This document shows positions 1 to 64,000 of a DNA stretch of 64,000 nt, piece by piece. The position numbers were made by a program, and so were the translations under genes. The stretch is from an uncultured Chitinophagaceae bacterium (GTDB lineage: Bacteria; Bacteroidota; Ignavibacteria; UBA10030; UBA8401). The notes under the pieces are model-generated. The model saw only the letters and a list, made by a program, of their open reading frames with translations. It made no database searches and had not been told where the DNA came from. Every line of letters begins with the position of its first letter. The stretch's first letter is position 1. The stretch lies in NCBI GenBank assembly GCA_964439265.1, contig CAYTOA010000002.1, forward strand, positions 46,589 through 110,588. The letters run 5' to 3'.

Positions 1-264
1 ATGGACGTTCGGGAACTCTCGCGGACACTTGCAAAAATCTGTGCAGCCACCGCCGGATTTAGTATCGTTGTGGAATTTTCGCACCACTATTTGACCCATC
101 TGGCGCCCCTTTCAGGCTTGCGCGAAAACCTGTTGGAGCTCGCAATCCCGTTGTTGCTGGGAGGCATGGTATATCTTATCCTTTGCAGAGCCATGAAAGT
201 TGAGGTCGTCAATATCATGTTGGAACAAGTGAGGCACTTTGCTGCAGGAGATACTGGGAAATGA
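1..264 (+). CDS. C-terminal fragment of a polytopic membrane protein, possibly a MurJ/Wzx-type flippase (5' end outside window)
   Basis: The ORF is open to the window edge. It has two hydrophobic segments (AATAGFSIVVEF, AIPLLLGGMVYLILC) followed by an amphipathic tail, as in flippase C-termini. Its stop overlaps the next gene's start (ATGA at 261-264), and glycosyltransferases follow. Confidence 0.35.
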   Translation: MDVRELSRTLAKICAATAGFSIVVEFSHHYLTHLAPLSGLRENLLELAIPLLLGGMVYLILCRAMKVEVVNIMLEQVRHFAAGDTGK

Positions 265-1397
265 AAGTACTGTTTATTTCCCACAGCAGCGTTGTACAAT
301 CGTATCAGCAAAAACTCTGTGAGCTTGCAAAGTATCCAGATATCGAAGTTCACTTGCTTGTTCCGAGCCATTGGAACGAGGCGAATCGTGACGTGGTGGC
401 TTCGGGGCCTCTGTGTCCGCAAATACATTTCCATGTTGAAAAAGCATATCTTGTCGGACGGGTTGGGGGATATTTCTTTAAACCGGGTTCAGTCCAACGC
501 CTGGTCTTACAACTGAAGCCGGATATTGTACATATAGAAGAAGAGCCGTGGAGCGCGGCGTGCTGGCAAGGGATACGCGCTGCTGAAGCCGCAGGCGCTG
601 CGAGCATTATATTCACGTGGGATAATATTTGGACGCGCTATCGATGGATCTCGGAAAGGATATTGCAGTATACTGTCAAGAGAGCCTCTTTCGTCATCGC
701 AGGTAATGAAGAGGGGAAGGACCTTTATCGGAGGAGGGGTTTTCGCCGCGGTATAGCGGTAATTCCGCAGTATGGAGTAGATGAAAAAGTATTTGACAAA
801 AGAGAATCTTCTTCATCAAGTCTAAGAACAGATTTTCCGGGGGGCGTTGTCGGCTACATCGGAAGGTTGGAGTCGGCAAAAGGAATCGATATTCTTCTGC
901 GAGCAGTAGCGTTACTGGACGATCGTATAGGTTGTTTTGTTCTTGGCCAAGGAGCGGATAAGGATCGGCTCACTGCATTGGCAATGGAACTCGGGATATC
1001 GTACCGGACAATATTTCGAGAGGGTGTGCCCCACGCTCAAATTGCCGATTACCTGCATTCGCTGGACATCCTGGTGCTTCCATCGCGCACAACGCTGATG
1101 TGGAAAGAGCAATTTGGTAGAATACTTGTCGAGGCCATGGCATGTGAGATACCGGTTATCGGGTCAGATTCTGGTGAAATTCCGTCTACAATAGGGGACG
1201 GAGGGCTTGTCTTTACGGAGGGAGACCACAACGATCTTCGCCGGAAGTTAGAGACGCTTCTTGCAAACAAAACCGTTCGGGAAGAAATAGGGAGAAAAGG
1301 AAGAAATCGTGTCCTTCAATTATTTACCAACAAACGCATTGCATCCCGATTAAAAGACGTTTATACGATGCTCTTGTCTTCAGCGAACTTGCCGTGA
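261..1397 (+). CDS. Glycosyltransferase family 4 (GT-B, RfaG-like)
   Basis: Motifs RLESAKGIDILL and VLPSR...EQFGRILVEAMACEIPVIGSDSGEIP (the E-x7-E region). The gene overlaps both neighbours by 4 nt. Confidence 0.85.
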   Translation: MKVLFISHSSVVQSYQQKLCELAKYPDIEVHLLVPSHWNEANRDVVASGPLCPQIHFHVEKAYLVGRVGGYFFKPGSVQRLVLQLKPDIVHIEEEPWSAACWQGIRAAEAAGAASIIFTWDNIWTRYRWISERILQYTVKRASFVIAGNEEGKDLYRRRGFRRGIAVIPQYGVDEKVFDKRESSSSSLRTDFPGGVVGYIGRLESAKGIDILLRAVALLDDRIGCFVLGQGADKDRLTALAMELGISYRTIFREGVPHAQIADYLHSLDILVLPSRTTLMWKEQFGRILVEAMACEIPVIGSDSGEIPSTIGDGGLVFTEGDHNDLRRKLETLLANKTVREEIGRKGRNRVLQLFTNKRIASRLKDVYTMLLSSANLP

Positions 1398-2518
1398 GTA
1401 AGTACATTTTTAAAAATAGATGGAAGATTGGGATTGTCTATTGCATCGACCTTCTCGGCTCGATTGTTTTCTATTTGCTGCGATTTCGCAATGAGACGAT
1501 GGATCCACAGTCTATTCTCGTTGTCAGAATCGATCAGGTTGGAGATATGATTCAGGCCCTCCCTTTTTTTACCGCTCTCAGGCAGAAATATCCGACGGCG
1601 CGAATCACAGCATTGTGCGCAAGTCCGGCGGAATTTCTGCTTCGAGGATTGTCTTCTGTCGACAGTATTATTGCAATGGAATGCTCATGGTTCTATCATG
1701 AAACTACAACAAGCATCCGTGAACTTCTTCGAGTATCCAAAGCAGTACGGGAAACGAAGGCAGACCTGGTTTTTGATCTCCGTGGGGATTTACGGAATAT
1801 TATTTTTCTTTTCCTTTCCGGCGGGGGAAGAATATACGGATATGGGTGGACAGGGGGAGGATTTTTGCTGGCGAAAGAATTCCGGTATGAAAAAGACGAT
1901 CATGAAATAGACAAAAATCTCAGGCTGATCGGCAAGAAATCTCAGCAATATATCACGCTGGAGTTTGGAATGAATGAGCAGGCTGAGCGTGATGCTGAAC
2001 AAGTATTTAAAACTCACACCGGGGAAAGAACAGTAGTGTTGCATCCGTTTACACGAGCCTCGTCCAAAATGTGGGGGATTGATCGGTATAAGGATTTGGT
2101 CGGACGGATCGGGGAATTTTCACAAGGGACAACGATATTCGTGGTAGGGTCCCTGGAAGAACGCGACCTTGTGCGTGAGTTCCCCTGGGGCAGCCGACTG
2201 ATAGATTGTACCGGGGTACTAAGCTTTGCCGGAACATTGGCCTTGATCAAAAAGGTCGATGTTTTTATCGGAAACGATTCAGGTCCGCAGTACATGGCAG
2301 CATATTCGGGAAAGAAGACGTGCGTTATTTACGGAGACACCGTCAACTATCTCCGTTGGAAACCAAAAGTCCGGGACGAGGACCTGATCGCATTTTCGAA
2401 AGATGTTTATTGCGGCCCATGCGAATCGAGTGTGTGCCTGAATAAGAAGGAGGGACATCTCTGCATGAACATTATAACGGTTCAAGAAGTATTCGATGCC
2501 GTGAAGAAATGGCTGTGA
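1394..2518 (+). CDS. Glycosyltransferase family 9 (heptosyltransferase-like)
   Basis: N-terminal ILVVRIDQVGDMIQALPFFTALRQKYPTARITAL and C-terminal FIGNDSGPQYMAA are typical GT9/RfaF-RfaC signatures. Confidence 0.85.
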   Translation: MSKYIFKNRWKIGIVYCIDLLGSIVFYLLRFRNETMDPQSILVVRIDQVGDMIQALPFFTALRQKYPTARITALCASPAEFLLRGLSSVDSIIAMECSWFYHETTTSIRELLRVSKAVRETKADLVFDLRGDLRNIIFLFLSGGGRIYGYGWTGGGFLLAKEFRYEKDDHEIDKNLRLIGKKSQQYITLEFGMNEQAERDAEQVFKTHTGERTVVLHPFTRASSKMWGIDRYKDLVGRIGEFSQGTTIFVVGSLEERDLVREFPWGSRLIDCTGVLSFAGTLALIKKVDVFIGNDSGPQYMAAYSGKKTCVIYGDTVNYLRWKPKVRDEDLIAFSKDVYCGPCESSVCLNKKEGHLCMNIITVQEVFDAVKKWL

Positions 2519-2596
2519 ACCACCGGCCTGATGAAGGCAGGATGCCAGAGACTGGAGACATTGTTTATTGACTGTGTTCCTTAATACATTTCTGCT

Positions 2597-3697
2597 ATGG
2601 CATTAATCGCAATCGACGTCCGAAAATATAACGATTACGGCATCGGCACGTATATCAGAAACCTCGTTGAGCAGCTCGCCCTATTGGACACTCTTCACAG
2701 GTTCTCACTCTTCGTCGCACCGGAAGATGAAAAGACTGAATCGTTTCCGAAGGGGTGGAATATTACTCCGGTTCATTATGGTAAATATTCTCTAAGCGAA
2801 CTTCTTTTTTTTGCGGGCAAAGCGCGTGCACAGGGCGTTTCGGTGTTCCATTCGCCGCACTATACGCTTCCCTTCGGACTCAAAGGGAAATCTGTCGTCA
2901 CGATTCATGACCTTATTCATTTGCGATTTCCAGAATACTTTTCTTTATTACAGCGGTCATACTCATACGGAATGATCTGGCACGCGCTTCGTGATGCGCG
3001 CTTCGTGATCACGGTCTCTGAATTTACCAAGCGGGACATCCTCCGCACATTCCGTGTGCATGAAGACAAGATCGTTGTCATTCCGCTCGGGGTCTCAGAA
3101 CAATTTCATATGAAGGCAGACCCCTCCCGGATGGAAGACTTCAAATCAAAGTTCAGCCTCGCCCATACTTACATTCTTTTTGTCGGAAACACCAAGCCTC
3201 ATAAAGGGCTTGATATCCTTCTCAGGGCGTTTAAAGAAGTCAATGTTCTCTTCCCCGATGTTGATCTAGTGTTCGCAGGGGCGCGGTCTGGTACAGACAG
3301 ATCGGTGCAAGAATTAGCAATTGGTCTGGGCCTGTCAAAAAAAGTTAAATTGCTGGGAAGAATTTCAAACGAGGATCTAGCTCTTGCGTACGAGGGAGCA
3401 GAAATGTTTGTCCTGCCTTCACGCTATGAAGGTTTCGGGCTACCGGCATTGGAGGCGATGGCCAGCGGCGTGCCCGTCATTGTCTCCGACAAAGGATCTC
3501 TTCCTGAGGTCGTGGGAGATGCTGCATTGATCTGCAAATCAGAAAATCATGGCATGTTTGCGGACGCAATGATCAATTTGCTTCGGGACCCGGCGCTAAG
3601 AACCGACATGTCTTCAAAGGGGAAAAAGCATTCGAAGGAGTTCCTCTGGAGTGTGACAGCCCAAAAGACACTGGATGTCTATGAGAAAGCATTGTGA
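2597..3697 (+). CDS. Glycosyltransferase family 4
   Basis: Motifs [13 protein letters not shown] and [39 protein letters not shown]. Confidence 0.85.
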
Positions 3698-3703
3698 GGC
3701 CTT

Positions 3704-4300
3704 ATGAACAAAGAGATGACGCAACGAATTGGAATCTTTGGCGGAACGTTCAATCCTCCACACATCGGACATCTTATCGTTGCTGAAAGCGTTTGTGAAC
3801 AGCTGAAGCTTGAGAAGGTGATTTTTGTGCCATCATTCATCTCCCCGCACAAAAAGAAAGGAGAAGAGAGGCTCTCGTTCCATCGGCTGCAGATGGTGAG
3901 GCTCGCGATCAGATTAAACCCGCACTTTGACATCTCCGAGATAGAAGTGACGAGAAAAGGCATGTCTTACACGTATGAAACTTTAGAAACCTTCCATCGG
4001 AAATACCCCTCGTCCAAGCTATTCTTCATCATCGGTGCGGATAATTTTGCCGAGTTTCATACATGGAAGAACCCGGCAAGAATTGTGGAGTTGGCGTCGC
4101 TTGTCGTTATGAACAGGCCGCTCAATACCCCAGGCGTTAGGAGAAAAGGATTCGTTAAAGGTGCGCAATTCGCGCCGGTGCCGGATATTCAAATATCATC
4201 GACCGAAATAAGGAAGATGATCGCCGAAAATAAGTCGATCCGTTATCTGGTACCCCAGGTGGTACTCCATTATATCCAGCGTCACAAACTTTACCGTTAG
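3704..4300 (+). CDS. nadD: Nicotinate-nucleotide adenylyltransferase
   Basis: GIFGGTFNPPHIGHL (the (H/T)xGH nucleotidyltransferase motif) and ISSTEIRKMI near the C-terminus. The ~198 aa length fits NadD. Confidence 0.9.
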   Translation: MNKEMTQRIGIFGGTFNPPHIGHLIVAESVCEQLKLEKVIFVPSFISPHKKKGEERLSFHRLQMVRLAIRLNPHFDISEIEVTRKGMSYTYETLETFHRKYPSSKLFFIIGADNFAEFHTWKNPARIVELASLVVMNRPLNTPGVRRKGFVKGAQFAPVPDIQISSTEIRKMIAENKSIRYLVPQVVLHYIQRHKLYR

Positions 4301-4326
4301 ATCGCGCTTTCACGTCTATTGAACGG

Positions 4327-4365
4327 CAAAGCCCCCGCATAGCAGGGGCTTTGTAGTTTTGTTTT
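4327..4365 (+). terminator. Rho-independent terminator after nadD
   Basis: A 9-bp stem (caaagcccc / ggggctttg) with a 9-nt loop, followed by gtagTTTTgTTTTc. It sits between convergent genes. Confidence 0.6.
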
Positions 4366-4413
4366 CTACCGTTACATGGCCGTGGATGTCACGACCTCGC
4401 CGAGCAATGACCT

Positions 4414-7137
4414 TTACCGTCTCTTTTCCGATTCGATTTCAGCCACACGTCCTTGAATCATCGAGCTAATGCCTGGAACTCTCGGGTACGCTTCGACAAT
4501 ATGGTTCATTGTAGCGATCGCGCTGTCATAATCTTTCAACGTCTCATACGACTGCGACAGCACAATAAGAGGATTATATTGATCCAATTGCTCTGTCATT
4601 GGCCGGTTCATGTATGAGCTTAACTCATTCACAAGTTCCCGAGCATACAAACGAGCATGAAGCGAATCTCCGGCGAGTTTGTAAATCTCGCAAATATCGG
4701 ACTTCGTACGGTAGTCAAGGGCGATGATGGAATGCGGCACCACTTGTTCCATCCGGTTCAGCGTTGCTACGGCCCCAGCCGATTCCCGTTTAATATTCGA
4801 GAGGTAGACCGTGAGCGCCAGAAATGCTTGCCGGTAATTCATGATCAGTCGCCGCTGGTTTTCATCGAAATGCACCGACGGATCCTGTAACCCTCTCCAT
4901 CGAAAGCCGAACGACGGGGTTTGGATGGGATTTTGGATATCGGTCATGAGTTGTTTGGTCAATGAGGCTTCGTTCACACCCTCCCAGAACGAGCGAATTT
5001 TACGCGGAACAAGTTTCATCGCCAGGCCGCGCATTTCCATATGATCTTGCAGCCCGATCTTGCTGTCATCGCCCCCGGTCGTTGCGAAGTAAATCGGACG
5101 CTGCCAGCGGTTCGTGCGGATAATATCGAACACCAGGATGTCCTGCACCCGCAGCGCCTTGATGTTCCCAAACTGGAGAGTTGCCGGCATGACAAACTTC
5201 ACAGTGTCGACGATTTCCGACCCGCGCGCGCGGCGAACCTCAGGATCCGACAAACGGAAGTCCGTATTCGATGAGTCCCATCCCTCTTCTGCACTGCGGG
5301 GAACCGGCAGCGAAAACATCTGCGGTTCGTACTGCACAGGCTGAATTCCCGTGATCTGTTCGTCCGTCATGCTGATCGGCACCTTTTTCGCGCCGAACGG
5401 TTCACTGTTCTTTAACTGTTTGATGTACCAATCGGTGTTGGCGAGGCTCAGACAAATGACGCGTACGTCCCGGCGAACACCCTCGACATCCTGGAGATAC
5501 CACAGGGGAAAAGTATCGTTGTCGCCGTTGGTAATCAGTATCGCATCCTTTTCGGTACTTTGAAGCAGATTGTACGCATAATCCCACGCAAGATAGTGTC
5601 CGTAGCGGCTCGACGGATGAATGTTCGTTCGCAGCATATTTGCCGGTACAAACACAAATGCCGCGGCGAGCACGATATACCCGGCAATACGAGCGGATTC
5701 TTCTTTTAGCTTCTGCTCAAGAAAATTGACGATCGCCAGCGTTCCCATGCCTATCCACAGACAGAATCCGAAGAACGAGTAGACAAAGAAATAATCTCTT
5801 TCACGAGGTTGTTCCTGCTGCATGTTGAAATAGAACGCAAGTGCAAACCCGGTAAGAACAAAATAGATCGTCATGATGAATGCCATCTTCGGATCTATTT
5901 TCCAATGGTAAATGAATCCTATCAAGCCGATGAGGAGCGGTATCCCGAATAACTGGGCAAAACGGACACCGGCACCCTGCCAATCGTCCTCTTTACCGAT
6001 AAAATTCCATCCGAAATATCGGAGGTACATATGGTTGATCTGGTACCGCCAGAAGTAATCTCCGTCGCTCGAATAATTCTTGAAATATTCCATCTTATCG
6101 GGTTCGTTCGACCAGCGGCGCTGCATGAGCGGTGTTTCGCCATACTGCTCGCGCTCGAGATACATGACGAGTCTCTTGAGCGTGCTCGGATCGTCCTCAT
6201 TGATCGGCGGGTTCGCGTTCGATCGGATGAAAACGACGGCGTAAATTGAATAGCCGAGTAGTATGAAGAGAAATGACAGCGCTGCGATGTTGAGAATTCG
6301 TTTCTGATTCTTGATGGAGTAATAGAGGAGAAAAAATGCAGCGAGAGGAAGCACGACAGCAACGAGAATCCACAGGTCGGTCGTTATTCCGAACACCTCG
6401 CCGTTCAGCATAGAGGGGTACCACTTGACGATACCCGGATAGGCGCTGAAAAAAATTAGCGAGGCGACGACCCCGAATTTTATTATGTCGGTCGAAAAAA
6501 TAAATTGCTTCAGTGAATGCTGATAGAATCGGAAGTAGACTACCAGGATCGCCACCGAAAATCCCATGAGTCCATGGATATGGATGCCGGTTGTCAAACC
6601 AACGAGGAATGTTATGAGCAGTAAATATGCATCGCTGTGCGGCTCCTCGTACTCTTCATGCCACCGCAGGACGAGCCAAATAATGAGTGCAGTGAAAAGA
6701 AGACTGGTGTTTCGAGTTTCGGTTTCGGTCGCGTTAAACCAGAACGTCGTGCTGAAGGTGAGTGCGAGGGCACCGATGGCTGCGGATCCATATACCGCTA
6801 TCCGGTCGAATGGAGCCTGAGGCAGCTCATGGCGCAGCAGAATCACTCGAACGGTGATAAGATACAGGAGCGTGACCACAAATGCACTTGCCAGCGCATT
6901 GATGAAATGCATGCGGACAGCGATGTCTGAAAATAGCGGTATCATCGAAGCCACTCGCATGACAATCACCAACAAGGGAGAACCCGGCGGGTGCTGTACT
7001 TGGAGGAGAAACGACGCTGCACAGTGTTCGGGAACGTCCCAGAAAACGACCGTTGGCGGCAACGTATAGAGATACGTGATCAGCGTGATTGCAAATACTG
7101 CAAATGCTACGATGCGATTTATTTTTTTGTGTCCCAT
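4414..7137 (-). CDS. DUF2723-family polytopic membrane protein (glycosyltransferase-C-like fold) with a C-terminal helical-repeat region
   Basis: N-terminal FWDVPEHCAASFLLQVQHPPGSPL matches the DUF2723 signature (FWDxGExxAxxxxLxVxHPPGxP). There are at least 10 predicted TM helices and a soluble C-terminal ~350 aa. I prefer the ATG at 7137 over the TTG at 7173. Confidence 0.7.
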   Translation of the reverse strand: MGHKKINRIVAFAVFAITLITYLYTLPPTVVFWDVPEHCAASFLLQVQHPPGSPLLVIVMRVASMIPLFSDIAVRMHFINALASAFVVTLLYLITVRVILLRHELPQAPFDRIAVYGSAAIGALALTFSTTFWFNATETETRNTSLLFTALIIWLVLRWHEEYEEPHSDAYLLLITFLVGLTTGIHIHGLMGFSVAILVVYFRFYQHSLKQFIFSTDIIKFGVVASLIFFSAYPGIVKWYPSMLNGEVFGITTDLWILVAVVLPLAAFFLLYYSIKNQKRILNIAALSFLFILLGYSIYAVVFIRSNANPPINEDDPSTLKRLVMYLEREQYGETPLMQRRWSNEPDKMEYFKNYSSDGDYFWRYQINHMYLRYFGWNFIGKEDDWQGAGVRFAQLFGIPLLIGLIGFIYHWKIDPKMAFIMTIYFVLTGFALAFYFNMQQEQPRERDYFFVYSFFGFCLWIGMGTLAIVNFLEQKLKEESARIAGYIVLAAAFVFVPANMLRTNIHPSSRYGHYLAWDYAYNLLQSTEKDAILITNGDNDTFPLWYLQDVEGVRRDVRVICLSLANTDWYIKQLKNSEPFGAKKVPISMTDEQITGIQPVQYEPQMFSLPVPRSAEEGWDSSNTDFRLSDPEVRRARGSEIVDTVKFVMPATLQFGNIKALRVQDILVFDIIRTNRWQRPIYFATTGGDDSKIGLQDHMEMRGLAMKLVPRKIRSFWEGVNEASLTKQLMTDIQNPIQTPSFGFRWRGLQDPSVHFDENQRRLIMNYRQAFLALTVYLSNIKRESAGAVATLNRMEQVVPHSIIALDYRTKSDICEIYKLAGDSLHARLYARELVNELSSYMNRPMTEQLDQYNPLIVLSQSYETLKDYDSAIATMNHIVEAYPRVPGISSMIQGRVAEIESEKRR

Positions 7138-7558
7138 GTCCGATTCGTATGTGGATGAAGTGAATGGATCCAAAACTATATATTATATGGCATTATTTCC
7201 TCGAATTCAACCTCGATTTCATTTTCGTCTACCTCGCGACTCGATCCGGCCGGATCAGGGATTGTCCGTTAAAACGATATTGTCCTCCATTTCGGGGTCT
7301 TGCGAGGAGCCTGTACACCCGAAAAAACGAAATGCATAGACAGCTAGGTGCTCAAGATTGGACGGATAGAAAATTGAAAAATGTTTGGAAATTGAGTATA
7401 TTGGTCAGTGAGAATTGCAGTTCCCCGGAGACGCGGCAGCCCGTTCATCGCCGATGTATTGATCGATATATTATTTTGAAACCGTAGATTGGCGGGCAGG
7501 ACAACCGGAATATCTGAGTGTGGGAAGAGCGGGCTTTAACTACTATGAAAGGAAGAAA

Positions 7559-7897
7559 ATGGGAAATCTTGGTGCACCAGAATTAATACTGATCCTCCTT
7601 GTTATCGTGGTCTTTTTCGGAGCGAAGAAGATACCGGAGATCGCGCAAGGATTCGGAAAAGGCATCCGCGAATTTCGAAAGGCGAGCAAAGACATTCAGG
7701 AAGATATCGCAGTAGATGAGGCCAAAATGATCTCGGGAAAGAATTGCCCGTCCTGCAACTCTCAAGTTATTGAGGGCGCGAAGTTCTGCCCAACGTGCGG
7801 GAAGTCACTGGTGGGGATCAATTGCGCCCAATGCCATACTTTGAATCCGGTCGGAAGCAAGTTCTGCAAGGAATGCGGCAGCCCACTCGCGGGCTGA
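7559..7897 (+). CDS. tatA: TatA/E-family twin-arginine translocase subunit fused to a C-terminal double zinc ribbon
   Basis: MGNLGAPELILILLVIVVFFGAKKIPEIAQGFGKGIREFRKA is a canonical TatA TM plus amphipathic helix. The C-terminus carries CPSC..CPTC and CAQC..CKEC. An ATG at 7559 follows a GGAAG Shine-Dalgarno; the GTG at 7520 in the ORF track adds 13 unlikely residues. Confidence 0.8.
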   Translation: MGNLGAPELILILLVIVVFFGAKKIPEIAQGFGKGIREFRKASKDIQEDIAVDEAKMISGKNCPSCNSQVIEGAKFCPTCGKSLVGINCAQCHTLNPVGSKFCKECGSPLAG

Positions 7898-7951
7898 GCA
7901 TTTTCGCCCGAAAACATTCGACACCGATTCTAAAAAAGTTCCACTGCGTAC

Positions 7952-8857
7952 ATGATTTCTCAAGAGTTTTTAGCTAAGATACCGATCTTCGAGAAGCTCT
8001 CTTCGGCTGATCTCGAAGTACTGCGTACACTCTGGCATCCCCGCGAGTTGAAAGCAAACGAGGTGCTTTTCCGGAAAGGGGAGAGCGGTTCTTCAATGTA
8101 TATCATCGAGGAAGGGACCATAGAGATCTCCGTTCCGGCGGAATTGGAGCGCAAGGACATTCGGGTGTCCCTCTTGAGCCAGGGGGAATTCTTCGGAGAA
8201 CTTTCTCTCGTTGACGGCCTGCCGCGGACTGCAAAGGCGACAGCCACGAGCGACACCCGTGTTCTGGAGATGATGCGCGACCACTTCATTCAATTTGTCA
8301 CCGGCCGCCCGACGGTCGCGATCTCAATGATCAGCGAGATGGGGAGGCGGCTCCGTGCGACGAACGATCTTGTGACCACGCTCGCATCGAAGAACGTGAA
8401 CGTTGAGATGGAAGACCAGCTGAGTTTTGGCGACAGGCTAGCGGACAAGGTTGCTGATTTTGTTGGAAGCTGGACTTTTGTGATTTATTTCTTTGCAGGC
8501 TTTCTCATATGGATACTCTTGAATGTCCTGGAATGGTTGTTCAGGCCGTTTGACGCGTATCCTTTCGTCTTTCTGAATCTCGTGCTTGCGGTGGTCGCAT
8601 CTCTTCAAGCTCCCTTGATCATGATGAGCCAGAATCGTGCACAAAAGCAGGATCGTCTAAAAGCGGACCTGGACTACCAGGTGAGCTTGAAATCAGAATT
8701 GATGCTTCAACAGCTGCACGTCAAGACAGACGAAATGCGGGCACTCGAGTTTCAAACAATGGAAGAGATCCTGAAGAAAGAACTTGCGTATATCCGGCAT
8801 CAATTGGAAGAAATTCACAACCTTCCTCCAAGCGACCCTCTGGAACGAACCCGCTGA
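7952..8857 (+). CDS. Cyclic-nucleotide-binding domain fused to a DUF1003 membrane domain
   Basis: The N-terminus has a cNMP-binding fold (FGELSLVDGLPRTATATA, RRL). The C-terminus has FGDRLADKVADFVGSWTFVIYF...YPFVFLNLVLAVVASLQAPLIMMSQNRQ..KDRLKADLDYQV, the DUF1003 signature. Confidence 0.8.
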   Translation: MISQEFLAKIPIFEKLSSADLEVLRTLWHPRELKANEVLFRKGESGSSMYIIEEGTIEISVPAELERKDIRVSLLSQGEFFGELSLVDGLPRTAKATATSDTRVLEMMRDHFIQFVTGRPTVAISMISEMGRRLRATNDLVTTLASKNVNVEMEDQLSFGDRLADKVADFVGSWTFVIYFFAGFLIWILLNVLEWLFRPFDAYPFVFLNLVLAVVASLQAPLIMMSQNRAQKQDRLKADLDYQVSLKSELMLQQLHVKTDEMRALEFQTMEEILKKELAYIRHQLEEIHNLPPSDPLERTR

Positions 8858-9002
8858 AGATTATTTCGCTGAAAAAACATCCCTCGATGTCCGAATAATC
8901 GATTGTCGACATTCTCCATTACAGCCTGACGCCTTCTCGAAAGTTGTACCCGGTTCAACAACCGCCAATCGGCTCGATCCTGTGCGACGCAATCGTCTAC
9001 AT

Positions 9003-9368
9003 TCACGAAAGACATTCTCGCACAGCTGCCAAAAAGTGCGACCTGTCAAAGGGTTTTTCGAATGTATAATCTGCGCCGAAGTGCTGCGCCATGCGCAGGT
9101 ATTGTTCGGGACTTATTTTTCCCCCTCCGGAAATCGCAATGATAGGGAGAACCTTGCTTTTGCTGCGGATGGCGATAATAGTCTCAATTCCTTCTTTTTC
9201 CGGCATAACGATGTCTGTGACGACAAGGTCAAAGGATTTCGATGCCAGAAGGTTCAGCCCGCTTTCTCCGTCATCCGCCCCCTCGGCCTCATAGCCTGCT
9301 TCTGAGAGCAGCTGCACTGTCATCCCGTTCATTATTTCGTCGTCGTCGATTACCAATATTCTAGACAT
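9003..9368 (-). CDS. Single-domain response regulator (CheY-like receiver)
   Basis: ILVIDDDE...DLVVTDIVMPEKEGIE...KPF receiver motifs. I chose the ATG at 9368, which is preceded by GGAGG and lies 1 nt after the upstream kinase's TAG. Confidence 0.85.
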   Translation of the reverse strand: MSRILVIDDDEIMNGMTVQLLSEAGYEAEGADDGESGLNLLASKSFDLVVTDIVMPEKEGIETIIAIRSKSKVLPIIAISGGGKISPEQYLRMAQHFGADYTFEKPFDRSHFLAAVRECLS

Positions 9369-9369
9369 G

Positions 9370-12300
9370 CTACCTCCCTCGCTCATTATTGTCAAAGATT
9401 TTTCGGATTGCCTTCCCTATGTCATCAACTCTAAACGGTTTCATAAGTATCTGGCGGACACCGAATGCCGTTGCCCGTTCCGGATTCAACTCGGTGCTGT
9501 ATCCGGTACAGAGAATGATGGGGAGGTCCTTTCTGAACTTCATTGTCTCTTTTGCAAGCTCGATACCCGTCATATGCGGCATTGTCTGGTCGGTGATCAG
9601 AACGTCAATATTGTTATCAGGCTTCTTTAGCAACGCCAAAGCATCCATACTGTCCGACATACCGATCACACCGTAGCCAAGAGGCGTCAGCATGTCAATT
9701 GCCATATCGACCATCATCTTTTCATCATCGACGAACAATATTTGTTCAGAACCGTGGAGTTCGAGCAGAACATCATCAGGTTCTGAATAGGATACAGATT
9801 CTTCCGCAACGGGGAAGAACAATTTGAATGTGGTGCCCTTCCCTAACTCGCTTTCGACAAGGATATTTCCTCCCAGCGACCGAATTACGCCCAGGACGAC
9901 GCTCAGCCCCATGCCCGTACCTTCATTAACGGCTTTGGTCGTGAAGAAGGGCTCAAACGCGCGAGAGAGAGTCGCCGCGTCCATGCCGCAGCCAGTGTCA
10001 GTCACCTGTATGACGGTGTATTCGCCGGGAGCGATCTCTCCTGTTTGACCGTATGTCGTCCGATCAAGGAAATGTCCGTAGAGGCGGACCGTCATCGTCC
10101 CTTTACGATGCATAGCATGGACAGCGTTCGTGGCCAGGTTCAAGAGCACTTCGTGTATCTTTGTGGGATCAGCGAGTACGGGTTTCGTATTCCGATCGAG
10201 GTCAACGTCAATGATTACCGACGAAGGGATCGAGGCCCTAAGGAGGTCGAGAGCTTCTTTGATTAATGGCCGGATGGATACGATCGATTTTTGAGAATTG
10301 GTCTTCCTGCTGAATGTCAATATCTGGTCGATCAAGTGCTTCGCCCGGTCTGTTGCTTTCAGGACCTTAAGGAGATTTCTCCGCAGCTTGGAATCCTTTT
10401 CCGTGAGTTGAAGCGACATCTCGGTATATCCCATAATGCCCCCCAGAACATTATTAAAGTCATGGGCAATACCTCCGGCAAGCGTACCAATGCTCTCCAG
10501 TTTTTGAGCCTGACGCAGTGAATCTTCGGCATGCTTGAGCTCAGTGATATCTTCTTTCACCGCGACGAAGTTCGTGATCACGTTGTTCTTATCCGTAACG
10601 GGCGAAATGGACGCCCTCTCCCAAAAAAGCTCGCCGTTCTTTTTCTTGTTGTGAAATTCGCCGCTCCAGTGATTACCCGCCAGGATCGTTTCCCACATTG
10701 TTCTGTATTCCTCTCTGCTCATCTCTCCGGATTTCAAAATGCGCGGGTTGTTTCCGCGAACTTCTTCGAACGTATAGCCCGTAATTTGCGTGAACTTCGG
10801 ATTGACGTATTCGATCGTGCCGGTTGGGTCGGTGATGACAATTGAAGCGGGGTTTTGTTCCACTGCGAGAGATAGTTTACGGAGCTCCATTTCCGCATTT
10901 TTTCGTTCGGTAATGTCGCGGATGATGACAAGTGAAAACACCTCTCCGTCGAGTTCGTACGTGGAGACGTTAACTTCGGTATCGAATTCCGTGCCGTCTT
11001 TCTTCATTCCCCGCATTTCATAGGCTTTGTCGACTTTTTCTCCGGCAGCCCGACGCTCCACGTTTCGGGCTATCTGCTCGCGATGGCTCCCGGCAATACT
11101 TTCAATGATGGAGGTTCCGATCATTTCCTCGGAATTGATAAAACCAAATAATCTGAGGTATGAAGGGTTCGCGTAAATATGGATCCCTTTCTTTGAAACA
11201 CCGATCGCATCCCTGGAACTATCGAACATTGCTCGAAATTTCGCTTCGCTTTCGCGCAACGCATCCTCCACGCGTTTGCGCTCGGTGGTGTCCCGATCGA
11301 TGCCAATGGTGTGAGGGTTACCACGCCACATGATGGGCACGCCAACATATTCAATGATATTGCTCCTTCCATCAGGACGAACCCATGAGAAAAGGCCTTG
11401 TAGAGGAGTGTTGCTGTCGACAGACCAGGCTTCATTGATGTTTGGCGAGTCTACCGCTGGCAGCTGAAGTGCCCGCGTATTCCCGATGGCCAACAGTTCT
11501 TCACGGCTTCGTCCTGCCATGGCGGCGTAGCGATTGTTGCATTCGATAAGCCGTCGTTTCAGGGGGTCGGGGTCCTCGCTGTAGATGCTGATGCCGTCAA
11601 GGACATGCTCAAACACAAATCGAAATTGCTCTTCAGAAGCGCGCATTTCCTCTTCAGCCCGTTTTCGATCGGTAATATCCCGGATGATCGAGAGTGCAAA
11701 AACTTCGCCGTTCAACTCGTACGAAGAGGTATTGACTTCAACGTCGAATTCCGTGCCATCGACTCTCACGCCTCGTGTTTCATAGAATTTAGGGACATCT
11801 TCTCCGGCAGCCCGGAGATGCGAATATCGGGATATGACGTCGCGGTGGGTCGGAGCAATAGCCTCAAGGATCGGCCTGCCGATCACTTGATCGCTATTCT
11901 CATAACCCAGCAGCTTTACACATGCGGAATTTACGTAGGTGTGGATCCCATTCTTCGAAACACTAAGGGCATCTCTAGAATTATCGAACATCGCGCGAAG
12001 CTTTGCCTCGCTTTCGCGCAGCGCCTCTTCCGCGTGCTTGCGTTCGGTGATATCCTCGATCATGCAGATCGCATATTGAGGAACCCCGTTTTCATCGCGT
12101 ACGAGCGATGCGTCAACAAGCGTCCAAATGATGTGGCCGTCTTTATGGAAGAAACGCTTTTCAATGTGATAATGTTGTCGTTTGCCGTTCAGCAACTCCT
12201 GATACAGAGTCATGTCCGCAGCGATATCGTCCGGATGAGTATGCTCAAGCATCGGTTTGCGATTTATCTCTTCGATGCCGTAGCCGAGGATCCGCTCCAT

Positions 12301-14916
12301 GGCTGGGTTGATTTCCAGGAAGCGTCCGGTGAGATCGCCGATTGCAAGTCCGATGTTGGCGCCTTCATATATTGACCGGAGACGTTCCCTGTTTTCATAG
12401 AGGAGTTTTTCAGTCTGTTTACGCTCCGTGATGTCTGCGACGACCCCATGCCATACCGCATCTCCATTGTCCAACAGCTCCGGTGTGGAGTCAATTCGTA
12501 CCCACTTGGGTATTTCTTTGACCTCGATGCGTCCCTCCCACGCAAAGGTTCGAGGCTCTTGAATGCGCTCGTTGTTCATTTTTACCAGCGAATCGATATC
12601 ATCGGGATGAATCGTTTGGAATGCGCATTGTGGGTTTGACAAAATGCTTTCCGCATCCACGCCGAGCAACTCCTCTATTTTTGGGCTGACGTAGTCGAAC
12701 GACATCGCACCATCTCGTGAGGTATGCAGGAGGTAAATGCCAACCGGAATATGAGCGGCCAGACTGTCGTATTGGTTTTTGCTCTTTACTAACGCCTTTT
12801 GTGCGCGTTGTATCTCCGTAATATCTCGCACCGTAGCATGGAGAAATGTTTTCCCCTCCACTTCCATTCGCGTGAGAAGCACTGTTGCGGGGAACTCATC
12901 ACCGTTAGCACGCTTGTGGGTCCATTCGAAGAAATGAGACCCGTTACGCATTGCAGTATCGATCATTTCTTTTGCCTTCTGATCCGATCTACGACCATCC
13001 GGCTGACGCTCCGGGGACACCTTTCCCAGCCCATACAAAAGAAATTCTTCCACGTTTTTCACTCTGAACATCTCCATCGTCGACTTGTTGCATGACGTGT
13101 ATGACCATGAAGGAGGAGTCAACGTCATCAGTGCGTCGCGCGAGCTTTCAAAAAGTGTTCGGAATTTCTTGTTGCTCTCTCTCAGCGCCTTTTCGTCCTG
13201 CTTGCGTTGAGAGATATCTCGCGCAATGACCACGATGCTCCTGGGCTGACCGTCGATGTCCCTGATGAAATCGCTGTTCACTTCTATGTCAAAGGTGCTG
13301 CCGTCTCTTCGGAGAGCACGGTATTCGTTCGAGCTGGCAATGGACGCATTAAGCTTGAGCGATATGTTCCGCAGTGCGCGCTCGCGATCTTCGGGAACCA
13401 GAAAATCAGTAATCAACAGGCCGAGGGCTTCTTCTGGTCGTTCAAAACCGAACATAGGAATCGCGATGGGGGAGACCATGATGATGCGCCCCTGCATGTC
13501 CGCTATCGTTATGTTGTCGGGAGATGCATGGATGATTGATCGGTATCGTTCTTCACTTTCACGCAACGCTTCTTCTGTTCGTTTCCTTTTTGTTACGTCG
13601 TTGAAGAGATGGGCGAATTGTCCTTTTCGGGGAGAGAAAACTCTTGTTTCATAGTAACGGCCCAGTGATTCATTGTAGCGTTCATACTCAATAGGCTCGC
13701 CGGATATCGCCACCTTGTACAATCGCTGCACTACTTCCGGGGGCCAGATGATCGGCAGATCTTTGCTTGTTCTTCCTATCAGGCTTGCAATGGTTAAACC
13801 AGTCATTTCTTCGAAAGCCGGATTACCGCCGATAAAGCGGTGGTCGCAGGGATTTCCCGACTCGTCGTAGATAACTTCGCAGACCATAATGCCGCTGAGA
13901 ATCTGGTCAAAGAGCTGCCGGTGTTTCTCCTCGCTATTCTGCAGGTCGATTTCCGCACGCTTGCGGTCGGTGATGTCGCGGAATGACCAGACTCTGCCAA
14001 TGTTCTTTCCGCTCAAGATGATCGGGGCAGAATAGCGCTCGAATATTCTCCCATCCTTGAAGTGCAAGACATCGCGATCCTCTGCGACGGAGGCGTGTAA
14101 CAATCGCACTTTGGAAATAAATGACTCCGGTTCCACCAACTCGTTCATCACATATCGTAAGATGACCTCAATATCTTTAGAATTGACAAGGGATTGAGGG
14201 ATATGCCACATTTCATTGAATCGCTGGTTCGTCCGAAGCACTCGCCCTTTTGCGTCGACTGCAAGGATACCGTCCGCCGTGGATTCCAGAATAACGTTTA
14301 ACTTGTTTTCTTTTTTCTGCAAAGCCTCTTCGATCAGCTTGCGTTCAGAGATGTCTTCGAGCGCCGAGATGAAATACCACGGGGTGCCGTCCTCGTGACG
14401 CACTAGTGATACTGACAAATTGGTCCAGACAACAGTCATGTTCTTGCGGAAGTATCTCTTTTCAGTTTTGAACGAGTTGCTCTGGTTGCTCAAAAAGGTC
14501 TCAAGGTGCGCAACGCTGCTTTGAAGATCGTCCGGATGGGTGAGATCCTGGAAGGACCTTGACATAAGTTCCTCCCGCGAGTATCCGAGTATGTTGCACC
14601 ACCGGTCGTTGATCTGAAGGAATGCGCCCTCAAGAGAAACGTGCGCTAATCCGACAGCAGCCTGGTTGAAGCTCTTCCGGAACTGATCGTCGGTTTGCCG
14701 GGAGGCATTCATCGGGCGCACATACAATAGATAGAGTAGGGGGAATGCAACTAGAGTCAACAGTGATGCCTGCGCGACGGTCGAGAATATTCCGGCAGAA
14801 GCTATGATGCTCGAGGGCAGCCGCATCATTGCCAGCTCGCACATAAAGATCGATCCGACCAGGAAGATGAGGGACGTAGTCGTATTTCTATCGGGTTTCC
14901 TGAATTTCATTCTCAT
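9370..14916 (-). CDS. Giant hybrid sensor histidine kinase: 2 TM, ~11 PAS/PAC modules, DHp, HATPase_c, receiver
   Basis: Eleven '(D/E)ITxRK..E..L' PAS-PAC linkers. H-box LESIGTLAGGIAHDFNN, G-boxes DTGCGMD / GTGMGLS, and a C-terminal receiver (ILFVDDE...DVLITDQTMP). Confidence 0.9.
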   Translation of the reverse strand: MRMKFRKPDRNTTTSLIFLVGSIFMCELAMMRLPSSIIASAGIFSTVAQASLLTLVAFPLLYLLYVRPMNASRQTDDQFRKSFNQAAVGLAHVSLEGAFLQINDRWCNILGYSREELMSRSFQDLTHPDDLQSSVAHLETFLSNQSNSFKTEKRYFRKNMTVVWTNLSVSLVRHEDGTPWYFISALEDISERKLIEEALQKKENKLNVILESTADGILAVDAKGRVLRTNQRFNEMWHIPQSLVNSKDIEVILRYVMNELVEPESFISKVRLLHASVAEDRDVLHFKDGRIFERYSAPIILSGKNIGRVWSFRDITDRKRAEIDLQNSEEKHRQLFDQILSGIMVCEVIYDESGNPCDHRFIGGNPAFEEMTGLTIASLIGRTSKDLPIIWPPEVVQRLYKVAISGEPIEYERYNESLGRYYETRVFSPRKGQFAHLFNDVTKRKRTEEALRESEERYRSIIHASPDNITIADMQGRIIMVSPIAIPMFGFERPEEALGLLITDFLVPEDRERALRNISLKLNASIASSNEYRALRRDGSTFDIEVNSDFIRDIDGQPRSIVVIARDISQRKQDEKALRESNKKFRTLFESSRDALMTLTPPSWSYTSCNKSTMEMFRVKNVEEFLLYGLGKVSPERQPDGRRSDQKAKEMIDTAMRNGSHFFEWTHKRANGDEFPATVLLTRMEVEGKTFLHATVRDITEIQRAQKALVKSKNQYDSLAAHIPVGIYLLHTSRDGAMSFDYVSPKIEELLGVDAESILSNPQCAFQTIHPDDIDSLVKMNNERIQEPRTFAWEGRIEVKEIPKWVRIDSTPELLDNGDAVWHGVVADITERKQTEKLLYENRERLRSIYEGANIGLAIGDLTGRFLEINPAMERILGYGIEEINRKPMLEHTHPDDIAADMTLYQELLNGKRQHYHIEKRFFHKDGHIIWTLVDASLVRDENGVPQYAICMIEDITERKHAEEALRESEAKLRAMFDNSRDALSVSKNGIHTYVNSACVKLLGYENSDQVIGRPILEAIAPTHRDVISRYSHLRAAGEDVPKFYETRGVRVDGTEFDVEVNTSSYELNGEVFALSIIRDITDRKRAEEEMRASEEQFRFVFEHVLDGISIYSEDPDPLKRRLIECNNRYAAMAGRSREELLAIGNTRALQLPAVDSPNINEAWSVDSNTPLQGLFSWVRPDGRSNIIEYVGVPIMWRGNPHTIGIDRDTTERKRVEDALRESEAKFRAMFDSSRDAIGVSKKGIHIYANPSYLRLFGFINSEEMIGTSIIESIAGSHREQIARNVERRAAGEKVDKAYEMRGMKKDGTEFDTEVNVSTYELDGEVFSLVIIRDITERKNAEMELRKLSLAVEQNPASIVITDPTGTIEYVNPKFTQITGYTFEEVRGNNPRILKSGEMSREEYRTMWETILAGNHWSGEFHNKKKNGELFWERASISPVTDKNNVITNFVAVKEDITELKHAEDSLRQAQKLESIGTLAGGIAHDFNNVLGGIMGYTEMSLQLTEKDSKLRRNLLKVLKATDRAKHLIDQILTFSRKTNSQKSIVSIRPLIKEALDLLRASIPSSVIIDVDLDRNTKPVLADPTKIHEVLLNLATNAVHAMHRKGTMTVRLYGHFLDRTTYGQTGEIAPGEYTVIQVTDTGCGMDAATLSRAFEPFFTTKAVNEGTGMGLSVVLGVIRSLGGNILVESELGKGTTFKLFFPVAEESVSYSEPDDVLLELHGSEQILFVDDEKMMVDMAIDMLTPLGYGVIGMSDSMDALALLKKPDNNIDVLITDQTMPHMTGIELAKETMKFRKDLPIILCTGYSTELNPERATAFGVRQILMKPFRVDDIGKAIRKIFDNNERGR

Positions 14917-15021
14917 TCTGTTACTTTGTTAATGGAAAAAAATGTTCCTCGCCACAGCGGGCTAATTCGTATCATCGTGTGCGCGGCCGGCATCAGACCA
15001 GCCCTCGTTCCTTCCGATAAA

Positions 15022-15609
15022 TCACTTGATTATTGCGCGATGTTCTCTATTTCTCAGTTTGACAATGACGGGTTTCACCTGACTCTCGTAGCAATCCGGA
15101 CATATTCCATGTGAAAATGCGGTGTCGGTTTTTTGCTTGATATGTTTCTCGATGGATACCCACGTATCGTCATCTTGTCGTATCCTTCGGCAGTAAGAAC
15201 ATATCGGCAAGATCGAATGAAGCTGTCGTATCTCGTGCTGCATTCCTAATATACGTTCTGCAACGCGTAAACGTGCTGAGAGCTGTTCAGAATCAAATGG
15301 TTTCGTGATAACGTCGTCTGCGCCGGCGTTCATTGCTTCAAGATAGCTCCCTTTTCCGCGCAGGATTGTCAAGAATATTACAAAGGTGTAGGATTCTCTA
15401 TTCTCCTGGCGGATCATGCGTGTCAGCTCAAGGCCGTTCAAGTTCGGCATCATCCAGTCGGTGATGACGAGCCTCGGGTTCTTCGCCTGGAAGATACTCC
15501 ATGCTTCCTTACCGTCAGCGGCGACGTAAACTTCGTGGTTAAGTTCCTGGAGTTGTTCTGACAAGAGCATTTGAGTGACGATGTCATCCTCAACAACAAG
15601 TATTTTCAT
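15022..15609 (-). CDS. Response regulator: receiver + coiled-coil + Cys/His-rich C-terminal module (CxxC-N26-HGxCxxC)
   Basis: Receiver motifs KILVVEDD...[13 protein letters not shown]...KPF, then [40 protein letters not shown]. Its start overlaps the upstream kinase's stop (ATGA at 15606-15609). Confidence 0.85.
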
Positions 15610-17861
15610 TGGAATTCTTCCTTTGGGATGTACGTTGCAAGCTCCGTTGCCGCTTGCGTAAACAAATTTTCAAGGGTCTCAATCAGGCTAGCCGATTCTT
15701 CGATGGATTCATTCATATCCAGATGTTCAATTTCCTCGCAGGCTTTTGCCAGTTGAAAGGCGCCAATTTGGGCGCTGCTTCCGCGTAAAGAATGTGCAAC
15801 CTTTCGCACTTGGGTCATGTCTCCGGAACGTGCCCAGTCTCGCATTGCGGCGATCCTCAATGGAACATCATCCCTGAACTTGCGAATGACACGCTCCAGA
15901 AGACTTGGTCGTGATTTTGTCTTGATGCTTGCAATCTCCTGAATTCTCGCCCTGTCGATGACATTGTCAGCATACGGCGGACCGGATGTCGAAACGGCGC
16001 ATTTCTTCTGGAGGGTTTTCCGAGTTCCCCAATAGCGTGCACTCCATTTTTCCATCATCTCGAGAAGTTCCACCCGTTTGAACGGTTTCGCGATATAATC
16101 ATCCATGCCGGCCCGCATGCACCGTTCCCGGTCTCCTTCAAACGCATTTGCGGTCATCGCTATGATGATCGCTTTTTTGTCTGGGCTTTCATGGTCACGG
16201 ATGCGACGAGTTGATTCATACCCATCCATGACAGGCATCTGACAATCCATAAAAATAATATCGAAAGGGGAGCGTTCGTTTTTCTCCACGGCAGAAAGCC
16301 CATCCGGGACGACGGTTACCTGAAATCCGAGTTTCGTGAGAATGGCGGTGGAAACCTCCTGGTTGATCTGGTTATCTTCTGCAATTAGAATGCGGATTCC
16401 TTTGTTTGAAGATTCAAAACCATCGGGCCTGGAATCCGGGATAATTATTTCCGCCGCCGTGCGTTCGTGTTGTAAAGACTCGTTCATGATCGGCTGCGAC
16501 GAAGCAGGAACATGACTCTGCATCTGGTTGCGCAGAGGGATCGTAAACCAAAAAGTACTCCCTTCTCCGGGAAAGCTATTGACTCCTATGTTGCCGCCCA
16601 TGAGTTCCACGAGTTGTTTGGATATTGCAAGCCCGAGCCCTGTCCCGCCGTATTTTCGTGTTGTCGATCCGTCGCCTTGCGTGAAGCTTTGGAATAAGTT
16701 CGCCTGCACATCGGCGGGGATGCCAATACCCGTGTCAGTCACCGAGACCGTAATCATCGATTTTACTTCATCCCGGTTATCCGCGGCGGCACTCACGGTA
16801 ACAGACCCGTGCTCCGTGAATTTTATCGCATTTCCGACGAGGTTCATAACAATTTGCCGGATCCGAAGCGAATCTCCGCAATACTCCGTGATTGAATCCA
16901 GAGAGTACTCACAAATGAGTTTCAGCCCTTTTTGATCTGCTTTGCCCTCAAGAATCTCAACGACGTCGCGAATAACCTGAACAAGGTCGAATGCGACGTT
17001 TTCGATAAGCAGCTTGCCCGCTTCGATCTTAGAGAAATCAAGAATGTCGCTAATGATCGCCAGGAGTGCGTCTCCTGATGTACGGATGAGCATCGCGTAC
17101 CTTCGATCTTCTTTCCCTAGTTCAGAATCCATGAGAAGTTCTGACATGCCGATGATCCCACTCAAGGGAGTCCGCAGTTCGTGGCTCATGTTGGCTACAA
17201 ATTCGGACTTCAAACGAGATGCGCGTAACGCCACATCCTTGGCCTCCATAAGTTCCTTTGTTCTCTCTTCTACTTTTTGTTCGAGAAGCCTGTTCTGATT
17301 GCTGATACGCTGATAGAGTTCAAGCTGTTCAAGTGCGACCGTCGTTTTGTAAAGAATAATTGACATAAGGCTAAGGGCCATCTTGTTCGGAATCGTCTCA
17401 GGGTTCCTGGCTATACCGACGAACATGCCGATGACTTTCCTTTGCGTCTCAAGACCGTGTAATACAAAGATGCGGGCATCGTTCCTGGACGGTATGGGAA
17501 TGGGCCTGTTCTGATGTAATGCCCAGCCGAAAAGCCCTTCTTCGATAAGTTCGTCAACTTCCTTTTGAACGGACTCCCTTTCGCGGGGCGGCTCGACATT
17601 ATCGAGCAGAAACTCGTTGCTCGTTTCGTTTGGCCGAAAAAAAACAAAAGTTTCAAATCCGACGAGACGGCCGAGGTGTTCACAGGCTGCCCTGTAGATC
17701 GCATCCTTATCCCGGTTAAAATCGATAAAGGACCGCACTTCATCGAAGGCTGAGACTTCTTCGAAAGATTCCAGCATCCATTGATTTGTTTCTTCGAGGT
17801 AGCGAACCCGTTCCAGCAGCGAGTCGACGCTCGGCTTGGTATTCTTATCTTCGTCCAGCAT
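15606..17861 (-). CDS. Hybrid histidine kinase: GAF-like, HisKA, HATPase_c, receiver, Hpt
   Basis: H-box [14 protein letters not shown]-boxes DTGIGIP / GGTGLGLAI, receiver [12 protein letters not shown]...[13 protein letters not shown], and Hpt [15 protein letters not shown] prefer the start at 17861 (TGATG overlap with the HDOD stop) over the 50-codon extension in the track. Confidence 0.9.
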
Positions 17862-18733
17862 CAACCCCCCTTGTGAAACATGTTTAGGACGCCTTCCAGT
17901 TGCCGATCGACGAGATCGAAGATCTGGGGAAGAAATCCCGGATTCAATCCCAATATTTTCCATGCATCTTCGTCGATGGGGGGGACAAAGAACTCCCCGC
18001 TGTTTCCACACTGCATTGAATGTGCGATGGCATCTGCAATGTGAATAACGTACGCTTCCTGCCGATAGCGGTCAGCGTTCCGGGGTATATGGTGATAACG
18101 GACAACTTCCTCCAGGCTGCCTGGCAGCTTCCATGCTTCGATCAATGCCGCGCCGACTGCCGCATGATCATAGCCGATAATTTCCTGTTCAGTCGTGAAC
18201 ATCGGCTGCGGACGCTCGGCCGCGCGGGTAAAGACCTTGTCCATCAGGTCAGGTATCTTGTCGTACATGAGAAGTCGTCCGACGTCGTGGAGGATGCCTG
18301 CAACAAAAAATCGTTCGACGTTTGATTCACGATTGAGACCTGCAAGGACCCTCGCTGCGAGGCCGCAAGCGACGCTGTGTTTCCAAAACGTCTCCATGGA
18401 AACAAAGCGTTCGGGTATACTTCTGAAAAGAGTCACAATAGAGGTAGCGAGAGTAAGGTCATGAAGCTGCTGCGTACCGACCACCATGACGGCGCGCGAG
18501 ATGGTATCGATCTTTCGAGGAAAACCAAAATATGCGCTGTTCACGATGCGCAGGAGTCTTGCGGTAAGTCCCGCATCTTGCATGATGATGGAGGTGATCT
18601 GCCCGACGGTAGTTCGCTGGCTGAAAATTGCTTCGTTCAGGCGTTCGTGTACGACCGAGACAGAAGAGAGTCTTTCAGTGCCGTCTAAAAGATCCCGCGG
18701 ACTGCTGAACACGTTTAACCTCCTTCTGTCCAT
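17861..18733 (-). CDS. HDOD domain protein
   Basis: [45 protein letters not shown] and [10 protein letters not shown]...[18 protein letters not shown] are typical HDOD signatures. Confidence 0.85.
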
Positions 18734-19056
18734 GACATTGCGATTCTATTCGTTGCCAATCGTATTAGTTCTTTCACAAAAATGTTGTTCCGGTCCGCGT
18801 GTTGAAATAGTGTTTCCGCTTTGGCTGCCGCCTCCATCATGATCCGAGCGTCGACGTGAGATTCCTGCGAGATGCTGTGTACAGCTGCGCTCTGCTCGTC
18901 AATGCTTATTTCGAGAATGCCCCACGTTTTCAGGATCTTAATCCCATTGTGAGTTATGACAGTTCCTTTCTGCAAAAGAATCGTCCCGCGAAGATCGGTT
19001 ACCGTGTCCTCGACGATCATTCCCTCACAAAGTTGATTGATGCCAATTTTTGCCAA
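18715..19056 (-). CDS. Small protein resembling the N-terminal DUF3391-type domain of HD-GYP/HDOD regulators
   Basis: IGINQLCEGMIVEDTVTDLRGTILLQKGTVITHNGIKILKTWGILEISID follows the 'L.pGM.l..dv....G..Ll..G..it...i..L...gi..v.I' pattern. It uses a TTG start preceded by GAGG and overlaps the HDOD gene by 19 nt. Confidence 0.5.
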   Translation of the reverse strand: MAKIGINQLCEGMIVEDTVTDLRGTILLQKGTVITHNGIKILKTWGILEISIDEQSAAVHSISQESHVDARIMMEAAAKAETLFQHADRNNIFVKELIRLATNRIAMSWTEGG

Positions 19057-19545
19057 GTGAGCCTCGAAATATTATTTGCGACGCGCTGCCGTTGAGCGAC
19101 CCAAAGGGACGGCAGCAGATTCACCCACACGCCAACATGTTTCGATAGAGCGGTATGATCTGAGAGCAACTGGCGACCGCCCACTGCACCAGTTCTTGAC
19201 AAAGTTCGGAATACGGACAAATAAGCTTTACACACAACTCGCGTATGCTGCGTCGATAGAACAAATGTGTGACACTGGACCTCACGAGAGGGGTCATCGT
19301 TGCCTCTAAGAGCAACACGTGTGCCATAAACATCATGGAAAATCAATACCAAGAACGAGAGGAATAGCCCAAGAATCTTGCGAAGGACGGCAGTTCGATA
19401 GCTTGCAGGTTCGCATCACCAAGAGATTTGGTCAATTGCAGCCAACTGTCTAAAAAGAGGAGCTCAAGCGGTTCTGCGGTACGCCGCACGAATTTCGATC
19501 GATGAAGAAGCTTTATGAATGAGCTAGTGCCGTTTCCGATAAATG

Positions 19546-19675
19546 ATCTTGTGTTTTACCGCCAAGGCGCGGAGAACGCCAAGAGTATTGTTGCTCATTA
19601 ATACTTATAACTTCTTAGCATGCTTGGCGTCTTAGCGGTTAAAAATGCAAGATTATTTTTGAGAAACAGCATTAG
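19546..19675. repeat. Structured interspersed repeat, copy A1 (~130 bp, long imperfect hairpin)
   Basis: By eye, about 92% identical to 51339-51474. The arms ACCGCCAAGGCGC..ACGCCAAG and CTTGGCGTCTTAGCGGT are reverse-complementary. The tail is ...tttttgagaaacagcattag. Confidence 0.8.
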
Positions 19676-19704
19676 TGCCATTTCCCAAATCAAATATTGT
19701 ATTC

Positions 19705-19835
19705 TTAAAAAAATAATTCACCGCAAAGGGCGCTAAGGACGCCAGGATTTCTTAGTTTGTTTTACAAAAACATCTTTGCGATCTTATCGTGCTTTGCGGT
19801 TTTAGTACAAGATTTAATATTAGAAAAAGCACTAG
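19705..19835. repeat. Diverged tandem copy (A2) of the same repeat family
   Basis: Same layout as A1: ACCGCAAAGGGCGCTAAGGACGCCAGG ... CTTTGCGATCTTATCGTGCTTTGCGGT ... gaaaaagcactag. Confidence 0.6.
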
Positions 19836-19879
19836 ATTGAACATACCGGCGAAAGCGTCTTTGAGAGGGGGAAGGGGTA

Positions 19880-20524
19880 TCAGTTGTGTTGGGCTGGAAA
19901 AGGCACGAGGTCGTCAAATCTTAAAATGATCTTGGGTGACGAGATCGATGCCAGGTCGAGGGTTTTTGTTTCGCTGAATTTATAGTAGATGCTTTCAATG
20001 AATGTGCCGGAAAAGGTAACCATCTGGCCAGCGGATAGCCGTGATGCTTGTTGGTACGTTTTGGATCCTTTTTCAATTATCGAATTGTTCTTCCATGTCG
20101 GCCAGCGTTGAAAATGGGTCTGGTAGGAAATAGTAAATCCCGCAGCGTCGCTAACTATCCTCAAAAGAGTCCAGTCACCCTTGTTTTCATTTCTGATCTC
20201 TTCAATCCTTCCGATCCAGTGAATCGCGCGGAATTTGTTTTACTTAAAAAATTCTAACCGGGATTTGTCGCATTCATCAACCGCTGCAGATCTTTGGCCG
20301 TCATTTTTTGCCAAACTTAATTGTTCCCGGAATCGAAGATTGGACTGGTGAAACAACAACTGTTCTGCCGGATACCGGACCGAGGGCGCGGTTATCGGTA
20401 TCCGGTCTGAATCGATATCGTCCGAAGCCGCTTTCTGTTCAGGCTTGCGAGTGTTGCACGATGGAAGAACGATGAAGATAAGTCCCAGCAGCACGAGAGT
20501 AATCTTGCGTTTGGCAGGGATCAT
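19880..20524 (-). pseudogene. Lipoprotein gene interrupted by one in-frame TAA (20240-20242); alternatively two small genes
   Basis: The upstream part begins MIPAKRKITLVLLGLIFIVLPSC (signal peptide plus lipobox). ORFs 20240..20554 and 19880..20164 share a frame. The 75 nt between the TAA and the first possible start (TTG at 20164) are open and read as plausible protein (NKFRAIHWIGRIEEIRNENKGDWTLL). Confidence 0.4.
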
Positions 20525-20676
20525 CGGTTCATACGCCCCCTTGGGAGCGCACAACGGGTTTCTGAATAATAGCTATCCTCTCCGAGGGAAAATATTTCGG
20601 ACATGGCAGTTTGTTTTGAACGAAGGGCTAAAGAGATGATTCTAGATTATTCATCGGGTTTCTATCACCCGATCTC

Positions 20677-20982
20677 TTAATGCATCTTATCAACGAACGC
20701 GATGCTCAACGTGATACTCATATAAATAATGCCGGCGAAGAAGACGAGCAGACTCCATTTGTTTGATTGAGAGAGTTTTCCGGTTCTTACCAGGATGTAG
20801 CCGATGAGCAAATTCGCCAGTGCCCACAGAACGTTTACCGTCGGAGATGATAATCCTTTCCCCGGCGGGGTAGAAAAGGGTGACGGAAATGCGTCGCCGG
20901 ACACTCCGTGGACGAAATGCGGGACGGTGTTTGCTAAAAATGCTCCGGCGAAAAAGCAAGCGACATAATGATACCATTTCAT
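20677..20982 (-). CDS. Small integral membrane protein (3 predicted TM), function unknown
   Basis: The 101-aa ORF has three hydrophobic helices (YVACFFAGAFLANTV, VLWALANLLIGYILV, LLVFFAGIIYMSITL). A 7-bp hairpin (20653-20673) follows the stop. Confidence 0.6.
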   Translation of the reverse strand: MKWYHYVACFFAGAFLANTVPHFVHGVSGDAFPSPFSTPPGKGLSSPTVNVLWALANLLIGYILVRTGKLSQSNKWSLLVFFAGIIYMSITLSIAFVDKMH

Positions 20983-21213
20983 GATGCTCTCCCTCTATTA
21001 TAGTTGATGATCGTGAAGACTTTATGAGCGATACTTCTCCTACGAAGAATAAGGGGCGGAACTGCTAGTGTCTTGATTGAAGAACCGTAATAAACCGTTA
21101 CGGACACAATATAAAATACTCGGGTCAAAATGCCAAGTGGATTGTGACACCTTCAAGCCTTCGATGCTGCGCATGTCACAATGGGGAATATGTTTTCTTG
21201 GGGATAGAGCCGC

Positions 21214-24200
21214 TCAAAAATCTGAAGAAGCACCAATTAATATCCTCGAAACTTTTTCCATGAGCGCACTCGGCTTGTAGGGCTTTTGTATGAAGGAGTG
21301 AGGGAGGATGTCGCCGAATACAGATCGAATCTCCTCTTCCGTGTAACCGGAGCAGAGAAGCACATTTACGTCGCTGTTGATCTTGAGAAGTTCGTGAAAA
21401 GCGGTCTTGCCATCCATGCCCGGCATGGAGTAATCTAAGACCACCAGCAGAATGGATTCTTGGTGTTGGCGGTAGAGTTCAATCCCCTCGATCGGATCTA
21501 AGGCCTTGATCACTTTAAAACCTGCATCCGTGAAGACATCCGTCAATAACTCAAGCACGGAAGGTTCATCGTCAATCACGAGGACGGTTTTTCCCTCACC
21601 GTCAAGCGCAGGAATCTGTTTCGTCTCTTGCGATTTCGGTTTCAATAAAGGCTGGACCATCGGGAACACAACGTCAAATTCACTCCCTTTACCGCTTTCG
21701 CTGTGAATGCGGATCCCTCCATGGTGCCCACGTATGATTCCAAGCACTGCGGCGAGGCCCAGTCCTCGTCCGGTAAATTTTGTCGTAAAGAACGGGTCAA
21801 AGATCCGCGCCAGCAATTCCGGCTTGATCCCGTGTCCCGTGTCGTTCACCTGGAATGAAACGTAAGGGCCGGGTGGAAGGGAAATGTTGGTATACCTGGA
21901 GTATTCCTTCGCGTTCAACGCGATTTCAATTTGACTGGTGTGAACGGTGATAGAGCCCGGATTTGTGCCGAGCGCCTCGCCCGCATTGATGATAAGGTTC
22001 ATGACAACTTGTTGGATCTGGCCTACGTCGCCCCGCATGCAAAGGGGTGTGCGGTCGAGGTCGTACAGCAGGTGGGCCGACTTTGGTATGGACACTTCCA
22101 GCAGCTGTGCGTTTTCCTCTACCAACCGGTTGAGATCGAAATCATCGGTTAGAAATTTTCCTTTTCCCGAGTAGGCGAGTAACTGTCGTGTCAGATCTGC
22201 GGCCCGCTCGGCTGCCTTGAGGACTTTTGCGATGTTGTTGCCGGCCGGACTTTCTTTCGGGAGCTTGCCGAGGGCCAGAGATGATTGCCCCATGATGGCA
22301 TTGAGGAGATTATTGAAATCGTGAGCGATACCGCCCGCAAGGGTACCGATGCTCTCCAACTTTTGTGCATGGCGAAGCGCCTCCTCTGCGCGCTTGCGGT
22401 CCGTGATATCTTCTTTCACGGCAAGGAAATTAGTCACTACGCCGTCCTGGTCCTTGACGGGGGAGATTGACGTTATTTCCCAAAAAAGTTCGCCGTTTTT
22501 CTTTCTATTATGGAATTCACCGCGCCAATCCTTGCCGGCAGTGATGTCCTGCCACAATCTTCTGTACTCTTCCGGCGATGTCTCTCCGGATTTTAATATG
22601 TTGGGTTTTTTCCCGATGGCTTCGTCCATGGTGTAGCCCGTAACTTGTGTAAATTTCGGGTTGACGTATTCGATATTTCCCTGCGTGTCGGTGATAACAA
22701 TGGAAGCCGGGCTTTGTTCGATGGCGATGGAAAGCTTGCGCAGCTGCCGTTCAGCTTCTCTGCGTTCCGTGATGTCATGGATAATTGAAAACAGGTGTTG
22801 TTTTCCATCCAACATAATTGGGGAGGAATGCACTTCCACGCTGCGCACTGCGCCGTTTGCAAGGCGATGTGCAAAAATGAATGAGCTCTTTTCACTCACC
22901 AGCGCTCGCGACAGCTCCGCTTGGACTTCTCCTGCCGCCATCATGTTGATATTCTGTATGGACATTCCTCGTAACTCGTTTACGGAATATCCATAAAACC
23001 TCTCTGCAGCCGGATTGGCATCGTTGATCTCGCCGGACACGGGCTCGATAAGGAGCATGACGGCATCGTGCATCTCGAACATACTGTGAAACCGTTCCTC
23101 ACTTTCCCGCAACGCCTCCTCGGCGCGCTTTCGCTCTGTGATATCCTGGACAAGTCCGTGAACGTAATGGCGGCTTCCCACTTCCAGCGACGACCCGGTG
23201 ATGAGAGCAATAAAGGTCGAACCGTCTTTCCGCATAAGTTCGACTTCTCTTTTGCCCGACTCACGTTGATCGGCAACCCGGCTGAATAACTTCAGGGAAG
23301 AGCGCTTCGGCATGAGATCGATGACGCGCATCGCAAGAAGCTCTTTTTCTGTGTACCTCGTCATCCTGCAGAATGCCGGATTGACCATGATGTAACGACC
23401 GTCCAGATCGGCGATAGTGATCCCTTCATTGCTTTGTTCGACCGCGGCGCGGTAACGGAGCTGGCTTTCACGCAGCGCTTCCTCCGTTCGTTTACGCTCC
23501 GAGATATCGCGGACGATAAGCTGCACAGCGGGTCGGTTGCCGAAGGTCACCGGCAGAGCTTTTACTTCGACGTCGACGTCCGTCCCGTCCAGCCTCACAA
23601 ATTTCTCCTCCAGGAGCGGAAGCGGATCGTTCGATAATAATGCTTCCTTCATCCTCTCAATAATCATCTGCCGGTACTCAGGATGAACGAGATCGAGGAC
23701 CGGCGTTCCGATCAACTCCTCCATACCCGATGCTCTTACAAGAGCGACGCTGGCGCTGTTCGCAAAAACAATCTTTCCGTCGACGTATATCGCAATGCCG
23801 TCGGGGAAGCCTTCGACGAGTTGGCGGTAATTTAGTTCGCTTTCCTGAAGCGCTTGTTCTGCCTCTTTCCGCTCAGTGATGTCCTGGACAAGGCCGTCGT
23901 AAGCAGCGATCTCCCCCGTTTCATCGCGATGGAGAACAAACGTGTTTCTTACCCAGCGCAACGATCCGTTTTTATGCACGATTCGGTGCTCGAGAGGGGG
24001 GGGGATTTTGCCGGCCATGATCAGCCGCGCTTGTTCCTCCACAACGGGACGGTCTTCGGGGAACACCATGTCGATCCAGAGGTAGGGTTGGTCTTTGAAC
24101 TCATCGGGCTGGTAACCGGTGATAGAGACACATCCCGGTCCATGGTCTGTATTGGTAACTTTTCCTTCTTTCACATGCGCGGTATAGATGTAGTCAGTGA

Positions 24201-26310
24201 TCGCCGCAATGATTCTCTGGTAACGATCCTCGCTGTCGCGAAGTGCGTCTTCGAACTGCCTGCGTTCCGTAATATCCCTTACGGCCGCCATTCGCAAATG
24301 CTTCCCCTGATAAAAAATTGGTTTTGAAAATACTTCGAGAATCAGCCGCGTGCCGTCCGAACGGATCGCACCGGTTTCGAAGTGAGTCTCGTCACCAGAA
24401 GAGATGTGCTGACGAAGTGAGGTGTGCATTTCGGTCGCCGAAAAATCGAGCAGTGATTTGCCGATGGCCTGCTTCCTGGTATAACCGAGCATTCGGCACA
24501 TCGCCTCATTGACCTCGACGATCACTCCATTGTCCTGGATCGCAATTCCTTCGACTGTCGCTCCCCACAGTTCGCGGAACTGGGATTCGCTTGCCCGAAG
24601 CGCGATTTCTGCCATTTTGCGCTCGGTGATATCTTCCACGGTGCCATCATAATAGAGTATCTTGCCGTGAGAGTCCCGGATTGCACGGGCGCTTTCTCTT
24701 ACATAGATGACCGAGCCATCGTGACGAGTCCAGGCACTCTCCAAGCCATTGACCTCTCCATCCTGTTCCACACGGTCGATAAATTGTCTTCTTTCATACG
24801 ATGGTTCGAAGCCTTCCCGTTCGAGATTCCTTGCTGCCAGTTCTTCGAATGTGGAGTAGCCAAGTTTCTTGACGAGTGAAGGATTTGCCAGAATTATTAC
24901 TCCGTCTGGCGTTGTCCGGTACAGGCCGAGACTTGAATTTTCGTAGATCGAACGAAAGCGTTCCTCACTAGCCCGCAGTGCTTTGTCTGCCTCCTTGCGT
25001 TCGGCGATATTTCTTGCGGTTGTGTGCATATAGAGCACGCCCGCTATCAAAATGCGCTTGTTATTAAACTCTGCGTCGACTTTTGAACCGTCTTTGCGGA
25101 GGATCTTCGCCTCGCTTGCGATTTCTTCTCCATCGAAGATCTTATTGTTGTAGGTTGTATACGCGGTTAAATCGAGCTGGTCATGAAGATCGGGAATCTG
25201 CATCCCGAGGAGCTGCTCTCGAGAGTAGCCGGTGAGTTCACAAGCGGCGTTGTTGACGGCGACAAACCGGGAATCCGTGTCTGAGATGAACACGGAATCT
25301 CGTGAGCCTTCAAAAATGGCTTCCTGCCATTCGAGGGCTTGCCTTAAACTCTCTTCTCCATGCTTGCGTGCGGTGATGTCCTGGATATGGGTGATGAAGC
25401 ATTGAGGGCGGTGTTGTGCGTCTCGAATGAGGGAACTTGAGATGCTCGCCCAAATAATGTTTCCCTGTTTGTGGAGATACCTTTTTTCAAGTTTGATTTT
25501 TTCCTCTCCGCGGGTTTCATGGCGGCTGAGAAAGTCCAAGGTCAGTGCCATGTCGCCCGGATGCGTTATCTGTGAAAGAGTCATTTGTTCAAGCTCTTCC
25601 TGGCTGTAACCAAGAATCTCACACAGCGCATTGTTCACTCTAAAAAATTGTCCGTCAATACTTGTCAGGCTCATTCCCACATTTGCGTTTTCGAAGGCAA
25701 GATGAAATCGCTCTTCAATTCCTTCCAGCGTGCCCGGGAGCAATTCTAAAGGAGCTGCAAACGTGATCGAGATTCCGCAGACAACAACGATCATGACGAT
25801 CCAGGCAAGGGGAGACCGAATGTAGAGGAGAGGCGACGTGCCATAATCAAGCCAGCCGCCGACAAAAAGAACCGCTGTGATCGAGAGGAAGAGAAAAAGG
25901 AAGGCAATGCTCGCGTACGCAGTCTTCCGGTGGCCGAGCATCATCAGGTAGAGAGTAATAGCCGGCGCGATAACGAGCGCTGCAGACATAAGACCCAATG
26001 TAACGACTCCTGAGACAAGGATTAGTGCGAGCATGATGATCATCATCACCGCGAACGTCTCAGGCCGAGTACTTTTTCTTCGAAGGAAGAGAATCGTCAT
26101 TACGATCGCGAGCAGTACGTGGAGATACATGACAGGCCGGACTCCCAAGATCGGAATTCTAGCGATTGTAAGGATGGCGTTAATCAGGATGGCCGCAAAG
26201 AACAACGGAATGAATCGACGCGTGATGTTGTTTCGCAATGATTCAACAGAAATGTGGAGATTCTGTCCGTCGGGTTTCAAAGGATTTATCCTTATGGGTT
26301 CAATTCTCAA
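21214..26310 (-). CDS. Giant hybrid sensor histidine kinase: ~6 TM N-terminal region, ~9 PAS/PAC modules, DHp, HATPase_c, receiver
   Basis: Nine 'DITERK..E.AL' linkers. H-box LESIGTLAGGIAHDFNN, G-boxes DTGHGIK / GRGLGLAAV, and receiver VLVIDDEP...LVVLDYSMPGMDG. The start is uncertain because 26310 is a TTG. Confidence 0.9.
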   Translation of the reverse strand: MRIEPIRINPLKPDGQNLHISVESLRNNITRRFIPLFFAAILINAILTIARIPILGVRPVMYLHVLLAIVMTILFLRRKSTRPETFAVMMIIMLALILVSGVVTLGLMSAALVIAPAITLYLMMLGHRKTAYASIAFLFLFLSITAVLFVGGWLDYGTSPLLYIRSPLAWIVMIVVVCGISITFAAPLELLPGTLEGIEERFHLAFENANVGMSLTSIDGQFFRVNNALCEILGYSQEELEQMTLSQITHPGDMALTLDFLSRHETRGEEKIKLEKRYLHKQGNIIWASISSSLIRDAQHRPQCFITHIQDITARKHGEESLRQALEWQEAIFEGSRDSVFISDTDSRFVAVNNAACELTGYSREQLLGMQIPDLHDQLDLTAYTTYNNKIFDGEEIASEAKILRKDGSKVDAEFNNKRILIAGVLYMHTTARNIAERKEADKALRASEERFRSIYENSSLGLYRTTPDGVIILANPSLVKKLGYSTFEELAARNLEREGFEPSYERRQFIDRVEQDGEVNGLESAWTRHDGSVIYVRESARAIRDSHGKILYYDGTVEDITERKMAEIALRASESQFRELWGATVEGIAIQDNGVIVEVNEAMCRMLGYTRKQAIGKSLLDFSATEMHTSLRQHISSGDETHFETGAIRSDGTRLILEVFSKPIFYQGKHLRMAAVRDITERRQFEDALRDSEDRYQRIIAAITDYIYTAHVKEGKVTNTDHGPGCVSITGYQPDEFKDQPYLWIDMVFPEDRPVVEEQARLIMAGKIPPPLEHRIVHKNGSLRWVRNTFVLHRDETGEIAAYDGLVQDITERKEAEQALQESELNYRQLVEGFPDGIAIYVDGKIVFANSASVALVRASGMEELIGTPVLDLVHPEYRQMIIERMKEALLSNDPLPLLEEKFVRLDGTDVDVEVKALPVTFGNRPAVQLIVRDISERKRTEEALRESQLRYRAAVEQSNEGITIADLDGRYIMVNPAFCRMTRYTEKELLAMRVIDLMPKRSSLKLFSRVADQRESGKREVELMRKDGSTFIALITGSSLEVGSRHYVHGLVQDITERKRAEEALRESEERFHSMFEMHDAVMLLIEPVSGEINDANPAAERFYGYSVNELRGMSIQNINMMAAGEVQAELSRALVSEKSSFIFAHRLANGAVRSVEVHSSPIMLDGKQHLFSIIHDITERREAERQLRKLSIAIEQSPASIVITDTQGNIEYVNPKFTQVTGYTMDEAIGKKPNILKSGETSPEEYRRLWQDITAGKDWRGEFHNRKKNGELFWEITSISPVKDQDGVVTNFLAVKEDITDRKRAEEALRHAQKLESIGTLAGGIAHDFNNLLNAIMGQSSLALGKLPKESPAGNNIAKVLKAAERAADLTRQLLAYSGKGKFLTDDFDLNRLVEENAQLLEVSIPKSAHLLYDLDRTPLCMRGDVGQIQQVVMNLIINAGEALGTNPGSITVHTSQIEIALNAKEYSRYTNISLPPGPYVSFQVNDTGHGIKPELLARIFDPFFTTKFTGRGLGLAAVLGIIRGHHGGIRIHSESGKGSEFDVVFPMVQPLLKPKSQETKQIPALDGEGKTVLVIDDEPSVLELLTDVFTDAGFKVIKALDPIEGIELYRQHQESILLVVLDYSMPGMDGKTAFHELLKINSDVNVLLCSGYTEEEIRSVFGDILPHSFIQKPYKPSALMEKVSRILIGASSDF

Positions 26311-27048
26311 ATGCCGAAATTCGTGAAATGTCCGCGCCGTAGATCTGACACGCTTGTGGAAGAGAGATCGTGCTGAGTCGTGTCAATATTTTTCGCTAAG
26401 GACTCCCGGTTTCGCTTCAGTGATTTCAGGGGTTGCAATACAGTCCACCTTTATGTATATCGGCAGAACGATCAACAATCTTCTCTCCAAAAGCGATCGA
26501 TTTGCAGCAAACAAACGACAGTTCTCTCAGGGAGAATACGATCGTGCACGCAACAACGACTTTTTGCCTTCGATTTTTGTTATAACAGGAGCCCCTTTTA
26601 TCGAAACGTATCATGCGCTATGGGGATTCGCTTGTATTTCCCCGGCGCGTCAAGTTCTGATTTCTGTTCCCATTGGGAGGGTGGAAAAGTTACTAGTTCC
26701 TTTAATTCTACAATAACTATGCCTCTCAATACAGGCAATATGAAGTGGATTTTGAGCAAATCTTGTCAAAGATGGGAAGAATTGGGCTTGAATTCGCCGT
26801 CACGCTAAAATCAAGGGAAGGGTATAGTCTGCACACATCACCAGCCATTTGGAGGAGTTGGGTGGAATGTGATCGACGATAGGAGGAGACATTTGTTTGG
26901 CGGAGAAGCTGCTGCGGCGAACGATCGGTGTTCTGTCGGCATCTGCGCAGCTGATATCACCATTCCCCAAAGTAATATTCGCCTTCAACGTGCCCGGTCT
27001 CTGTTATTCAGCGGGTAACCACATCGCCTTCGCTGTCCTTTATAATGA

Positions 27049-29682
27049 TCAGGCCGGATCCTTACGAGGGAAAATATCCGGGTAGAGATTGTTTGCACAA
27101 TCGGGACAAAGCCCATGGGAGAATTTGGCTTCGGAGTGACTTTGGATATATCCTTCCAAAAGATCCCAGTATCCCCTGTCATTCCGGATTTTCTTACAGC
27201 TTGAGCAGATCGGAATTAATCCGCCGAGAACTTTAATACTCGTCAGGGCTTCCTGGACCTTCAGTTCTAACTCCCTTTTTCTTTTGATGAGTTGCCACAT
27301 TCGAAGCAGATAGAAACCGATTGCGCATCCGACGAATAGAAGCAGGACCAGAGTGTAAAACCAGTATGTCTGATAGAAATGAGGCTCGAGAATAAACGCA
27401 AAGGCTGCCCCGGTTTCATTCCATACGCCGTCATTGTTGCAGGCCATTACACGAAATCGATACTTACCAGGCGGAAGGTTTGTATAATATGCCACGCGGC
27501 GCGTTCCTGCATCAACAAACTCGCGGTCAAATCCTTCCAGCATGTACTTGAATCGGACCCTCTCAGGTACCAGGTAGCTCAATGCAGCATACTGAAATTC
27601 CAGTTTCTCGGTCCCGGGTGAGAGCGAGCAAGAATCTCCGGGAGCGATAACTTGGAGGTCCGCAATCACATGCTTAATAAACGTCGGCGGAATGAGTCCA
27701 TTTCTATTGAGTGATTTCGGATCGATCACCACGGCTCCCTTCCTAGTTGCAAACCAGAGCCGTCCGTCGTGAGTTCTGCAGGCAGCCGGCTGCCACGAAG
27801 GAATACACTCTTCCGTTTTCATTCCGTCAGCCTCGTCAAAAACCTGGGTATGGATGCCGCTGCTTCGGCCTGTTTCGAAATCATCGAGTTCCTGGCGCGA
27901 CACATGTCCGATTCCCCGTGGACTGCTCAGCCAGAGATCTCCTGCATCGTCTTCTAAGACGCAATAGATTTCATCATTGAACAATCCGACTTTTGTGTTG
28001 TACTTGGTAAACTTTCCCTCATGGAATCGGGTCACTCCTCCGCGAGGTGAGGCAATCCATAAGCTCCCTCGTCCGTCGTCAAGAATGGAGTTAACCCAAG
28101 AATCGGCCAATCCGTCAGCCGGGCCAAAGGTCTTCACCTCCCCGTCTCGGACTCTAAGCAGTCCATTCGATGTCCCGATCCACAGTGTGCCGCTTGCATC
28201 GAGAAAGAAACAGCTGACGTAATCAACCGGCACAAATGGCACACCTTTTTTCAATTCGTACGGCATTAGTTTTCCATCTTTGAATCTTCTTATGCCTACA
28301 TAGTTGATATATAGAAGAATACTTTCCGTATCCTCGCCGATCGCCGTAATCCAACGCATCGGCATCCCGGCGCTCGTATCATACTGTTTAAGTCGTCCGT
28401 CTTTCACTACTGACAAAAATCCGGTTTGCGCGACCCATAATCTCCCATCATGCGAAACAAATGCGGGTCCTACCGGAGTCTTTATCTCGGACAGCTTGCC
28501 GTTCTTCATTCGAGTGATGCTGAACGTCTCGTCACTGAGAAGATACAAACTTCCGTCTGGTGTCTCTGCGACGCTTGAAATGTAGTTGCTGACAAGGCCC
28601 TCTTTCGTAGAATACGGCGTTACGTTGACATCCTTAAACCTGTTCAGGCCGTCAACCGTGGCCACCCACAGGCTTCCCTCACGATCTTCGACAATCGACA
28701 TGACGTAATTATTGCTTAACCCGTCAGTCTCTGTGAATGATGTCCATTTTCCCGCGCTGTATCTGTTCAGCCCGCCTTTACGAGTGCCGACCCAAATATT
28801 TCCGTCCCGGTCTTCGAAGATGACAGTGACCTGTTCATTTGAAAGTCCGTCAGCAGTCGTAAAGGCTTTCATCAATCCATCGCTCCAGCGAACCAGTCCT
28901 TGGTATCCGCCAATCCAAATATCTCCAGCTTTGTCGGCACAAAGGGCGGTGACGTATTGACGGCGTCCATGGATTGTGACCTGCATGGACTGCGTTACCG
29001 AGTCTCCTTGCAGGATGCGTACTCCGTCTGGTGTGCCTACCCAAACTCTTCCTTCCGAATCCTCGGTAATCCCGGTTACATAGGGTGGAGCAACTGGGAC
29101 ATCCAGAAATCTGTCACCGTCCAACCTGTAGAGCCCGTACGAGGTTCCCGCCCAAATATGTTTTGACGAGCTCTGATGGAGTGCATTCACATTCCTGCTC
29201 TTGATGCCTTCGGATTCGCCATAACGGTAGATCTTTCCATTTTGTAATCGACAAAGTTGATTAGCAAAAGTACCAACCCATAGACTGCCATCGCCGGATT
29301 CGCACAATGATGAAATGGCTTCGCGGTTGACATTGTCGCCTGTAATCGTGCTCACAGACTCAAACGTCTCTCCATCAAAGCGAAACAGGCCGGCGGTCAT
29401 TCCAAACCAAAGGTAGCCGTCTGAAGTCTGCAGGCATGCGTTGACGGCGCTGCCCGGCAGGCCGTTTTGCTTGAGCCATTTGTCGTGCACATACTGATCG
29501 ATGGTCTTTTTCGGATCTAATGCATAGAGGTGTGAGATCGGGAATATGAGCGCGATGACAACAAGTGCCGAGAGGAGAGTCCTGTAACTAAAGCGCTTCG
29601 CGTCATTGCCGTGTTTCACGACGTGTATCGCTTCGCGTCTTCGTCTATTGTGTTCTGAGTCCATAAGAGTGTCCAAGGTCAC
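27049..29682 (-). CDS. Periplasmic two-component-regulator propeller (Reg_prop repeats) + Y_Y_Y domain sensor; one TM, coiled coil and a Cys/His-rich C-terminal module; no kinase or cyclase domain
   Basis: Repeated 'D..G.lWvGT..GL.r' blades. Y_Y_Y region FKYMLEGFDREFVDAGTRRVAYYTNLPPGKYRFRV. TM helix YWFYTLVLLLFVGCAIGFYLL. It ends IPICSSCKKIRNDRGYWDLLEGYIQSHSEAKFSHGLCPDC. The start could be the GTG at 29682 or the ATG at 29664. Confidence 0.85.
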   Translation of the reverse strand: MTLDTLMDSEHNRRRREAIHVVKHGNDAKRFSYRTLLSALVVIALIFPISHLYALDPKKTIDQYVHDKWLKQNGLPGSAVNACLQTSDGYLWFGMTAGLFRFDGETFESVSTITGDNVNREAISSLCESGDGSLWVGTFANQLCRLQNGKIYRYGESEGIKSRNVNALHQSSSKHIWAGTSYGLYRLDGDRFLDVPVAPPYVTGITEDSEGRVWVGTPDGVRILQGDSVTQSMQVTIHGRRQYVTALCADKAGDIWIGGYQGLVRWSDGLMKAFTTADGLSNEQVTVIFEDRDGNIWVGTRKGGLNRYSAGKWTSFTETDGLSNNYVMSIVEDREGSLWVATVDGLNRFKDVNVTPYSTKEGLVSNYISSVAETPDGSLYLLSDETFSITRMKNGKLSEIKTPVGPAFVSHDGRLWVAQTGFLSVVKDGRLKQYDTSAGMPMRWITAIGEDTESILLYINYVGIRRFKDGKLMPYELKKGVPFVPVDYVSCFFLDASGTLWIGTSNGLLRVRDGEVKTFGPADGLADSWVNSILDDGRGSLWIASPRGGVTRFHEGKFTKYNTKVGLFNDEIYCVLEDDAGDLWLSSPRGIGHVSRQELDDFETGRSSGIHTQVFDEADGMKTEECIPSWQPAACRTHDGRLWFATRKGAVVIDPKSLNRNGLIPPTFIKHVIADLQVIAPGDSCSLSPGTEKLEFQYAALSYLVPERVRFKYMLEGFDREFVDAGTRRVAYYTNLPPGKYRFRVMACNNDGVWNETGAAFAFILEPHFYQTYWFYTLVLLLFVGCAIGFYLLRMWQLIKRKRELELKVQEALTSIKVLGGLIPICSSCKKIRNDRGYWDLLEGYIQSHSEAKFSHGLCPDCANNLYPDIFPRKDPA

Positions 29683-30956
29683 AGCGCAAAAAAAGGGAGG
29701 TTGCTTCCGGAGCCGAACTAGTTGGAAGGCCCTCCCATATCATTATCGACAAAATTATCTTAAATCTTAAGATTAAAAGCTTCCGCCCATGTGTTGGTGG
29801 ACCGAGATGATGAGCATCTTCCGACGGAACGGCGATCACAATCCTCGAATCCCGACCTCGTTTTGACGGCGCTTTTCCCAATCTCAAGATGCAGAGTTAA
29901 CCTCTCCTCAATAAATAGCCAATAACCGTGCCAGCAAGTCAAGAGATTGTTCTCTTTTCTCACATAAAATCGTCGAATAAGGGTTCTCCCAGTGAGAGTA
30001 GATGTGCGGTATTGATGATATTCCCACTTTTCAGAATTCAGTGAATATTTCATTAGATCGCTCGCCTGGAAGGTTCTTTGTTCTTGATTGGCCCTCCGGC
30101 TGCACTACCAATCCTCTTTTAGATGTTTCTGGTCGTCGCAGCTGAGGCGCTGACTCCTGCATAAATCCATCGGCAGAGATCGAAGGGGACGTGGAATGAT
30201 AGTTGAGAGTTTTCGGTGCTCCGAGAAATTCAAAGCTTACCGTGAGATATTAACCACGGGTATTGTGCAAATATTGTCACCCATTCTATTCGCAAATTAA
30301 GGTAAGAAAGCCTCATCATCCGTCGTTATGACGATAAGGCGTTTCAGCCTGATCTTCTGCTCAACTTGATGAGGAGAACTGCGACGAGGTGCAACAACGA
30401 GTCAATCCGCGCTTACGGAGTGATTGCATTGTTGCAGGTCGAATTGGTTCTGAAACGTACCCAGTTCGAGTCCTTTGGGTCCAGATCGTCGAGGAAGAAG
30501 TGGAAACAAAAGCTGCGCGATCGCGAAAAAATGAACAGGAAGATAGGAAAAGAAAGCAATCTCTCACGAATCCCTTTATCCAGATGCCTGTGCGCGTGCC
30601 CGATTTCTTCGAGGGCTATTCATCAAGCGGAAATATTCGAAGAATGTTTTTATGGTGAGTGTCCCCGGATCTTTTGTATCCGTGAGGCTCAATTGAAAGT
30701 CGGTGCCGAAGAAAGCGTTAGGAGATTTGGCTTTTGAGTTGCAATCCCTTCCACAGTGTAGTATATTTACACCGGATTCTACGCGGAGATTCCTCATGAA
30801 TCAACTGATATGCTCGCACCTGTCCAAAGATCAGAAGCATATCGGTTGACCGCTGTTAATAGCAAGTGGTTACAGAAGCAATTACGTGTAGCCAAAATAG
30901 TGCAATCTTCATCTGTCTGTTTATTGCACGAGCGCTGAGAACATATTGATTTCCCC

Positions 30957-31029
30957 GCCCTTGTAGTTCAACAGGATAGAACGGGAGTTTCCTAAACTTC
31001 TAATCGCAGTTCGAGTCTGCGCGAGGGCA
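30957..31029 (+). tRNA. tRNA-Arg (anticodon CCT), CCA not encoded
   Basis: Hand-folded cloverleaf. Acceptor GCCCTTG/CGAGGGC (one G-U pair). D arm GTTC-AACAGGATA-GAAC. Anticodon arm GGAGT-TTCCTAA-ACTTC. 4-nt variable loop. T arm CGCAG-TTCGAGT-CTGCG. Discriminator A. Confidence 0.85.
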
Positions 31030-31051
31030 CTGAGATAGAGTGAAAAGCTTA

Positions 31052-31080
31052 GTTGCGAAACTTCGCAACATGGTTTTCTC
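31052..31080 (+). terminator. Possible terminator after the tRNA
   Basis: Palindrome GTTGCGAA-ac-TTCGCAAC followed by atggTTTTcTcTc. The loop is very small, so this is tentative. Confidence 0.3.
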
Positions 31081-31130
31081 TCAGTTGTTTTGAGTATCTT
31101 ACCGCATCGACCAGGTTGCAGAACATTTCA

Positions 31131-32441
31131 ATGAGCAACGCCGCAAAAATATCAATTCTCGGAGTCGGCGTCTTCGCCGCGTTCTTCTTGTTCTTCGTGA
31201 AGTTCGGTTCTCCCGACAGTTCGACCGACTTCAACAAAGTACAGAAGGTGTATTTTGCCGACCACATTTCAGCGGCTCACCGCGCCGTCATCGAACGATT
31301 CAATCAGCAATACGCGGGACGAATCGAAGTAGTTCCTGTTGATCTTCCCTTCAGCAAGTTTAATACCAATGAGAGAAAAGAACTTCTCGCCCGTTCGCTG
31401 CGCAGCAAGAGCGACCGGCTGGATATCTTTTCCGTCGACTATATTTGGACACCTCGATTTGCAAAATGGAGCGAACCCCTCGACGGCTATTTTTCCGAGG
31501 CGGACAAATCGGCGATCATTTCTCCCGTACTTCAATCATGTATCAGCGAGGGAAAGCTTGTTGCGATGCCTCTCTTCATCGATATCGGGATGATGTATTA
31601 CCGTCGTGACTACCTGCAGCGGCTCCCCAATGCACGTGCAGTAGAGGAGGAGTTGGGGCAATCGATCACCTGGGATCGGCTAATAGCTATTCAGAAGCCG
31701 CTTGGGATGGAGAACAAGCCTTTTTATGTCTTTCAGGGGTACGACTACGAAGGATTGATCTGCAATTACTTTGAAATGATTGCTTCCATCGACAACGATT
31801 ATTTTCGGAACAACACTATTCGATTGACGACACCTGTTGCGCACAAAGCCCTTCAGACCCTCGTCGATTTTGTCTACAAATCGAAAATCAGTACTCCTGA
31901 TGTTTTGGAACTCGATGAAAATAAATGTTACGAATACATGATCAGTCACGACGCGATGTTCGTTCGGGGCTGGTCAAATTTCCTCGAGACCGCCCGCGCG
32001 CCGTACACCGACAGCGTACCCAATGGGCTCATCGGACGGGCGCCGTTACCTCATTTCAAAGGACAAAAACCGACCTCGGTGTATGGCGGCTGGAACCTGA
32101 TGATTTCCAAATATTCCACAAAAAAGGACGCGGCGATTGAATTTGTCCGCTATCTTCAAACGCCGGAGGCCAAAAAGATCATGTTTGAAATTGGCGACTA
32201 CATCCCCGTCAATAAGGATGTGTACAGCGACACTGCATACGTCCGTGCCCATCCGAAGCTTATCTTTTACCGACAGCTTATCGAGCATGGCTTTCATCGG
32301 CCGTCTCTTTTGGATTACACCAGGATCGCCGATATCATCGCTCACTACGTTCATCTTGCGTTGAAAAAAGAATTGACCGTTGACGAGGCACTTACCAAGG
32401 CATCGGCAGTCGTCAATTCAAACCAAGTACTTATCAAGTGA
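31131..32441 (+). CDS. Membrane-anchored extracellular solute-binding protein (ABC family-1 sugar-binding type) with no cognate transporter genes; likely a sensor partner
   Basis: N-terminal anchor ISILGVGVFAAFFLFFV. DIFSVDYIWTPRFAKWSEPL and GGWNLMISKYSKKKDAA are typical sugar-SBP motifs. I prefer the ATG at 31131 over the TTG at 31053. Confidence 0.8.
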   Translation: MSNAAKISILGVGVFAAFFLFFVKFGSPDSSTDFNKVQKVYFADHISAAHRAVIERFNQQYAGRIEVVPVDLPFSKFNTNERKELLARSLRSKSDRLDIFSVDYIWTPRFAKWSEPLDGYFSEADKSAIISPVLQSCISEGKLVAMPLFIDIGMMYYRRDYLQRLPNARAVEEELGQSITWDRLIAIQKPLGMENKPFYVFQGYDYEGLICNYFEMIASIDNDYFRNNTIRLTTPVAHKALQTLVDFVYKSKISTPDVLELDENKCYEYMISHDAMFVRGWSNFLETARAPYTDSVPNGLIGRAPLPHFKGQKPTSVYGGWNLMISKYSTKKDAAIEFVRYLQTPEAKKIMFEIGDYIPVNKDVYSDTAYVRAHPKLIFYRQLIEHGFHRPSLLDYTRIADIIAHYVHLALKKELTVDEALTKASAVVNSNQVLIK

Positions 32442-32456
32442 CTTTGACTCCGCAGC

Positions 32457-33956
32457 ATGAAGAATCCTCTTCGATCTCTATGGGAAAGCGCGCGTCAGTA
32501 TCGCTTTGAGATTCGGCATCTCACGGTGCTGTTTCTCGTCCTGATTGTATTCCAGATAGCGATCTCCTTCGTCCATAAGATTTCTCTCCAAAAGATCCTC
32601 ATGGGGACCCAGGAGTGGTACCAACAGGATTCTGCCGAACGGCTCGCGAATCTAACGGCTACGTCTCTTGAACTGCTGCTTGAAGCGAAAACGAAAGACA
32701 AGATTCTGGAAAAACCGGAGATAGAAAAAATTATCGGAAATCTCAACATCATCTTGAGCCAGCAATACCTGCATCAAAATGTCCAGGAGCTTTGTCTTCT
32801 TGTAGAGATGGATTCATCGATTGTGGCGATTGACGACGGACGCGTCCTGTATTCTTTTGTCTTTGACGAGGACAAGAAGCTCCCCCCGTCGTCGTGGAAT
32901 CACTCCGACGCCATTCGAATGTACGCCCGGATGCAAACGGCGTTCCGTGCGGAAGAACAAGTGCAGACCATCGTAGGGAAGGGGGAGACGTTTCACATCT
33001 TCGTCCCTTTTGTACCGCGCGGTGAATTCGTCGGTGCAATGTATATGAAGAATACGCCCGATTTTTCGATCATCACGAATGAGATGATATCAACGTATGA
33101 TCAAACCGCGATCACGTATACGGCGTTAATTTTCTTCGGCCTCCTTGCGATGTTTTTCATCTCGACCTATACGCTGCAGGAACGCAACAAGGCGCAGCAG
33201 TTGTTGTTCGACGAGCAAAAGCATCATCTCGCAGATCAGATCAGTACTCAGAACGAGCTGCTGTTTACGAAGCGCATTTACCATACCCACCATAAGGCCG
33301 AAAAAATAATGGGCTTTATCAAGGAAGACGTGCGATTGCTGAACGTGGGGAATATAGATTCAGTGAAGGTTCGAATTAACAGATATGCGAACTTTATTGC
33401 ACGCGTCATTTATGATATGAAGTGGTATGATCCTCCGGTGCAAACAATCCGCAGCCCAATTTTCGTGACTGATCTTAATAAGGTCTTGCGATTTCTCGTG
33501 GAGAACGTCTTCCAGAGGATTTCGACGATGAGCGACGTCATTTCCTTTTCGTTCGAACTGGATGAGAATCTTCCCATTGTCCATATTAACGAGTTCGTTG
33601 TCTGGGAAGTCTTTGAGCCGATCATACAGAACTGCATCGACCATGCAGAGAACAATAGGATCACCATCACGATCAGTACAAGCTATGACGCCGAGTCCCG
33701 GGTGTCGCGAGTCAGGATCATCGACAATGGGGCCGGCATCGCTCCGTGGCTGCTCGAAGTGAACGAAGAGGGGATAAAACCCATTTTTCTCGAGCACACT
33801 TCAACGAAAAGCACCGGAATAGACCGCCATGTGGGGTACGGTTGCTATATCGCCCGAGAGATCGCGCGCGCGCGATGCGGCTGGGATCTCGATGCGGAAA
33901 ATGTTCCCGGCGGCGGGTGCGTCTTCACTTTTACCATTCCTAATTCATTGTCATGA
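32457..33956 (+). CDS. Sensor histidine kinase with two TM helices, a ~190-aa periplasmic domain and an atypical His-rich DHp
   Basis: TM1 LTVLFLVLIVFQIAISFV and TM2 ALIFFGLLAMFFISTY. Putative phospho-acceptor region RIYHTHHKAEKIMGF. ATPase boxes EPIIQNCIDHA, IIDNGAGI and GYGCYIAREI. Confidence 0.8.
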   Translation: MKNPLRSLWESARQYRFEIRHLTVLFLVLIVFQIAISFVHKISLQKILMGTQEWYQQDSAERLANLTATSLELLLEAKTKDKILEKPEIEKIIGNLNIILSQQYLHQNVQELCLLVEMDSSIVAIDDGRVLYSFVFDEDKKLPPSSWNHSDAIRMYARMQTAFRAEEQVQTIVGKGETFHIFVPFVPRGEFVGAMYMKNTPDFSIITNEMISTYDQTAITYTALIFFGLLAMFFISTYTLQERNKAQQLLFDEQKHHLADQISTQNELLFTKRIYHTHHKAEKIMGFIKEDVRLLNVGNIDSVKVRINRYANFIARVIYDMKWYDPPVQTIRSPIFVTDLNKVLRFLVENVFQRISTMSDVISFSFELDENLPIVHINEFVVWEVFEPIIQNCIDHAENNRITITISTSYDAESRVSRVRIIDNGAGIAPWLLEVNEEGIKPIFLEHTSTKSTGIDRHVGYGCYIAREIARARCGWDLDAENVPGGGCVFTFTIPNSLS

Positions 33957-35416
33957 CCATACACTCGGAAAAAGAAATCAGCGTTCTTCTCATTGAGGAT
34001 GAAGAGTTCGATGTTCGGCGGATTCGAAATACGGTCAAGCCGCTCTCGCACATCATCAACATCCGGAAGGTCATATCGAACGGCCGTCTCGCCCTGGACG
34101 AGCTCAATGCTTCGAAGGAACTGTACGATGTTATCATCATGGACTTCCAGATCGCCGGGGGGTTAATGGGCGAGCAGCTCATCCGTGAGATCAAGAAGAT
34201 CGACCCTGCCTTTCAGATCATCGTCGTGACGAAGATGACAGTAAACCTTGCCGATTACGATTTTGCGAACAGTTTGATGCAAGCCGGGGCATACTGGTAC
34301 TGCACAAAATATCCGGGAGATATTGACGAATTCATCTATCAGCCCACGGATTTTTTGTTGTCGATCATCAACGCGTTCCAAAAAAGGGTTTTGGAGAAAG
34401 AACAGACTAAAACGAAAAAGAAACTCCTTCATACCGTCGAGGAGACCCTCTCGCAGAATATCATCATCGGGGTATCACCGCCCATCGTTCGACTGCGCCA
34501 GCAGATCGAAAAGTGCGCCGAGAGTGATGCCAATGTGATGATCTCCGGTCATTCGGGGACGGGGAAAGAACTTGTCGCAGTGAACATCCATCATCGGAGC
34601 AAGAGGCGCTTTGAGAATTTTGTGCCGATCAATTGCGGGAGTATCCCCAATGAGCTGATCGAAAGTGAACTGTTCGGATACGAAAAGGGCTCTTTTACCG
34701 GAGCCACGAATTCCAAGCTCGGACTATTTGAACTCGCCAATCATGGAACAGTTTTTCTCGACGAGATCACCGAACTTCCTTTGGCGGCGCAGGTGAAATT
34801 ACTGCGGATCATCCAGAACGGCGAAGTAGAAAAAATTGGCAGGAGGGAATCCCTTAAGGTCGATGTCCGGTTGATCGCCGCGACCAACAAGAACCTGGAA
34901 AAAGAGGTCGAAGAAAAACGGTTCAGGGAGGATCTCTATTACCGCCTCAACGTTGTCCCGATCGAAGTTCCTTCGCTTCTAGACAGGGGAGAAGATATTC
35001 CTCTGCTGGCAGATTTCTTCCTCCAACAATTTTGCAACGACATGGAACGTATGAAGCCGGTCGTCGACCCGGAGGCGATGGCAATTCTTCGCAACGCGTC
35101 ATGGAAAGGCAATGTCCGGGAGCTAAAGAACGTTGTTCACAGACTTCTCTTTCTTGAGCAGGCACACATCACTGTTGATGTTGTTCGGATGGCGATTGGA
35201 ACGCACCCTCAGTTGTTATCCATGTCGGGGAACGACATTTTGAAGGTATTAGGGCTCGCCGAAGGGACATCGCTCCGCGACCTCGAGTACGTCGTCCGCC
35301 GAAAATTCATCGAATTCGTCCGCTCCAATTCATCGTCCGATGCCGAGGCGGCAAGAAAACTCGGACTTGCCCCGCCAAACTATCATCGATTATGCAAGGA
35401 CCTTGGCATTAAATAG
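33953..35416 (+). CDS. Sigma-54-dependent response regulator (NtrC family: receiver, AAA+, Fis-type HTH)
   Basis: Walker A GHSGTGKE, sigma54-contact loop ESELFGYEKGSFTGA, Walker B TVFLDEI, and C-terminal HTH AEAARKLGLAPPNYHRLCKDLGI. Its start overlaps the kinase stop (ATGA). Confidence 0.9.
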   Translation: MTIHSEKEISVLLIEDEEFDVRRIRNTVKPLSHIINIRKVISNGRLALDELNASKELYDVIIMDFQIAGGLMGEQLIREIKKIDPAFQIIVVTKMTVNLADYDFANSLMQAGAYWYCTKYPGDIDEFIYQPTDFLLSIINAFQKRVLEKEQTKTKKKLLHTVEETLSQNIIIGVSPPIVRLRQQIEKCAESDANVMISGHSGTGKELVAVNIHHRSKRRFENFVPINCGSIPNELIESELFGYEKGSFTGATNSKLGLFELANHGTVFLDEITELPLAAQVKLLRIIQNGEVEKIGRRESLKVDVRLIAATNKNLEKEVEEKRFREDLYYRLNVVPIEVPSLLDRGEDIPLLADFFLQQFCNDMERMKPVVDPEAMAILRNASWKGNVRELKNVVHRLLFLEQAHITVDVVRMAIGTHPQLLSMSGNDILKVLGLAEGTSLRDLEYVVRRKFIEFVRSNSSSDAEAARKLGLAPPNYHRLCKDLGIK

Positions 35417-35578
35417 AGCTCATGCATGCCGGTCATGAGAATTGCCCGGCGAATCGGCCCCTGGCCGCCCCATCTTTTGCGTTATCATACTCATAAGGTC
35501 TTCATTATCAATCTAGTAACACATCCCAGCAAAAGCTTCAATTCTGTCCGATAAGTCATTGATTTTGCATAGGCAAAA

Positions 35579-35596
35579 CCGGCACAAAATGTGCAA
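35579..35596 (+). promoter_or_regulatory. Candidate sigma-54 (-24/-12) promoter
   Basis: ccGGCACaaaatgTGCAa, compared with the consensus TGGCAC-N5-TTGCA. The GG (35581-82) and GC (35593-94) are separated by exactly 10 nt. It lies downstream of the sigma54 activator gene and ~385 nt upstream of the TonB-receptor start. Confidence 0.35.
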
Positions 35597-35981
35597 CATG
35601 CCGGCTATGTAACCATGGATTGCATTTTCGCGAGTTCTAAGTTCTTTAGGGCTGTCAATGAAAAGTGACCGACACTTGCATGGGCGGTGGTGCCGCGAAA
35701 AGCTTCGAATTGCAACTCTTAAATTGGACCTGCAAGATTGAGTTCTCTCGACGACAGATTATTGGTTCATCAAAATCTCCGATTTAAGGTTGATTCGCAT
35801 TGTGATTCTCTTCCTAAACTTTGGACAATTCAATTTCAAAAAAAGGGTTTGGAGTTTCTTTCGCGCGAAAGGCGTCTATCCAGTGGTGCGCCTTTTTGTA
35901 GCCGGTAGGATCGCGGCATTATGAGTTCTGCTACACGGTACGTCGAGTGTTGAAATAAGAACGCCACAAAGGAGAAAATTT

Positions 35982-38900
35982 ATGTCATCGTGCACCATCC
36001 GAAATCTTACATTGTCCTTCGTACTCCTTCTGTTGATGAACAGTCTCTCCGTTGCGGGAACTACCGGAAAAATAGCGGGGAAGGTCACGGAGAAAGAAAC
36101 CGGCGAACCGCTCGTTGGCGCGAATGTCATCGTGAAGGGAACTACTCTTGGGACGGTCACTGATATTAATGGTTATTACTCCATCCTGCTTGTGCCTCCC
36201 GGTGTTCAGACTGTGCTCGTCAGCATGGTCGGTTATTCAAGTGTGACAGTGAACGAAGTTCGAGTTCGCATCGATGAAACTTCACCGGTCGACGTTCAGC
36301 TGGCGCAGGCAGAAATCAAAATGGGTGCCGTGACGATAATTGCAGAACAAAACGTGGTAAGAAAAGACGTCTCGGGGAGCGTCTCCGCAGTGCAGCCCCA
36401 AGAGATTCAAACCCTTCCGGTGACTACGATCAATGATGTTGCGGGACTGCAAGCGGGCGTTGAGAACGGATTGATTGTCAGGGGCGGAGGGGCGAACGAG
36501 CTGCTTCTTCAAGTTGACGGTGCGACGCGTCGCGATCCCAGAAACAACCAACCTATTTCTAATATCGCGTTGACCTCAATTCAGGAAGTCTCTCTCGAAA
36601 AAGGGGGTTTTAATGCCGAGTATGGACAAGTGCGTTCGGGAATAATAAACATCGTAGAAAAAGAAGGGGATGCCGCTCACTATTTTGGTTCCTTCAACGG
36701 CAAATACAGTCCGCCGCAACAGAAATATTTCGGCATCTCCGAATACGATCCGAATTCGATGTGGAACAAGCCATATCTGGATCCGGCGGTCTGCTGGACG
36801 GGAACTCAAAATGGCGCTTGGTCGACATACATGCAAAACCAATATCCGCAGTTTCAAGGCTGGAACGCCGTTTCGCAGTCCCTTCTTCAGCAGGGGATTA
36901 ACTTATCGCCGGCAGCTTGCCAGCGTTTGTATGAGTGGCAGCACAGGCAGGAACCCGACACCAAGTCGCCCGACTATAATCTTGACGGAACTTTTGGCGG
37001 CCCGGTACCAATCATCGGCGAGCAGTTGGGCAATCTTCGATTCCTCACCAGCTTTGTCATGAACAGAACCATGCTGCTTATCCCGCTCAGCCGTCCGGAC
37101 TACGAGGACTATGATTGGTCAATAAAAATGAATTCAGATTTAAACTCAAAAATGAAGTTGACGTTAAACGCATCAACAGGCAAATCCTACAATGTCGCCA
37201 TCAACGCGACGGATAATGGGTTCTATAATCAATCATATCTTACTCAGGCTGCGGGAACCTACCCGTTTTGGAATCCGGCGGACTTTCTCCAAACGCCCGA
37301 TCAGATTGCCGGCGTAACGTACGAAGAGAGATCGAGCAGGGTGTATACTAATTCCTGGTATTCTACCGCCGACGTCACTGACTTCAACGCTTCAGCCAAA
37401 CTTACTGCTACCGTAAGCTCCTCAACGTTTTATGAAATAAGCGTTGAAGATCAACATCGAAGTTATCTTACGGCGCCTATCGCCGCGCGTGACACAGCCC
37501 GGAACTTTGAAATAACTCCCGGAATTTTCGTCGACGAAGCACCATTTGGATACAGTCCGGCCCTTACGGACGGCAACGGTCCACTTGGTTCGGCGATCGG
37601 AGATTTGGGCTTGTTTTTCGGAGGCCACAGTGCCACAGCGCACGATTCGAGCAGTCTTAATACGGTTACGGTTAAGGGAGATTTAACGAGCCAGGTAAAT
37701 CAAGAGAACTTGTTTAAAGCCGGAATTGAATTTTCGACTTTTGCTCTTCATCTGAATTACGGAACGATAAACCCGGTTTTCAGCGACGTAAACTGGGTGG
37801 ACCAGAGTTGGAGTCCCTATCGCATCGCAGCATATGTGCAAGACAAGATAGAAGCGTACGGATTCATAGCAAATCTTGGTTTGAGACTGGATGTAAGCAA
37901 TCCGAACACAAGTTGGGTGGCGGTGGATCCTTTTGATCAGGCCTATTTCTCTAATTCTTACAGCGCCTCAACCAACTATACGAAAACGAGTGTTAAGCCC
38001 GACGTATCCTTAAGTCCCCGTTTGGGTATTTCGCACCCGATCACAGAAACTTCAAAGCTGTATTTCAACTATGGGCACTTCAAAGAAATGCCTGCCTATG
38101 AAGAGCTCTTCAGAGTTGGACGTGCGGCGGCCGGGAGTATGCTCAATTACGGCGATCCCAACTTACCACAGGCGAAAACAGTTTCGTATGAGTTAGGATT
38201 CGATCAATCGTTATTCGATACATATCTGTTCCAGATTGCGGCCTTCTATAATGATATCACGGATCAGCAGGCATTCACGTTTTACACAAGCGATCAGAAA
38301 GGTATTTCCTACTATGCGGCCAACGACAATAGCTACTCTGATATTCGCGGATTGGAGTTGACTCTACGAAGGAATTCAGGCGATTGGGTACGAGGTTTTA
38401 TTAATTATACGTATCAAGTCGTACGGACCGGTCAGTTCGGTCAGGTAGTCATTGCTGACAATCCAGCAAGTCAAATACAATTTGATAGAAGTCAATCGAA
38501 TCCTCTGTATTCGCTGGTTCTGCAAAAACCCGTTCCGCAGCCTCGCGCAAACGCAAGTATTACATTCTTGACGCCGAAAGATTTCGGACCAACGCGTTTT
38601 GGGATTGCCCCTCTTGCTGATTGGAGTCTCAATGTCATAGCATCGTGGAAAGCGGGGCAATGGCTTACCTACGATCCGCAAAACGTTATCGGCATCGCAA
38701 ACAATGTTGAGGTGACAGATTATTACAATATTAACCTTCGCTTGAACAAGACGTTTGTTTTCAAGTCTTTCTCGGTTATGCTGTTCATGGAAACCACGAA
38801 CTTGCTGAATACGGAACACATGTCAGGAGAAAGTTTCTATAATAATCCCGACTATTTGGCGTATATGGCGTCGCTGCATCTGCCTACAAGCCCTGCCTAC

Positions 38901-39212
38901 AATAACACGAATATCCCCGGCAGTGATCGAGTCGGCGATTACATAAAGAACGGCGACAGTTACCAGCCAGTGCTGTTTAGCGGAAACGTTCGTGGGATTA
39001 CCACTGGCATAGACCCAACTGTTATCTATTATGATAAGCCCACAGGCAGGTATATGAACTATGTCGATGGCAATTGGGCGGAGGTAGATCACAGCCGTAT
39101 GCAAAAGATCTTAGATGATAAAGCTTACATTGACATGCCGAACAACAGTTCTTTTGACTTCCTCAATCCAAGACAATACTATTTCGGCATTAATTTCTCG
39201 TTCAATCTCTAA
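35982..39212 (+). CDS. TonB-dependent outer-membrane receptor with an N-terminal carboxypeptidase-regulatory-like domain
   Basis: Signal peptide, then GKIAGKVTEKETGEPLVGANVIVKGTTLGTVTDINGYYSI (CarboxypepD_reg). Plug motifs (VSAVQPQEIQ, GLIVRGGG, VDG). A long beta-barrel ending in an aromatic-rich strand, YYFGINFSFNL. Confidence 0.85.
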   Translation: MSSCTIRNLTLSFVLLLLMNSLSVAGTTGKIAGKVTEKETGEPLVGANVIVKGTTLGTVTDINGYYSILLVPPGVQTVLVSMVGYSSVTVNEVRVRIDETSPVDVQLAQAEIKMGAVTIIAEQNVVRKDVSGSVSAVQPQEIQTLPVTTINDVAGLQAGVENGLIVRGGGANELLLQVDGATRRDPRNNQPISNIALTSIQEVSLEKGGFNAEYGQVRSGIINIVEKEGDAAHYFGSFNGKYSPPQQKYFGISEYDPNSMWNKPYLDPAVCWTGTQNGAWSTYMQNQYPQFQGWNAVSQSLLQQGINLSPAACQRLYEWQHRQEPDTKSPDYNLDGTFGGPVPIIGEQLGNLRFLTSFVMNRTMLLIPLSRPDYEDYDWSIKMNSDLNSKMKLTLNASTGKSYNVAINATDNGFYNQSYLTQAAGTYPFWNPADFLQTPDQIAGVTYEERSSRVYTNSWYSTADVTDFNASAKLTATVSSSTFYEISVEDQHRSYLTAPIAARDTARNFEITPGIFVDEAPFGYSPALTDGNGPLGSAIGDLGLFFGGHSATAHDSSSLNTVTVKGDLTSQVNQENLFKAGIEFSTFALHLNYGTINPVFSDVNWVDQSWSPYRIAAYVQDKIEAYGFIANLGLRLDVSNPNTSWVAVDPFDQAYFSNSYSASTNYTKTSVKPDVSLSPRLGISHPITETSKLYFNYGHFKEMPAYEELFRVGRAAAGSMLNYGDPNLPQAKTVSYELGFDQSLFDTYLFQIAAFYNDITDQQAFTFYTSDQKGISYYAANDNSYSDIRGLELTLRRNSGDWVRGFINYTYQVVRTGQFGQVVIADNPASQIQFDRSQSNPLYSLVLQKPVPQPRANASITFLTPKDFGPTRFGIAPLADWSLNVIASWKAGQWLTYDPQNVIGIANNVEVTDYYNINLRLNKTFVFKSFSVMLFMETTNLLNTEHMSGESFYNNPDYLAYMASLHLPTSPAYNNTNIPGSDRVGDYIKNGDSYQPVLFSGNVRGITTGIDPTVIYYDKPTGRYMNYVDGNWAEVDHSRMQKILDDKAYIDMPNNSSFDFLNPRQYYFGINFSFNL

Positions 39213-39245
39213 ACGAAGAATTCTGATCATGAGAGGTAGTACAGT

Positions 39246-41471
39246 ATGACGACAAAATATCTGCCAAGGGCAATCACGGTGGTCCTGTTATACAGCGTTT
39301 TTGAGCTGATCGGTTTCCAGGAATTGCATGCCCAGGTTTATGGACCTCAAGAAGTCAAATGGTTATGGGTGGGTTCCTTACGGCATTGGTTCTCGAGCGC
39401 TTGTGCTGAAATTGAGTATGGCAGAAGGGGAAGAGGCCTTCATTTGAACACGGACCAGGATGATGGGTTGCGCTGGCCAGCACAGTACCAAAATCAGGAT
39501 CATAGTGTCGGCAAAGCATTATGGATTGGCACGACAAATTTTACAGATCCGACGAATGGGCTGACGTACCCGTACAAGGTAATCTCCCTTGGGCGGTCAA
39601 ACATGTACATCAACTCTGTCGTGTATCCTGAAGAATTTAGACTTGTCGGCCGATTTAATCATCCGACCGTTCTCGTCGATAACGTGATCGCGAATGATCT
39701 CGACGCCAATGATCTTAACTTAGGCGGCGGCGAAGATGAAATCAATCCCAGTCTGCCTGCAGATCGTATGATCTACAACAGGGCAAATACGCCGTTAGGG
39801 ATAACGATATACAGAAAAGTTCTTGCCTTTACGCAACAGTACAACGACAACTATTTCATTTATGAGTACGTCTTTAAGAATACGGGTCTGATAGACAATA
39901 CCGGCGGGCAAATGTCGCCTGCCAGAACACTGACGGGAGTGGTCTTTGATTTTCGGTATCGTCTCGCTGATGATAATGATGGCTACATTGAAGGATGGGG
40001 GTTTCCCTCTGAAAACTACGGGAAGAATACCATAAACGATGCCATCGGTCAGGATGCTGCTCATTCGCTTGCTGCTCCAAACAATTTTCGCGCCAACCTC
40101 GCGTATTACGGACCAAGTTCAGCGTCGACCGGAGTATCGGATGATATCGGCGGACCGGATTTTGTCGATGGTCACGTAATGGGCGGAACGCACTTTATGG
40201 GGGAATTAGTTTTGCATGCTGACAAGTCGGCGAGGGATACATCCGATGATCTTACGCAGCCAACTACGACACAATTCATGGGCTCAGACGGCACGATCGA
40301 AAGCATTGACGCCACCTATCCATTTAATGCCGGCCTGATGACGCAACAGTATCAGTCAATGACTGCCGGTCACCCGGTACATACACACGCTGAACAAGTA
40401 GGAGAAGATGTGAACGGCTGGCCGACGGCCTTTGCCAATACATGGGGAGGAAACACCGGCGGTTATCAAAATCAACAGGGCTTTGGACCGTATACCATTG
40501 CGCCGGGAGACAGTGTCCGAATTGTCATTGCTGAAGCTGTTGCGGGAATTAATCACACGTTCAATCAAGGAGTTGCACGAACCTGGTACGCATGGCATTC
40601 GAACGGAAATAGCGGCACTACGGCACTGCAACTTCCTGCGGGAGCTCCCTGGAACGGGGGCACAACGACGGATGCAAACAGATATAAGAACGCCTGGGTG
40701 TTCTCGGGTAAAGATTCGTTGTTTCAGACGTTTCGAAGGGCGAGAGCGAATTTCGCCGGTGGATATAATATTCCCAACCCGCCGCCTCCCCCGGATAGAT
40801 TTTCAGTGACATCCGGTGGCGACAGAATTACTCTTCAATGGTCTGGTAGCGCAGAATCATCGCCGAATTTCAACGGATACCAGATCTACCGCTCGGTGAC
40901 CAAGACCGATACGACGTTCCAGTTGATCTTCTCTTGTGATAAGAATAACGTTGTGCATTCTTATGACGACAAGACGCCTCAGCGTGGATTCAATTATTAC
41001 TACTATATACAAACCAAGGATAACGGTTCGACAAATAATATTGAACCGGGTGTCCCGCTGGTAAGCAGTATGTTTTACACGATGACGAACACGGGAGCGA
41101 CGCTTTTGCGTCCGGCCGGCAACAGCCTTTCGCAAATACGTGTGGTCCCCAACCCCTATAATATCAGAGCAAGGGGAATTCAATTTGGTTCAGATATTTC
41201 CGTTGCAAATCAACTTGCATTTTTCGGGTTGCCGCCGATGTGCACGATCAGAATATTTACAGAAACGGGCGATTTAATTCAAACAATCAACCATACGGAT
41301 GGAAGCGGTGACCAACGATGGAATTCGTTGACATCTTCCGGCCAGATTATCGTGAGTGGATTGTACATTGCGTACTTCGAGGTTACACAAGATTACACCG
41401 ATCCAAACACCGGGCAGGTGGTTTTTAAGAGCGGCCAAAGTATTTACAGGAAATTTATTGTCATCAGATGA
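39246..41471 (+). CDS. Secreted 741-aa protein of unknown function with an FN3-like domain and a C-terminal beta-sandwich resembling a T9SS/FlgD-Ig sorting domain
   Basis: Signal peptide AITVVLLYSVFELIGFQELHAQ. FN3-like PPPPDRFSVTSGGDRITLQWSG..FNGYQIYRS. C-terminal VVPNPYNIRARG...CTIRIFTETGDLIQTI...GLYIAYFEV. It is 33 nt from the receptor gene. Confidence 0.7.
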   Translation: MTTKYLPRAITVVLLYSVFELIGFQELHAQVYGPQEVKWLWVGSLRHWFSSACAEIEYGRRGRGLHLNTDQDDGLRWPAQYQNQDHSVGKALWIGTTNFTDPTNGLTYPYKVISLGRSNMYINSVVYPEEFRLVGRFNHPTVLVDNVIANDLDANDLNLGGGEDEINPSLPADRMIYNRANTPLGITIYRKVLAFTQQYNDNYFIYEYVFKNTGLIDNTGGQMSPARTLTGVVFDFRYRLADDNDGYIEGWGFPSENYGKNTINDAIGQDAAHSLAAPNNFRANLAYYGPSSASTGVSDDIGGPDFVDGHVMGGTHFMGELVLHADKSARDTSDDLTQPTTTQFMGSDGTIESIDATYPFNAGLMTQQYQSMTAGHPVHTHAEQVGEDVNGWPTAFANTWGGNTGGYQNQQGFGPYTIAPGDSVRIVIAEAVAGINHTFNQGVARTWYAWHSNGNSGTTALQLPAGAPWNGGTTTDANRYKNAWVFSGKDSLFQTFRRARANFAGGYNIPNPPPPPDRFSVTSGGDRITLQWSGSAESSPNFNGYQIYRSVTKTDTTFQLIFSCDKNNVVHSYDDKTPQRGFNYYYYIQTKDNGSTNNIEPGVPLVSSMFYTMTNTGATLLRPAGNSLSQIRVVPNPYNIRARGIQFGSDISVANQLAFFGLPPMCTIRIFTETGDLIQTINHTDGSGDQRWNSLTSSGQIIVSGLYIAYFEVTQDYTDPNTGQVVFKSGQSIYRKFIVIR

Positions 41472-42331
41472 TGCTACTTCATTTGGAGAATGCAATGCAT
41501 AATACGTATCAAAACATGTACTCTTCTGCGTTAAGGTTCATTCTGGCGGGCATATTGTGCTGTGCGGCAATCGGATGCGACAGCGTGCTGCCGGCTAAAT
41601 TCAAAGCGAAGGACATTAATGCTCAGGACATTGATCTGCGGGCAGGCAAGCTGCTTGCGAGCGATACCGTCAATGATGCCCATGGAATTACTGTCGCCTA
41701 TCAATATGGTCCTGTCCTAGACAGCGCAGGTATCCAGAAGCTGGATAGCGCGGGTAATCCCCTCTATCGAAGCGTTCCGGTTACATGGTCTGTGCTTTCT
41801 TCACGGCCACTCGAGAGCTTTTCCGGCGACACAGGCGGCACGGTTAATCAGATCATCCATACGAATTTCCAGTCGTTAGCCGACAGCCTGCCGTCGCTGC
41901 ATTCGGATTCGTTGTTGTCGATAAGTTATGATGTTGCTTACAAAGTCAGTTATGCAGTATTAAGAGTCAGCCAAGCGGAAGATATTTATATCTATACGAG
42001 TTTGTATTACTATCTCGTCGGCAACAACATAAGCAATGCAGGCGATTATGTTTCTGTCGACCTCGTAAGCAAAGATACTTTGGCGTTAAGCTCTTCGCTA
42101 TTAATGCCCCAGGAAAGTGTCTATGGGTCCACGGAAACCATTGCTGACGCCCAGGCCACGTCGATTGTCTCACTTATTGGCGCGCGATATACATTTCATG
42201 TGGACAAGGCCGGCGTTTATCTGGTCCGGTTCACGTTAAGCAATCCGACGGAAATAAGTAATCCCCAGGCTCAGGTTTCCGGGTTTCCGAGCATTGCGGA
42301 CAAATTTAAAGTCGTTATTCTGTCATTTTAG
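41468..42331 (+). CDS. Lipoprotein of unknown function
   Basis: Lipobox in LAGILCCAAIGCDS. Its start overlaps the upstream stop (ATGA). I recognised no family motif. Confidence 0.65.
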   Translation: MMLLHLENAMHNTYQNMYSSALRFILAGILCCAAIGCDSVLPAKFKAKDINAQDIDLRAGKLLASDTVNDAHGITVAYQYGPVLDSAGIQKLDSAGNPLYRSVPVTWSVLSSRPLESFSGDTGGTVNQIIHTNFQSLADSLPSLHSDSLLSISYDVAYKVSYAVLRVSQAEDIYIYTSLYYYLVGNNISNAGDYVSVDLVSKDTLALSSSLLMPQESVYGSTETIADAQATSIVSLIGARYTFHVDKAGVYLVRFTLSNPTEISNPQAQVSGFPSIADKFKVVILSF

Positions 42332-42363
42332 GAAGAGTGTAATTCGAAAAGGAGTACAAGAAA

Positions 42364-43380
42364 GTGAAACGGTTTATAATAACATGCTTAACGGCAATTA
42401 TGATAATCGGATTGCTCACCTCTCCGTCGTATGGTCAGCAGGTAAAGCTTGCGCAGACCGGTTTCAATTTTCTTAGCGTATCTTCTGATGCGACCGCAGG
42501 CGGAATGGGTGACGCTGTGAATTCTTTTTCAGGATATTCAGGAGCGTTAACTCATAACCCGGCTGCGATGGCGGAAATGCCAGGATTGCTGAATCTCAAT
42601 GTCAGCGTTAATGACTGGATTGCAGATATCAAGTATCTGTCTTTTAGCGCGATAGTCTCTCCGTTGTCGGGAGAATACGGCGTGATTGGTTTAAGCATAC
42701 AATCTGTCGACTATGGGGATGTTTTGACGACAATGGTCAGGCCGGATAATTCGGGCTATATTGATACCGGGGTGATGGACCCGGCTGCGTTGGCAGTGGG
42801 TATTGGCTATGCGAAAGCAATTTCTGATCGCTTTAGCGTTGGCGGTCAAGTTCGATTTGCCTATCAATCGTTGGGCAGCAGTGTCGTTCCGGGCGGGAAT
42901 TCTTATGTGACGAAACAAAACGTTGCAAGTGCGGTTACTTTTGATTTCGGTACGGTTTTTAAAACCGGTATCAAGAGCCTGGCGTTTGGGATGTCGATAA
43001 GGAATTTTTCCCAAGACGTAACATATGAAGAAGAGAGTTTTCAGCTTCCCTTGTTATTTACTTTTGGTATTTCTGCAAATCTTCTCGATTTCACCGAATT
43101 TCGCGGCTCAAATCAATCTTTTATTCTCTCCTGTGATGTCGCTCATCCCACCTCTCATCCGGAACAATTGAAGATAGGGGCAGAATATGAATTTATGAAA
43201 GTGATCGCGTTGAGAGGCGGTTACATCACCGGTGACAGCGAAGACGGAATGACATACGGCGTTGGCATTTCTTCCGCCGCTCTCGGTCTAGGGTCAACGG
43301 ACTTCAGGATCGACTATTCCTACACGCCGTTTGGCGTGTTTAATAATGTACAGAGATTTAGTGTATCGTTTTCAATGTAA
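42364..43380 (+). CDS. PorV/PorQ-like outer-membrane beta-barrel protein
   Basis: GTG start after AAGGAG and signal peptide ...SPSYGQQ. GFNFLSVSSDATAGGMGDAVNSFSGYSGALTHNPAAMA resembles the PorV/PorQ N-terminal signature (FL.i...AR..GMG.A..A..d.a.a...NPA.la). Alternating beta-strand pattern with C-terminal ...RFSVSFSM. Confidence 0.65.
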   Translation: MKRFIITCLTAIMIIGLLTSPSYGQQVKLAQTGFNFLSVSSDATAGGMGDAVNSFSGYSGALTHNPAAMAEMPGLLNLNVSVNDWIADIKYLSFSAIVSPLSGEYGVIGLSIQSVDYGDVLTTMVRPDNSGYIDTGVMDPAALAVGIGYAKAISDRFSVGGQVRFAYQSLGSSVVPGGNSYVTKQNVASAVTFDFGTVFKTGIKSLAFGMSIRNFSQDVTYEEESFQLPLLFTFGISANLLDFTEFRGSNQSFILSCDVAHPTSHPEQLKIGAEYEFMKVIALRGGYITGDSEDGMTYGVGISSAALGLGSTDFRIDYSYTPFGVFNNVQRFSVSFSM

Positions 43381-43395
43381 TACCACAGGAATGGA

Positions 43396-44718
43396 ATGAA
43401 TATGAAAATCGCACGATTTATCTTGTTTGTCTTGGTTCCCCCCGTTTGCGCGCTTGTTCTTCTCAGCGCCTGCAATAATTTTGCGACGCCGCCTCGGATT
43501 TGGAATCCTGGCCAATCGTACTTGCCGGGGGCAGTGATTTCTGGAGTGTCGCCGTCAATTTCAGCCATTGCCGGAGTGAGAGAAATCACCGTCGTCGGAA
43601 ACGGCTTTTCGAAAGTTGCCGATTCGAACTGGGTCTGGCTTGGGACACAGCAAGCGATCGTCAAGAGAGTCTCTCTCGGTGCTGCCGCCGATACGCTAGT
43701 TATTTACAGACCGCCCAATAATGGACTGCTTACGCTCAAGGTCGTGGTCCTCGGATCTGATTCTATCGGCACTACTCCCTACGGTTTGGAGTCCCCCGTA
43801 AGCACGTCGGATATCAGCTCGATTCCGGCTACGTACCTCGTCATGGAAGCAGGCAAGAATGACACGATGTTGATCGGCAGTTATGTACAAAGTCCAAAAG
43901 GCTGCTATATCTACAAGTTATCGCCAAATGGGGTCGATATTAACAAGTACTTGGATACTGCCTATCTGAAACCACTAATAAACAAAAAGGCAACAGATTT
44001 CGCACAGGGTTTTGTAGATATGAAATTTGGTCCGGGAGGATTTTTGTACGCCACCTTCGGCACGGCAAGCACCACCGCGAAATCCCTTTACTGTCTCGAA
44101 CCAGACAGCGCGACGCCCGTGGTGTATGCGAAATTTACGGCAGCCAATAACGCCGGATACTTCGATTTTGACGACAACGGAAATTTATATACGGGCAAAA
44201 GCACCGGGCTGTTTTTGGTTAAACGGGGTGCGACGCCGCTCATCGGTGCAGCGCCGGTCGCCGTCGGAGACTATGCGGGCATCACATTTGTCGAGATTCG
44301 CGTGTTCAATAAGTTCGTCTACGCTGCGAGCGCTACCAATGTATGGATGAGCCCGATCAATTCCGACGGGACGGTAGGCAGCAAGCAGCAGCTTGTCAAT
44401 ATTTCGTCCGATACTGCATTTACGGGCGATAAGATCACCTCGATAAACATTGCTGCTGATGGCACGCTGCTCCTTTCCGTGTCGAACAACCCGACGTATT
44501 CACTGTATATTTTACAGAATGGTTCCCTCACGCCTTACTATAAAGATAATATTCTTCCGACAGGAATAGATCAGTTGATCTGGGGGAGCGACAGATATTT
44601 GTATCTGAGCCGGGGTAAAACGGGAGCAGCGACCGCCGTTCGATTCTATAAGATGGGAATAGCAAAAGAAGATAATACACCGCTGCATGGCGCGCCATAT
44701 CTCGGCCGGGGTTTGTGA
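43396..44718 (+). CDS. Lipoprotein with an IPT/TIG-like domain followed by a beta-propeller-like region
   Basis: Lipobox LLSACNN. ISGVSPSISAIAGVREITVVGNGFS...VWLGTQQAIVKRVS is IPT/TIG-like. Later repeats such as GFLYATFG and GNLYTGKSTGLFLV suggest propeller blades. Confidence 0.6.
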   Translation: MNMKIARFILFVLVPPVCALVLLSACNNFATPPRIWNPGQSYLPGAVISGVSPSISAIAGVREITVVGNGFSKVADSNWVWLGTQQAIVKRVSLGAAADTLVIYRPPNNGLLTLKVVVLGSDSIGTTPYGLESPVSTSDISSIPATYLVMEAGKNDTMLIGSYVQSPKGCYIYKLSPNGVDINKYLDTAYLKPLINKKATDFAQGFVDMKFGPGGFLYATFGTASTTAKSLYCLEPDSATPVVYAKFTAANNAGYFDFDDNGNLYTGKSTGLFLVKRGATPLIGAAPVAVGDYAGITFVEIRVFNKFVYAASATNVWMSPINSDGTVGSKQQLVNISSDTAFTGDKITSINIAADGTLLLSVSNNPTYSLYILQNGSLTPYYKDNILPTGIDQLIWGSDRYLYLSRGKTGAATAVRFYKMGIAKEDNTPLHGAPYLGRGL

Positions 44719-44950
44719 TCGTTGCAGTACATCGTGACGAAAACATTTCGCATCTGTTCTAAGAGAAGTAATACGTCTTTTCGTTTGTCAAACACTTGTT
44801 TATTCACCATCAGCGCGCAGGCTCTCGTAATTGCATTTCGGGATGTGTGAAAGAGGAGCCTTGAAATGAAAGGAGGGCGTGGAAAGAAAAGAACTTGAGT
44901 CTCTAACCAACAGTAACTCATCAATAACCACAGCTAAGGAGTGAAATATC

Positions 44951-46690
44951 ATGAAATTGGGCAAAACGTTACTATTTGTTCTTTGCTTAGTTCTGGTCGC
45001 CAGTATCGCCCAGGCGAAAGTGATTCATGGGGGCAAGGTTGCCGGTGACACAGTACTGATCATTCCGCAGACAACGATCGCGCCCGTCATCGACGGCGTA
45101 GTGGATCCAATTTGGAATTTGGTAGATGCTACGTGGATGGAATATTGCCTACCTCAAAGCGGCAACTACCCAAGCGACTGGTCAGACATTTCTGGCTGGG
45201 TCAAGCTGCTGTACGACAGCCATAATCTCTATGGCCTCTACTATGTTCAGGACGACGTGATCGATACGACGACCGCCATAGACTGGCAAATGGACGGTGT
45301 GGAGTTCTATATCGACGCAAACAATACCCATACGTCTACCATTAGCGTTAACCAGGCTTCGTCTGTTGCATATCAATTCAATTTACGACCCGCTCAAAAC
45401 ATCGACTCTGTTGAAGGAAAAACAGGAGCAGGAGTAGGGAAGGGCTTAAAGTATAAATGGATCTTGGATACGGCTTCGATTCACAACGGCGGTCCGAGCG
45501 GTTATTTTGTGGAATTTTCGTTCCCGTTGGATAGTATCGGTTTCAAGAACAAAACGGTTCCAGGCACGAAAGTCAGTGTGCAATTTCAGCTGGACGATAA
45601 CGATCTTACTGCAGACGGCAGGATCCATGTCATGAACTGGTGGAATTCGCCGAACAATACTGATTACCAGACGACACAGGGCTGGGGCAATGCTGTTTTC
45701 AGTACAGACCCTGCAATTGACACAAAATACGTGTTCTTGAAGACTACAACAGCTCCAGTCATCGACGGCAAGCGGGATGCGATTTGGGATCTTGCAAACC
45801 AAGCATCCATGGATTATCTCTTAAATCAACCCTTAGGCAATGTTCTAAGCAATGTTAATCCTCAGGATAACAGTTGGAAATTCTATGGCTTGTATGATGA
45901 CAAATACATTTATGGTCTCTTCACAGTTTATGACGATATCATCGATACTACCACAGCTGTTGATTGGCAGATGGACGGGATAGAGTTCTATACAGACGCG
46001 AACAATACCCACACATCGACGATAAGCGTAAATCAGGCCAGTTCTCTCGCATACCAGCTTAATTTAAGGCCCGCGCAGAAGATCGACTCGGTTCAGCCAG
46101 CGATCAACAAGGGCCTCCAATACAAGTGGTCTCTCTTTGGCCAGGGTCATGAAAATGATACCGTTTTCAGTAGCATGTCCGGCTGGCAGTTAGAATTCAA
46201 ATACTCCCTTGACAGTTTGGGCCTTGGCGGCGCAACGCTTGGGAAGATATTCAGCTTCCAATTGCAAGTTGATGACAACGACCTGACTACCGATAACCGC
46301 GTTCATGTTTCAAATTGGTGGAATTCGATCGCCAATTCCGATTACCAGACGACACAGTATTGGGGCGATGCCGTCCTCGGTCCGACGATCGTTACGGCTG
46401 TGAAGGCTCAAAAGACTTCAGTTGCCAGCGAGTACCGACTTGAACAAAATTATCCGAATCCGTTCAACCCATCCACGCAGATCACATTCACGCTTGCAAA
46501 GAGCGGAATCGTGAAACTCGCCGTCTACAACATACTGGGACAGCAGGTTGCTACGTTGGTGAACGGGACAAGGAATGCCGGTCCTCAAGCTGTTACATTC
46601 AATGCCAGTTCACTTTCCAGCGGCGTCTATTTCTATAAATTAGAGGCAGGCGGGACGGTGTTAGCAAAGAAAATGATGTTGTTGAAGTAA
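44951..46690 (+). CDS. Secreted protein with two tandem CBM9-like (DOMON-like carbohydrate-binding) domains and a T9SS C-terminal sorting domain
   Basis: Signal peptide ...ASIAQAK. Two copies of PVIDG..D.IW......W(K)LLYD...LYGL..V.DD.IDTTTA.DWQMDG.EFY.DANNTH. The CTD reads [14 protein letters not shown]...VYNILGQQV...SGVYFYKLEAGG...KKMMLLK. Confidence 0.8.
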   Translation: MKLGKTLLFVLCLVLVASIAQAKVIHGGKVAGDTVLIIPQTTIAPVIDGVVDPIWNLVDATWMEYCLPQSGNYPSDWSDISGWVKLLYDSHNLYGLYYVQDDVIDTTTAIDWQMDGVEFYIDANNTHTSTISVNQASSVAYQFNLRPAQNIDSVEGKTGAGVGKGLKYKWILDTASIHNGGPSGYFVEFSFPLDSIGFKNKTVPGTKVSVQFQLDDNDLTADGRIHVMNWWNSPNNTDYQTTQGWGNAVFSTDPAIDTKYVFLKTTTAPVIDGKRDAIWDLANQASMDYLLNQPLGNVLSNVNPQDNSWKFYGLYDDKYIYGLFTVYDDIIDTTTAVDWQMDGIEFYTDANNTHTSTISVNQASSLAYQLNLRPAQKIDSVQPAINKGLQYKWSLFGQGHENDTVFSSMSGWQLEFKYSLDSLGLGGATLGKIFSFQLQVDDNDLTTDNRVHVSNWWNSIANSDYQTTQYWGDAVLGPTIVTAVKAQKTSVASEYRLEQNYPNPFNPSTQITFTLAKSGIVKLAVYNILGQQVATLVNGTRNAGPQAVTFNASSLSSGVYFYKLEAGGTVLAKKMMLLK

Positions 46691-46710
46691 CATCACGATA
46701 GACTCACAGA

Positions 46711-46749
46711 AAGCGTCTGTGGATCAATTGCCGCAGACGCTTTTTTTTA
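46711..46749 (+). terminator. Rho-independent terminator after the CBM9-like gene
   Basis: A 12-bp stem AAGCGTCTGTGG / CCGCAGACGCTT (one G-U pair) followed by a run of nine T. Confidence 0.75.
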
Positions 46750-46786
46750 CAGTTCACATTATTTGTGTCCGTCGGAGTCGCTGAAA

Positions 46787-48748
46787 ATGCATCTTCATAT
46801 TATCGACATTGGAATTATCCTTCTTTACATCACGTCGACCATCTTTATCGGCTTCTACATTTCGAAAAGAGCCTCTAAGGACATTCATAACTATTTTCTC
46901 GGGGGAAACAGTATTCCCTGGTGGCTCTTAGGCGTTTCCGATGCCTCGGGAATGTTCGACATCGCGGGCACCATGCTTCTGGTCTACTGGCTCTCGGTGT
47001 ACGGAATGAAAAGTATTTGGATACCTTGGATCTGGCCGGTCTTCAACCAAATCTTCCTCATGGTATATTTGTCTCCGTGGCTGCGCAGATCGAACGCAAT
47101 GACCGGTGCAGAATGGCTGAAAACACGGTTTGGAACGGGGAGAGGAGCGACCCTCTCACACTTCGCCGTGGTTATTTTTGCCCTCATCAGCGTTATAGGC
47201 TTCCTGTCGTATGGCTTCAAAGGAATCGGGAAATTCGCCGTTGCGTTTCTTCCCCCACTGGTCACCGACCCCGCGATCCTGATTCATTATCCCCAGATCA
47301 ATGCAAACCTCTATGCGTTGATCCTCATGGCGATCACGACGATCTATGTCGTGAAGGGAGGGATGATGAGCGTGGTGGCGACCGAGGTGGTGCAGTATTG
47401 CATCTTAACGGTTTCCGCTATTGCGATCGGATGCATCGCGATGTACCACGTTTCGCCGGAGATGATATCGAGCGTCGTACCGGCGGGATGGAAGACACTG
47501 TTCTTTGGCTCGAACCTGAATCTTGATTGGTCGTCAGTACATTCTGCGGCCGCCACGAAAGTTGTCGCCTTCAACCAGTGGATCAAGACAGATGGATATT
47601 CTCTTTTCGGCATTTTTTTTGGAATGATGGTATTCAAAGGTCTCTTTGTCGCCGGAGCGGGCCCCGCTCCAAACTACGACATGCAGCGCATTCTCTCAAC
47701 GCGGAGCCCGAAAGAAGCCGCAAAAATGAATTCTCTCGTCAGCGTTGTGCTTAATCCGACGCGTTATTTCATGGTAGCCGGACTGACGGTTCTCGCTCTG
47801 ACGAATTTCGACACGCTCTATAAGAGTTCTACGACAACTCCGGATTTCGAAGCAATTCTTTCGGAAGTGCTCGCACACTATGTTCCGGTGGGTCTCCTCG
47901 GCCTTCTCATGGCTGGTTTCATTGCGGCATTTATGAGCAACTTTGCCGCTACGGTGAACGCTGCTCCCGCGTATATTGTGAACGACATCTATAAACGCTA
48001 CATAAATCCGAACGCGGCGTCGAAGAAATATGTGCGCATGAGCTATGTCGCCTCCATTGCCGTCGTCATCGTGGGCATCACAACGGGATTCTTCGTCGAG
48101 TCCATTAATCAGATCGCTCTGTGGATCGTCGCTTCGTTGTGGGGAGGGTATACGGCTGCCAACGTCCTGAAATGGTACTGGTGGAGGTTTAACGGCTTCG
48201 GGTATTTTGTGGGAATGGTTTCCGGCATTGCTACGTCCTTGATCCTCCTTCTCCTCCAAAGTCTCAATCTATTTCCGTATCTGAACGATTGGCCTCTTCC
48301 TGCCAATCCGAGTATGAATTCATTTCCGCTTATTTTCTTAATCTCAATTATCGGCTGCGTCACTGCGACGCTCTTAACCGAACCAGAGAGCGACGAAGTG
48401 CTGATGAGTTTTTACCGTTCCATTCGCCCGTGGGGTTTCTGGAAGCCGATCCATGAGAAAGTTGTCCGTGTCTCTCCTGGATTTGTCGGGAATAAAAACT
48501 TCAAGCGAGATATGGCAAACGTTGCCGTGGGAATGACTTGGCAAATTACGCTGATGGCAACGCCGGTCTTCCTGGTGCTTCGGGAATTCTCCTCCTTCGG
48601 TATCTGTATCGGTGTCCTTATCGTGACATCGCTGATTCTAAAATTTAACTGGTGGGATAAACTTGATGCGTCGTATGGCGACAACTCCGTTGTGTCGGAA
48701 GGTTCAATCGTTGAAAAGGAGATTCCGCTTGCATTAAAAGAAGCGTAA
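46787..48748 (+). CDS. Sodium:solute symporter family (SSS) transporter
   Basis: About 13-14 TM helices. The N-terminus IIDIGIILLYITSTIFIGFYISKRASKDIHNYFLGGNSIPWW is typical of SSS/SGLT-like carriers. I prefer the ATG at 46787. Confidence 0.85.
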   Translation: MHLHIIDIGIILLYITSTIFIGFYISKRASKDIHNYFLGGNSIPWWLLGVSDASGMFDIAGTMLLVYWLSVYGMKSIWIPWIWPVFNQIFLMVYLSPWLRRSNAMTGAEWLKTRFGTGRGATLSHFAVVIFALISVIGFLSYGFKGIGKFAVAFLPPLVTDPAILIHYPQINANLYALILMAITTIYVVKGGMMSVVATEVVQYCILTVSAIAIGCIAMYHVSPEMISSVVPAGWKTLFFGSNLNLDWSSVHSAAATKVVAFNQWIKTDGYSLFGIFFGMMVFKGLFVAGAGPAPNYDMQRILSTRSPKEAAKMNSLVSVVLNPTRYFMVAGLTVLALTNFDTLYKSSTTTPDFEAILSEVLAHYVPVGLLGLLMAGFIAAFMSNFAATVNAAPAYIVNDIYKRYINPNAASKKYVRMSYVASIAVVIVGITTGFFVESINQIALWIVASLWGGYTAANVLKWYWWRFNGFGYFVGMVSGIATSLILLLLQSLNLFPYLNDWPLPANPSMNSFPLIFLISIIGCVTATLLTEPESDEVLMSFYRSIRPWGFWKPIHEKVVRVSPGFVGNKNFKRDMANVAVGMTWQITLMATPVFLVLREFSSFGICIGVLIVTSLILKFNWWDKLDASYGDNSVVSEGSIVEKEIPLALKEA

Positions 48749-49085
48749 CCGATCATCAAAGAATGTTCCTTTGCGCGGTCACGCTGGATTTTAGAAACAA
48801 CGCCATTGCGTCACTCATGCCCGAACTGCAACGCCGGCCTCTGTAGATTTTTAGCTGATTTTTATTAGATTCTATATGCAATGAGCATCAGAGGATCACG
48901 CTTCTTGCGGGATGCGAACGTTATTCTATGCGCATTGTGATCTTGCCCCTCAAACTGAGGATACTCACTGACAAAGTGCGCTGTGGCAGCTTCTGATTCC
49001 ACGAATTAGCAGTGGTGACATGAAGTAATTGCCGGATAACGTGGCCCGACGGAAACCGCCCGCTTACGGTCCTCCAACGAATCGT

Positions 49086-51320
49086 ATGATCAATTTGACA
49101 CGCCGCAAAAAAATTCTTTTCATCACCATCTCGATCCTCTTGCCCTGCCTTTTCCTCGCTCTGATCGAAATTGGATTGCGACTGGTTTCATTCGGAGATG
49201 ACCTGCGGCTTTTTGTTCCGGGTTCGGATCTTCGCTACCTTGAAGCGAACCGGCTCGTCGGTAAAAGGTTCTTCAGTAAATTTGAGCAAACTCAACCCCC
49301 GCGTGACCCCTTCTTGAAAGAAAAGCCTTCCAACGGATACCGGATCTTCGTTCTTGGCGAGTCGACCGTTCAGGGTTTTCCGTATGAGCCCAACCTTGCT
49401 TTTCCCAGGATCTTGCAGCGACGACTTCAAGACGTGTTTCCAAACCGCACTATCGAAGTTGTAAACCTTGGCATGACGGCGGTGTCGAGTTATACCCTGC
49501 TCGATTTTGCGGGCGAAGTGCTTGAGCAGAATCCTGATGCAGTCTTGATCTATACGGGGCACAATGAGTACTACGGCGCTTTAGGCGTTGGCTCTATGGA
49601 AAACGGCTCAATTCCGAAGTGGCTGAAGAAAATACATTTAAGACTGGTGCATTTTAAAACATATCAGATGCTTCAGATATGCATTAACGAAATTTCGCGA
49701 TTTTTCAGTCCAACGGTCGAGAGTGCTAACAAGGCGACTCTGATGGAACGAATGGGTGCTAAGAACCAAATTCCCTACAATTCAACGGTCTACAGAGAGG
49801 GATTAAGCCAATTCTCCGATAACATAGGCGCATTACTGGAAGAATTGAAAGAAGCACACGTATCCGTTCTTATCGGTGACCTTGTCAGCAATGTTGGCGA
49901 CATGCCCCCATTTCAATCGGTTTCGTTGCCGACGGCTTCCTCGGCGGACTCGGCGTATTCTGCCGCGCAAGGCCTCATGGCTGCTCACGCGTATGGAGAG
50001 GCGAAGGCGGAATACCTCAGGGCCAAAGATCTGGATGCGATCCGTTTCAGGGCTCCCGAAGATTTGAACAGGTTGGTTGCGGCGATCGCGGATTCGCTTC
50101 ATATACCTCGCGTCCCTGTCAAGGCGATCTTTGAAAGTAATTCGCCGCATGGCATCGTGGGTGACAACTTGATGATCGACCATCTCCATCCCAACATCGA
50201 CGGCTATTTTCTCATGGCGGATGCCTTCTTCACGGCTTTGCGGGAGAACGAAATGATCGAGAGGAGCTGGGATTCCTCAAAAATAAGATCGCCGGGTTAT
50301 TACAGGAGCAACTGGGGATTCACCGAGCTCGACAGTATGTTTGCGGTCGTACGCATCCGGCATCTGAAAGCGGGATGGCCGTTTCAACCTGAGACGGTCG
50401 TCAACAATTTTCGAACGACATACGTGCCGAAAGGCATCATAGACTCGTTGGCATTTGTCAGCGTAGAGTATGTCGACGTTACGCCTGTCACGGCTCACAA
50501 GAGACTCGCTGCCTATTACGAATCGATGGGGGACCTGCGGCATGCGTCGAAAGAATATCTTTCATTGGCTTATCGGTCACCTTCGGAAGCCTCCTCCTTC
50601 TATTTTGCCGGCGACCTTGCGTACAAAGCGGGTGATTACTCGAATACGGTCCGATACCTTCAAGAATCGCCGTATCCCGATACAAGTTCGTTTGTCCAAT
50701 TTACTCTCGCGTCAATTTTTTCGTCGCAGCGAAAATACTATGAGGCGCTGGCCTCGCTTGCAAAACTCGAACAATTGCCGTTGGATAGAGGGATTTCGTT
50801 GCAGGCGGAGAAACTCAAATACAGGGTTCAGCAAGATTCAGGGCTCATCGATGGTGCTCAACAAACGCTGGCAGCGATAAGGAAGGTCGATCCGTTATTT
50901 GACGAATCGAACGAGAGAAAAAACCTTCTCATTTTGGTTCCGGGAAAGATAAAACCCTATTTGGAAAGGGCCGATGCACTAAAGAACGAGGGACACTTAT
51001 CGGAAGCGATCACCATACTGAAAGAAGCGAATAAGATTCGTGAGATACCTTACACCGACCTTCTTATCGGAAAGATGATGTTTGCTCAAAAAGATGCCGG
51101 CGCCCTGACGTATTTGGAAAAAGCATTTAAAGAAATCAAGAACGACCCGGCGCTTATATCCAGTCTTTGTCTGCTTTATTTGATGGATGGAAATATTCCA
51201 AAAGCCAAAGCGAGGCTTGACGATTTCGAAAGAATCGAGGGGAGAGATCAGCCGAGGTCCAAGCAGTTGGAAGCAATTCTCAAACGAGGCCAGGAACGAA
51301 GGAAGATAAACCGTAACTAG
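49086..51320 (+). CDS. Membrane-anchored SGNH/GDSL-type hydrolase-like domain fused to TPR repeats
   Basis: N-terminal anchor ILFITISILLPCLFLALIEIGL. RIFVLGESTVQGFPY (block I GxS) and LIYTGHNEYYG (block III GxNE). The C-terminal ~250 aa are TPR-like (AYYESMGDLRHASKEYLSLAY...). I chose the ATG at 49086. Confidence 0.65.
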   Translation: MINLTRRKKILFITISILLPCLFLALIEIGLRLVSFGDDLRLFVPGSDLRYLEANRLVGKRFFSKFEQTQPPRDPFLKEKPSNGYRIFVLGESTVQGFPYEPNLAFPRILQRRLQDVFPNRTIEVVNLGMTAVSSYTLLDFAGEVLEQNPDAVLIYTGHNEYYGALGVGSMENGSIPKWLKKIHLRLVHFKTYQMLQICINEISRFFSPTVESANKATLMERMGAKNQIPYNSTVYREGLSQFSDNIGALLEELKEAHVSVLIGDLVSNVGDMPPFQSVSLPTASSADSAYSAAQGLMAAHAYGEAKAEYLRAKDLDAIRFRAPEDLNRLVAAIADSLHIPRVPVKAIFESNSPHGIVGDNLMIDHLHPNIDGYFLMADAFFTALRENEMIERSWDSSKIRSPGYYRSNWGFTELDSMFAVVRIRHLKAGWPFQPETVVNNFRTTYVPKGIIDSLAFVSVEYVDVTPVTAHKRLAAYYESMGDLRHASKEYLSLAYRSPSEASSFYFAGDLAYKAGDYSNTVRYLQESPYPDTSSFVQFTLASIFSSQRKYYEALASLAKLEQLPLDRGISLQAEKLKYRVQQDSGLIDGAQQTLAAIRKVDPLFDESNERKNLLILVPGKIKPYLERADALKNEGHLSEAITILKEANKIREIPYTDLLIGKMMFAQKDAGALTYLEKAFKEIKNDPALISSLCLLYLMDGNIPKAKARLDDFERIEGRDQPRSKQLEAILKRGQERRKINRN

Positions 51321-51338
51321 CGTCGTTTCCAATAAATA

Positions 51339-51474
51339 ATCTTGTGTTTTTACCGCCAAGGCGCGGAGGACGCCAAGGGTATTGTTGCTCATTAATACTT
51401 ATAGCTTCTTAGCGTGCTTGGCGTCTTAGCGGTTATAAAAAAATGCAACATTATTTTTTGTGAAACAGCACTAG
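51339..51474. repeat. Structured interspersed repeat, copy B1 (same family as 19546-19675)
   Basis: It aligns end to end with copy A1 with only a few substitutions and a small indel. It starts 18 nt after the stop of the SGNH/TPR gene. Confidence 0.8.
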
Positions 51475-51654
51475 AAGTATCTCAAAAAACATGTCACCTT
51501 ATCCTTCCCTACGGGTCTACGACACGTAGGGTCGTGGACGATGCGCTCGCTCCGCTCGCTTACTCAGGATTAGCGGTTATTTGTTCACCCTGAGCAAGTC
51601 CCCCGAAGGGGGACGCGTCGAAGGGTCAGCGCAAAATCATTTTTGAGATACTAG
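51471..51654. repeat. ~180-bp element bounded by terminal inverted repeats (MITE-like), containing nested GC-rich hairpins
   Basis: The left end ctag(aag)tatctcaaaaa is the reverse complement of the right end tttttgagatactag. Internal hairpins include ccctacg..cgtaggg and cccccgaaggggg. No ORF. Confidence 0.55.
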
Positions 51655-51682
51655 TGTTCTTTATGAAAATAGTATAGTATCT

Positions 51683-51736
51683 CCGGCCAAGACGTTAAGC
51701 ACGTTTAGCGTGCTTGAGGTCAAAGAAAAACACTAC
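51683..51736. repeat. Truncated copy of the repeat family
   Basis: ccggccaagacgttaagcacgtttagcgtgcttgaggtc...gaaaaacactac shares the AAGCACG/CGTGCTT hairpin and the tail motif of A1, A2 and B1. Confidence 0.4.
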
Positions 51737-52082
51737 GCATGGCATCCCTGGCGCCTTGTGCTGAAAGCATCCCTTCGTACGTGGTGAAGGAAAGATGGAA
51801 GAGCTTTTGCTGGATCACAGTCCTCTAAATTCAGGTGAAAGTTCATTTTTTTCAAATCTCGAGTGTGGAGTGCGGCGGATTATTGCGGGTTTAACGACAT
51901 TATTTCATAACTGTGAGCAGAGCGGATGAGCAAAAGGCGAGTATGATGCCGTGTTATCAGATTCTTAATCAATACATTATCAATTTAGTAATGACGCTTT
52001 AATAAGCGATAGATAATGCTCACCCGTGCCGCAATTCATTTAGTTGTAATGCGGCACAGGATATGCATTGAACATTATCGCT

Positions 52083-53504
52083 ATGCAATTGTTGCACGAC
52101 ACGACTCTCCTCTATACCCTCATCGCGACGATTGCCGCAGGCGGAATAGTTATTTCCCGCGGACAAGATAGTCGAACCTTCGGACCGCTGAACCAGGGGA
52201 AAATGTATCCTTGGATCCTTCCCGCGCTTGCGATTCTTGCGAGTTCGATTTTTCAATTCTGGATTATCATGTTGCCGATTCTTCCCTTTGCGCACCCTGA
52301 GGTCTTGATTTTCTGCGCGCTGTCCGTTTCGCTTCTTGCTCCAGTTGTCCTTTCTCGCAATCCTGCCCATAGCGCCCGAAAATTTCGCGAGCTGCTCTCA
52401 TCACGACTCAGGACAACGCTTTCGATGATTCTGCTCGTTTTTTATGCTCTGGTTCAGCCCCTCGCATTCCTCTACCTCGCCGACCACACCCTCTCTCATT
52501 ACTTCATGAACTCCGGCTATTTCCTGCTAGTGTTTCTGATCGTGGTTGCTGGGATTTGTGCGTTGATTGGAGGGAAAAATATTTCGACGTACATGAGCAT
52601 GCCGTTTGTTCTCACCATCGTCGTCCTTGCAATTGGAGTATCGTATTTCGGGATAAAGATTCCGGAGCTTTTGGCTTTTTTGAGATTTCCGATGGAAGAA
52701 GCGGAGCATTTCTTCATCGAAAGAAATGTCGCTGAATCGAATTGGATTTATGGGACCGCAGGCTTCTGTGCCGTAAGTTGGTGGATATGGTGGAGTGATA
52801 AGGGCGTTCTCGTTGCGTCTGAAATGTCCGATGAAGAGGCGAATCCGCGTTCAACAGTTGTTGCCTCGATCGTCTGTGTCGGGCTCGCGTTGGTATTGCT
52901 CTCGTTGCGTTCATCCGGAATTGTTTTGCAGACGAACTCATCGATGGGACCTTCTTTATTTCTTCGGCAGAACGACGTCTTCACGTTCTTTCTCTTGTTC
53001 GGCCTGGTCTCGGTCTTTATTTCTGCATTCGTTCAGTCATTCCAGATCATCGGCAGAGTAGTTCAGGCTTATTTGATCAGCGCTGTGCTGCAAAGAGAAA
53101 AAAGCGAGAAGCATCGCTTGGCAGCTCGCCTTGCGATTTCATCGGGAGTTTTGGTTTCTATTTTTGTTATCCCGTTCGTACAGCAGTCGGGGGTTGAATT
53201 GGTGTTCGTCTATCTGGCATACCTCGCATGTTTTGCGACACCGCTGTCGGCGCTCTTTGTGGTTTTTTTAATCTGGCGGGATCGAAGCGAGACAGGAATG
53301 ATCGCCGGTTTTGTCGGCGGCCTGAGCGGAGGCATTATTGCCATGACAGCCCTGTTCCTGGAACGGAAGCCCGGTCAAGATTCGTGGCTGTCTCTCTACG
53401 AAATTGCTGCGGGGATATTCTTAGTTTCGGCCGCATGCACGATTTGCGGAATCTACCTTCATTCTTCAAGGGTGTACCTCCGCCTCTCATCCAAAGAGCC
53501 TTGA
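52083..53504 (+). CDS. Polytopic membrane protein (~12 TM), possibly a divergent SSS-like transporter
   Basis: Strongly hydrophobic throughout. Segments such as ICALIGGKNISTYM and PLSALFVVFLIWRDRSETGMIAGFVGGLSGG resemble SSS-family helices, but I saw no clear signature. The start is the ATG at 52083 or the TTG at 52068. Confidence 0.5.
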   Translation: MQLLHDTTLLYTLIATIAAGGIVISRGQDSRTFGPLNQGKMYPWILPALAILASSIFQFWIIMLPILPFAHPEVLIFCALSVSLLAPVVLSRNPAHSARKFRELLSSRLRTTLSMILLVFYALVQPLAFLYLADHTLSHYFMNSGYFLLVFLIVVAGICALIGGKNISTYMSMPFVLTIVVLAIGVSYFGIKIPELLAFLRFPMEEAEHFFIERNVAESNWIYGTAGFCAVSWWIWWSDKGVLVASEMSDEEANPRSTVVASIVCVGLALVLLSLRSSGIVLQTNSSMGPSLFLRQNDVFTFFLLFGLVSVFISAFVQSFQIIGRVVQAYLISAVLQREKSEKHRLAARLAISSGVLVSIFVIPFVQQSGVELVFVYLAYLACFATPLSALFVVFLIWRDRSETGMIAGFVGGLSGGIIAMTALFLERKPGQDSWLSLYEIAAGIFLVSAACTICGIYLHSSRVYLRLSSKEP

Positions 53505-53640
53505 GCCGTCACCGACCCGCCCTCTTCAATACCGCTATTCGAAATAAAGTATTCCGCGAATGCTTCTGTATTTGTTAATCCTGCGTCGCTCCCGGAACAC
53601 GCACAGCGAAAGTGGAAATAGGATTAGGCCGTCGTCGACA

Positions 53641-54231
53641 TCACCTCTTTATTAGTCCCAACGGCATGAGCGCTCTGCCAAAAATATCGTTTAATATTAG
53701 CGCCATTCCAGTGTAGCAGGCAGAAAGTCCGCAGATGATTCCTTCAAAGCCGGTAAATTGTTTTAGTGGCACGCTGTCGGTTGCATCGCCAAGAGCCAGA
53801 AGAAAAAAGAGAACCGTCAGCGTTCCGAAGACCACCTGCAAGGCGCGGGATAATTTCAGCGTTCCGAAGAACATGAACATCGTGAAGACTCCCCATAACG
53901 TGAGGAAGCAGATCATCCCCGGCTTTGACGTGGGTTCTCCCATGCCCAGTTTTGGCATGAGGATCAACGCAACAAGGATCAGCCAGAAAAATCCGTAGGA
54001 AGAGAATGCGGTCATCCCGAAGGTATTGTTCTTTTTCCATTCCATGACGCCGGCAATGATCTGTGCCATTCCACCGTAGAATATTCCCATTGCAAGGATC
54101 ATCGAGTTGAATTCATAAAATCCGGCGTTGTGGATATTTAACAGGACCGTCGTCATACCGAATGCTAGTAAGCCAAGTGGTGCTGGATTGGCGGTTGTGT
54201 CTTTTATCTCGTATCTGGCGACATCGCTCAT
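53641..54231 (-). CDS. satP: GPR1/FUN34/YaaH-family acetate/succinate channel
   Basis: Family signature NPAPLGLLAFGMTTVLLN near the N-terminus, six TM helices and ~196 aa. An ATG at 54231 follows AGGAA. Confidence 0.85.
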   Translation of the reverse strand: MSDVARYEIKDTTANPAPLGLLAFGMTTVLLNIHNAGFYEFNSMILAMGIFYGGMAQIIAGVMEWKKNNTFGMTAFSSYGFFWLILVALILMPKLGMGEPTSKPGMICFLTLWGVFTMFMFFGTLKLSRALQVVFGTLTVLFFLLALGDATDSVPLKQFTGFEGIICGLSACYTGMALILNDIFGRALMPLGLIKR

Positions 54232-54306
54232 GGTAATTCCTTTCAATGGTTGGTTGAACGGGTTTAGGGATGACGTATCAGGATTGTTTCATGGTCCCTT
54301 TTGGTT

Positions 54307-56208
54307 CTATTTCTTGATCTTTGCTGCCGGCCGGATGATGAGGTCCAGCAGATCGGGTACTGATTGATCCTGCTCTAAGTACGGATATCGTTCGCCGCCA
54401 TGGTAGCTCACTGGATACGTCTGAAAGAATTCACCGTTCGCCGCAAGCAGGTCGAGCGGAAGGGAAGATGCTTTACTCAATTTCAAGGCATCTCGAATAA
54501 TATCCTTCGTATACTTCCGCCCGTTCACAGCAATGAGTTTCATGCCCGGCCCGAGGCCTGCTTTGAATGCAGGGGTTTCCGGAATAACATCGATTATCGT
54601 TCCGTCTTCTTCTGCAAGAATGCCGAGAGAAAAACGGAGATCGGTAGTCTTTCTCACCTCTTCTATGGATCTTTGCATTTCATTCATCGTATCTCTGTAG
54701 ACTAATTTCCAGCCCCCTTTTTGGATGCCCCCCGTTGGAGCGTGAGCATCGAGTGATTGCAGCCGAGTGATGAAAAACGTTTTCCAATCGTAAGCAGCAA
54801 CCTGGTTCATCACTGCCACGACATCTTCGAACATGTAAGGTTTTATTTCGGGGCCGTTGTTTTTGCCGCCGTGGAATATCCTGCAAAAGTCGTCGAGTGA
54901 CTTGCTTCCGTTAGTGAGCTCTCTGATCTTGACGTCGGCTTCCAGCCAGATAAGGTATCCTTCGTCGTAAAAATCAACATCTCTTCGCCATGAATCCCAA
55001 TCAGACCTGGTGTTGTACAACAACTCCGCTTCGTCGTTTGCATCTTGAAGCGGCCGCCACGTCCGGCCCGGGCGATTGTCGAGCCTTGCAGCAACAAGAG
55101 CGAGGTCTTCGCGAAACTCTTCGGGAGAAAGGAGTCCGGACCGTGCCGTGAGGATCGCACCGAGATATTCTGTGAGGCCTTCATACACCCAAAGCAGGTC
55201 ATCCTTCATCGGGCTTGAGTAGTCGCCGGTTGCGAGTCCCAACGGGCGGCGGAATTTGCCGTTCCAGGAATGGACGAACTCATGCGGGAGCAATCCTGCC
55301 CTCGTCCGGTACAAATCCTCGTCGATCAACGTCCGTTCCCCAACGCGGTCGTCGCTGCTTTGATGATGCTCAAGACCAAAGTGAGCGACCTGGTCGCTGA
55401 GCGTATAGAGAAAGTCGTAATGATTGTAATGATGCGTGCCAAAGAGTGCGTTGGCTTCGATGACCAGCTGTTTGTAAGCGCGGACTTCTTCCGGGGTGAT
55501 TTCCAGTGCCGCCTCGTTATCGCTGAGAATGTCGAGGAAATGAGGAACACCCGAGGGAGGTGTGAGATCGACGCGGCGCAAATGCGTTCCCGTGAGAAGA
55601 GGCGAGTCGATCAGCGTTGTCAGCGAGACCGGCGAGAAGGAGACGGAGTTGTTCGTTTCGCTCTTCGTTGCCAGTGCTGAGACAAATTTCCATCCTGGCG
55701 GAAGCGTTACGCTCGGTGTTACGGTGATGTTGTCGGGCCGCGCGGAGAGGGGATAGACAACCACCTGGTTCCAGCTTAAGACAAGAAGCTGCGCCGTTGA
55801 AGATGCTCCGGAAGAAAAGCCTTCAGCCTGCGGAGGAAGAATGAAGTCGAACGAAACATCAACTTTCTCGACTCCCTGAGGAATCTCGCAATGTATGGAA
55901 AACATCTCTTCCAGATCCCGTCTCCACGAAATGATTTTTCCGCCTCCTGTTATTTTCAACCCTGCCATATCGACCACGGGACCCGTCGGTCCGTGCTCGC
56001 CGGGTATCCATTTTGGATAAAACAACGTCAGCTGTCCGGGTCGTACTGTCATTGATTCCCGGGTATGCAATATTTTCCGCGGCGCCTCCGTCACGTCAAC
56101 AGTCAAGGCGATAGAGGTTTGTTCTGTTTGAGCGAACTCTAGGTGCGGTGTCAGAAGCAGGAAGGCGGTCGATAGTTTCATCCATGTCAAAAAGAATCGC
56201 GATGTCAT
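54307..56208 (-). CDS. M61-family glycyl aminopeptidase with a C-terminal PDZ domain
   Basis: Zinc motif LLPHEFVHSWNGKF (HExxH followed by WN, as in M61). PDZ-like GILAEEDGTIIDVIPETPAFKAGLGPGMKLIAVNG. Signal peptide from the ATG at 56208, which follows AAAGGA. Confidence 0.85.
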   Translation of the reverse strand: MTSRFFLTWMKLSTAFLLLTPHLEFAQTEQTSIALTVDVTEAPRKILHTRESMTVRPGQLTLFYPKWIPGEHGPTGPVVDMAGLKITGGGKIISWRRDLEEMFSIHCEIPQGVEKVDVSFDFILPPQAEGFSSGASSTAQLLVLSWNQVVVYPLSARPDNITVTPSVTLPPGWKFVSALATKSETNNSVSFSPVSLTTLIDSPLLTGTHLRRVDLTPPSGVPHFLDILSDNEAALEITPEEVRAYKQLVIEANALFGTHHYNHYDFLYTLSDQVAHFGLEHHQSSDDRVGERTLIDEDLYRTRAGLLPHEFVHSWNGKFRRPLGLATGDYSSPMKDDLLWVYEGLTEYLGAILTARSGLLSPEEFREDLALVAARLDNRPGRTWRPLQDANDEAELLYNTRSDWDSWRRDVDFYDEGYLIWLEADVKIRELTNGSKSLDDFCRIFHGGKNNGPEIKPYMFEDVVAVMNQVAAYDWKTFFITRLQSLDAHAPTGGIQKGGWKLVYRDTMNEMQRSIEEVRKTTDLRFSLGILAEEDGTIIDVIPETPAFKAGLGPGMKLIAVNGRKYTKDIIRDALKLSKASSLPLDLLAANGEFFQTYPVSYHGGERYPYLEQDQSVPDLLDLIIRPAAKIKK

Positions 56209-56553
56209 TTCAATTCCTTTAATAGTTGCTGAATATTTTGTCGTCATTATCCAATTCAGCTGCGTGTGATTGCTTCTTCGCCAGTTCAAAGAAGAAGCAT
56301 GATTCCGCGTCAGCCTTGCTTACGTCAGGTCTGAGATTCAGGCATAATCTAAATCAGGAGATTTGGAGGGGAAAATGCATCGTTCCGGCGAATGCTCCAA
56401 ATCTCCGGTTGGCGTCGATTATATACCAATTAAAATAATTATTTGCAAGTGGATTGGATCTCAAGGAGAGGGTCTTTTTCGCCGAATTTCAGGGCGATGA
56501 AATAGCAGAATGACCGGCGAATACGCGTGTTGGCTGACTGTTGATTTTCTCAT

Positions 56554-56583
56554 CAAACACAAAACCCCGCCGGGAGACGGGGC
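56554..56583 (-). terminator. Rho-independent terminator after the 854-aa T9SS gene
   Basis: On the minus strand: CCCCG-tctcccgg-CGGGG followed by TTTTGTGTTTG. Confidence 0.5.
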
Positions 56584-56651
56584 ATTGCGATGCTGCGATT
56601 AATTTCCAAAGACAGCCGTGAACGAACACTATCGATCAGCGTGGATAAGTG

Positions 56652-59216
56652 TCATTTGACGACCATGAGCTTCCTCGTCTCGCTGAATTTCCCGGCTTGC
56701 ATCCGGTAAAAATATACTCCACTCGGCAGAGTAGAAGCAACGAAGGTTGCCGAATAAAATCCGGCACTCATATGCTTATTGACTAACGTCTGGATTTCTT
56801 TGCCAAGAACGTCGTACACTTTTAGAGTAACCAGGCTGTTCACTGGCACCTGATACATGATGACTGTTGATGGATTGAATGGGTTGGGGTAATTTTGCGA
56901 TACGGCAAATCGGTCGGGAAGAGCCGTGCCGTCGGATTTTATCCCAGTCAGCGTAACATTCACTTCATTCGAGTAGGCTGATGTCGCAACGGAGTTATAC
57001 CCGCGGATGCGGTAGAAGTATTCATTCCCGGGCACTCCAGTCGCATCTGTATATTCTGTGATGTTCGAGAGTACGGAATCCTTCACCGTATAAGTACCGA
57101 GGAAATTCTTTTTTCTCTCTATGTAATATCCAAGTTCGCTGCCTGAATTATCCTGCCAGGTCAATTGAATGGCGCCACCTACAATTTGAGTACCTGTAAG
57201 GTTGCTTGGCGTTTGCATGGGTGTTACTGCAACTGCGACATTTGAGGAGTTAGAGCTGCCTTCGGTATTTGTGGCAAAGACTCGATAGAAGTACTTTGTT
57301 CCATCATTCAAGCCATCGTCGGAGTAAGAATTGGAATTGGCAGCGAGAGTGTTAATAGGTATCCACGCAGAGGTGCTGTTCGTTGCGCGCTCCACACTAT
57401 AACCGGTTTCGTTTTCAGCATTATCATGCCAGCTCAAGTCGATTCTCCCGGAGTTAATTGCCTCGGCATTAAGGCTCGTCGGCGCAGCAGGGAGACCGAC
57501 TGAGGTGGTCTGAATGCTGCCGCTAACTATCAAGACTCTCGGCCTTCCCTCATTCAAGAGGAACTGCTGTAGCGTAATATTGGCAATCCTTCCGGACGCA
57601 GCGTATGACGGGACGGCAAATCGTAGTTTGCAGACGATACCCGGGAGATTGAGGTTCGCTGCGGTAGCCGCGGCAAAAGAGAATTGAGTCCCAGAGATAT
57701 TAGTGCTGAATGTCCATCCATTCGTAATTGATCCGGCGTTGAAAACTCCGACCGGATGCACGACCGATGAATCAAATGTCACAGTTGCCTGAATGCTCTG
57801 GATGCGCATGCCGGCATTGACAGGGGAAAGCGAAAGCGGAATGTCTATAGTGTCTCCGATCACTCCTGCCGTGTCGGGGATGAAGGCGCGGGTGTCGTAT
57901 ACTTCGATCATATTTGATGCCCCGGTACCGCCGTAGGCGTCAACTGCATGAACAGTAACCGATCCCCCTTTCAAGGCCGTCAGGAGTCCGCTGGAGTTTA
58001 TTGAGCCGATTGTTGCGTCGGAAGTTGACCACGTGTATGGGGAGGTTCCCCCCGTAACGGTGAATCGCAGCGTATCACCATCGATGAGGTTGGCAACGAG
58101 GGGCATGACTGTGAGATTTGCGAGGTTTACAGTTTGAAAATTTCCGCTCGTAGAATCTCCCTGGATGCTCTCATTGAAAACGATGTCGGCCGGATAAATT
58201 GTTGCACTGCCGGAATTTGTCTTCGACACTTTGCACTGAACGTAGACCAATACTCCGCTTCCGCTCAACGGAACAACTCCGGCAAAAGAAATATTCATCG
58301 TCCCTGTTGGGGAGATGCTGAAGACCGGAGCAGAATAGGAAGAGAGCAGAGTTCCGCCCTGGACCACCCCTGTCGGCGTGAAGTAATCCGGATTATACTG
58401 AATTTGAAAATAGCCGGAAGAAACATTCAGTCCGGTTAGATTGGTCGCGTAGACCGGCAGGTTGAAGGTTTGCCCCTGAACGTACGACGTGTCGCGAACG
58501 GACAGCCTGAAGGCTCTGACTTCAACGATTCCGCTTATCGTATCGACGGTACCGGCTTCGTCGCTCACGATGACTCTGGTGAATCCGGTATGAGTTGCAG
58601 TCAATAGTCCGTTGGCATCGATCGATGCGGCAGATGCGTTCGTGAGCGACCAGTGATACGGTGCAGTTCCGTAATAGGCGTTGTATTGCTGTTGATCACC
58701 GACGGCCATCAAACCGCCGAAGGGGTAGAGAGTGATCGAAGGTGCTGCAGCGATACTGACACTCCCGTCGTGCAGTACAACCGCGGGGTTCCGTTCGTTC
58801 AAGAAATTGTTCGCTGATCCGTCCAAGAAGGAGATCGTCGTGCTTCCAGCATTGCGGAGTCGAAAGCGGACATAGACCAATATTCCCGCGCCGGAAAGGG
58901 GCGACGATCCTGCCGCAGCGATCGTTATCGTCCCCGGCGCCATACTATTATAGTTTACGGAACCGATGGATTGGGCCTGGCTCCCGGCTGTAATGACGCT
59001 GTCGAAAGCCATATAATACGTATCGTAGCCGAGTTCGATCTGGAAAGAGGTAACGTTCTTTCCGGTAAGGGAGGAATCAACATAAATTGGTACCGTAAGC
59101 TTCGAGCTGCTAAAAGCGCTCGTGTCATGAATGCTTAACCCCACCTGTGCCAACACCACCGACGAACACACCGGCATCAGGAGGAGAAGTGTCATATACT
59201 TAAAAGTTCTAACCAT
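56652..59216 (-). CDS. Scaffoldin-like secreted protein: three cohesin-like modules interleaved with two Big_2-like Ig domains, then two FN3 domains and a T9SS C-terminal sorting domain
   Basis: Signal peptide ...VVLAQ. Cohesin-like pattern three times (L.V.d.s......v.VPvy...l.g.nv.s....i.yd......gv, e.g. KLTVPIYVDSSLTGKNVTSFQIELGYD). Big_2-like YHWSLTNASAASIDANGLLTATHTGFTRV. FN3 LSWHDNAENETGYSVER and [34 protein letters not shown]...GVYFYRMQAG...KLMVVK. Confidence 0.75.
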   Translation of the reverse strand: MVRTFKYMTLLLLMPVCSSVVLAQVGLSIHDTSAFSSSKLTVPIYVDSSLTGKNVTSFQIELGYDTYYMAFDSVITAGSQAQSIGSVNYNSMAPGTITIAAAGSSPLSGAGILVYVRFRLRNAGSTTISFLDGSANNFLNERNPAVVLHDGSVSIAAAPSITLYPFGGLMAVGDQQQYNAYYGTAPYHWSLTNASAASIDANGLLTATHTGFTRVIVSDEAGTVDTISGIVEVRAFRLSVRDTSYVQGQTFNLPVYATNLTGLNVSSGYFQIQYNPDYFTPTGVVQGGTLLSSYSAPVFSISPTGTMNISFAGVVPLSGSGVLVYVQCKVSKTNSGSATIYPADIVFNESIQGDSTSGNFQTVNLANLTVMPLVANLIDGDTLRFTVTGGTSPYTWSTSDATIGSINSSGLLTALKGGSVTVHAVDAYGGTGASNMIEVYDTRAFIPDTAGVIGDTIDIPLSLSPVNAGMRIQSIQATVTFDSSVVHPVGVFNAGSITNGWTFSTNISGTQFSFAAATAANLNLPGIVCKLRFAVPSYAASGRIANITLQQFLLNEGRPRVLIVSGSIQTTSVGLPAAPTSLNAEAINSGRIDLSWHDNAENETGYSVERATNSTSAWIPINTLAANSNSYSDDGLNDGTKYFYRVFATNTEGSSNSSNVAVAVTPMQTPSNLTGTQIVGGAIQLTWQDNSGSELGYYIERKKNFLGTYTVKDSVLSNITEYTDATGVPGNEYFYRIRGYNSVATSAYSNEVNVTLTGIKSDGTALPDRFAVSQNYPNPFNPSTVIMYQVPVNSLVTLKVYDVLGKEIQTLVNKHMSAGFYSATFVASTLPSGVYFYRMQAGKFSETRKLMVVK

Positions 59217-59283
59217 GGAACACCTTTGGGTTGTCAGAGAGGGGCGCGCCGTTAGAACGGCGCGCTTCGGCCTCGTTGGTTGA

Positions 59284-62200
59284 TCACTTCAGTAATAGGA
59301 GTTTCTTCACCTGAACATATTTGCCGGCGGCAAATCTGTAGAAGTAAACGCCGCTGCTTGTCCGCATGCCAGAATTATTCGTTCCGTTCCAGACGACTTT
59401 ATAGACTCCCGCATTTTGATTCAGGTCAACGAGCGTCTTGACGATTTGTCCCGTCAAATTATAGATGACGATCTGGACGCGCGTATTGTCTTCCGGGATC
59501 TGGTATCCGATCGTTGTCGATGGATTGAAGGGGTTCGGGTAATTTTGATCGAGGGAATATGTTGTCGGTTTGCCAATGACTTTGAATTCTCCGCCGACAA
59601 CATTACTGCTCATATTGGATTCGTTGACAAGGAATTTTTCAATGTCGATCCTCGAATCAACTGTTCCCCGCACATCGCTCGAAATTCTGAACGACGCGAA
59701 GGCGGCGGTTCCACTTCTCTTTATCACATTTGAACCTGCTATCGCGATCTTTACTTTTCCAGCGGATTTGTCGCTGAACGAAGCAATAGAGAGTCCCGAA
59801 GTGAGGTCTGCGGTTGCCGCATTCAGGAAAGTAAAGACAGAAGGATCATACTTGAGAGATATCTCAGAAGAAGTAACTCCGCTGACGTTCTGAAAGTCGA
59901 GCGCCACTACGAGTGAGTCGCCTCTGTTGGCTGTTGCGCCCTCGATTGTCAGCTGAGCGTTGGATGCTTTCTGCAATGAGAAGAGATCCTTAACCGATTG
60001 CGTGAGCTGCTTGGCGCCCGTGCTGGCCTCGCTTGGGAATGACGTGATCAATCCGACCGTGTATTGCAGGATCAGAGATGCATCATATGCAGTAATCCCC
60101 ATCGCACCGCTGACATCCGCCACTCTTTGTTGCATGGCATTCAATGTGTCACCGCCGGGATTTACGACATACTTCAGAATGAGCGACGCATCGTACGCCT
60201 GGACGTAACCGTTCAGGCTGACGTCGCCGGCGATCGGGTTCGATGTTCCGGATCCCATGAACGGAGTAAACAGGACCGAGTCAGTGACTGCCTGACCGGT
60301 GCCTCCCGGATTGCCGCCGTTGGTCGGGCCCGAATTATTTCCCCACCAGTTCCATCTCGCGTCGATGTTGAACGATTTGTTGACGTTGTTCACACCCTGG
60401 TCGATGTTATTATAGATGTCGCAGTAGCTGATGACAGGGTTGGATGACCCGAAGGCCGCGATGCCATTCCCGTTATTCGTGAATGCGCTGTACGATATAG
60501 TCGGGCTGGCATTCGTGGTCATCACCCCTGCGCCATACATATTGATATTGTTGTAGTATGTTTGGTAGAGACCTGCGTATTTCACGACGCAATGGGTCAG
60601 ATTACAAAACGGGTCCAGTGACTGGTCGGCGAATGAGATGCCCAGCCAGCCCTGGTAGGTGTACCACGAATTGCCATTCCAGAACGGGTCTGATGGATGG
60701 GAGAAAGTGCTGTCTGCATTTGTGTCGCCGCCATAGAAATCGTCTCGAATGTCTGTAAAGACGATCGTGCTGTCGGCCGATGAACCTCCGATTGCGACCA
60801 TCCCTTTGTTCACCGTGATGCCGGTGTTGGGAGTGAATTTCAAGATGACTCCCGGAGCAATGGTAAGGACCGCATTACTTCCGATCGTATAGTTGTTAAA
60901 GAAATAGGGAATGGATGATATTCCGCCAAAATTCTTCTTTGCGAGAGTTACATCCGATGCAAGAGTTTCTGTGATCACACCGATCGCCTTGTACGTTGAG
61001 CCGCAGATCGAATCGGCAATTGTTGAACGCGGGTACGAGACCAGCGAAATTTCCATCGGCGCGAAAACGAGATTTCTGAAAAGGCAGGAATCAAGTGCCG
61101 GCGTCGAGACACTATTCAAAGAGACACCCCAGTTGTCCCTGTCGAACGTGCAATGAGTTATCGCGGGGGCGGCTTGTTGGAGAGCAATGCCGGCATCGCT
61201 GAATCGAAAGATGGCATTGTGTAAAGAGCAAATACTGTCCACGCTGACATCGTTGAACGCGATCCTGTTGATCGTTGCGATCGACGGCACCGTTGCCGAT
61301 CCATCGCCGTTTGTATCGCGCGGGTTGCCGTAGGCATCATCAGCGGGGTCGGTGAAGACGGCCGGCTGAGAAGCTGTACCTTGTACCGCAAGCCCGCCGT
61401 TCACAACCCATTGCCCTCCCTTAAAGACGAGGCCGGCGGGTATTGTTATTTTGGTGCCTGTGTTGATGGTGCATGTTGCGAAAATCATGTACGTGATATC
61501 GTTGTATCCACCGAAATTCCTGACCGGTACAATTGCATCGGACGAATACGTTTCCGGCACGATACCAAGTGCCATATAACCGATGTTCAGCGCACTGTCC
61601 AAGGCAAATGCCGGGGTCGAAAACATGCTCATCGCAACCGGCGTAGATTTCACGTTATATATCTTGCTGTTGGTGAAAGATGGATGGGCGCTCCCAAATG
61701 TTCCAAGTCCGGCTGTGGCAGATTGTTCGAGCGTGCAGTGGTCGATGGCGACGCGCGAATCGTAGACTCGCAGCAGCGCCCACTTGTAACTCCAATCTCC
61801 CGAGAACATGTACGGAAATACGCCTCCATACCGGAGAGTACAATATTGAACGGAATTCAAACTGTCGATGTTCGATGCAGTAAAGTCGATGGAACTCCAA
61901 TCTCCCGGCTGGGAGACGCTGGAGTTGCCGTCATTGTTCGTATCCCCGCCGTTAGAATCGTCTTTGAACGACGTGAACACGATGGGGTGCGCGGCGGTAC
62001 CGTTGGCTACAAGCGCTCCCTGGACCGTTATCGCATACGCGTAGTACCAATTATATAAGAACTTGATGACCACGCCGGGTTGGATTGTGAGGACCGCTCC
62101 AGGGGCCACCGTGAGCTGGTCGATCATGTACGCGACGTTCGTGATTCCGGCGATATTTCGTGTCGCAAGCGTAGCGCTTGAGGAGAGCGTTCCCTCGAGT

Positions 62201-64000
62201 ATTCTGATGCCACTGCTCAAATTAGCCGTGAATTGAATACTCGAGAATGCAGGGTTCGAAAGGAGGGACATTCCGATCGGATCCGATTTGCAGTTTAAGA
62301 TAGAAACATTGTTCACCACCGGTGTTGAACTATTTTCGCATCGCAGCCCGAAGTTGTAAGAATCCGAAAGTGTGCAATTTGAAATTGTTCCGCCGGCATC
62401 GGTAAAGGTCACTAGTCCCCAGGAGGCCGAAATATTTTCCGGGGAGGGGGAAGTGCTTCCCCCGAACTTCACGATGCAGCTGTCGAGCACGCAGAACGCA
62501 TCGTCGCTCGTCCCTTGAAATCTGATCGTGCTCCAGTCTCCCGGTCCTGGAAATGTTGCCGCACCGTCGCCGTTCGTATCTTTGGGATTGCCCACGTTGT
62601 CATCCTTCAATGAAGTAAACGTGACCAATCCTCCCGCCAAAGTACCTTTTGCTTTGAACCCGCCGTTGACGTAGATCCCGGGTCCGCCGGACTTGATGAC
62701 GACCCCCGGAGCTACGGTTACGTAGACGCCCGAATTGATTGTAATGTTTCCCAACACTACGTACGTAATATTGTTAATGCCCGCGACGGTTCTCTGAGGA
62801 ATGGTTCCGTTTGCAACGACGTTTTCGCCGATGAGTCCAAGTCCCATCCACGCGTCATTCGTGAACGTGTTACCTGCAAATGTTGGATTGGCGGACGTTG
62901 AAATTGCAATGGGTGTATACAGCGTGTTGAAGATGGAGTTATTAGTGATGTGCGGATTCGACGACAGCGCTGCGTAGATGCCGTAATTGGCGTTGCCTAT
63001 CTGGCAATTGGAGATGGTCGGACTTGCATTGAGGAGCGTGACCTCACCCGTGTAATAATAGGTGCCGTTGTATGAATAGAGGTAGTACGGCTCCAAGTCG
63101 GCGTACGTGACCCTGCAATAATTCAGGATCGAGGTGGAATCACTGTTGGGCTCGAACACGATTCCAGACCAGTCCCCAATCTGCGGGTGTGTGTAACTTC
63201 CGTCCTTGTTTGTATCGTGCGGATTGCCGTAACTATCATCTTTTGATGACGTGAATACGATCATGCTGTCGGCGGTTGCGTTGGCGACAAGTTTCCCCTG
63301 GACGGCGATGTGTTGATCGTAGGAGTAGGCTTTTATGACGATCCCTTTGGCGATCGTCAACGTTTTGCCGGGGGGGACAACAACCGTTCCGAGCAGAAGG
63401 TAGGTCACATTGACTTTGCTTGTTACCGACCTGATCGGAAGAAGCGCGTTCGCAGAAAGCGTTTCGCCAAGGATCCCGATCGCATCGTATGTATTATCTG
63501 AAAATGACAGAGTGTTGTTGTTGAAGACCGGGTTTGCGGAGAACGACATTGCGATCGGAACCAGCTCGCTTGATCCGATCGTGTTGTTCGAAAATACCGG
63601 GCTTGACGTTCCCTGGATCATTGCACCGAAGTGATTGTTCGCCATCGTGCAGCTGTCGATCACGGGATTTGAATTGTACATCGTTACGCCGCCGATCTGT
63701 CCGGATCCGGCGAAACTTATGGAACAGTGCTTCATCACGCAAAGTGAATCTACGCTCGCGTCGTCAAAAATAACGCCCCCCCAATCATTGACCGCGGGGG
63801 CTGTCGTCGTTCCGTCGCCGTTTGTATCTCCGTCGAGGTTGTCATCTTTATATGATGTGAATTGGATAGGCTGGCTTGACGATCCCACGGCTGCAAGTGC
63901 GCCGTTGACAAACATCCGAACGCCGCCGCCAAACTTGAGGACGTTGCCCGCGCGAACAGTTACTGTCGCCCCGTTCGCGACATAGAAATCTCCCAGGAAT
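59284..64000 (-). CDS. Very large secreted parallel-beta-helix repeat protein with a dockerin-like pair, a cohesin-like module and a T9SS C-terminal sorting domain (5' end beyond window)
   Basis: The frame stays open from 63915 to the window edge. Six ~210-aa modules each contain FTSxKDDxxGNPxDTNxDG....GDWsgI.F plus PbH1-like turns. Dockerin-like [22 protein letters not shown] / [22 protein letters not shown] (about 60055-60228). A cohesin-like module lies at about 59590-59960. [17 protein letters not shown]...[10 protein letters not shown]...KKLLLLK. Confidence 0.8.

Follow-up and report, generated by a model that had tools for sequence, protein, structure and literature searches.

What does a response regulator act through when its receiver (REC) domain is followed by nothing that a domain library recognizes? 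The question is raised by a 195-aa protein encoded in the 64 kb window, by which we mean the whole stretch of DNA analyzed, for which PF00072 is the sole match in Pfam and NCBIfam, in keeping with the original prediction that this regulator carries no DNA-binding or enzymatic domain. That prediction, made from the letters alone, placed the output instead in a Cys/His-rich segment (CxxC-N26-HGxCxxC) that recurs in a sensor protein of the same window. Both segments are present on the minus strand (Table 1) and the spacing is right, with 37 residues from the first to the last Cys. Both also lie near the C-terminus, although neither protein strictly ends with the module as had been proposed, 22 residues of the regulator and 15 of the sensor extending beyond the last Cys.

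Table 1. Coordinates in the window of the two module-bearing proteins, of their parts and of the genes preceding the regulator
Feature	Coordinates	Strand	Basis or remark
195-aa response regulator (REC + module)	15022-15609	-	ORF translation
REC domain of the regulator, residues 3-114	15268..15603	-	PF00072, E 1e-26
REC alpha5 into coiled-coil neck of the regulator, residues 110-134	15208..15282	-	AF2 helix, heptad conservation
Module copy 1, LPI + C137-x2-C140-x26-H167-x2-C170-P-D-C173	15091..15210	-	Pattern scan, BLASTP, profile
C-terminal tail of the regulator, residues 174-195	15025..15090	-	Predicted AF2 helix 171-194, starting at the CPDC knuckle
Hybrid histidine kinase, HisKA-HATPase_c-REC-Hpt	15606..18011	-	Pfam; likely phosphodonor of the regulator
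HDOD/HD protein, head of the same gene string as the regulator	17861..18733	-	PF08668, E 1e-59
877-aa transmembrane Reg_prop/Y_Y_Y sensor	27049-29682	-	ORF translation
Extracytoplasmic part of the sensor, including TM helix 773-793	27366..29682	-	Pfam, hydropathy scan
Cytoplasmic helical neck of the sensor, residues 794-822, RMWQLIKRKRELELKVQEALTSIKVLGGL	27217..27303	-	Fits family neck consensus LxxALxxVKxLxGL
Module copy 2, IPI + C826-x2-C829-x26-H856-x2-C859-P-D-C862	27097..27216	-	Pattern scan, BLASTP
ANNLYP tail of the sensor after module copy 2	27052-27096	-	'LYP' form, typical of non-REC members

The REC domain of the regulator (AF2 pLDDT 93-98) bears the phospho-acceptor D51 together with T81 and K103-P104, residues that, with the PF00072 profile match, place the protein among REC-domain regulators; because they are invariant in 120 homologues, the domain looks phosphorylatable. 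The closest named homologues among the matches listed share 63-82% identity, are called 'response regulator' and come from Bacteroidota and Ignavibacteriales MAGs, which tentatively suggests an Ignavibacteria-like source for the window. In the sensor, Pfam identified Reg_prop (ten repeats, E 8e-58) and Y_Y_Y (residues 703-763, E 2e-17), and a hydropathy scan placed an N-terminal anchor at residues 36-55 and a TM helix at residues 773-793 (27304-27366), so that the cytoplasmic portion amounts to only 84 residues: neck, module and short tail. When the two whole host proteins were compared by BLASTP only the module region aligned, ungapped, with 21 of 48 residues identical (44%) and an E value of 2e-14, which puts the match far beyond chance and supports the proposal of a near-superimposable segment in an otherwise unrelated sensor. 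A six-frame search of the window for the regular expression C-x2-C...SHG-x-C-x2-C gave two matches and no more, 15091-15201 and 27097-27207. Copy 1 corresponds to residues 134-173 of the regulator and copy 2 to residues 823-862 of the sensor, reading IPICSSCKKIRNDRGYWDLLEGYIQSHSEAKFSHGLCPDC.

The module unit spans ~60 residues and is composed of a neck of two to four heptads (LxxALxxVKxLxGLLP), a Cys4 mini-domain and a short tail. Counting from the first Cys, the frame C1-x2-C4-x9-W14-x19-C34-x2-C37 is fixed in 483 unique modules, and the four Cys and one Trp are invariant in the family; in unfiltered profile-selected alignments the invariant columns are a Pro, both CxxC pairs, the Trp and the His. 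Conservation of the remaining positions was counted in 160 modules chosen with a pattern that demands four Cys and the His, where R8 and D10 are each kept in 154, Y20 in 152, E18 in 150, G32 in 147, F29 in 142 and S30 and P35 each in 141, figures that come from the best-scoring matches listed and are biased upward. The FSHG just ahead of the second knuckle is near-invariant. A second His, at position 24, is found in 305/483 modules, among them copy 2 of the window; copy 1 is without it. Two tail forms follow the last knuckle, CPxCYExHVxPxL in 120 REC-type homologues and CPDCxKKLYP in 125 members, and the form 'CPDCYE..V.P' is typical of the REC-linked subfamily.

The original prediction had set one His beside the four Cys, and here the Cys stood whereas the His proved variable: H31 is present in 446 of the 483 unique modules, and the 37 exceptions retain all four Cys. 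Because these 37 keep the complete Cys set, H31 is not needed for the fold, and the putative metal site is therefore likely Cys4. The loss of H31 is found mainly in one copy of tandem two-module proteins, of which the matches listed (P0004-P0046) contain 41 distinct clusters with an [input-module]x2 organization, often MASE6-module twice. All 82 copies in these tandem proteins carry the four Cys and the Trp, while H31 survives in 35 of the C-terminal copies but in only 13 of the internal ones, and 40 of the 41 proteins have it at least once; some tandems with near-identical halves (P0004, P0007) could be assembly duplications. One intact and one degenerate copy is what would be expected if two modules make one functional unit, a pseudo-dimer in which one site must stay intact. 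The tandem pattern marks the FSHG His as a putatively functional, and not structural, residue. In the internal module of the tandem proteins this His is usually replaced (by S, E, T and others), with every Cys kept.

A profile of five sequences was run with HMMER against 1.84 billion cluster representatives, a search suggested along with the original prediction; it returned 23,965 clusters (50% identity) at E<=1e-3 and 19,302 at E<=1e-10. A word-index homology search with the 74-aa tail gave 3 matches, a number that reflects the limit of that method and not the size of the family. When the pattern was sought in a single genome for each GTDB species, at least 600 matches emerged, of which 586 stretches were confirmed and 80 loci kept; among the matches listed, the kept loci come from MAGs of many phyla, namely Gemmatimonadota, Acidobacteriota, Verrucomicrobiota, Cloacimonadota, Desulfobacterota/Geobacterales, Spirochaetota, Ignavibacteriae, Planctomycetota, Armatimonadota and KSB1, along with some Gammaproteobacteria. 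Only one plasmid match was found (locus L089:4001-4138, Dongshaea marina plasmid NZ_CP028898.1), an unannotated module remnant cut off from a GAF-domain gene by an IS21 insertion, which indicates a disrupted GAF-module gene; plasmid copies were dropped as a lead, a single IS21-disrupted remnant being uninformative.

No model of Pfam-A 2025 or NCBIfam 20.0 covers the module, whether whole proteins or isolated tails were searched, the best sub-threshold Pfam matches of the isolated tails being Rua1_C (18.3 bits against a cut-off of 27) and zf-C4pol (14.3 bits), and none of 240 (120+120) homologues among the matches listed has a precomputed Pfam domain over it. In their source records the homologues are called just 'response regulator' or 'hypothetical protein', or they carry COG-derived labels for the REC part. 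Profile searches of the PDB with 5- and 46-sequence alignments returned noise (DsbC, glutamate dehydrogenase, L36; E>0.01), and a full-text literature search that included motif strings found no description of the module, only an analogue, HalOD2, and the unrelated Cys4 site of FixT. The module is thus a large bacterial signaling family missing from curated domain libraries, and the earlier statement that it has no characterized function agrees with the databases and literature searched.

The portability that had been suggested for the module is borne out by the domains that precede it. Among 82 proteins from genomes, the window regulator being counted with the 81 of the genome loci, the upstream domain is REC in 59, and PAS, GAF, MASE3, MASE6, 7TMR-DISM, VUPS, dCache_1 or Tll0287-like in the rest, to which the tandem proteins add PocR and Reg_prop/Y_Y_Y; architectures were visible for the best 150 of ~24,000 clusters. 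In the 81 genome loci 3-57 residues separate the module from the C-terminus, and in tandem proteins one copy is internal. Since all of the partner domains are input domains, the module fills the slot usually taken by a kinase, GGDEF or DNA-binding domain. We did not count 'stand-alone' module proteins of 63-104 aa as a separate architecture. Two of the three examined on long contigs overlap the upstream gene by 44-62 nt, and such ORFs probably arose when a frameshift split a fused gene. The two overlapping cases (L087:4241-5291 and L088:4610-5270) are 89-96-aa module ORFs on long-read contigs that overlap a Tll0287-like or REC gene; the stand-alone protein of locus L086 may be genuine.

The connection between input and module is strikingly regular in length. 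From the Lys of the REC KP motif to the first Cys of the module we counted 34, 41, 48 or 55 residues in 185 of 186 cases, and in a diverse genome set all 55 of 55 cases fit these classes (n=20, 7, 27 and 1, respectively). The window regulator, with 34 residues from K103 to C137, belongs to the commonest class overall. Among PAS proteins, 44 have the DIT motif 35 residues ahead of the first Cys and 1 has it 42 residues ahead. Across the 24 residues before Cys1 in 262 diverse members, a set from which close relatives of the window protein were excluded, conserved hydrophobic positions fall at -3/-4, -7, -10, -13/-14, -17, -20/-21 and -24, with strongly hydrophobic residues in 94-100% of members at -17, -10, -7, -4 and -3 and in 76% at -13, and a conserved Ala at -14. 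Linker steps of seven and an a/d pattern, the two features of a signaling helix, are both found in the module family, and in the AF2 model of the full-length regulator REC alpha5 is predicted to continue as one unbroken helix (107-131) into the module. As far as sequence goes, this regularity shows that REC and PAS inputs are helix-coupled to the module, apparently rigidly; it shows the coupling, and not what the moved module does. The quantized linker lengths imply that the geometry of whatever sits at the helix end matters. The conserved heptad pattern and the quantized length of the helix feeding the module are new. Together with the position of the module and its standing as the only cytoplasmic element of the sensor, the heptad-quantized coupling to REC and PAS backs the output role that had been proposed.

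The closest parallel to this coupling is found in the Rec-GGDEF cyclases, for which Teixeira et al. described discretized linker lengths and an axxdexx heptad tied to a coiled-coil register switch (PMC8041772). As in these cyclases (DgcR, WspR; PMC8041772), REC alpha5 of the module proteins passes into a coiled-coil linker and the distance from KP to the output changes in seven-residue steps, and the L-x-x-A-L-x-x heptad at -17 to -11 resembles the ambiguous a-x-x-d-e pattern of the Rec-GGDEF linker (PMC8041772). In both systems the output presumably acts pairwise. By analogy with Rec-GGDEF we infer a parallel dimer and a register switch for the module proteins. Unlike in Rec-GGDEF, the output at the end of the helix is not a GGDEF enzyme; it is a Cys4 mini-domain of ~45 residues that carries no catalytic motif.

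Two single-chain AlphaFold models, one of neck plus module (pLDDT 83.5) and one of the full-length regulator (pLDDT 90.1), were used to evaluate the suggested likeness of the module to a zinc ribbon or treble clef. In the full-length model the first CxxC knuckle is predicted to be followed by a beta-hairpin (142-144 and 150-152) that bears R8 and W14, a short helix (153-161), the FSHG loop and then the CPDC knuckle, from which the last helix (171-194) starts. This predicted order of knuckle, hairpin, helix and second knuckle at a helix N-terminus fits the suggestion but for the extra helix 153-161, and as modeled the fold is treble-clef-like with an inserted helix; a corresponding fold in the PDB did not emerge, the best Foldseek match of the module model having an E value of 4.6.

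Small Cys4 sites that act by protein-protein contact are familiar from the N-terminal ZBD of ClpX and the C4 finger of DksA/TraR, in both of which the last two ligands lie at a helix N-terminus; DksA is coiled-coil-associated, the ClpX ZBD is dimeric, and the Cys spacings are x17-x18. The module, as modeled, would share with them the small Cys4 site, the last two ligands at a helix N-terminus and the coiled-coil association, and differs from them in its x29 spacing and in having no Pfam match at E<=1 and no PDB sequence or fold match. Membership of the DksA/TraR C4 zinc-finger family itself (PF01258; C-x2-C-x17-C-x2-C) was rejected on this spacing and on the absence of a PF01258 match at E<=1. 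The ZAS anti-sigma motif (H-x3-C-x2-C) likewise places a His a few residues ahead of a CxxC in a small Zn site, but the module reads H-x2-C-x2-C with two more Cys 30 residues upstream and a His that is dispensable for the fold, and a ZAS anti-sigma domain was rejected given this motif and the lack of any zf-HC2 or anti-sigma model match in Pfam and NCBIfam.

The gene surroundings bear on what the regulator listens to. The stop codon of the HisKA-HATPase_c-REC-Hpt kinase overlaps the regulator start codon (ATGA, 15606-15609), and the order HDOD, kinase, regulator is repeated on other metagenomic contigs with an identical regulator; HDOD was not seen as a recurrent neighbor in other phyla. An unannotated 113-aa ORF (18715-19056, minus strand) overlaps the HDOD gene start by 19 nt and may be the first gene of this string. 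Downstream, a 1,848-aa multi-PAS hybrid kinase follows the regulator after 105 nt. When the neighbors within two genes of ~80 loci were clustered, a histidine-kinase-like protein, at 29 loci, was the sole neighbor to recur across lineages, and no other conserved neighbor was found in that range; synteny was otherwise lineage-specific, with thymidylate kinase and an S41 peptidase in Cloacimonadota and DUF255 in Opitutae. With only kinases as conserved neighbors, the genomes give no pointer to the partner of the module.

The window is rich in signaling genes beyond this string. Over a span of ~20 kb it encodes two giant hybrid histidine kinases and the HK-REC-Hpt kinase, together with the REC regulator and the TM sensor that bear the two module copies. 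The giant kinases (9370-14916, minus strand, 1,848 aa; 21214-26310, minus strand, 1,698 aa) carry many PAS domains and a C-terminal REC and share a near-identical PAS segment, SPASIVITD..GxIEYVNPKFTQ(I/V)TGYT. Just past the downstream PAS kinase lies a cNMP-binding + DUF1003 signaling protein (7952-8857, plus strand). Elsewhere, a TonB-dependent receptor (35982-39212) precedes four consecutive ORFs of 741, 287, 338 and 440 aa (39246-44718, plus strand) that are Pfam-negative at E<=1e-5.

We favor, at a probability of about one half, a reading in which the module is a metal-stabilized, coiled-coil-driven, paired protein-interaction output, with metal, dimer and partner deduced from sequence and single-chain models. 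Two chains would form a parallel coiled coil and so hold next to each other two metal-stabilized modules, with Zn(Cys)4 as the most likely site. Phosphorylation of REC by the adjacent hybrid kinase would shift or rotate this coiled coil, as in the Rec-GGDEF cyclases, and ligand binding in PAS, GAF or periplasmic sensors would do likewise. Such a movement would alter the presentation of the paired modules, whereupon the conserved FSHG/R8/D10/E18 surface would bind or release a partner protein. The window regulator would then be the end of an HDOD / HK-REC-Hpt / REC-module phosphorelay, and the 877-aa sensor a one-component transmembrane version of the same output.

Two other readings are unlikely to similar degrees. 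In the first, the module is a nucleic-acid-binding zinc finger and its host proteins are regulators of transcription or translation, for which the output position and the basic residues after the first CxxC speak. The original prediction had drawn attention to these residues, and a conserved K5-K6-x-R8 patch (KKIR) does follow the first knuckle, but the net charge of the 37-residue core as a whole is negative, averaging between -0.8 and -2 in the different sets, and this weakens the hint of nucleic-acid binding that the patch gives. A precedent exists in HalOD2, an archaeal regulator output with two CXXC motifs for which DNA or RNA binding has been proposed (Galperin et al. 2018, PMC5847659), which resembles the module in having a helical segment after REC followed by two C-terminal CXXC motifs and a predicted Zn finger (PMC5847659). 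Set against the published description of HalOD2, the two are distinct in spacing and hosts: the HalOD2 motifs lie 20-25 residues apart versus 29 in nearly all module members, and HalOD2 is described from a few halobacteria only, with no His/Trp signature (PMC5847659), whereas the module hosts are bacterial. Further against this reading, many members are membrane-anchored with ~30 residues from the TM helix to the module, no helix-turn-helix or other known nucleic-acid-binding model of Pfam or NCBIfam matches, and the ~80 loci show no conserved adjacent target genes.

In the second, the module is a redox-active iron site, either a rubredoxin-like Fe(Cys)4 or an interchain Fe-S cluster, serving as a second redox or oxygen input or as a stability switch. 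The ligands of rubredoxin, Cys6/9/39/42, give C-x2-C-x29-C-P-x-C, the very spacing of the module, with the same CPxC second knuckle. The module differs from rubredoxin in having no Gly after each knuckle (K5 after the first; Y/A after C37) and, in the model, predicted helices where rubredoxin has loops and strands. Homology to rubredoxin, an idea that came from the equal Cys spacing, was rejected, as hhalign aligned 9 columns of the first knuckle only, at a probability of 0.9%, and no rubredoxin model (PF00301) matched at E<=1. A conserved His close by might supply a further ligand, anaerobes are numerous among the hosts (Desulfobacterota, Cloacimonadota and Ignavibacteria-like MAGs, for example), and FixT sets a precedent in which a Cys4 Fe-S site controls the stability of the receiver protein, though from inside the REC domain (PMC7078487). 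An iron site of this kind would leave the host proteins without any output, including the TM sensor, which has no cytoplasmic element besides the module. Nor is the module rare in Gemmatimonadota, Acidobacteriota and Verrucomicrobiota, which are largely aerobic; it is common there too.

Still less likely, in our judgment, is that the module is a purely structural clasp and that the true signaling surface lies elsewhere, for instance in a REC acting as a CheY-like single domain. Single-domain receivers that act through protein contact are well known, the module is small, and its invariant residues (four Cys, Trp and Pro) are mostly structural; a clasp would, however, leave the strong conservation of the non-core polar residues R8, D10, E18, S30 and H31 (in the pattern-selected set that requires Cys and His) without a reason, as it would the selective retention of the His in at least one copy of tandem proteins and the existence of membrane sensors with nothing else in the cytoplasm, and it sits poorly with quantized linkers that give weight to the geometry at the helix end. 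A localization or degradation tag, exposed by the signal and read either by a protease adaptor or by a landmark at a pole or in the membrane, would be a special case of partner binding and accords with the position near the C-terminus, but the evidence for any particular protease or landmark is absent, tails past the last Cys differ between subfamilies, and we consider it highly improbable.

A broader and more tentative proposal, which we hold to be possible but less probable than the favored reading, is that the module may be the docking end of an undescribed route by which dozens of sensors per genome (REC, PAS, GAF and membrane receptors) would converge on one common cellular target, working via two Zn modules that the signal gates as a pair and that share a conserved FSHG/Arg/Asp/Glu surface. 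If true, many non-model phyla would possess a third general logic of output, next to phosphotransfer and the synthesis of second messengers. The framework of modular sensors and helix-coupled outputs is known; the output itself is undescribed in the databases and literature searched. Signal-transduction censuses class bacterial proteins by output domain, and because the module is absent from Pfam and NCBIfam, thousands of proteins are named only 'response regulator', 'PAS domain protein' or 'hypothetical', so that their outputs go unseen, above all in Gemmatimonadota, Acidobacteriota, Verrucomicrobiota, Cloacimonadota, Desulfobacterota and Ignavibacteria-like bacteria. The heptad-quantized coupling indicates that the mechanical link of the module to its input is the kind that a true effector has, and the one-His-per-pair pattern of the tandem proteins singles out one concrete residue, the FSHG His. 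The metal and the partner, once known, would give function to a large block of signaling 'dark matter' and could reveal a new output mechanism.

Follow-up and report, generated by a model that had tools for sequence, protein, structure and literature searches.

In the hybrid two-component systems (HTCS) of Bacteroidetes, an ectodomain of Reg_prop and Y_Y_Y domains is combined with a kinase-REC-AraC cassette. The 64,000-nucleotide stretch of contig CAYTOA010000002.1 that we analysed (the window) contains a gene for a receptor with such an ectodomain, and a sequence-only reading of this gene had proposed that its cytoplasmic part, estimated at about 90 residues, contains no kinase, cyclase or HTH. 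How can such a receptor pass on a signal? The tail might itself be the transmitter, the signal might be handed to another protein, or the gene might be the remnant of a kinase gene.

The open reading frame is present as described, with propeller and Y_Y_Y domains, a transmembrane (TM) helix and a Cys/His tail; its parts are listed in Table 1. Pfam detected Reg_prop in 10 stretches (E 8e-58) and a Y_Y_Y domain (E 1.6e-17), and the periplasmic sensor consists of two Reg_prop beta-propellers and an Ig-like Y_Y_Y domain, for which the AF2 pLDDT is mostly above 90. A HisKA plus HATPase_c kinase was not found with Pfam at E<=1, and GGDEF, Response_reg (REC) and HTH_18/AraC or other HTH matches were also missing, which bears out the proposed lack of a kinase, cyclase or HTH. 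According to the hydropathy profile, the receptor has exactly two hydrophobic segments, residues 31-57 and 772-799. The first is either a signal peptide or an N-terminal anchor, and a possible signal-peptide cleavage site may lie after ...HLYA. The TM helix in the second segment is followed by a positive-inside K/R cluster, RMWQLIKRKR, and in the full-length AF2 model one unbroken helix runs across residues 769-819. The part that follows the TM helix is indeed short (84 residues).

Table 1. Positions in the window of the receptor gene, its parts and related features.
Feature	Residues	Position	Strand	Basis or remark
Whole receptor gene	877 aa	27049..29682	(-)	GTG start; single-pass TM receptor; ORF list, Pfam
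Alternative ATG start		29664	(-)	six codons downstream of GTG
N-terminal hydrophobic segment	31-57	29512..29592	(-)	hydropathy; AF2 helix 33-46
Periplasmic sensor	~60-765	27388..29505	(-)	Pfam, AF2, Foldseek
Y_Y_Y domain	703-763	27394-27576	(-)	Pfam
TM helix, YWFYTLVLLLFVGCAIGFYLL	773-793	27304..27366	(-)	hydropathy, AF2
Juxtamembrane helical linker	794-825	27208..27303	(-)	AF2; fixed length
Cys4(+His) module, CSSCKKIRNDRGYWDLLEGYIQSHSEAKFSHGLCPDC	826-862	27097..27207	(-)	motif CxxC-x29-CxxC, homologues
C-terminal extension with semi-conserved LYP motif	863-877	27052..27096	(-)
Stop codon of receptor gene		27049-27051	(-)
Spacer, 738 bp, up to PAS kinase gene 21214..26310		26311..27048	(-)	tblastn, Rfam
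Second module gene, REC + helix + module response regulator		15022..15609	(-)	module 15091-15201

Foldseek searches with the ectodomain matched BT4663 (4A2L/4A2M; E 4e-43, TM-score 0.7-0.8) and also BT3049 (3V9F). These HTCS have the same two Reg_prop propellers and Y_Y_Y domain followed by a TM helix, although sequence identity between the receptor and BT4663 is only 21-22%; a further likeness is that some receptor homologues adjoin glycoside hydrolase genes. GH26, GH5 and GH130 are among these neighbours and point to pieces of mannan or xylan as candidate glycans. The periplasmic propellers and Y_Y_Y domain are flanked by membrane segments as in HTCS but, unlike in HTCS, HisKA, HATPase_c, REC and the AraC HTH are all missing, and 84 residues make up the whole cytoplasmic part. 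The ligand is most likely an oligosaccharide. Scissor-like signalling has been reported for BT4663 (Lowe et al. 2012, as cited in PMC8534201), and by analogy dimeric scissor-type transmembrane signalling is likely to be common to HTCS and the receptor (PMC8534201).

The sequence-only reading held that Reg_prop/Y_Y_Y ectodomains normally feed a histidine kinase, GGDEF or AraC output. Kinase-bearing relatives of the receptor do exist, but for this subfamily the statement fails, as lack of a kinase is the rule: among the 120 best homologues, 92 (45-67% identity) share the kinase-less architecture ending in a Cys4 module. Members of this family are about 850 aa long and consist of a signal or anchor segment, propellers, Y_Y_Y, a TM helix, a fixed linker and a module located ~15-30 residues from the C-terminus, a plan that the receptor fits. 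The distance between the TM helix and the first cysteine is fixed (counted from the PxFY motif, 68 of the 69 members have 59 residues), and in P0111 a PAS domain is inserted ahead of the same tail. The kinase-bearing relatives from the same lineages (P0087, P0096, P0100, P0107 and others) are 50-57% identical to the receptor from residue ~40 to ~810, a stretch that takes in the ectodomain and the TM helix and reaches into the first turns of the juxtamembrane helix. Past this point they run into PAS and HisKA or HWE kinase domains (plus REC, Hpt or AraC), whereas the receptor runs into the Cys4 module. The similarity breaks off cleanly at residue ~810, inside the linker; to judge from the sequences, this is a domain swap and not a frameshift. 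Among paralogues within one genome the module is the best-conserved part, with 70-95% identity against 52-66% for the ectodomain. In Bacteroidota and Acidobacteriota of soil and sediment, HTCS-like receptors without a kinase have multiplied into tandem arrays.

The module has the form CxxC-x29-CxxC and contains a conserved His, which is replaced in some members. The span from the first to the fourth cysteine is 37 residues in all 254 copies inspected (162 belong to cluster representatives, 92 to the Reg_prop family). The 162 modules have a mean pairwise identity of 65% and a mean net charge of -1.9 (range -6 to +1). Positions C1, C4, W14, C34 and C37 are invariant, and K5, R8, D10, G12, E18, Y20 and H31 are nearly so; the receptor's module carries all of these residues and belongs to the profile family. 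Near-invariance extends to many non-ligand surface residues, which suggests that they form a binding interface. The basic CKKIR patch of the module could still bind nucleic acid. Ahead of the module, family members have a conserved helix and an L-x-G-L-L-P-I motif, and in proteins combining PAS and the module the distance from DITxRK to the first cysteine is 35 residues in 94 of 95 cases, the remaining one having 42 (+7).

When the tail alone was modelled with AF2 (pLDDT 76), the predicted order of elements was helix, strand, CxxC knuckle, hairpin, helix, strand and a CxxC at a helix N-terminus, a layout that would be zinc-knuckle/treble-clef-like. The full-length model renders the module poorly, with pLDDT <50 at residues 815-839. 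Most probably, the four invariant cysteines bind one metal ion (Zn, possibly Fe), as their pattern and the predicted fold indicate, and the fixed helical linkers suggest that the module probably acts as a dimer.

The tail alone matches homologues at E 1e-13 to 1e-38 (best 7e-38) and a second copy is present in the window; hence, the motif is not a product of chance. An exhaustive profile search retrieved 24,927 protein clusters (50% identity) with a cut-off of E<=1e-3, of which 20,516 also pass E<=1e-10, while a word-indexed search with the short tail, which under-samples the family in comparison, gave just 21 short fragments. The module is spread over more than 15 phyla. Pfam partners in 112 representatives were PAS (80), REC (10), GAF (6) and HAMP (5), together with MASE3/6, CHASE and CHASE3; those in 75 genome loci were PAS (21), REC (17), Reg_prop (5), GAF (5), VUPS (4) and SBP_bac_3 (3), together with Cache and PocR. 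In both samples the module is C-terminal to the input domains and the partner domains are inputs only; HisKA, HATPase_c, GGDEF, EAL or HTH did not occur beside the module in any of these 187 proteins. The start of the second module gene in the window overlaps the stop of a hybrid HK-REC-Hpt gene (15606..18011), and the encoded REC-module regulator closes a phosphorelay operon. Other members of the module family (PAS, REC, GAF, HAMP, CHASE, Cache, MASE) have the same 37-residue C-terminal module behind different input domains and are mostly cytoplasmic, whereas the receptor has a large periplasmic sensor. Their cluster names are generic, and they are annotated just as "PAS domain S-box protein", "response regulator" or "hypothetical protein". 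A plasmid collection yielded a single match, a GAF-module gene broken by IS21 in Dongshaea marina.

Comparison of the tail with Pfam and NCBIfam (E<=10) gave no significant family match, and neither did phmmer, profile and Foldseek searches of the PDB. Searches of the open full-text literature brought up no description of the module; subscription journals could contain one. Several candidate identities were rejected. The hairpin at the N-terminus of glutamate dehydrogenase is locally similar (IRxDDGxWExIEGY..HS, profile E 0.012) but is without cysteines, and we take the resemblance for convergence or chance; matches to the Rad50 zinc hook, FIN and HPV E7 were not significant. Zinc-binding anti-sigma factors (ZAS, zf-HC2) have the motif H-x3-C-x2-C where the module has H-x2-C-x2-C, and their topology is reversed relative to the receptor, in which the cytoplasmic domain is C-terminal; zf-HC2/RsrA was not matched at E<=10, and the anti-sigma factor FIN surfaced in the fold search with no better than E 8. 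DksA/TraR regulators also have a coiled coil followed by a C4 finger, but the finger (PF01258) is CxxC-x17-CxxC instead of x29, and it was not matched in the tail at E<=10, a level at which HMMER filters may miss very weak matches. Regulators of the ToxR/CadC type have a cytoplasmic winged-helix (OmpR-type) DNA-binding domain; the receptor has no Pfam match to Trans_reg_C or to any HTH. The predicted fold of the tail, in which a hairpin carries one knuckle and the N-terminus of a helix the other, does resemble Cys4 knuckle domains, but in rubredoxin and the Cys4 knuckle domains of the zinc-ribbon and treble-clef kind the residues conserved between the knuckles differ from those of the module.

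Accounts of modular signalling in bacteria usually name only a few outputs: histidine kinases, GGDEF/EAL/HD-GYP domains, cyclases, MCP, Ser/Thr kinases or phosphatases, and HTH domains. The module sits where these outputs sit, in ~25,000 clusters from more than 15 phyla and on signalling helices of fixed length, and despite this spread neither Pfam and NCBIfam nor the PDB nor the literature that could be searched include it. The proposal that the tail itself is the transmitter is supported, since the module is used like a general-purpose output domain and follows input domains only, including REC in the window. The explanation that we prefer, with a probability of roughly 0.6, is that the gene encodes a propeller receptor with an autonomous and widespread, presumably metal-binding and dimeric output module that would act on a shared target. 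Outside the membrane there is a double-propeller/Y_Y_Y sensor of the Bacteroides HTCS type with a likely oligosaccharide ligand, and inside, a fixed-length helix and the 37-residue module take the place of the kinase-REC-AraC cassette. The receptor would be a dimer in which ligand binding closes the two ectodomains in a scissor-like manner, as in BT4663. Closure would bring the helices of both subunits (TM and juxtamembrane) together, or rotate them, to give a parallel coiled coil; this would set the relative position of the two modules, and the paired modules would then bind or release a cytoplasmic target. One conserved shared component (a protein hub or a small ligand) is a more likely target than promoter-specific DNA, because the module is near-invariant across paralogues and phyla, is slightly acidic and is carried by dozens of sensors.

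We put forward more tentatively, and hold somewhat less than evenly probable, a broader proposal. The module may be an undescribed universal output domain with a signalling branch of its own, based neither on phosphotransfer nor on synthesis of nucleotide second messengers nor on HTH, in which many sensors per genome (PAS, REC, GAF, Cache, CHASE, propeller) would converge on one conserved cytoplasmic target; the receptor would be the transmembrane, glycan-sensing form. Knowing the target would give a function to thousands of proteins that now carry only generic labels, and would reveal how kinase-less HTCS-like receptors report glycan availability.

Alternatively, the module could be a small zinc finger that binds nucleic acid, and the receptor a membrane-tethered one-component regulator of transcription or RNA, with a logic as in ToxR/CadC or the AraC end of HTCS. 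REC and PAS proteins most often act through DNA binding, the patch K5/K6/R8 is basic and nearly invariant, the dimeric helix-plus-finger layout suggested by the AF2 model of the tail resembles other DNA-binding zinc modules, and the glycoside hydrolase genes beside some family members would be possible regulatory targets. We nevertheless consider this unlikely: the module as a whole has the negative mean charge given above, it resembles no known DNA-binding family in the Pfam and PDB searches, and only ~32 residues separate it from the membrane. Moreover, the high identity of modules among same-genome paralogues with diverged ectodomains is hard to square with binding to different promoters.

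Less probable still is a reading in which the Cys4/His site responds to redox state or metal, as a Zn thiolate switch or a rubredoxin-type Fe site, and adds a cytoplasmic input of this kind; signalling would then run via regulated oligomerisation or proteolysis and not via a dedicated target. Cys4 zinc sites are known redox switches, for example in Hsp33 and RsrA. The module has two CxxC knuckles, of which the second is CPxC, and the rubredoxin sequences in our alignment share with it both the CPxC and the 37-residue span. However, profile-profile comparison with rubredoxins gave an hhalign probability of 1.5%, rubredoxin (PF00301) was not matched with Pfam at E<=10, and the near-invariance of many non-ligand surface residues points instead to a binding interface. 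Anaerobic or micro-oxic lineages (such as Desulfobacterota, Nitrospirota, Anaerolineae, Spirochaetota and Ignavibacteria) stand out among the carriers of the module, but in a taxon sample biased towards the query. Finally, the location of the module C-terminal to REC at the end of phosphorelays is that of an output, not an input.

The sequence-only reading had also named the giant PAS kinase encoded downstream as a candidate partner; the tail would then dock on this multi-TM, multi-PAS hybrid kinase as its missing periplasmic sensor. The kinase does have N-terminal TM helices and no recognised periplasmic sensor domain, as that reading stated, and the two genes lie close together on one strand both in the window and in contig L001, which is from the same strain. 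This adjacency was seen nowhere else, though. In the three nearest homologues that are not identical (64-67% identity), the gene downstream encodes a UvrD-type helicase, and others lie beside glycoside hydrolase genes, unrelated genes or in tandem arrays of paralogues; in total, 8 other contexts lack synteny with the kinase. A gap of 738 bp is wide for an operon; it has no Rfam match, the promoter/terminator scan was at chance (shuffle) level, and RNA runs containing the receptor sequence were not found. Clustering of 1,028 ORFs from 80 module loci in genomes yielded only generic families, none present in more than 14 loci: PAS-HK (14), ABC ATPase (7), NtrC-type (6) and acyl-CoA ligase (6). 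Histidine kinases are therefore the commonest neighbours, but module genes have no conserved partner gene beside them, and the neighbourhood offers no candidate target. As the module occurs in ~25,000 clusters of many architectures, a partner specific to this one kinase cannot explain its conservation, and we regard such docking as very improbable.

We can dismiss the idea that a hybrid kinase gene was cut short here by decay through a frameshift or by an assembly error: its nearest kinase-bearing relatives are similar over the entire ectodomain, but the 92 kinase-less homologues share its end point and its module, the swap point is clean, the tail is under strong purifying selection, four independent metagenome assemblies contain just 4 SNPs and not a single indel in 26000-30000, and tblastn of the spacer with 12 kinase C-termini returned nothing below E 0.1, in agreement with the earlier remark that the ~740 bp downstream hold no kinase frame. 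The gene encodes an intact, complete, single-pass transmembrane receptor and should be annotated as such, neither as a pseudogene nor as a truncated kinase. Its sequence was found in at least 20 runs, and the public protein P0022 (871 aa, ~100% identical) starts at the alternative ATG.

We rate the protein encoded by the receptor gene as a modular receptor with a hitherto undescribed output domain. The sequence-only reading had described it as a propeller/Y_Y_Y sensor with a single transmembrane helix and a short tail, lacking a kinase, cyclase or HTH domain, and each element of this description was confirmed. In Pfam, the protein matches Reg_prop in ten repeats (E 8e-58) and Y_Y_Y at residues 703-763 (E 1.6e-17), whereas kinase, receiver, cyclase and HTH domains were not detected; the sole additional NCBIfam match was a sub-threshold one to a PorZ-like propeller. 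According to hydropathy analysis, the transmembrane helix is followed by 84 residues without a further hydrophobic segment. The full-length AF2 model (mean pLDDT 86, mostly >90 across residues 60-765) shows two propellers and an Ig-like Y_Y_Y domain, followed by a continuous helix over residues 769-819, and its confidence is low in the region of the C-terminal Cys-rich module. The coordinates are compiled in the table.

Features of the receptor gene and of other loci in the window
Feature	Position	Strand	Remarks
Receptor gene	27049..29682	-	877 aa, GTG start
N-terminal hydrophobic segment	residues 31-57	-	hydropathy; signal peptide or anchor
Transmembrane helix segment	residues 772-799	-	hydropathy; followed by K/R cluster
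Module motif CSSCKKIRNDRGYWDLLEGYIQSHSEAKFSHGLCPDC	residues 826-862, window 27097-27207	-	motif location in receptor
SNPs in other assemblies	26101, 27186, 27685, 29571		four metagenome assemblies
DUF3391-like gene	18715..19056	-	apparent phosphorelay operon
HDOD/HD protein gene	17861..18733	-	apparent phosphorelay operon
Hybrid HK-REC-Hpt gene	15606..18011	-	apparent phosphorelay operon; after HDOD gene
REC-helix-Cys4-module response regulator	15022..15609	-	ATG overlaps stop codon of HK-REC-Hpt gene
tRNA gene	30957-31029	+	Rfam RF00005, 58 bits

Foldseek groups the ectodomain with BT4663 (4A2L/4A2M; E 4e-43, TM 0.7-0.8) and BT3049 (3V9F). Both are periplasmic domains of hybrid two-component systems (HTCS) of Bacteroides thetaiotaomicron. 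For BT4663, the transmembrane signal is described as a ligand-driven, scissor-like closure of the dimer (Lowe et al. 2012, as cited in PMC8534201). A glycan would fit as the putative ligand of the receptor, because several homologues adjoin glycoside hydrolase genes (GH26, GH127 and GH30; GH130, GH5 and GH28; GH3 and GH42). Although the receptor and HTCS have the sensor in common, the receptor lacks the cytoplasmic features that define HTCS, and it is therefore not an HTCS.

That the gene might be a truncated hybrid kinase had been judged unlikely, as no kinase-like frame had been seen in the ~740 bp downstream, and both views were upheld. In 92 of the 120 best full-length homologues, the module lies 5-48 residues from the C-terminus. 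Of these 92, 86 have the standard motif with its His and a length of 780-920 aa, and another four, of ~850 aa, have the His substituted; the last two are a 686-aa fragment and P0111, in which a PAS domain precedes the tail. The other homologues are relatives that bear a kinase, and their ectodomains share 50-57% identity with that of the receptor. Receptor and kinase-bearing relatives differ by a domain swap at the juxtamembrane helix, because BLAST similarity between them spans residues ~40 to ~810 and ends a few turns past the transmembrane helix, and because P0111 regains, after the inserted PAS domain, a tail 59% identical to that of the receptor. The receptor sequence was found in at least 20 rhizosphere metagenome runs, and contigs from four of these contain four SNPs and no indels over window positions 26000-30000. 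When the spacers flanking the gene were searched with twelve kinase C-termini (tblastn), no kinase remnant was detected in either (best E 0.16), and the 738-bp downstream spacer has no Rfam match. The same-strain contig L001, otherwise ~100% identical, has a Ser for the near-invariant Lys that follows the second cysteine at residue 830 (window 27193-27195; CSSCSK versus CSSCKK), which requires at least two base changes and is not covered by the four SNPs.

The tail gave no significant match to Pfam or NCBIfam (E<=10) or PDB sequences, nor to the PDB by Foldseek, and the Pfam search did not place it among the ZAS, DksA/TraR or ToxR-type proteins. The tail and its first homologues were then combined into a profile, and when all representatives of 1.84 billion clusters were scored with it, 24,927 proteins matched at E<=1e-3, of which 20,516 reached E<=1e-10. 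These proteins are between 94 and 1,405 aa long, and nearly all have the module at their very C-terminal end. In genomes (one per species), at least 593 matches were confirmed. The 80 loci kept belong to Bacteroidota, Ignavibacteria, Thermodesulfobacteriota, Nitrospirota, Nitrospinota, Spirochaetota, Chloroflexota, Acidobacteriota, Verrucomicrobiota, Lentisphaerota, Planctomycetota, Hydrogenedentota, Calditrichota, Sumerlaeota and others, in a taxon sample that, like the 150 listed representatives, is skewed toward best-scoring matches.

Two independent samples were censused with Pfam. Beside the module, 112 representatives contain PAS (80), REC (10), GAF (6) and HAMP (5), and also MASE3, MASE6, CHASE, CHASE3, Tll0287, 7TM and Reg_prop domains; 75 genome loci contain PAS (21), REC (17), Reg_prop (5), GAF (5), VUPS (4), MASE3, SBP_bac_3 and HAMP (3 each), and PocR, sCache and dCache. 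In both samples the partners are input domains only; HisKA, HATPase_c, GGDEF, EAL, HD-GYP or any HTH was found in none. Where a protein has two modules, a whole sensor-module unit is repeated in tandem, for example REC-module or MASE6-module twice. These pairings bear out the proposal that the tail is itself the transmitter, and by its sequence associations the tail appears to be a widespread, unannotated output domain. The receptor is one of a large, unnamed family of Cys4-tail propeller receptors; the family of signalling proteins that share its tail is far larger and equally unnamed. Database labels of the latter proteins go no further than 'PAS domain S-box protein', 'response regulator', 'ligand-binding sensor domain-containing protein' or 'hypothetical protein'. 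Searches of the open full-text literature found nothing that describes the module; papers elsewhere may do so. The only match in the plasmid collection, unannotated, is on Dongshaea marina plasmid NZ_CP028898.1 (L088 5001-5141), next to a 'GAF domain-containing protein' gene with an IS21 transposase in between; this is probably a GAF-module gene split by the insertion sequence.

The span from Cys1 to Cys4 is 37 residues in 162/162 modules of cluster representatives and in 92/92 of the Reg_prop family. C1, C4, W14, C34 and C37 are invariant, and K5, R8, D10, G12, E18, Y20 and H31 reach at least 94% conservation. Pairs of modules are on average 65% identical, although the source proteins come from different 50%-identity clusters, and the mean net charge is -1.9. 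Since the His is substituted in a minority of copies, the four cysteines are the likely ligands of the predicted metal site. Modelled alone (AF2, pLDDT 76), the tail forms a helix, a strand, a CxxC knuckle, a beta-hairpin, a short helix, a strand and a CxxC at a helix N-terminus, a predicted layout that is knuckle/treble-clef-like. Kinship with rubredoxin, suggested by the shared 37-residue span and CPxC, found no support when tested. At module residues 7-25 (window 27133-27189), the hairpin IRxDDGxWxxxEGYxxxHS is similar to IRRDDGSWEVIEGYRAQHS, a hairpin near the N-terminus of glutamate dehydrogenases (profile versus PDB, E 0.012); as the latter segment has no cysteines, the match is probably convergent or due to chance.

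Cys1 follows the PAS-terminal DITxRK at a distance of 35 residues in 94 of 95 proteins; in the remaining protein this distance is 42, longer by one heptad. From the pre-transmembrane PxFY to Cys1 it is 59 residues in 68/69 propeller receptors. In REC-module proteins (P0142-P0298, L008-L087), crude motif detection gave KP[F]-to-Cys1 series of 41/48/55, 50/57/64 and 45/52/59; these steps of seven residues hint that REC linkers may also be heptad-quantised. Fixed helical linkers with heptad increments are a hallmark of dimeric outputs that act via a coiled-coil signalling helix (PAS-HisKA, PAS-GGDEF), which is why we propose a dimer mechanism for the receptor. Ligand binding would cause scissor closure of the ectodomain dimer and thereby set how close the two juxtamembrane helices lie, or in which register; this would determine the relative placement of two predicted metal-bound modules, and the paired modules could then capture or release a cytoplasmic target.

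Paralogues in the same genome are 52-66% identical in the ectodomain versus 70-95% in the module. We argue for one shared conserved component as the putative target, rather than paralogue-specific promoters, because the module is near-invariant across paralogues and phyla, slightly acidic and attached to many sensors. No conserved neighbour gene was found in the 80 loci; the commonest, a PAS histidine kinase, occurs in 14. The sequence-only reading had named the downstream PAS kinase as a candidate partner, and this was not supported: the kinase gene follows a receptor homologue only in the same-strain contig, and a UvrD-type helicase gene does so in the three closest other homologues (64-67% identity). 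Further homologues are followed by unrelated genes or lie in tandem arrays of two to six paralogues (L006 1-15835, L007 5425-10559), some with 4-bp stop/start overlaps; L006 also has apparently fragmented copies, with Reg_prop and Y_Y_Y pieces of 156-230 aa. No RNA run was found to contain the gene, and counts of consensus promoters and terminators at the receptor locus equal those in shuffled sequence. The window encodes two giant multi-PAS hybrid histidine kinases (9370-14916 (-), 1848 aa; 21214-26310 (-), 1698 aa), clearly paralogous in their last PAS and kinase core (LSLAVEQNPASIVITDPTGTIEYVNPKFTQITGYT versus LSIAIEQSPASIVITDTQGNIEYVNPKFTQVTGYT); both begin with hydrophobic regions in which no sensor domain was recognised.

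The window contains one further copy of the module motif: it forms the C-terminal part of a response regulator of 195 aa (REC, helix and module), encoded in an apparent phosphorelay operon (15022-19056 (-)). The regulator gene overlaps the stop codon of the hybrid HK-REC-Hpt gene, and its module is the terminal output of the apparent phosphorelay. The tRNA gene stands alone in the gene-poor 1.37 kb that separate the receptor gene from a divergent SBP gene. Positions 31053-51320 (+) resemble a glycan-utilisation locus under a sigma-54 system. Its CBM9 protein ends in a T9SS sorting tail, as does 56652..59216, and these tails point to a Bacteroidota/FCB host. The locus also encodes an SBP_bac_1 protein, an NtrC-type activator and a histidine kinase, a TonB-dependent receptor with CarboxypepD_reg, an SSF symporter, a GDSL esterase and four ORFs of 287-741 aa without a Pfam match.

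Follow-up and report, generated by a model that had tools for sequence, protein, structure and literature searches.

A conserved TonB-dependent receptor cassette with a putative type IX secretion cargo protein and its own PorV/PorQ-family barrel

Organization of the cassette and its surroundings

The window analysed here, the whole 64,000-nt stretch, carries five tightly packed genes (Table 1) encoding a TonB-dependent receptor (TBDR), a secreted protein of 741 residues (p741), a small lipoprotein (lp287), a PorV-like beta-barrel (PorVL) and a TIG/beta-propeller lipoprotein (TIG440). By ORF coordinates, successive genes are separated by 33, −4, 32 and 15 nt. The packing, gaps and domains given in the preliminary description were reproduced exactly with ORFs, Pfam and NCBIfam. 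That description also held that the locus has neither a SusD-like TPR lipoprotein nor a glycoside hydrolase. No SusD-like match was found with Pfam/NCBIfam in any ORF scanned within the window, in agreement with the first point. The second holds for the window, where no glycoside hydrolase was found, but not for homologous loci, which contain GH94 (13 loci), GH5, GH12-CTD and GH2 genes, together with SSF symporters and the sugar regulators LacI, ROK and GntR, a setting of carbohydrate utilization. Because the window has no glycoside hydrolase, the substrate was inferred from these other genomes.

Table 1. Features of the cassette and its flanks (all on the + strand)
Feature	Position	Basis
Periplasmic solute-binding protein, SBP_bac_1/8, first of sensor trio	31053..32441	Pfam
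Histidine kinase, HATPase_c	32457..33956	Pfam; conserved upstream position
Sigma-54 response regulator, Response_reg + Sigma54_activat + AAA_lid_14	33953..35416	Pfam; conserved upstream position
Candidate sigma-54 promoter CGGCACAAAATGTGCA (GG-N10-GC)	35580..35595	pattern, 2 mismatches
TBDR gene, 1076 aa	35982-39212	ORF
p741 gene, 741 aa	39246-41471	ORF
p741 N-domain, residues 30-512	39333..40781	AlphaFold model
p741 FN3-like domain, ~residues 518-615	40797..41090	AlphaFold model
p741 CTD, residues 630-741, ~110 aa	41133..41468	AlphaFold model, motifs
lp287 gene, 287 aa	41468-42331	ORF
PorVL gene, 338 aa, GTG start	42364-43380	ORF
TIG440 gene, 440 aa	43396-44718	ORF
CBM9-like protein + canonical T9SS type-A CTD	44951..46690	PF06452 6e-42, PF18962/TIGR04183
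Sodium:solute symporter (SSF)	46763..48748	PF00474, TIGR00813
GDSL-like acylhydrolase + C-terminal TPR repeats	49029..51320	Pfam

The receptor matches CarbopepD_reg_2, Plug and TonB_dep_Rec_b-barrel (Pfam/NCBIfam), with a CarboxypepD_reg-like domain at residues 31-118 followed by the plug and a long barrel. It is SusC-sized, yet it falls under the SusC/RagA family cutoff: TIGR04056 matched residues 30-160 only, with 76.6 bits where the cutoff is 368. Downstream of the cassette, the TIG gene is in many loci followed by that for the CBM9-CTD protein, and the SSF and GDSL genes also recur in homologous loci; the symporter is likely to represent the inner-membrane step. Besides p741, three proteins with canonical type IX secretion system (T9SS) C-terminal domains (CTDs) are encoded in the window, and the host therefore has a T9SS.

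The sensor trio upstream of the receptor gene (solute-binding protein, histidine kinase and sigma-54 regulator) is found in the same place in other loci (L002, L003, L007, L008, L010, L011, L016, L034, L075, L084 and L089). The sequence CGGCACAAAATGTGCA, located ~390 nt 5′ of the TBDR start, is a weak candidate for a sigma-54 promoter; across the window the pattern matched no more often than expected by chance, and it turned up in homologous loci only inconsistently.

The gene order is conserved across phyla

The order TBDR, p741, a small variable lipoprotein (often, though not always, present), PorVL and TIG/beta-propeller lipoprotein, all on one strand, was found in ~80 species-level genomes or loci belonging to Ignavibacteriota, Kryptoniota, Calditrichota, KSB1, Neomarinimicrobiota, Fidelibacterota and others, more than eight phylum-level lineages in all. 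The co-conservation predicted in the preliminary description is thus strong, and because the order recurs in ~80 independent loci, the grouping is not a matter of chance. A TBDR gene lies directly upstream of the p741 gene in 84 of 86 cases, and PorVL lies no more than 1.4 kb downstream in 73 of 81. About seven of the eight p741 genes with no PorVL nearby reside in loci where the barrel gene is found next to a different module or at some other place in the locus; these are mostly weaker-scoring extra tandem copies, and several tandem copies can have one locus barrel in common. We found no published description of this cassette.

p741 is neither a SusD nor a member of a known enzyme family

The translation of p741 begins with a signal of the signal-peptidase-I type (..LHA|QV) and contains no lipobox. 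Neither p741 nor lp287 matched any Pfam or NCBIfam family, and p741 had no match among PDB sequences. More than 528 homologues share 45-67% identity with p741 across phyla. The preliminary description had allowed that either of the two proteins might prove to be a known enzyme or a SusD that has diverged; neither was found to be the case. For p741, a diverged SusD was rejected because the AlphaFold model (pLDDT 85, pTM 0.81) is beta-rich rather than an all-alpha TPR fold, and because it belongs to no Pfam/NCBIfam family.

The N-domain is modelled (pLDDT 85, pTM 0.89) as a large beta-supersandwich of ~480 aa with a long helix at its end, after which comes a PPPPP linker. Fold searches with full-length p741 return predominantly FN3 tandems. 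With the N-domain as query, the only Foldseek matches were weak (TMq ≤0.33); they fell on beta-supersandwich domains in GH94 phosphorylases, cyclic glucan synthase, GH116, GH63 and copper amine oxidase, the best of them on the carbohydrate-associated ones of GH94, GH116 and GH63. Carbohydrate binding by the modelled N-domain should therefore be taken as a lead and not as a result. The domain has 415 representatives at 50% identity; in other, longer architectures, all seven examples examined terminate in PF18962 or FlgD_ig, which are T9SS CTDs. Judged by these architectures, this domain is a cargo module of the T9SS.

One could envision that p741 is a surface enzyme, the founder of a new glycanase or lyase family, which like SusG would cut polymer to oligosaccharides beside the TBDR while the barrel still tethers it. 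The very strong conservation of the N-domain (45-67% identity across phyla), its many invariant acidic, histidine and aromatic residues and motifs such as VVLHADKS and MTAGHPAQTHAEQ are in keeping with this, as are paralogues that stand free and work without a TBDR, fusions of the N-domain with beta-helix/DUF1565 and BNR modules, which are typically seen in secreted proteins active on carbohydrates, and a cassette that in the window is otherwise devoid of a hydrolase. However, p741 matches no catalytic family in Pfam/NCBIfam and no PDB sequence, and its nearest folds, weakly matched, are beta-supersandwich accessory domains that are mostly not catalytic. Furthermore, the strict adjacency to the TBDR gene and the co-variation of N-domain and TBDR (see below) resemble SusC/SusD more than the looser placement of enzymes in polysaccharide utilization loci (PULs). 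We consider an enzymatic p741 unlikely. As a separate observation, the unusually high conservation of the N-domain, with D, E, H and W invariant at many positions, and the free-standing paralogues are no less compatible with an enzyme than with a lid.

The C-terminal domain of p741 co-varies with the barrel

The CTD-like beta-sandwich that the preliminary description placed at the end of p741 is borne out by the model of residues 630-741 (pLDDT 85) and by the motifs VVPNPYN, SGLYIAYFEV and RKFIVIR, which follow the patterns PNP[YF]N, SG[LV]Y and K/R-K-[FL]-x-[IV]-[IV]-R. Alignment with canonical type-A CTDs by hhalign gave a probability of 63%, a moderate value, with an E-value of 6.8e-5. None of the T9SS CTD HMMs scored above threshold with p741, and Pfam returned only FlgD_ig (E 0.11). 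The domain is also longer than a canonical T9SS CTD (~110 versus ~85 aa). It is present in every in-locus copy and is the best-conserved part of p741, with a mean pairwise distance of 0.38 compared with 0.54 for the N-domain; it is kept even among paralogous modules whose N-domains have diverged.

Orphan paralogues of p741, 58-68% identical to it over the common part, carry a canonical PF18962 (Por_Secre_tail) CTD at the equivalent position. Those of L086/L087 and L091 have no adjacent PorVL or TBDR gene, and that of L088 has no TBDR gene upstream, its contig ending before the downstream side; these amount to three or four contexts, two of which are one conserved locus. In partial Mantel tests, PorVL distances correlated with those of the CTD (r = 0.25, p ~0.0005) and not with those of the N-domain (r ~0), whereas TBDR distances correlated with those of the N-domain (r = 0.58) and little with those of the CTD (r = 0.10); as the sequences are related, the significance is over-stated. 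p741 thus appears to be split, the N-domain following the receptor and the CTD following the barrel.

PorVL itself matches the PorV/PorQ family model NF033709 over its full length (177.2 bits, cutoff 90) and lies below the equivalog cutoffs for PorV (72 vs 250), PorQ (71 vs 220) and PorV2 (39 vs 325). On these profile scores, it is a PorV/PorQ-family barrel and not a PorV, PorQ or PorV2 equivalog. When the PorVL family profile was compared with the PDB, PorV (6h3i_F, E 2.9e-5) was the sole significant match. The FadL/OmpP1-type channel considered as an alternative in the preliminary description was rejected on the same grounds (TodX, E 0.68). The dedicated tethering barrel proposed there gains three independent comparative supports, from the orphan paralogues, the conservation of the CTD and the distance correlations, which suggest that the p741-specific CTD is linked to the barrel. 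There is precedent for linked genes for a CTD substrate and a cognate barrel that serve surface anchorage (PMC9143113, PMC12618676, PMC10202324).

Alternatively, PorVL might be only a locus-specific shuttle that makes T9SS export more efficient, be it for p741 or for the neighbouring CBM9-CTD protein, with no stable tether; the CTD would then be cleaved after export, and p741 would be anchored to A-LPS or released as type-A cargo is. PorV proper shuttles most cargo and does not anchor it permanently (PMC10202324), the p741 CTD retains type-A-like motifs, and the CBM9 gene provides a canonical CTD cargo in the same locus. Yet the CBM9 protein and the orphan paralogues make do with canonical CTDs and no private barrel, and one locus barrel can be shared among several copies of p741 in tandem. 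The greater length of the p741 CTD and its conservation argue for a specific, lasting interface. We judge a mere shuttle to be quite unlikely.

The two lipoproteins

In the translation of lp287 the lipobox reads AIGC, with D as the next residue. This small protein evolves fast and has recognizable homologues in close relatives only, but its slot is occupied in 34 loci by an ORF of 180-340 aa with a signal-peptide-like N-terminus ending in Cys-D/E; lp287 is a variable, dispensable member of the cassette. TIG440 (lipobox LSAC, from translation) has an N-terminal IPT/TIG Ig-like domain (Pfam TIG) and a beta-propeller. Its profile matches designed 'Bagel' propellers, propellers of Bacteroides hybrid two-component sensors (HTCS) and a PQQ-type propeller, and members of its family match Reg_prop, Tachylectin and SBBP. 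The position of TIG440 is conserved and its sequence poorly so. Separately, we note that TIG440 might itself be the true lid, in the manner of BtuG on BtuB.

In another scenario the partner of PorVL is not p741 but the receptor or the lipoproteins. The barrel might be a structural one that docks the TIG/beta-propeller or the small lipoprotein, much as BamG holds BamH in the BAM complex of Bacteroidota, or it might form a FadL-like channel through which a hydrophobic or acylated product passes; the beta-propeller lipoprotein would be the true TBDR lid. Loops of FadL/PorV-type barrels are able to hold lipoproteins at the surface (PMC12578637), the TIG gene always directly follows PorVL, and the recurrent GDSL gene would fit a channel. 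Beta-propeller lids on TonB-dependent transporters exist, BtuG being an example (cf. PMC10404256). On the other hand, PorVL distances co-vary with the p741 CTD, not the N-domain; the orphan paralogues lose PorVL and the special CTD together; and the PorVL profile matches PorV, not FadL/TodX. In homologous loci the TIG lipoprotein scores 30-200 bits compared with 300-500 for PorVL, which is typical of an accessory binder and not of an obligate lid. This scenario seems to us very improbable.

Discussion

The reading that we favour, and consider somewhat probable from the comparative evidence, is that the cassette encodes a glycan importer of PUL-like type, with a receptor partner that the T9SS delivers and a cognate barrel tethers. 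Where the SusC/SusD pair has the SusD lid, this cassette has p741 and a private PorV-type barrel. We infer contacts between TBDR and p741 and between CTD and PorVL, as well as the physical tethering and the SusD-like lid role.

According to this model, p741 would cross the outer membrane through the T9SS and be received by PorVL, which would hold it at the surface by its uncleaved CTD. Type-A cargo, in contrast, is cleaved and lipid-anchored; the PorZ-PorQ, PorU-PorV and type-B CTD/PorP-SprF pairs offer parallels for the proposed pairing. With FN3 as a stalk, the beta-supersandwich would bind a glycan, probably beta-glucan or cello-oligosaccharide, and act in the role of SusD, at or on the receptor's extracellular face, while the lipoproteins and the CBM9-CTD protein would be accessory surface glycan binders. 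The imported oligosaccharide would be taken up by the SSF symporter and, in homologous loci, might then undergo phosphorolysis by GH94; expression would probably be controlled by the upstream solute-binding protein, histidine kinase and sigma-54 regulator. Far from being a local oddity, the cassette is a conserved feature of many bacterial phyla that have received little study.

A tightly packed five-gene cassette

A mechanical ORF list places five genes side by side in the window, encoding a TonB-dependent receptor (TBDR), a secreted protein (p741), a small lipoprotein (lp287), an outer-membrane barrel (PorVL) and a TIG/beta-propeller lipoprotein (TIG440). The list reproduced exactly the spacing reported in the preliminary description, with intergenic gaps of 33, −4, 32 and 15 nt. 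The assignments made there for the receptor, the PorV-like barrel and the TIG protein were borne out by Pfam and NCBIfam domain scans, and the translations carry lipoboxes in lp287 and TIG440, as their proposed lipoprotein nature demands (Table). The receptor scored 33 bits against PF07715 (cutoff 23.9) and 71.6 bits against PF00593 (cutoff 27), which identifies it as a TonB-dependent receptor, whereas the SusC/RagA model TIGR04056 gave 76.6 bits against a cutoff of 368.25, with only residues 30-160, the N-terminal extension, aligned.

The cassette is preceded by a trio of genes for a solute-binding protein, a histidine kinase and a sigma-54 response regulator, and followed by genes for a CBM9 protein with a Por_Secre_tail, an SSF symporter and a GDSL/TPR protein, as judged by domain scans. 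Together with the TBDR these make up the putative carbohydrate context of the window, which is without a glycoside hydrolase: Pfam and NCBIfam found none among the scanned ORFs. The earlier statement that the locus lacks such an enzyme thus holds within the window but not for the homologous loci, where GH94, GH5, GH12 and GH2 occur. The accompanying statement that a SusD-like TPR lipoprotein is absent stands, as p741, lp287, TIG440 and the other scanned window ORFs gave no SusD-like match in Pfam or NCBIfam.

One GG-N10-GC match 5′ of the TBDR gene is a weak candidate for a sigma-54 promoter; 30 such matches were found window-wide against 25 expected, which is not above chance, and its recovery in the homologous loci was inconsistent. 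Since sigma-70 promoter and terminator counts in 35300-52200 were at or below the shuffle expectation, that scan was uninformative on operon boundaries. A perfect sigma-54 consensus lies upstream of an HDOD-domain gene, in a region rich in two-component genes. Two giant PAS-rich hybrid histidine kinases are encoded upstream of the cassette, and a Reg_prop/Y_Y_Y propeller protein of the window gave no histidine-kinase domain match.

Table. Features of the window and of homologous loci in other genomes (L numbers)
Sequence	Feature	Position	Strand	Description
Window	Hybrid histidine kinase	9370-14916	-	1848 aa, PAS-rich
Window	HDOD-domain gene	17861-18733	-	
Window	Sigma-54 consensus	19311-19326	-	TGGCACACGTGTTGCT; ~580 nt upstream of the HDOD-domain gene
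Window	Hybrid histidine kinase	21214-26310	-	1698 aa, PAS-rich
Window	Propeller protein	27049-29682	-	877 aa, Reg_prop/Y_Y_Y
Window	TBDR	35982-39212	+	CarboxypepD_reg-like N-terminal domain, plug, barrel (Pfam/NCBIfam)
Window	p741	39246-41471	+	741 aa; no family match
Window	p741 signal peptide	39246-39335	+	predicted cleavage HA/QV
Window	lp287 (slot lipoprotein)	41468-42331	+	287 aa; no family match; lipobox AIGC, then D
Window	PorVL	42364-43380	+	338 aa; full-length PorV/PorQ-family NF033709
Window	PorVL signal peptide	42364-42440	+	predicted cleavage YG/QQ
Window	TIG440	43396-44718	+	440 aa; TIG domain; lipobox LSAC
Window	Cohesin gene	56652-59216	-	T9SS cargo; three cohesin stretches, Big_2, fn3, Por_Secre_tail
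Window	Dockerin gene	59284-63915	-	1543 aa; beta-helix, type I dockerin, FlgD_ig/Por_Secre_tail
L002	Slot lipoprotein	12139-12864		
L047	Slot lipoprotein	12062-13087		
L086	Free-standing p741 paralogue	8001-10172		67-68% identical over shared part
L087	Free-standing p741 paralogue	5344-7515		67-68% identical over shared part
L091	Free-standing p741 paralogue	2645-5719		67-68% identical over shared part

The barrel belongs to the PorV/PorQ family

Residues 31-338 of PorVL align with the whole of profile NF033709 (positions 1-326 of 326) at 177.2 bits (cutoff 90), and NCBI names its homologues 'PorV/PorQ family protein'. In a search of the PDB with the PorVL family profile, the only significant match was F. 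johnsoniae PorV (6h3i_F, E 2.9e-5), whereas TodX (6z38) was returned at E 0.68. The preliminary description had weighed a FadL/OmpP1-type channel for this gene; the barrel is of the PorV type instead, with no Toluene_X/FadL match in Pfam or NCBIfam and no PorP/SprF family listed in either at E ≤ 0.01. These results show that PorVL belongs to the PorV/PorQ family. That it is the housekeeping PorV or PorQ was considered and rejected, because its scores fall below the equivalog cutoffs (PorV 72.1 vs 250, PorQ 71 vs 220, PorV2 38.8 vs 325) and some loci contain two PorVL-like copies.

Domain structure and relatives of p741

The AlphaFold model of p741, made with a 40-sequence alignment (pLDDT 85, pTM 0.81), consists of a signal peptide, an N-domain from residue 30 to ~510, a PPPPP linker, an FN3 domain and a C-terminal beta-sandwich (630-741). 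The N-domain is large and beta-rich, with a long helix at its end. The translation has an ordinary signal peptide cleaved before Gln and no lipobox, and the Ala-Gln pair at the cleavage site is nearly invariant in the family. Cleavage before Gln is predicted for both p741 and PorVL, which fits the 'Q-rule' of Bacteroidota for signal-peptidase-I substrates. A diverged SusD, which had been considered for p741 and lp287, is rejected for these two proteins and for TIG440, given that no SusD profile matched and that p741 is modelled as beta-rich and lacks a lipobox, rather than being an all-alpha TPR protein.

The p741 sequence had no match in the PDB, and the fold search with the full-length model returned FN3 tandems alone and nothing on the N-domain. 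Because FN3 dominated that search, the N-domain was predicted again on its own (pLDDT 85, pTM 0.89). It has no close solved relative; the top Foldseek matches, at TM ≤ 0.33, were the beta-supersandwich domains of GH94 (cellodextrin and laminaribiose phosphorylases, cyclic beta-1,2-glucan synthase), GH116, GH63, copper amine oxidase, YidC P1 and a dextran dextrinase. We take this similarity between modelled and solved folds as a lead that the N-domain may belong to a carbohydrate-associated fold class.

An exhaustive phmmer search yielded at least 415 representative clusters of the N-domain at 50% identity. Seven longer architectures were examined (P0178, P0184, P0203, P0216, P0226, P0252 and P0291, multidomain T9SS proteins of 1000-1600 aa), in which the N-domain is joined to beta-helix/DUF1565, Chlam_PMP (Chlamydia PMP repeats), BNR/Sortilin propellers or LRR. 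All seven end in a canonical T9SS C-terminal domain (CTD), and hence the N-domain is a module of T9SS-exported surface proteins, one that is widespread and previously undescribed. We hold with good confidence that p741 itself is a T9SS cargo. In one subgroup of homologues (P0063, P0101, P0112 and P0118, 800-850 aa), ~90 aa are added between FN3 and the CTD, probably as another Ig-like domain.

A special CTD and its link to the barrel

The preliminary description had proposed that p741 ends in a CTD-like beta-sandwich, and this view is upheld by the sandwich modelled at its C-terminus and by the motifs found there. The C-terminus of the in-locus p741 proteins, ~110 aa long (IRVVPNPYN ... C.IKIYTE.GDLI.TI.H..GSGD..W..LTSS.Q.VVSGLYIAYFEV ... 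RKFIIIR), echoes the type-A CTD motifs PNPFN, SGVYFY and KKLxLLK. It gave no HMM match to PF18962 or TIGR04183 even at E ≤ 10, with FlgD_ig alone returned (E 0.11), and p741 had no NCBIfam or Pfam match to the type-B CTD (TIGR04131/CHU_C). Profile-profile comparison with canonical type-A CTDs (PF18962/Por_Secre_tail) gave a probability of 63% and E 6.8e-5 and brought the PNP[FY]N and SG[LV]Y motifs into register. We refer to this family-specific end as the special CTD.

In the orphan paralogues P0020, P0023 and P0055, a canonical PF18962 CTD occupies the position of the special CTD. (P0023 carries an additional BNR/PSII_BNR propeller.) The free-standing paralogues of L086/L087 and L091 adjoin the glutaminyl-tRNA synthetase gene, a conserved position, with neither a TBDR nor a PorV-like barrel beside them; that of L088 has no TBDR upstream, and its contig stops just after the gene. 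The special CTD, on the other hand, is kept in every complete in-locus copy, including second-module paralogues whose N-domains have strongly diverged. These results show that the p741 C-terminus is CTD-like and exchangeable with a canonical CTD and, at the level of sequence comparison, that the special CTD is linked to the presence of the barrel and the TBDR. It is a new CTD subtype. Another reading, under which p741 may be a new surface enzyme, fits the free-standing paralogues, the high conservation of the protein and its invariant His and acidic residues.

No part of p741 is as conserved as the CTD, whose mean pairwise distance is 0.38, compared with 0.49 for PorVL, 0.53 for the TBDR and 0.54 for the N-domain; this conservation is a further sign of its tie to PorVL. 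In partial Mantel tests on 67 complete modules, PorVL distances were correlated with CTD distances when TBDR and N-domain were controlled for (r = 0.25, p ~0.0005, a significance that is over-stated for related sequences), and were not correlated with N-domain distances (r ~0). TBDR distances followed the N-domain (r = 0.58) far more closely than the CTD (r = 0.10). The pattern also holds inside the main orthologous group. Such an asymmetry, CTD with PorVL and N-domain with TBDR, is what a two-interface model of p741 predicts.

Conservation of the cassette across phyla

More than 528 homologues of p741 share 45-67% identity with it, all unnamed or annotated as 'hypothetical', and a scan of one genome per species confirmed at least 412 matches. 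The best 80 of these came from Ignavibacteriota/Melioribacteraceae, Kryptoniota, Calditrichota, KSB1, Neomarinimicrobiota, Fidelibacterota, Delongbacteria and WOR-3, and some from MAGs labelled Bacteroidota or Cytophagia. When the window proteins were searched against six-frame ORFs of 85 loci, the order TBDR, p741, PorVL, TIG on a single strand recurred in nearly all of them and across phyla, so that the neighbourhood proved conserved. A TBDR lies directly upstream of p741 in 84 of 86 genes, and PorVL lies no more than 1.4 kb downstream in 73 of 81, which establishes genetic linkage of the CTD protein and the barrel. About seven of the eight p741 genes without a near PorVL lie in loci that have PorVL beside another module or elsewhere, and these are mostly weaker-scoring extra tandem copies. 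The cassette is almost certainly real and conserved.

KSB1, Calditrichota and Neomarinimicrobiota commonly have TBDR-p741(-PorVL) modules in tandem arrays of two or three; tandem modules were seen in L033 (three modules), L004/L005, L032, L042-L044, L047, L070 and L074. Later modules often have no PorV-like barrel of their own, yet keep the special CTD, and the N-domains of tandem paralogues diverge much more than their CTDs.

TBDR, p741 and PorVL are all well conserved in sequence. TIG440 keeps its position across loci, and its sequence is poorly conserved. Homologues of lp287 are recognisable in close relatives only, yet in 34 loci its slot is filled by an ORF of 180-340 aa with a signal-peptide-like N-terminus ending in Cys-Asp/Glu; lp287 is therefore a fast-evolving, optional member. 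The slot lipoproteins of the window and of the 34 loci, L002 and L047 among them, share little sequence apart from Cys-Asp/Glu after the lipobox, and many slot lipoproteins have a second Cys in a 'D..AC' motif ~25 residues after the first. Acidic residues in this position, next to the Cys, are reminiscent of the surface-lipoprotein export signal of Bacteroidota. The family profile of TIG440 matches beta-propellers, so TIG440 looks like a surface glycan-binding lipoprotein or, less probably, a BtuG-like lid. In a further reading PorVL may serve the lipoproteins, or the lid proper may be the propeller lipoprotein.

Carbohydrate genes in the homologous loci

An 812-aa GH94 is encoded in L001, L002, L089 and L090, and by similarity in 9 further loci. 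L001 also has a GH5 cellulase and a cellobiose-2-epimerase-like gene, L004 a GH12-CTD protein and a LacI regulator, and other homologous loci contain GH2, ROK and GntR regulators, and MFS and SSF transporters. The phmmer neighbour counts for the GH12 and epimerase-like genes were discarded because they were inflated by shared CTDs matching CBM9-CTD genes, and those for GH94, GH5, LacI and carbamoyltransferase were kept, as was the cluster census. From these carbohydrate-use genes we infer a PUL- or CUT-like carbohydrate import locus, and a role of the cassette in carbohydrate uptake is highly probable. With GH94, CBM9 and SSF recurring together, the likely substrate would be cello-oligosaccharides or related beta-glucans.

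Elsewhere in the window, two adjacent T9SS cargo genes encode a protein with cohesin stretches and a dockerin-containing beta-helix protein. That T9SS substrates carry both halves of a cohesin/dockerin pair suggests that something like a cellulosome is assembled on the surface of a Gram-negative cell.

Discussion

One interpretation of these results is that p741 would be exported across the outer membrane by the T9SS and held on the cell surface by its cognate PorVL through an uncleaved CTD, and that its beta-supersandwich domain would bind glycan at the mouth of the TBDR. Export followed by retention on a barrel follows a documented principle: PorZ-PorQ and PorU-PorV retain CTDs, and type-B CTD proteins are secreted and anchored by binding to genetically linked barrels of the PorP/SprF-like kind (PMC10202324, PMC9143113, PMC12618676); in the BAM complex of Bacteroidota, too, surface proteins can be held by FadL-type barrels (PMC12578637). 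Alternatively, PorVL may do no more than shuttle p741, whose CTD would be cleaved once export is complete. We consider PorVL to be probably the cognate tether of p741; for binding of the retained CTD to the barrel, the CTD/PorVL distance correlation is indirect evidence. The composite model of a T9SS-exported, barrel-tethered p741 that binds glycan at the TBDR is favoured by a narrow margin, and a SusD-like binding or lid role for p741 is somewhat short of an even chance.

Textbooks describe glycan capture by Bacteroidota through the SusC/SusD pair. Like SusC/SusD PULs, the cassette begins with a long TBDR with a CarboxypepD_reg-like extension, followed by an obligate partner gene and then surface lipoproteins; its homologous loci contain an inner-membrane transporter, sugar-responsive regulators and CAZyme genes, and both systems have tandem TBDR-partner modules. 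Unlike them, its TBDR falls under the SusC/RagA cutoff, its partner combines beta-supersandwich, FN3 and CTD and has no lipobox, in place of the all-alpha TPR lipoprotein SusD, that partner is apparently delivered to the surface by the T9SS instead of by lipoprotein export, and a PorV-family barrel is an integral, conserved member.

The T9SS substrate/barrel pairs SprB-SprF, PG1035-PorP (type-B CTD with a PorP/SprF-like barrel), PorZ-PorQ and PorU-PorV resemble the cassette in that the gene for a CTD protein is linked to a private FadL/PorV-type barrel, which several substrates can share, and in that the CTD is presumed to be retained for non-covalent surface anchorage. The cassette differs from the PorP/SprF and type-B pairs in having a PorV/PorQ-family barrel with a divergent type-A-like CTD, and from these systems generally in lying inside a TonB-dependent nutrient-uptake operon, rather than serving adhesins, motility or the T9SS attachment complex, and in occurring for the most part in lineages other than the classical Bacteroidota classes. 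In the CUT loci of Xanthomonas and other Proteobacteria, glycan uptake is likewise independent of SusD, and a TBDR is accompanied by degradative enzymes, a regulator and an inner-membrane transporter; but these loci lack both an obligate surface partner gene and a PorV-type barrel, and their hosts have no T9SS. In BtuB-BtuG and other Bacteroides TBDT/lipoprotein complexes, a TonB-dependent transporter (TBDT) is capped or assisted by a non-SusD surface protein, and the cassette, too, has a propeller lipoprotein; BtuG, however, is a lipoprotein lid for vitamin B12, whereas the cassette partner is a non-lipidated T9SS-type cargo in a carbohydrate context.

TBDT-plus-partner glycan importers and anchoring by T9SS cognate barrels are known, and their combination is new. 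Full-text searches, in which coverage of subscription journals was incomplete so that an earlier description is possible, found no published account of the cassette; it is not described in the Melioribacter or Caldithrix genome papers, nor in a September 2026 review of bacterial glycoside transporters.

We propose tentatively, as a possibility more than an expectation, that many phyla of the FCB group, namely Ignavibacteriota, Kryptoniota, Calditrichota, KSB1, Neomarinimicrobiota, Fidelibacterota and others, use a second, SusD-independent glycan TBDT architecture, in which a T9SS-cargo partner is held permanently by its own PorV-family barrel via an uncleaved special CTD. If this is true, the T9SS would be coupled directly to the assembly of a nutrient-uptake machine, so that its cognate barrels, besides serving adhesins and the attachment complex, would help to build an importer, and the p741 beta-supersandwich proteins would form a new family that binds at TBDTs or acts as their lids. 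The analysis defines a new protein family, with at least 415 clusters at 50% identity, as well as a new CTD subtype, and the cassette is a concrete, widely conserved candidate for an alternative to SusD, one that would feed the many TBDRs of related but SusD-poor lineages, some of which abound in soils and sediments, in hot springs and in the dark ocean. The possible link to uptake of cello-oligosaccharides or beta-glucans bears on surface-based cellulose use by FCB bacteria of the non-cellulosomal kind.
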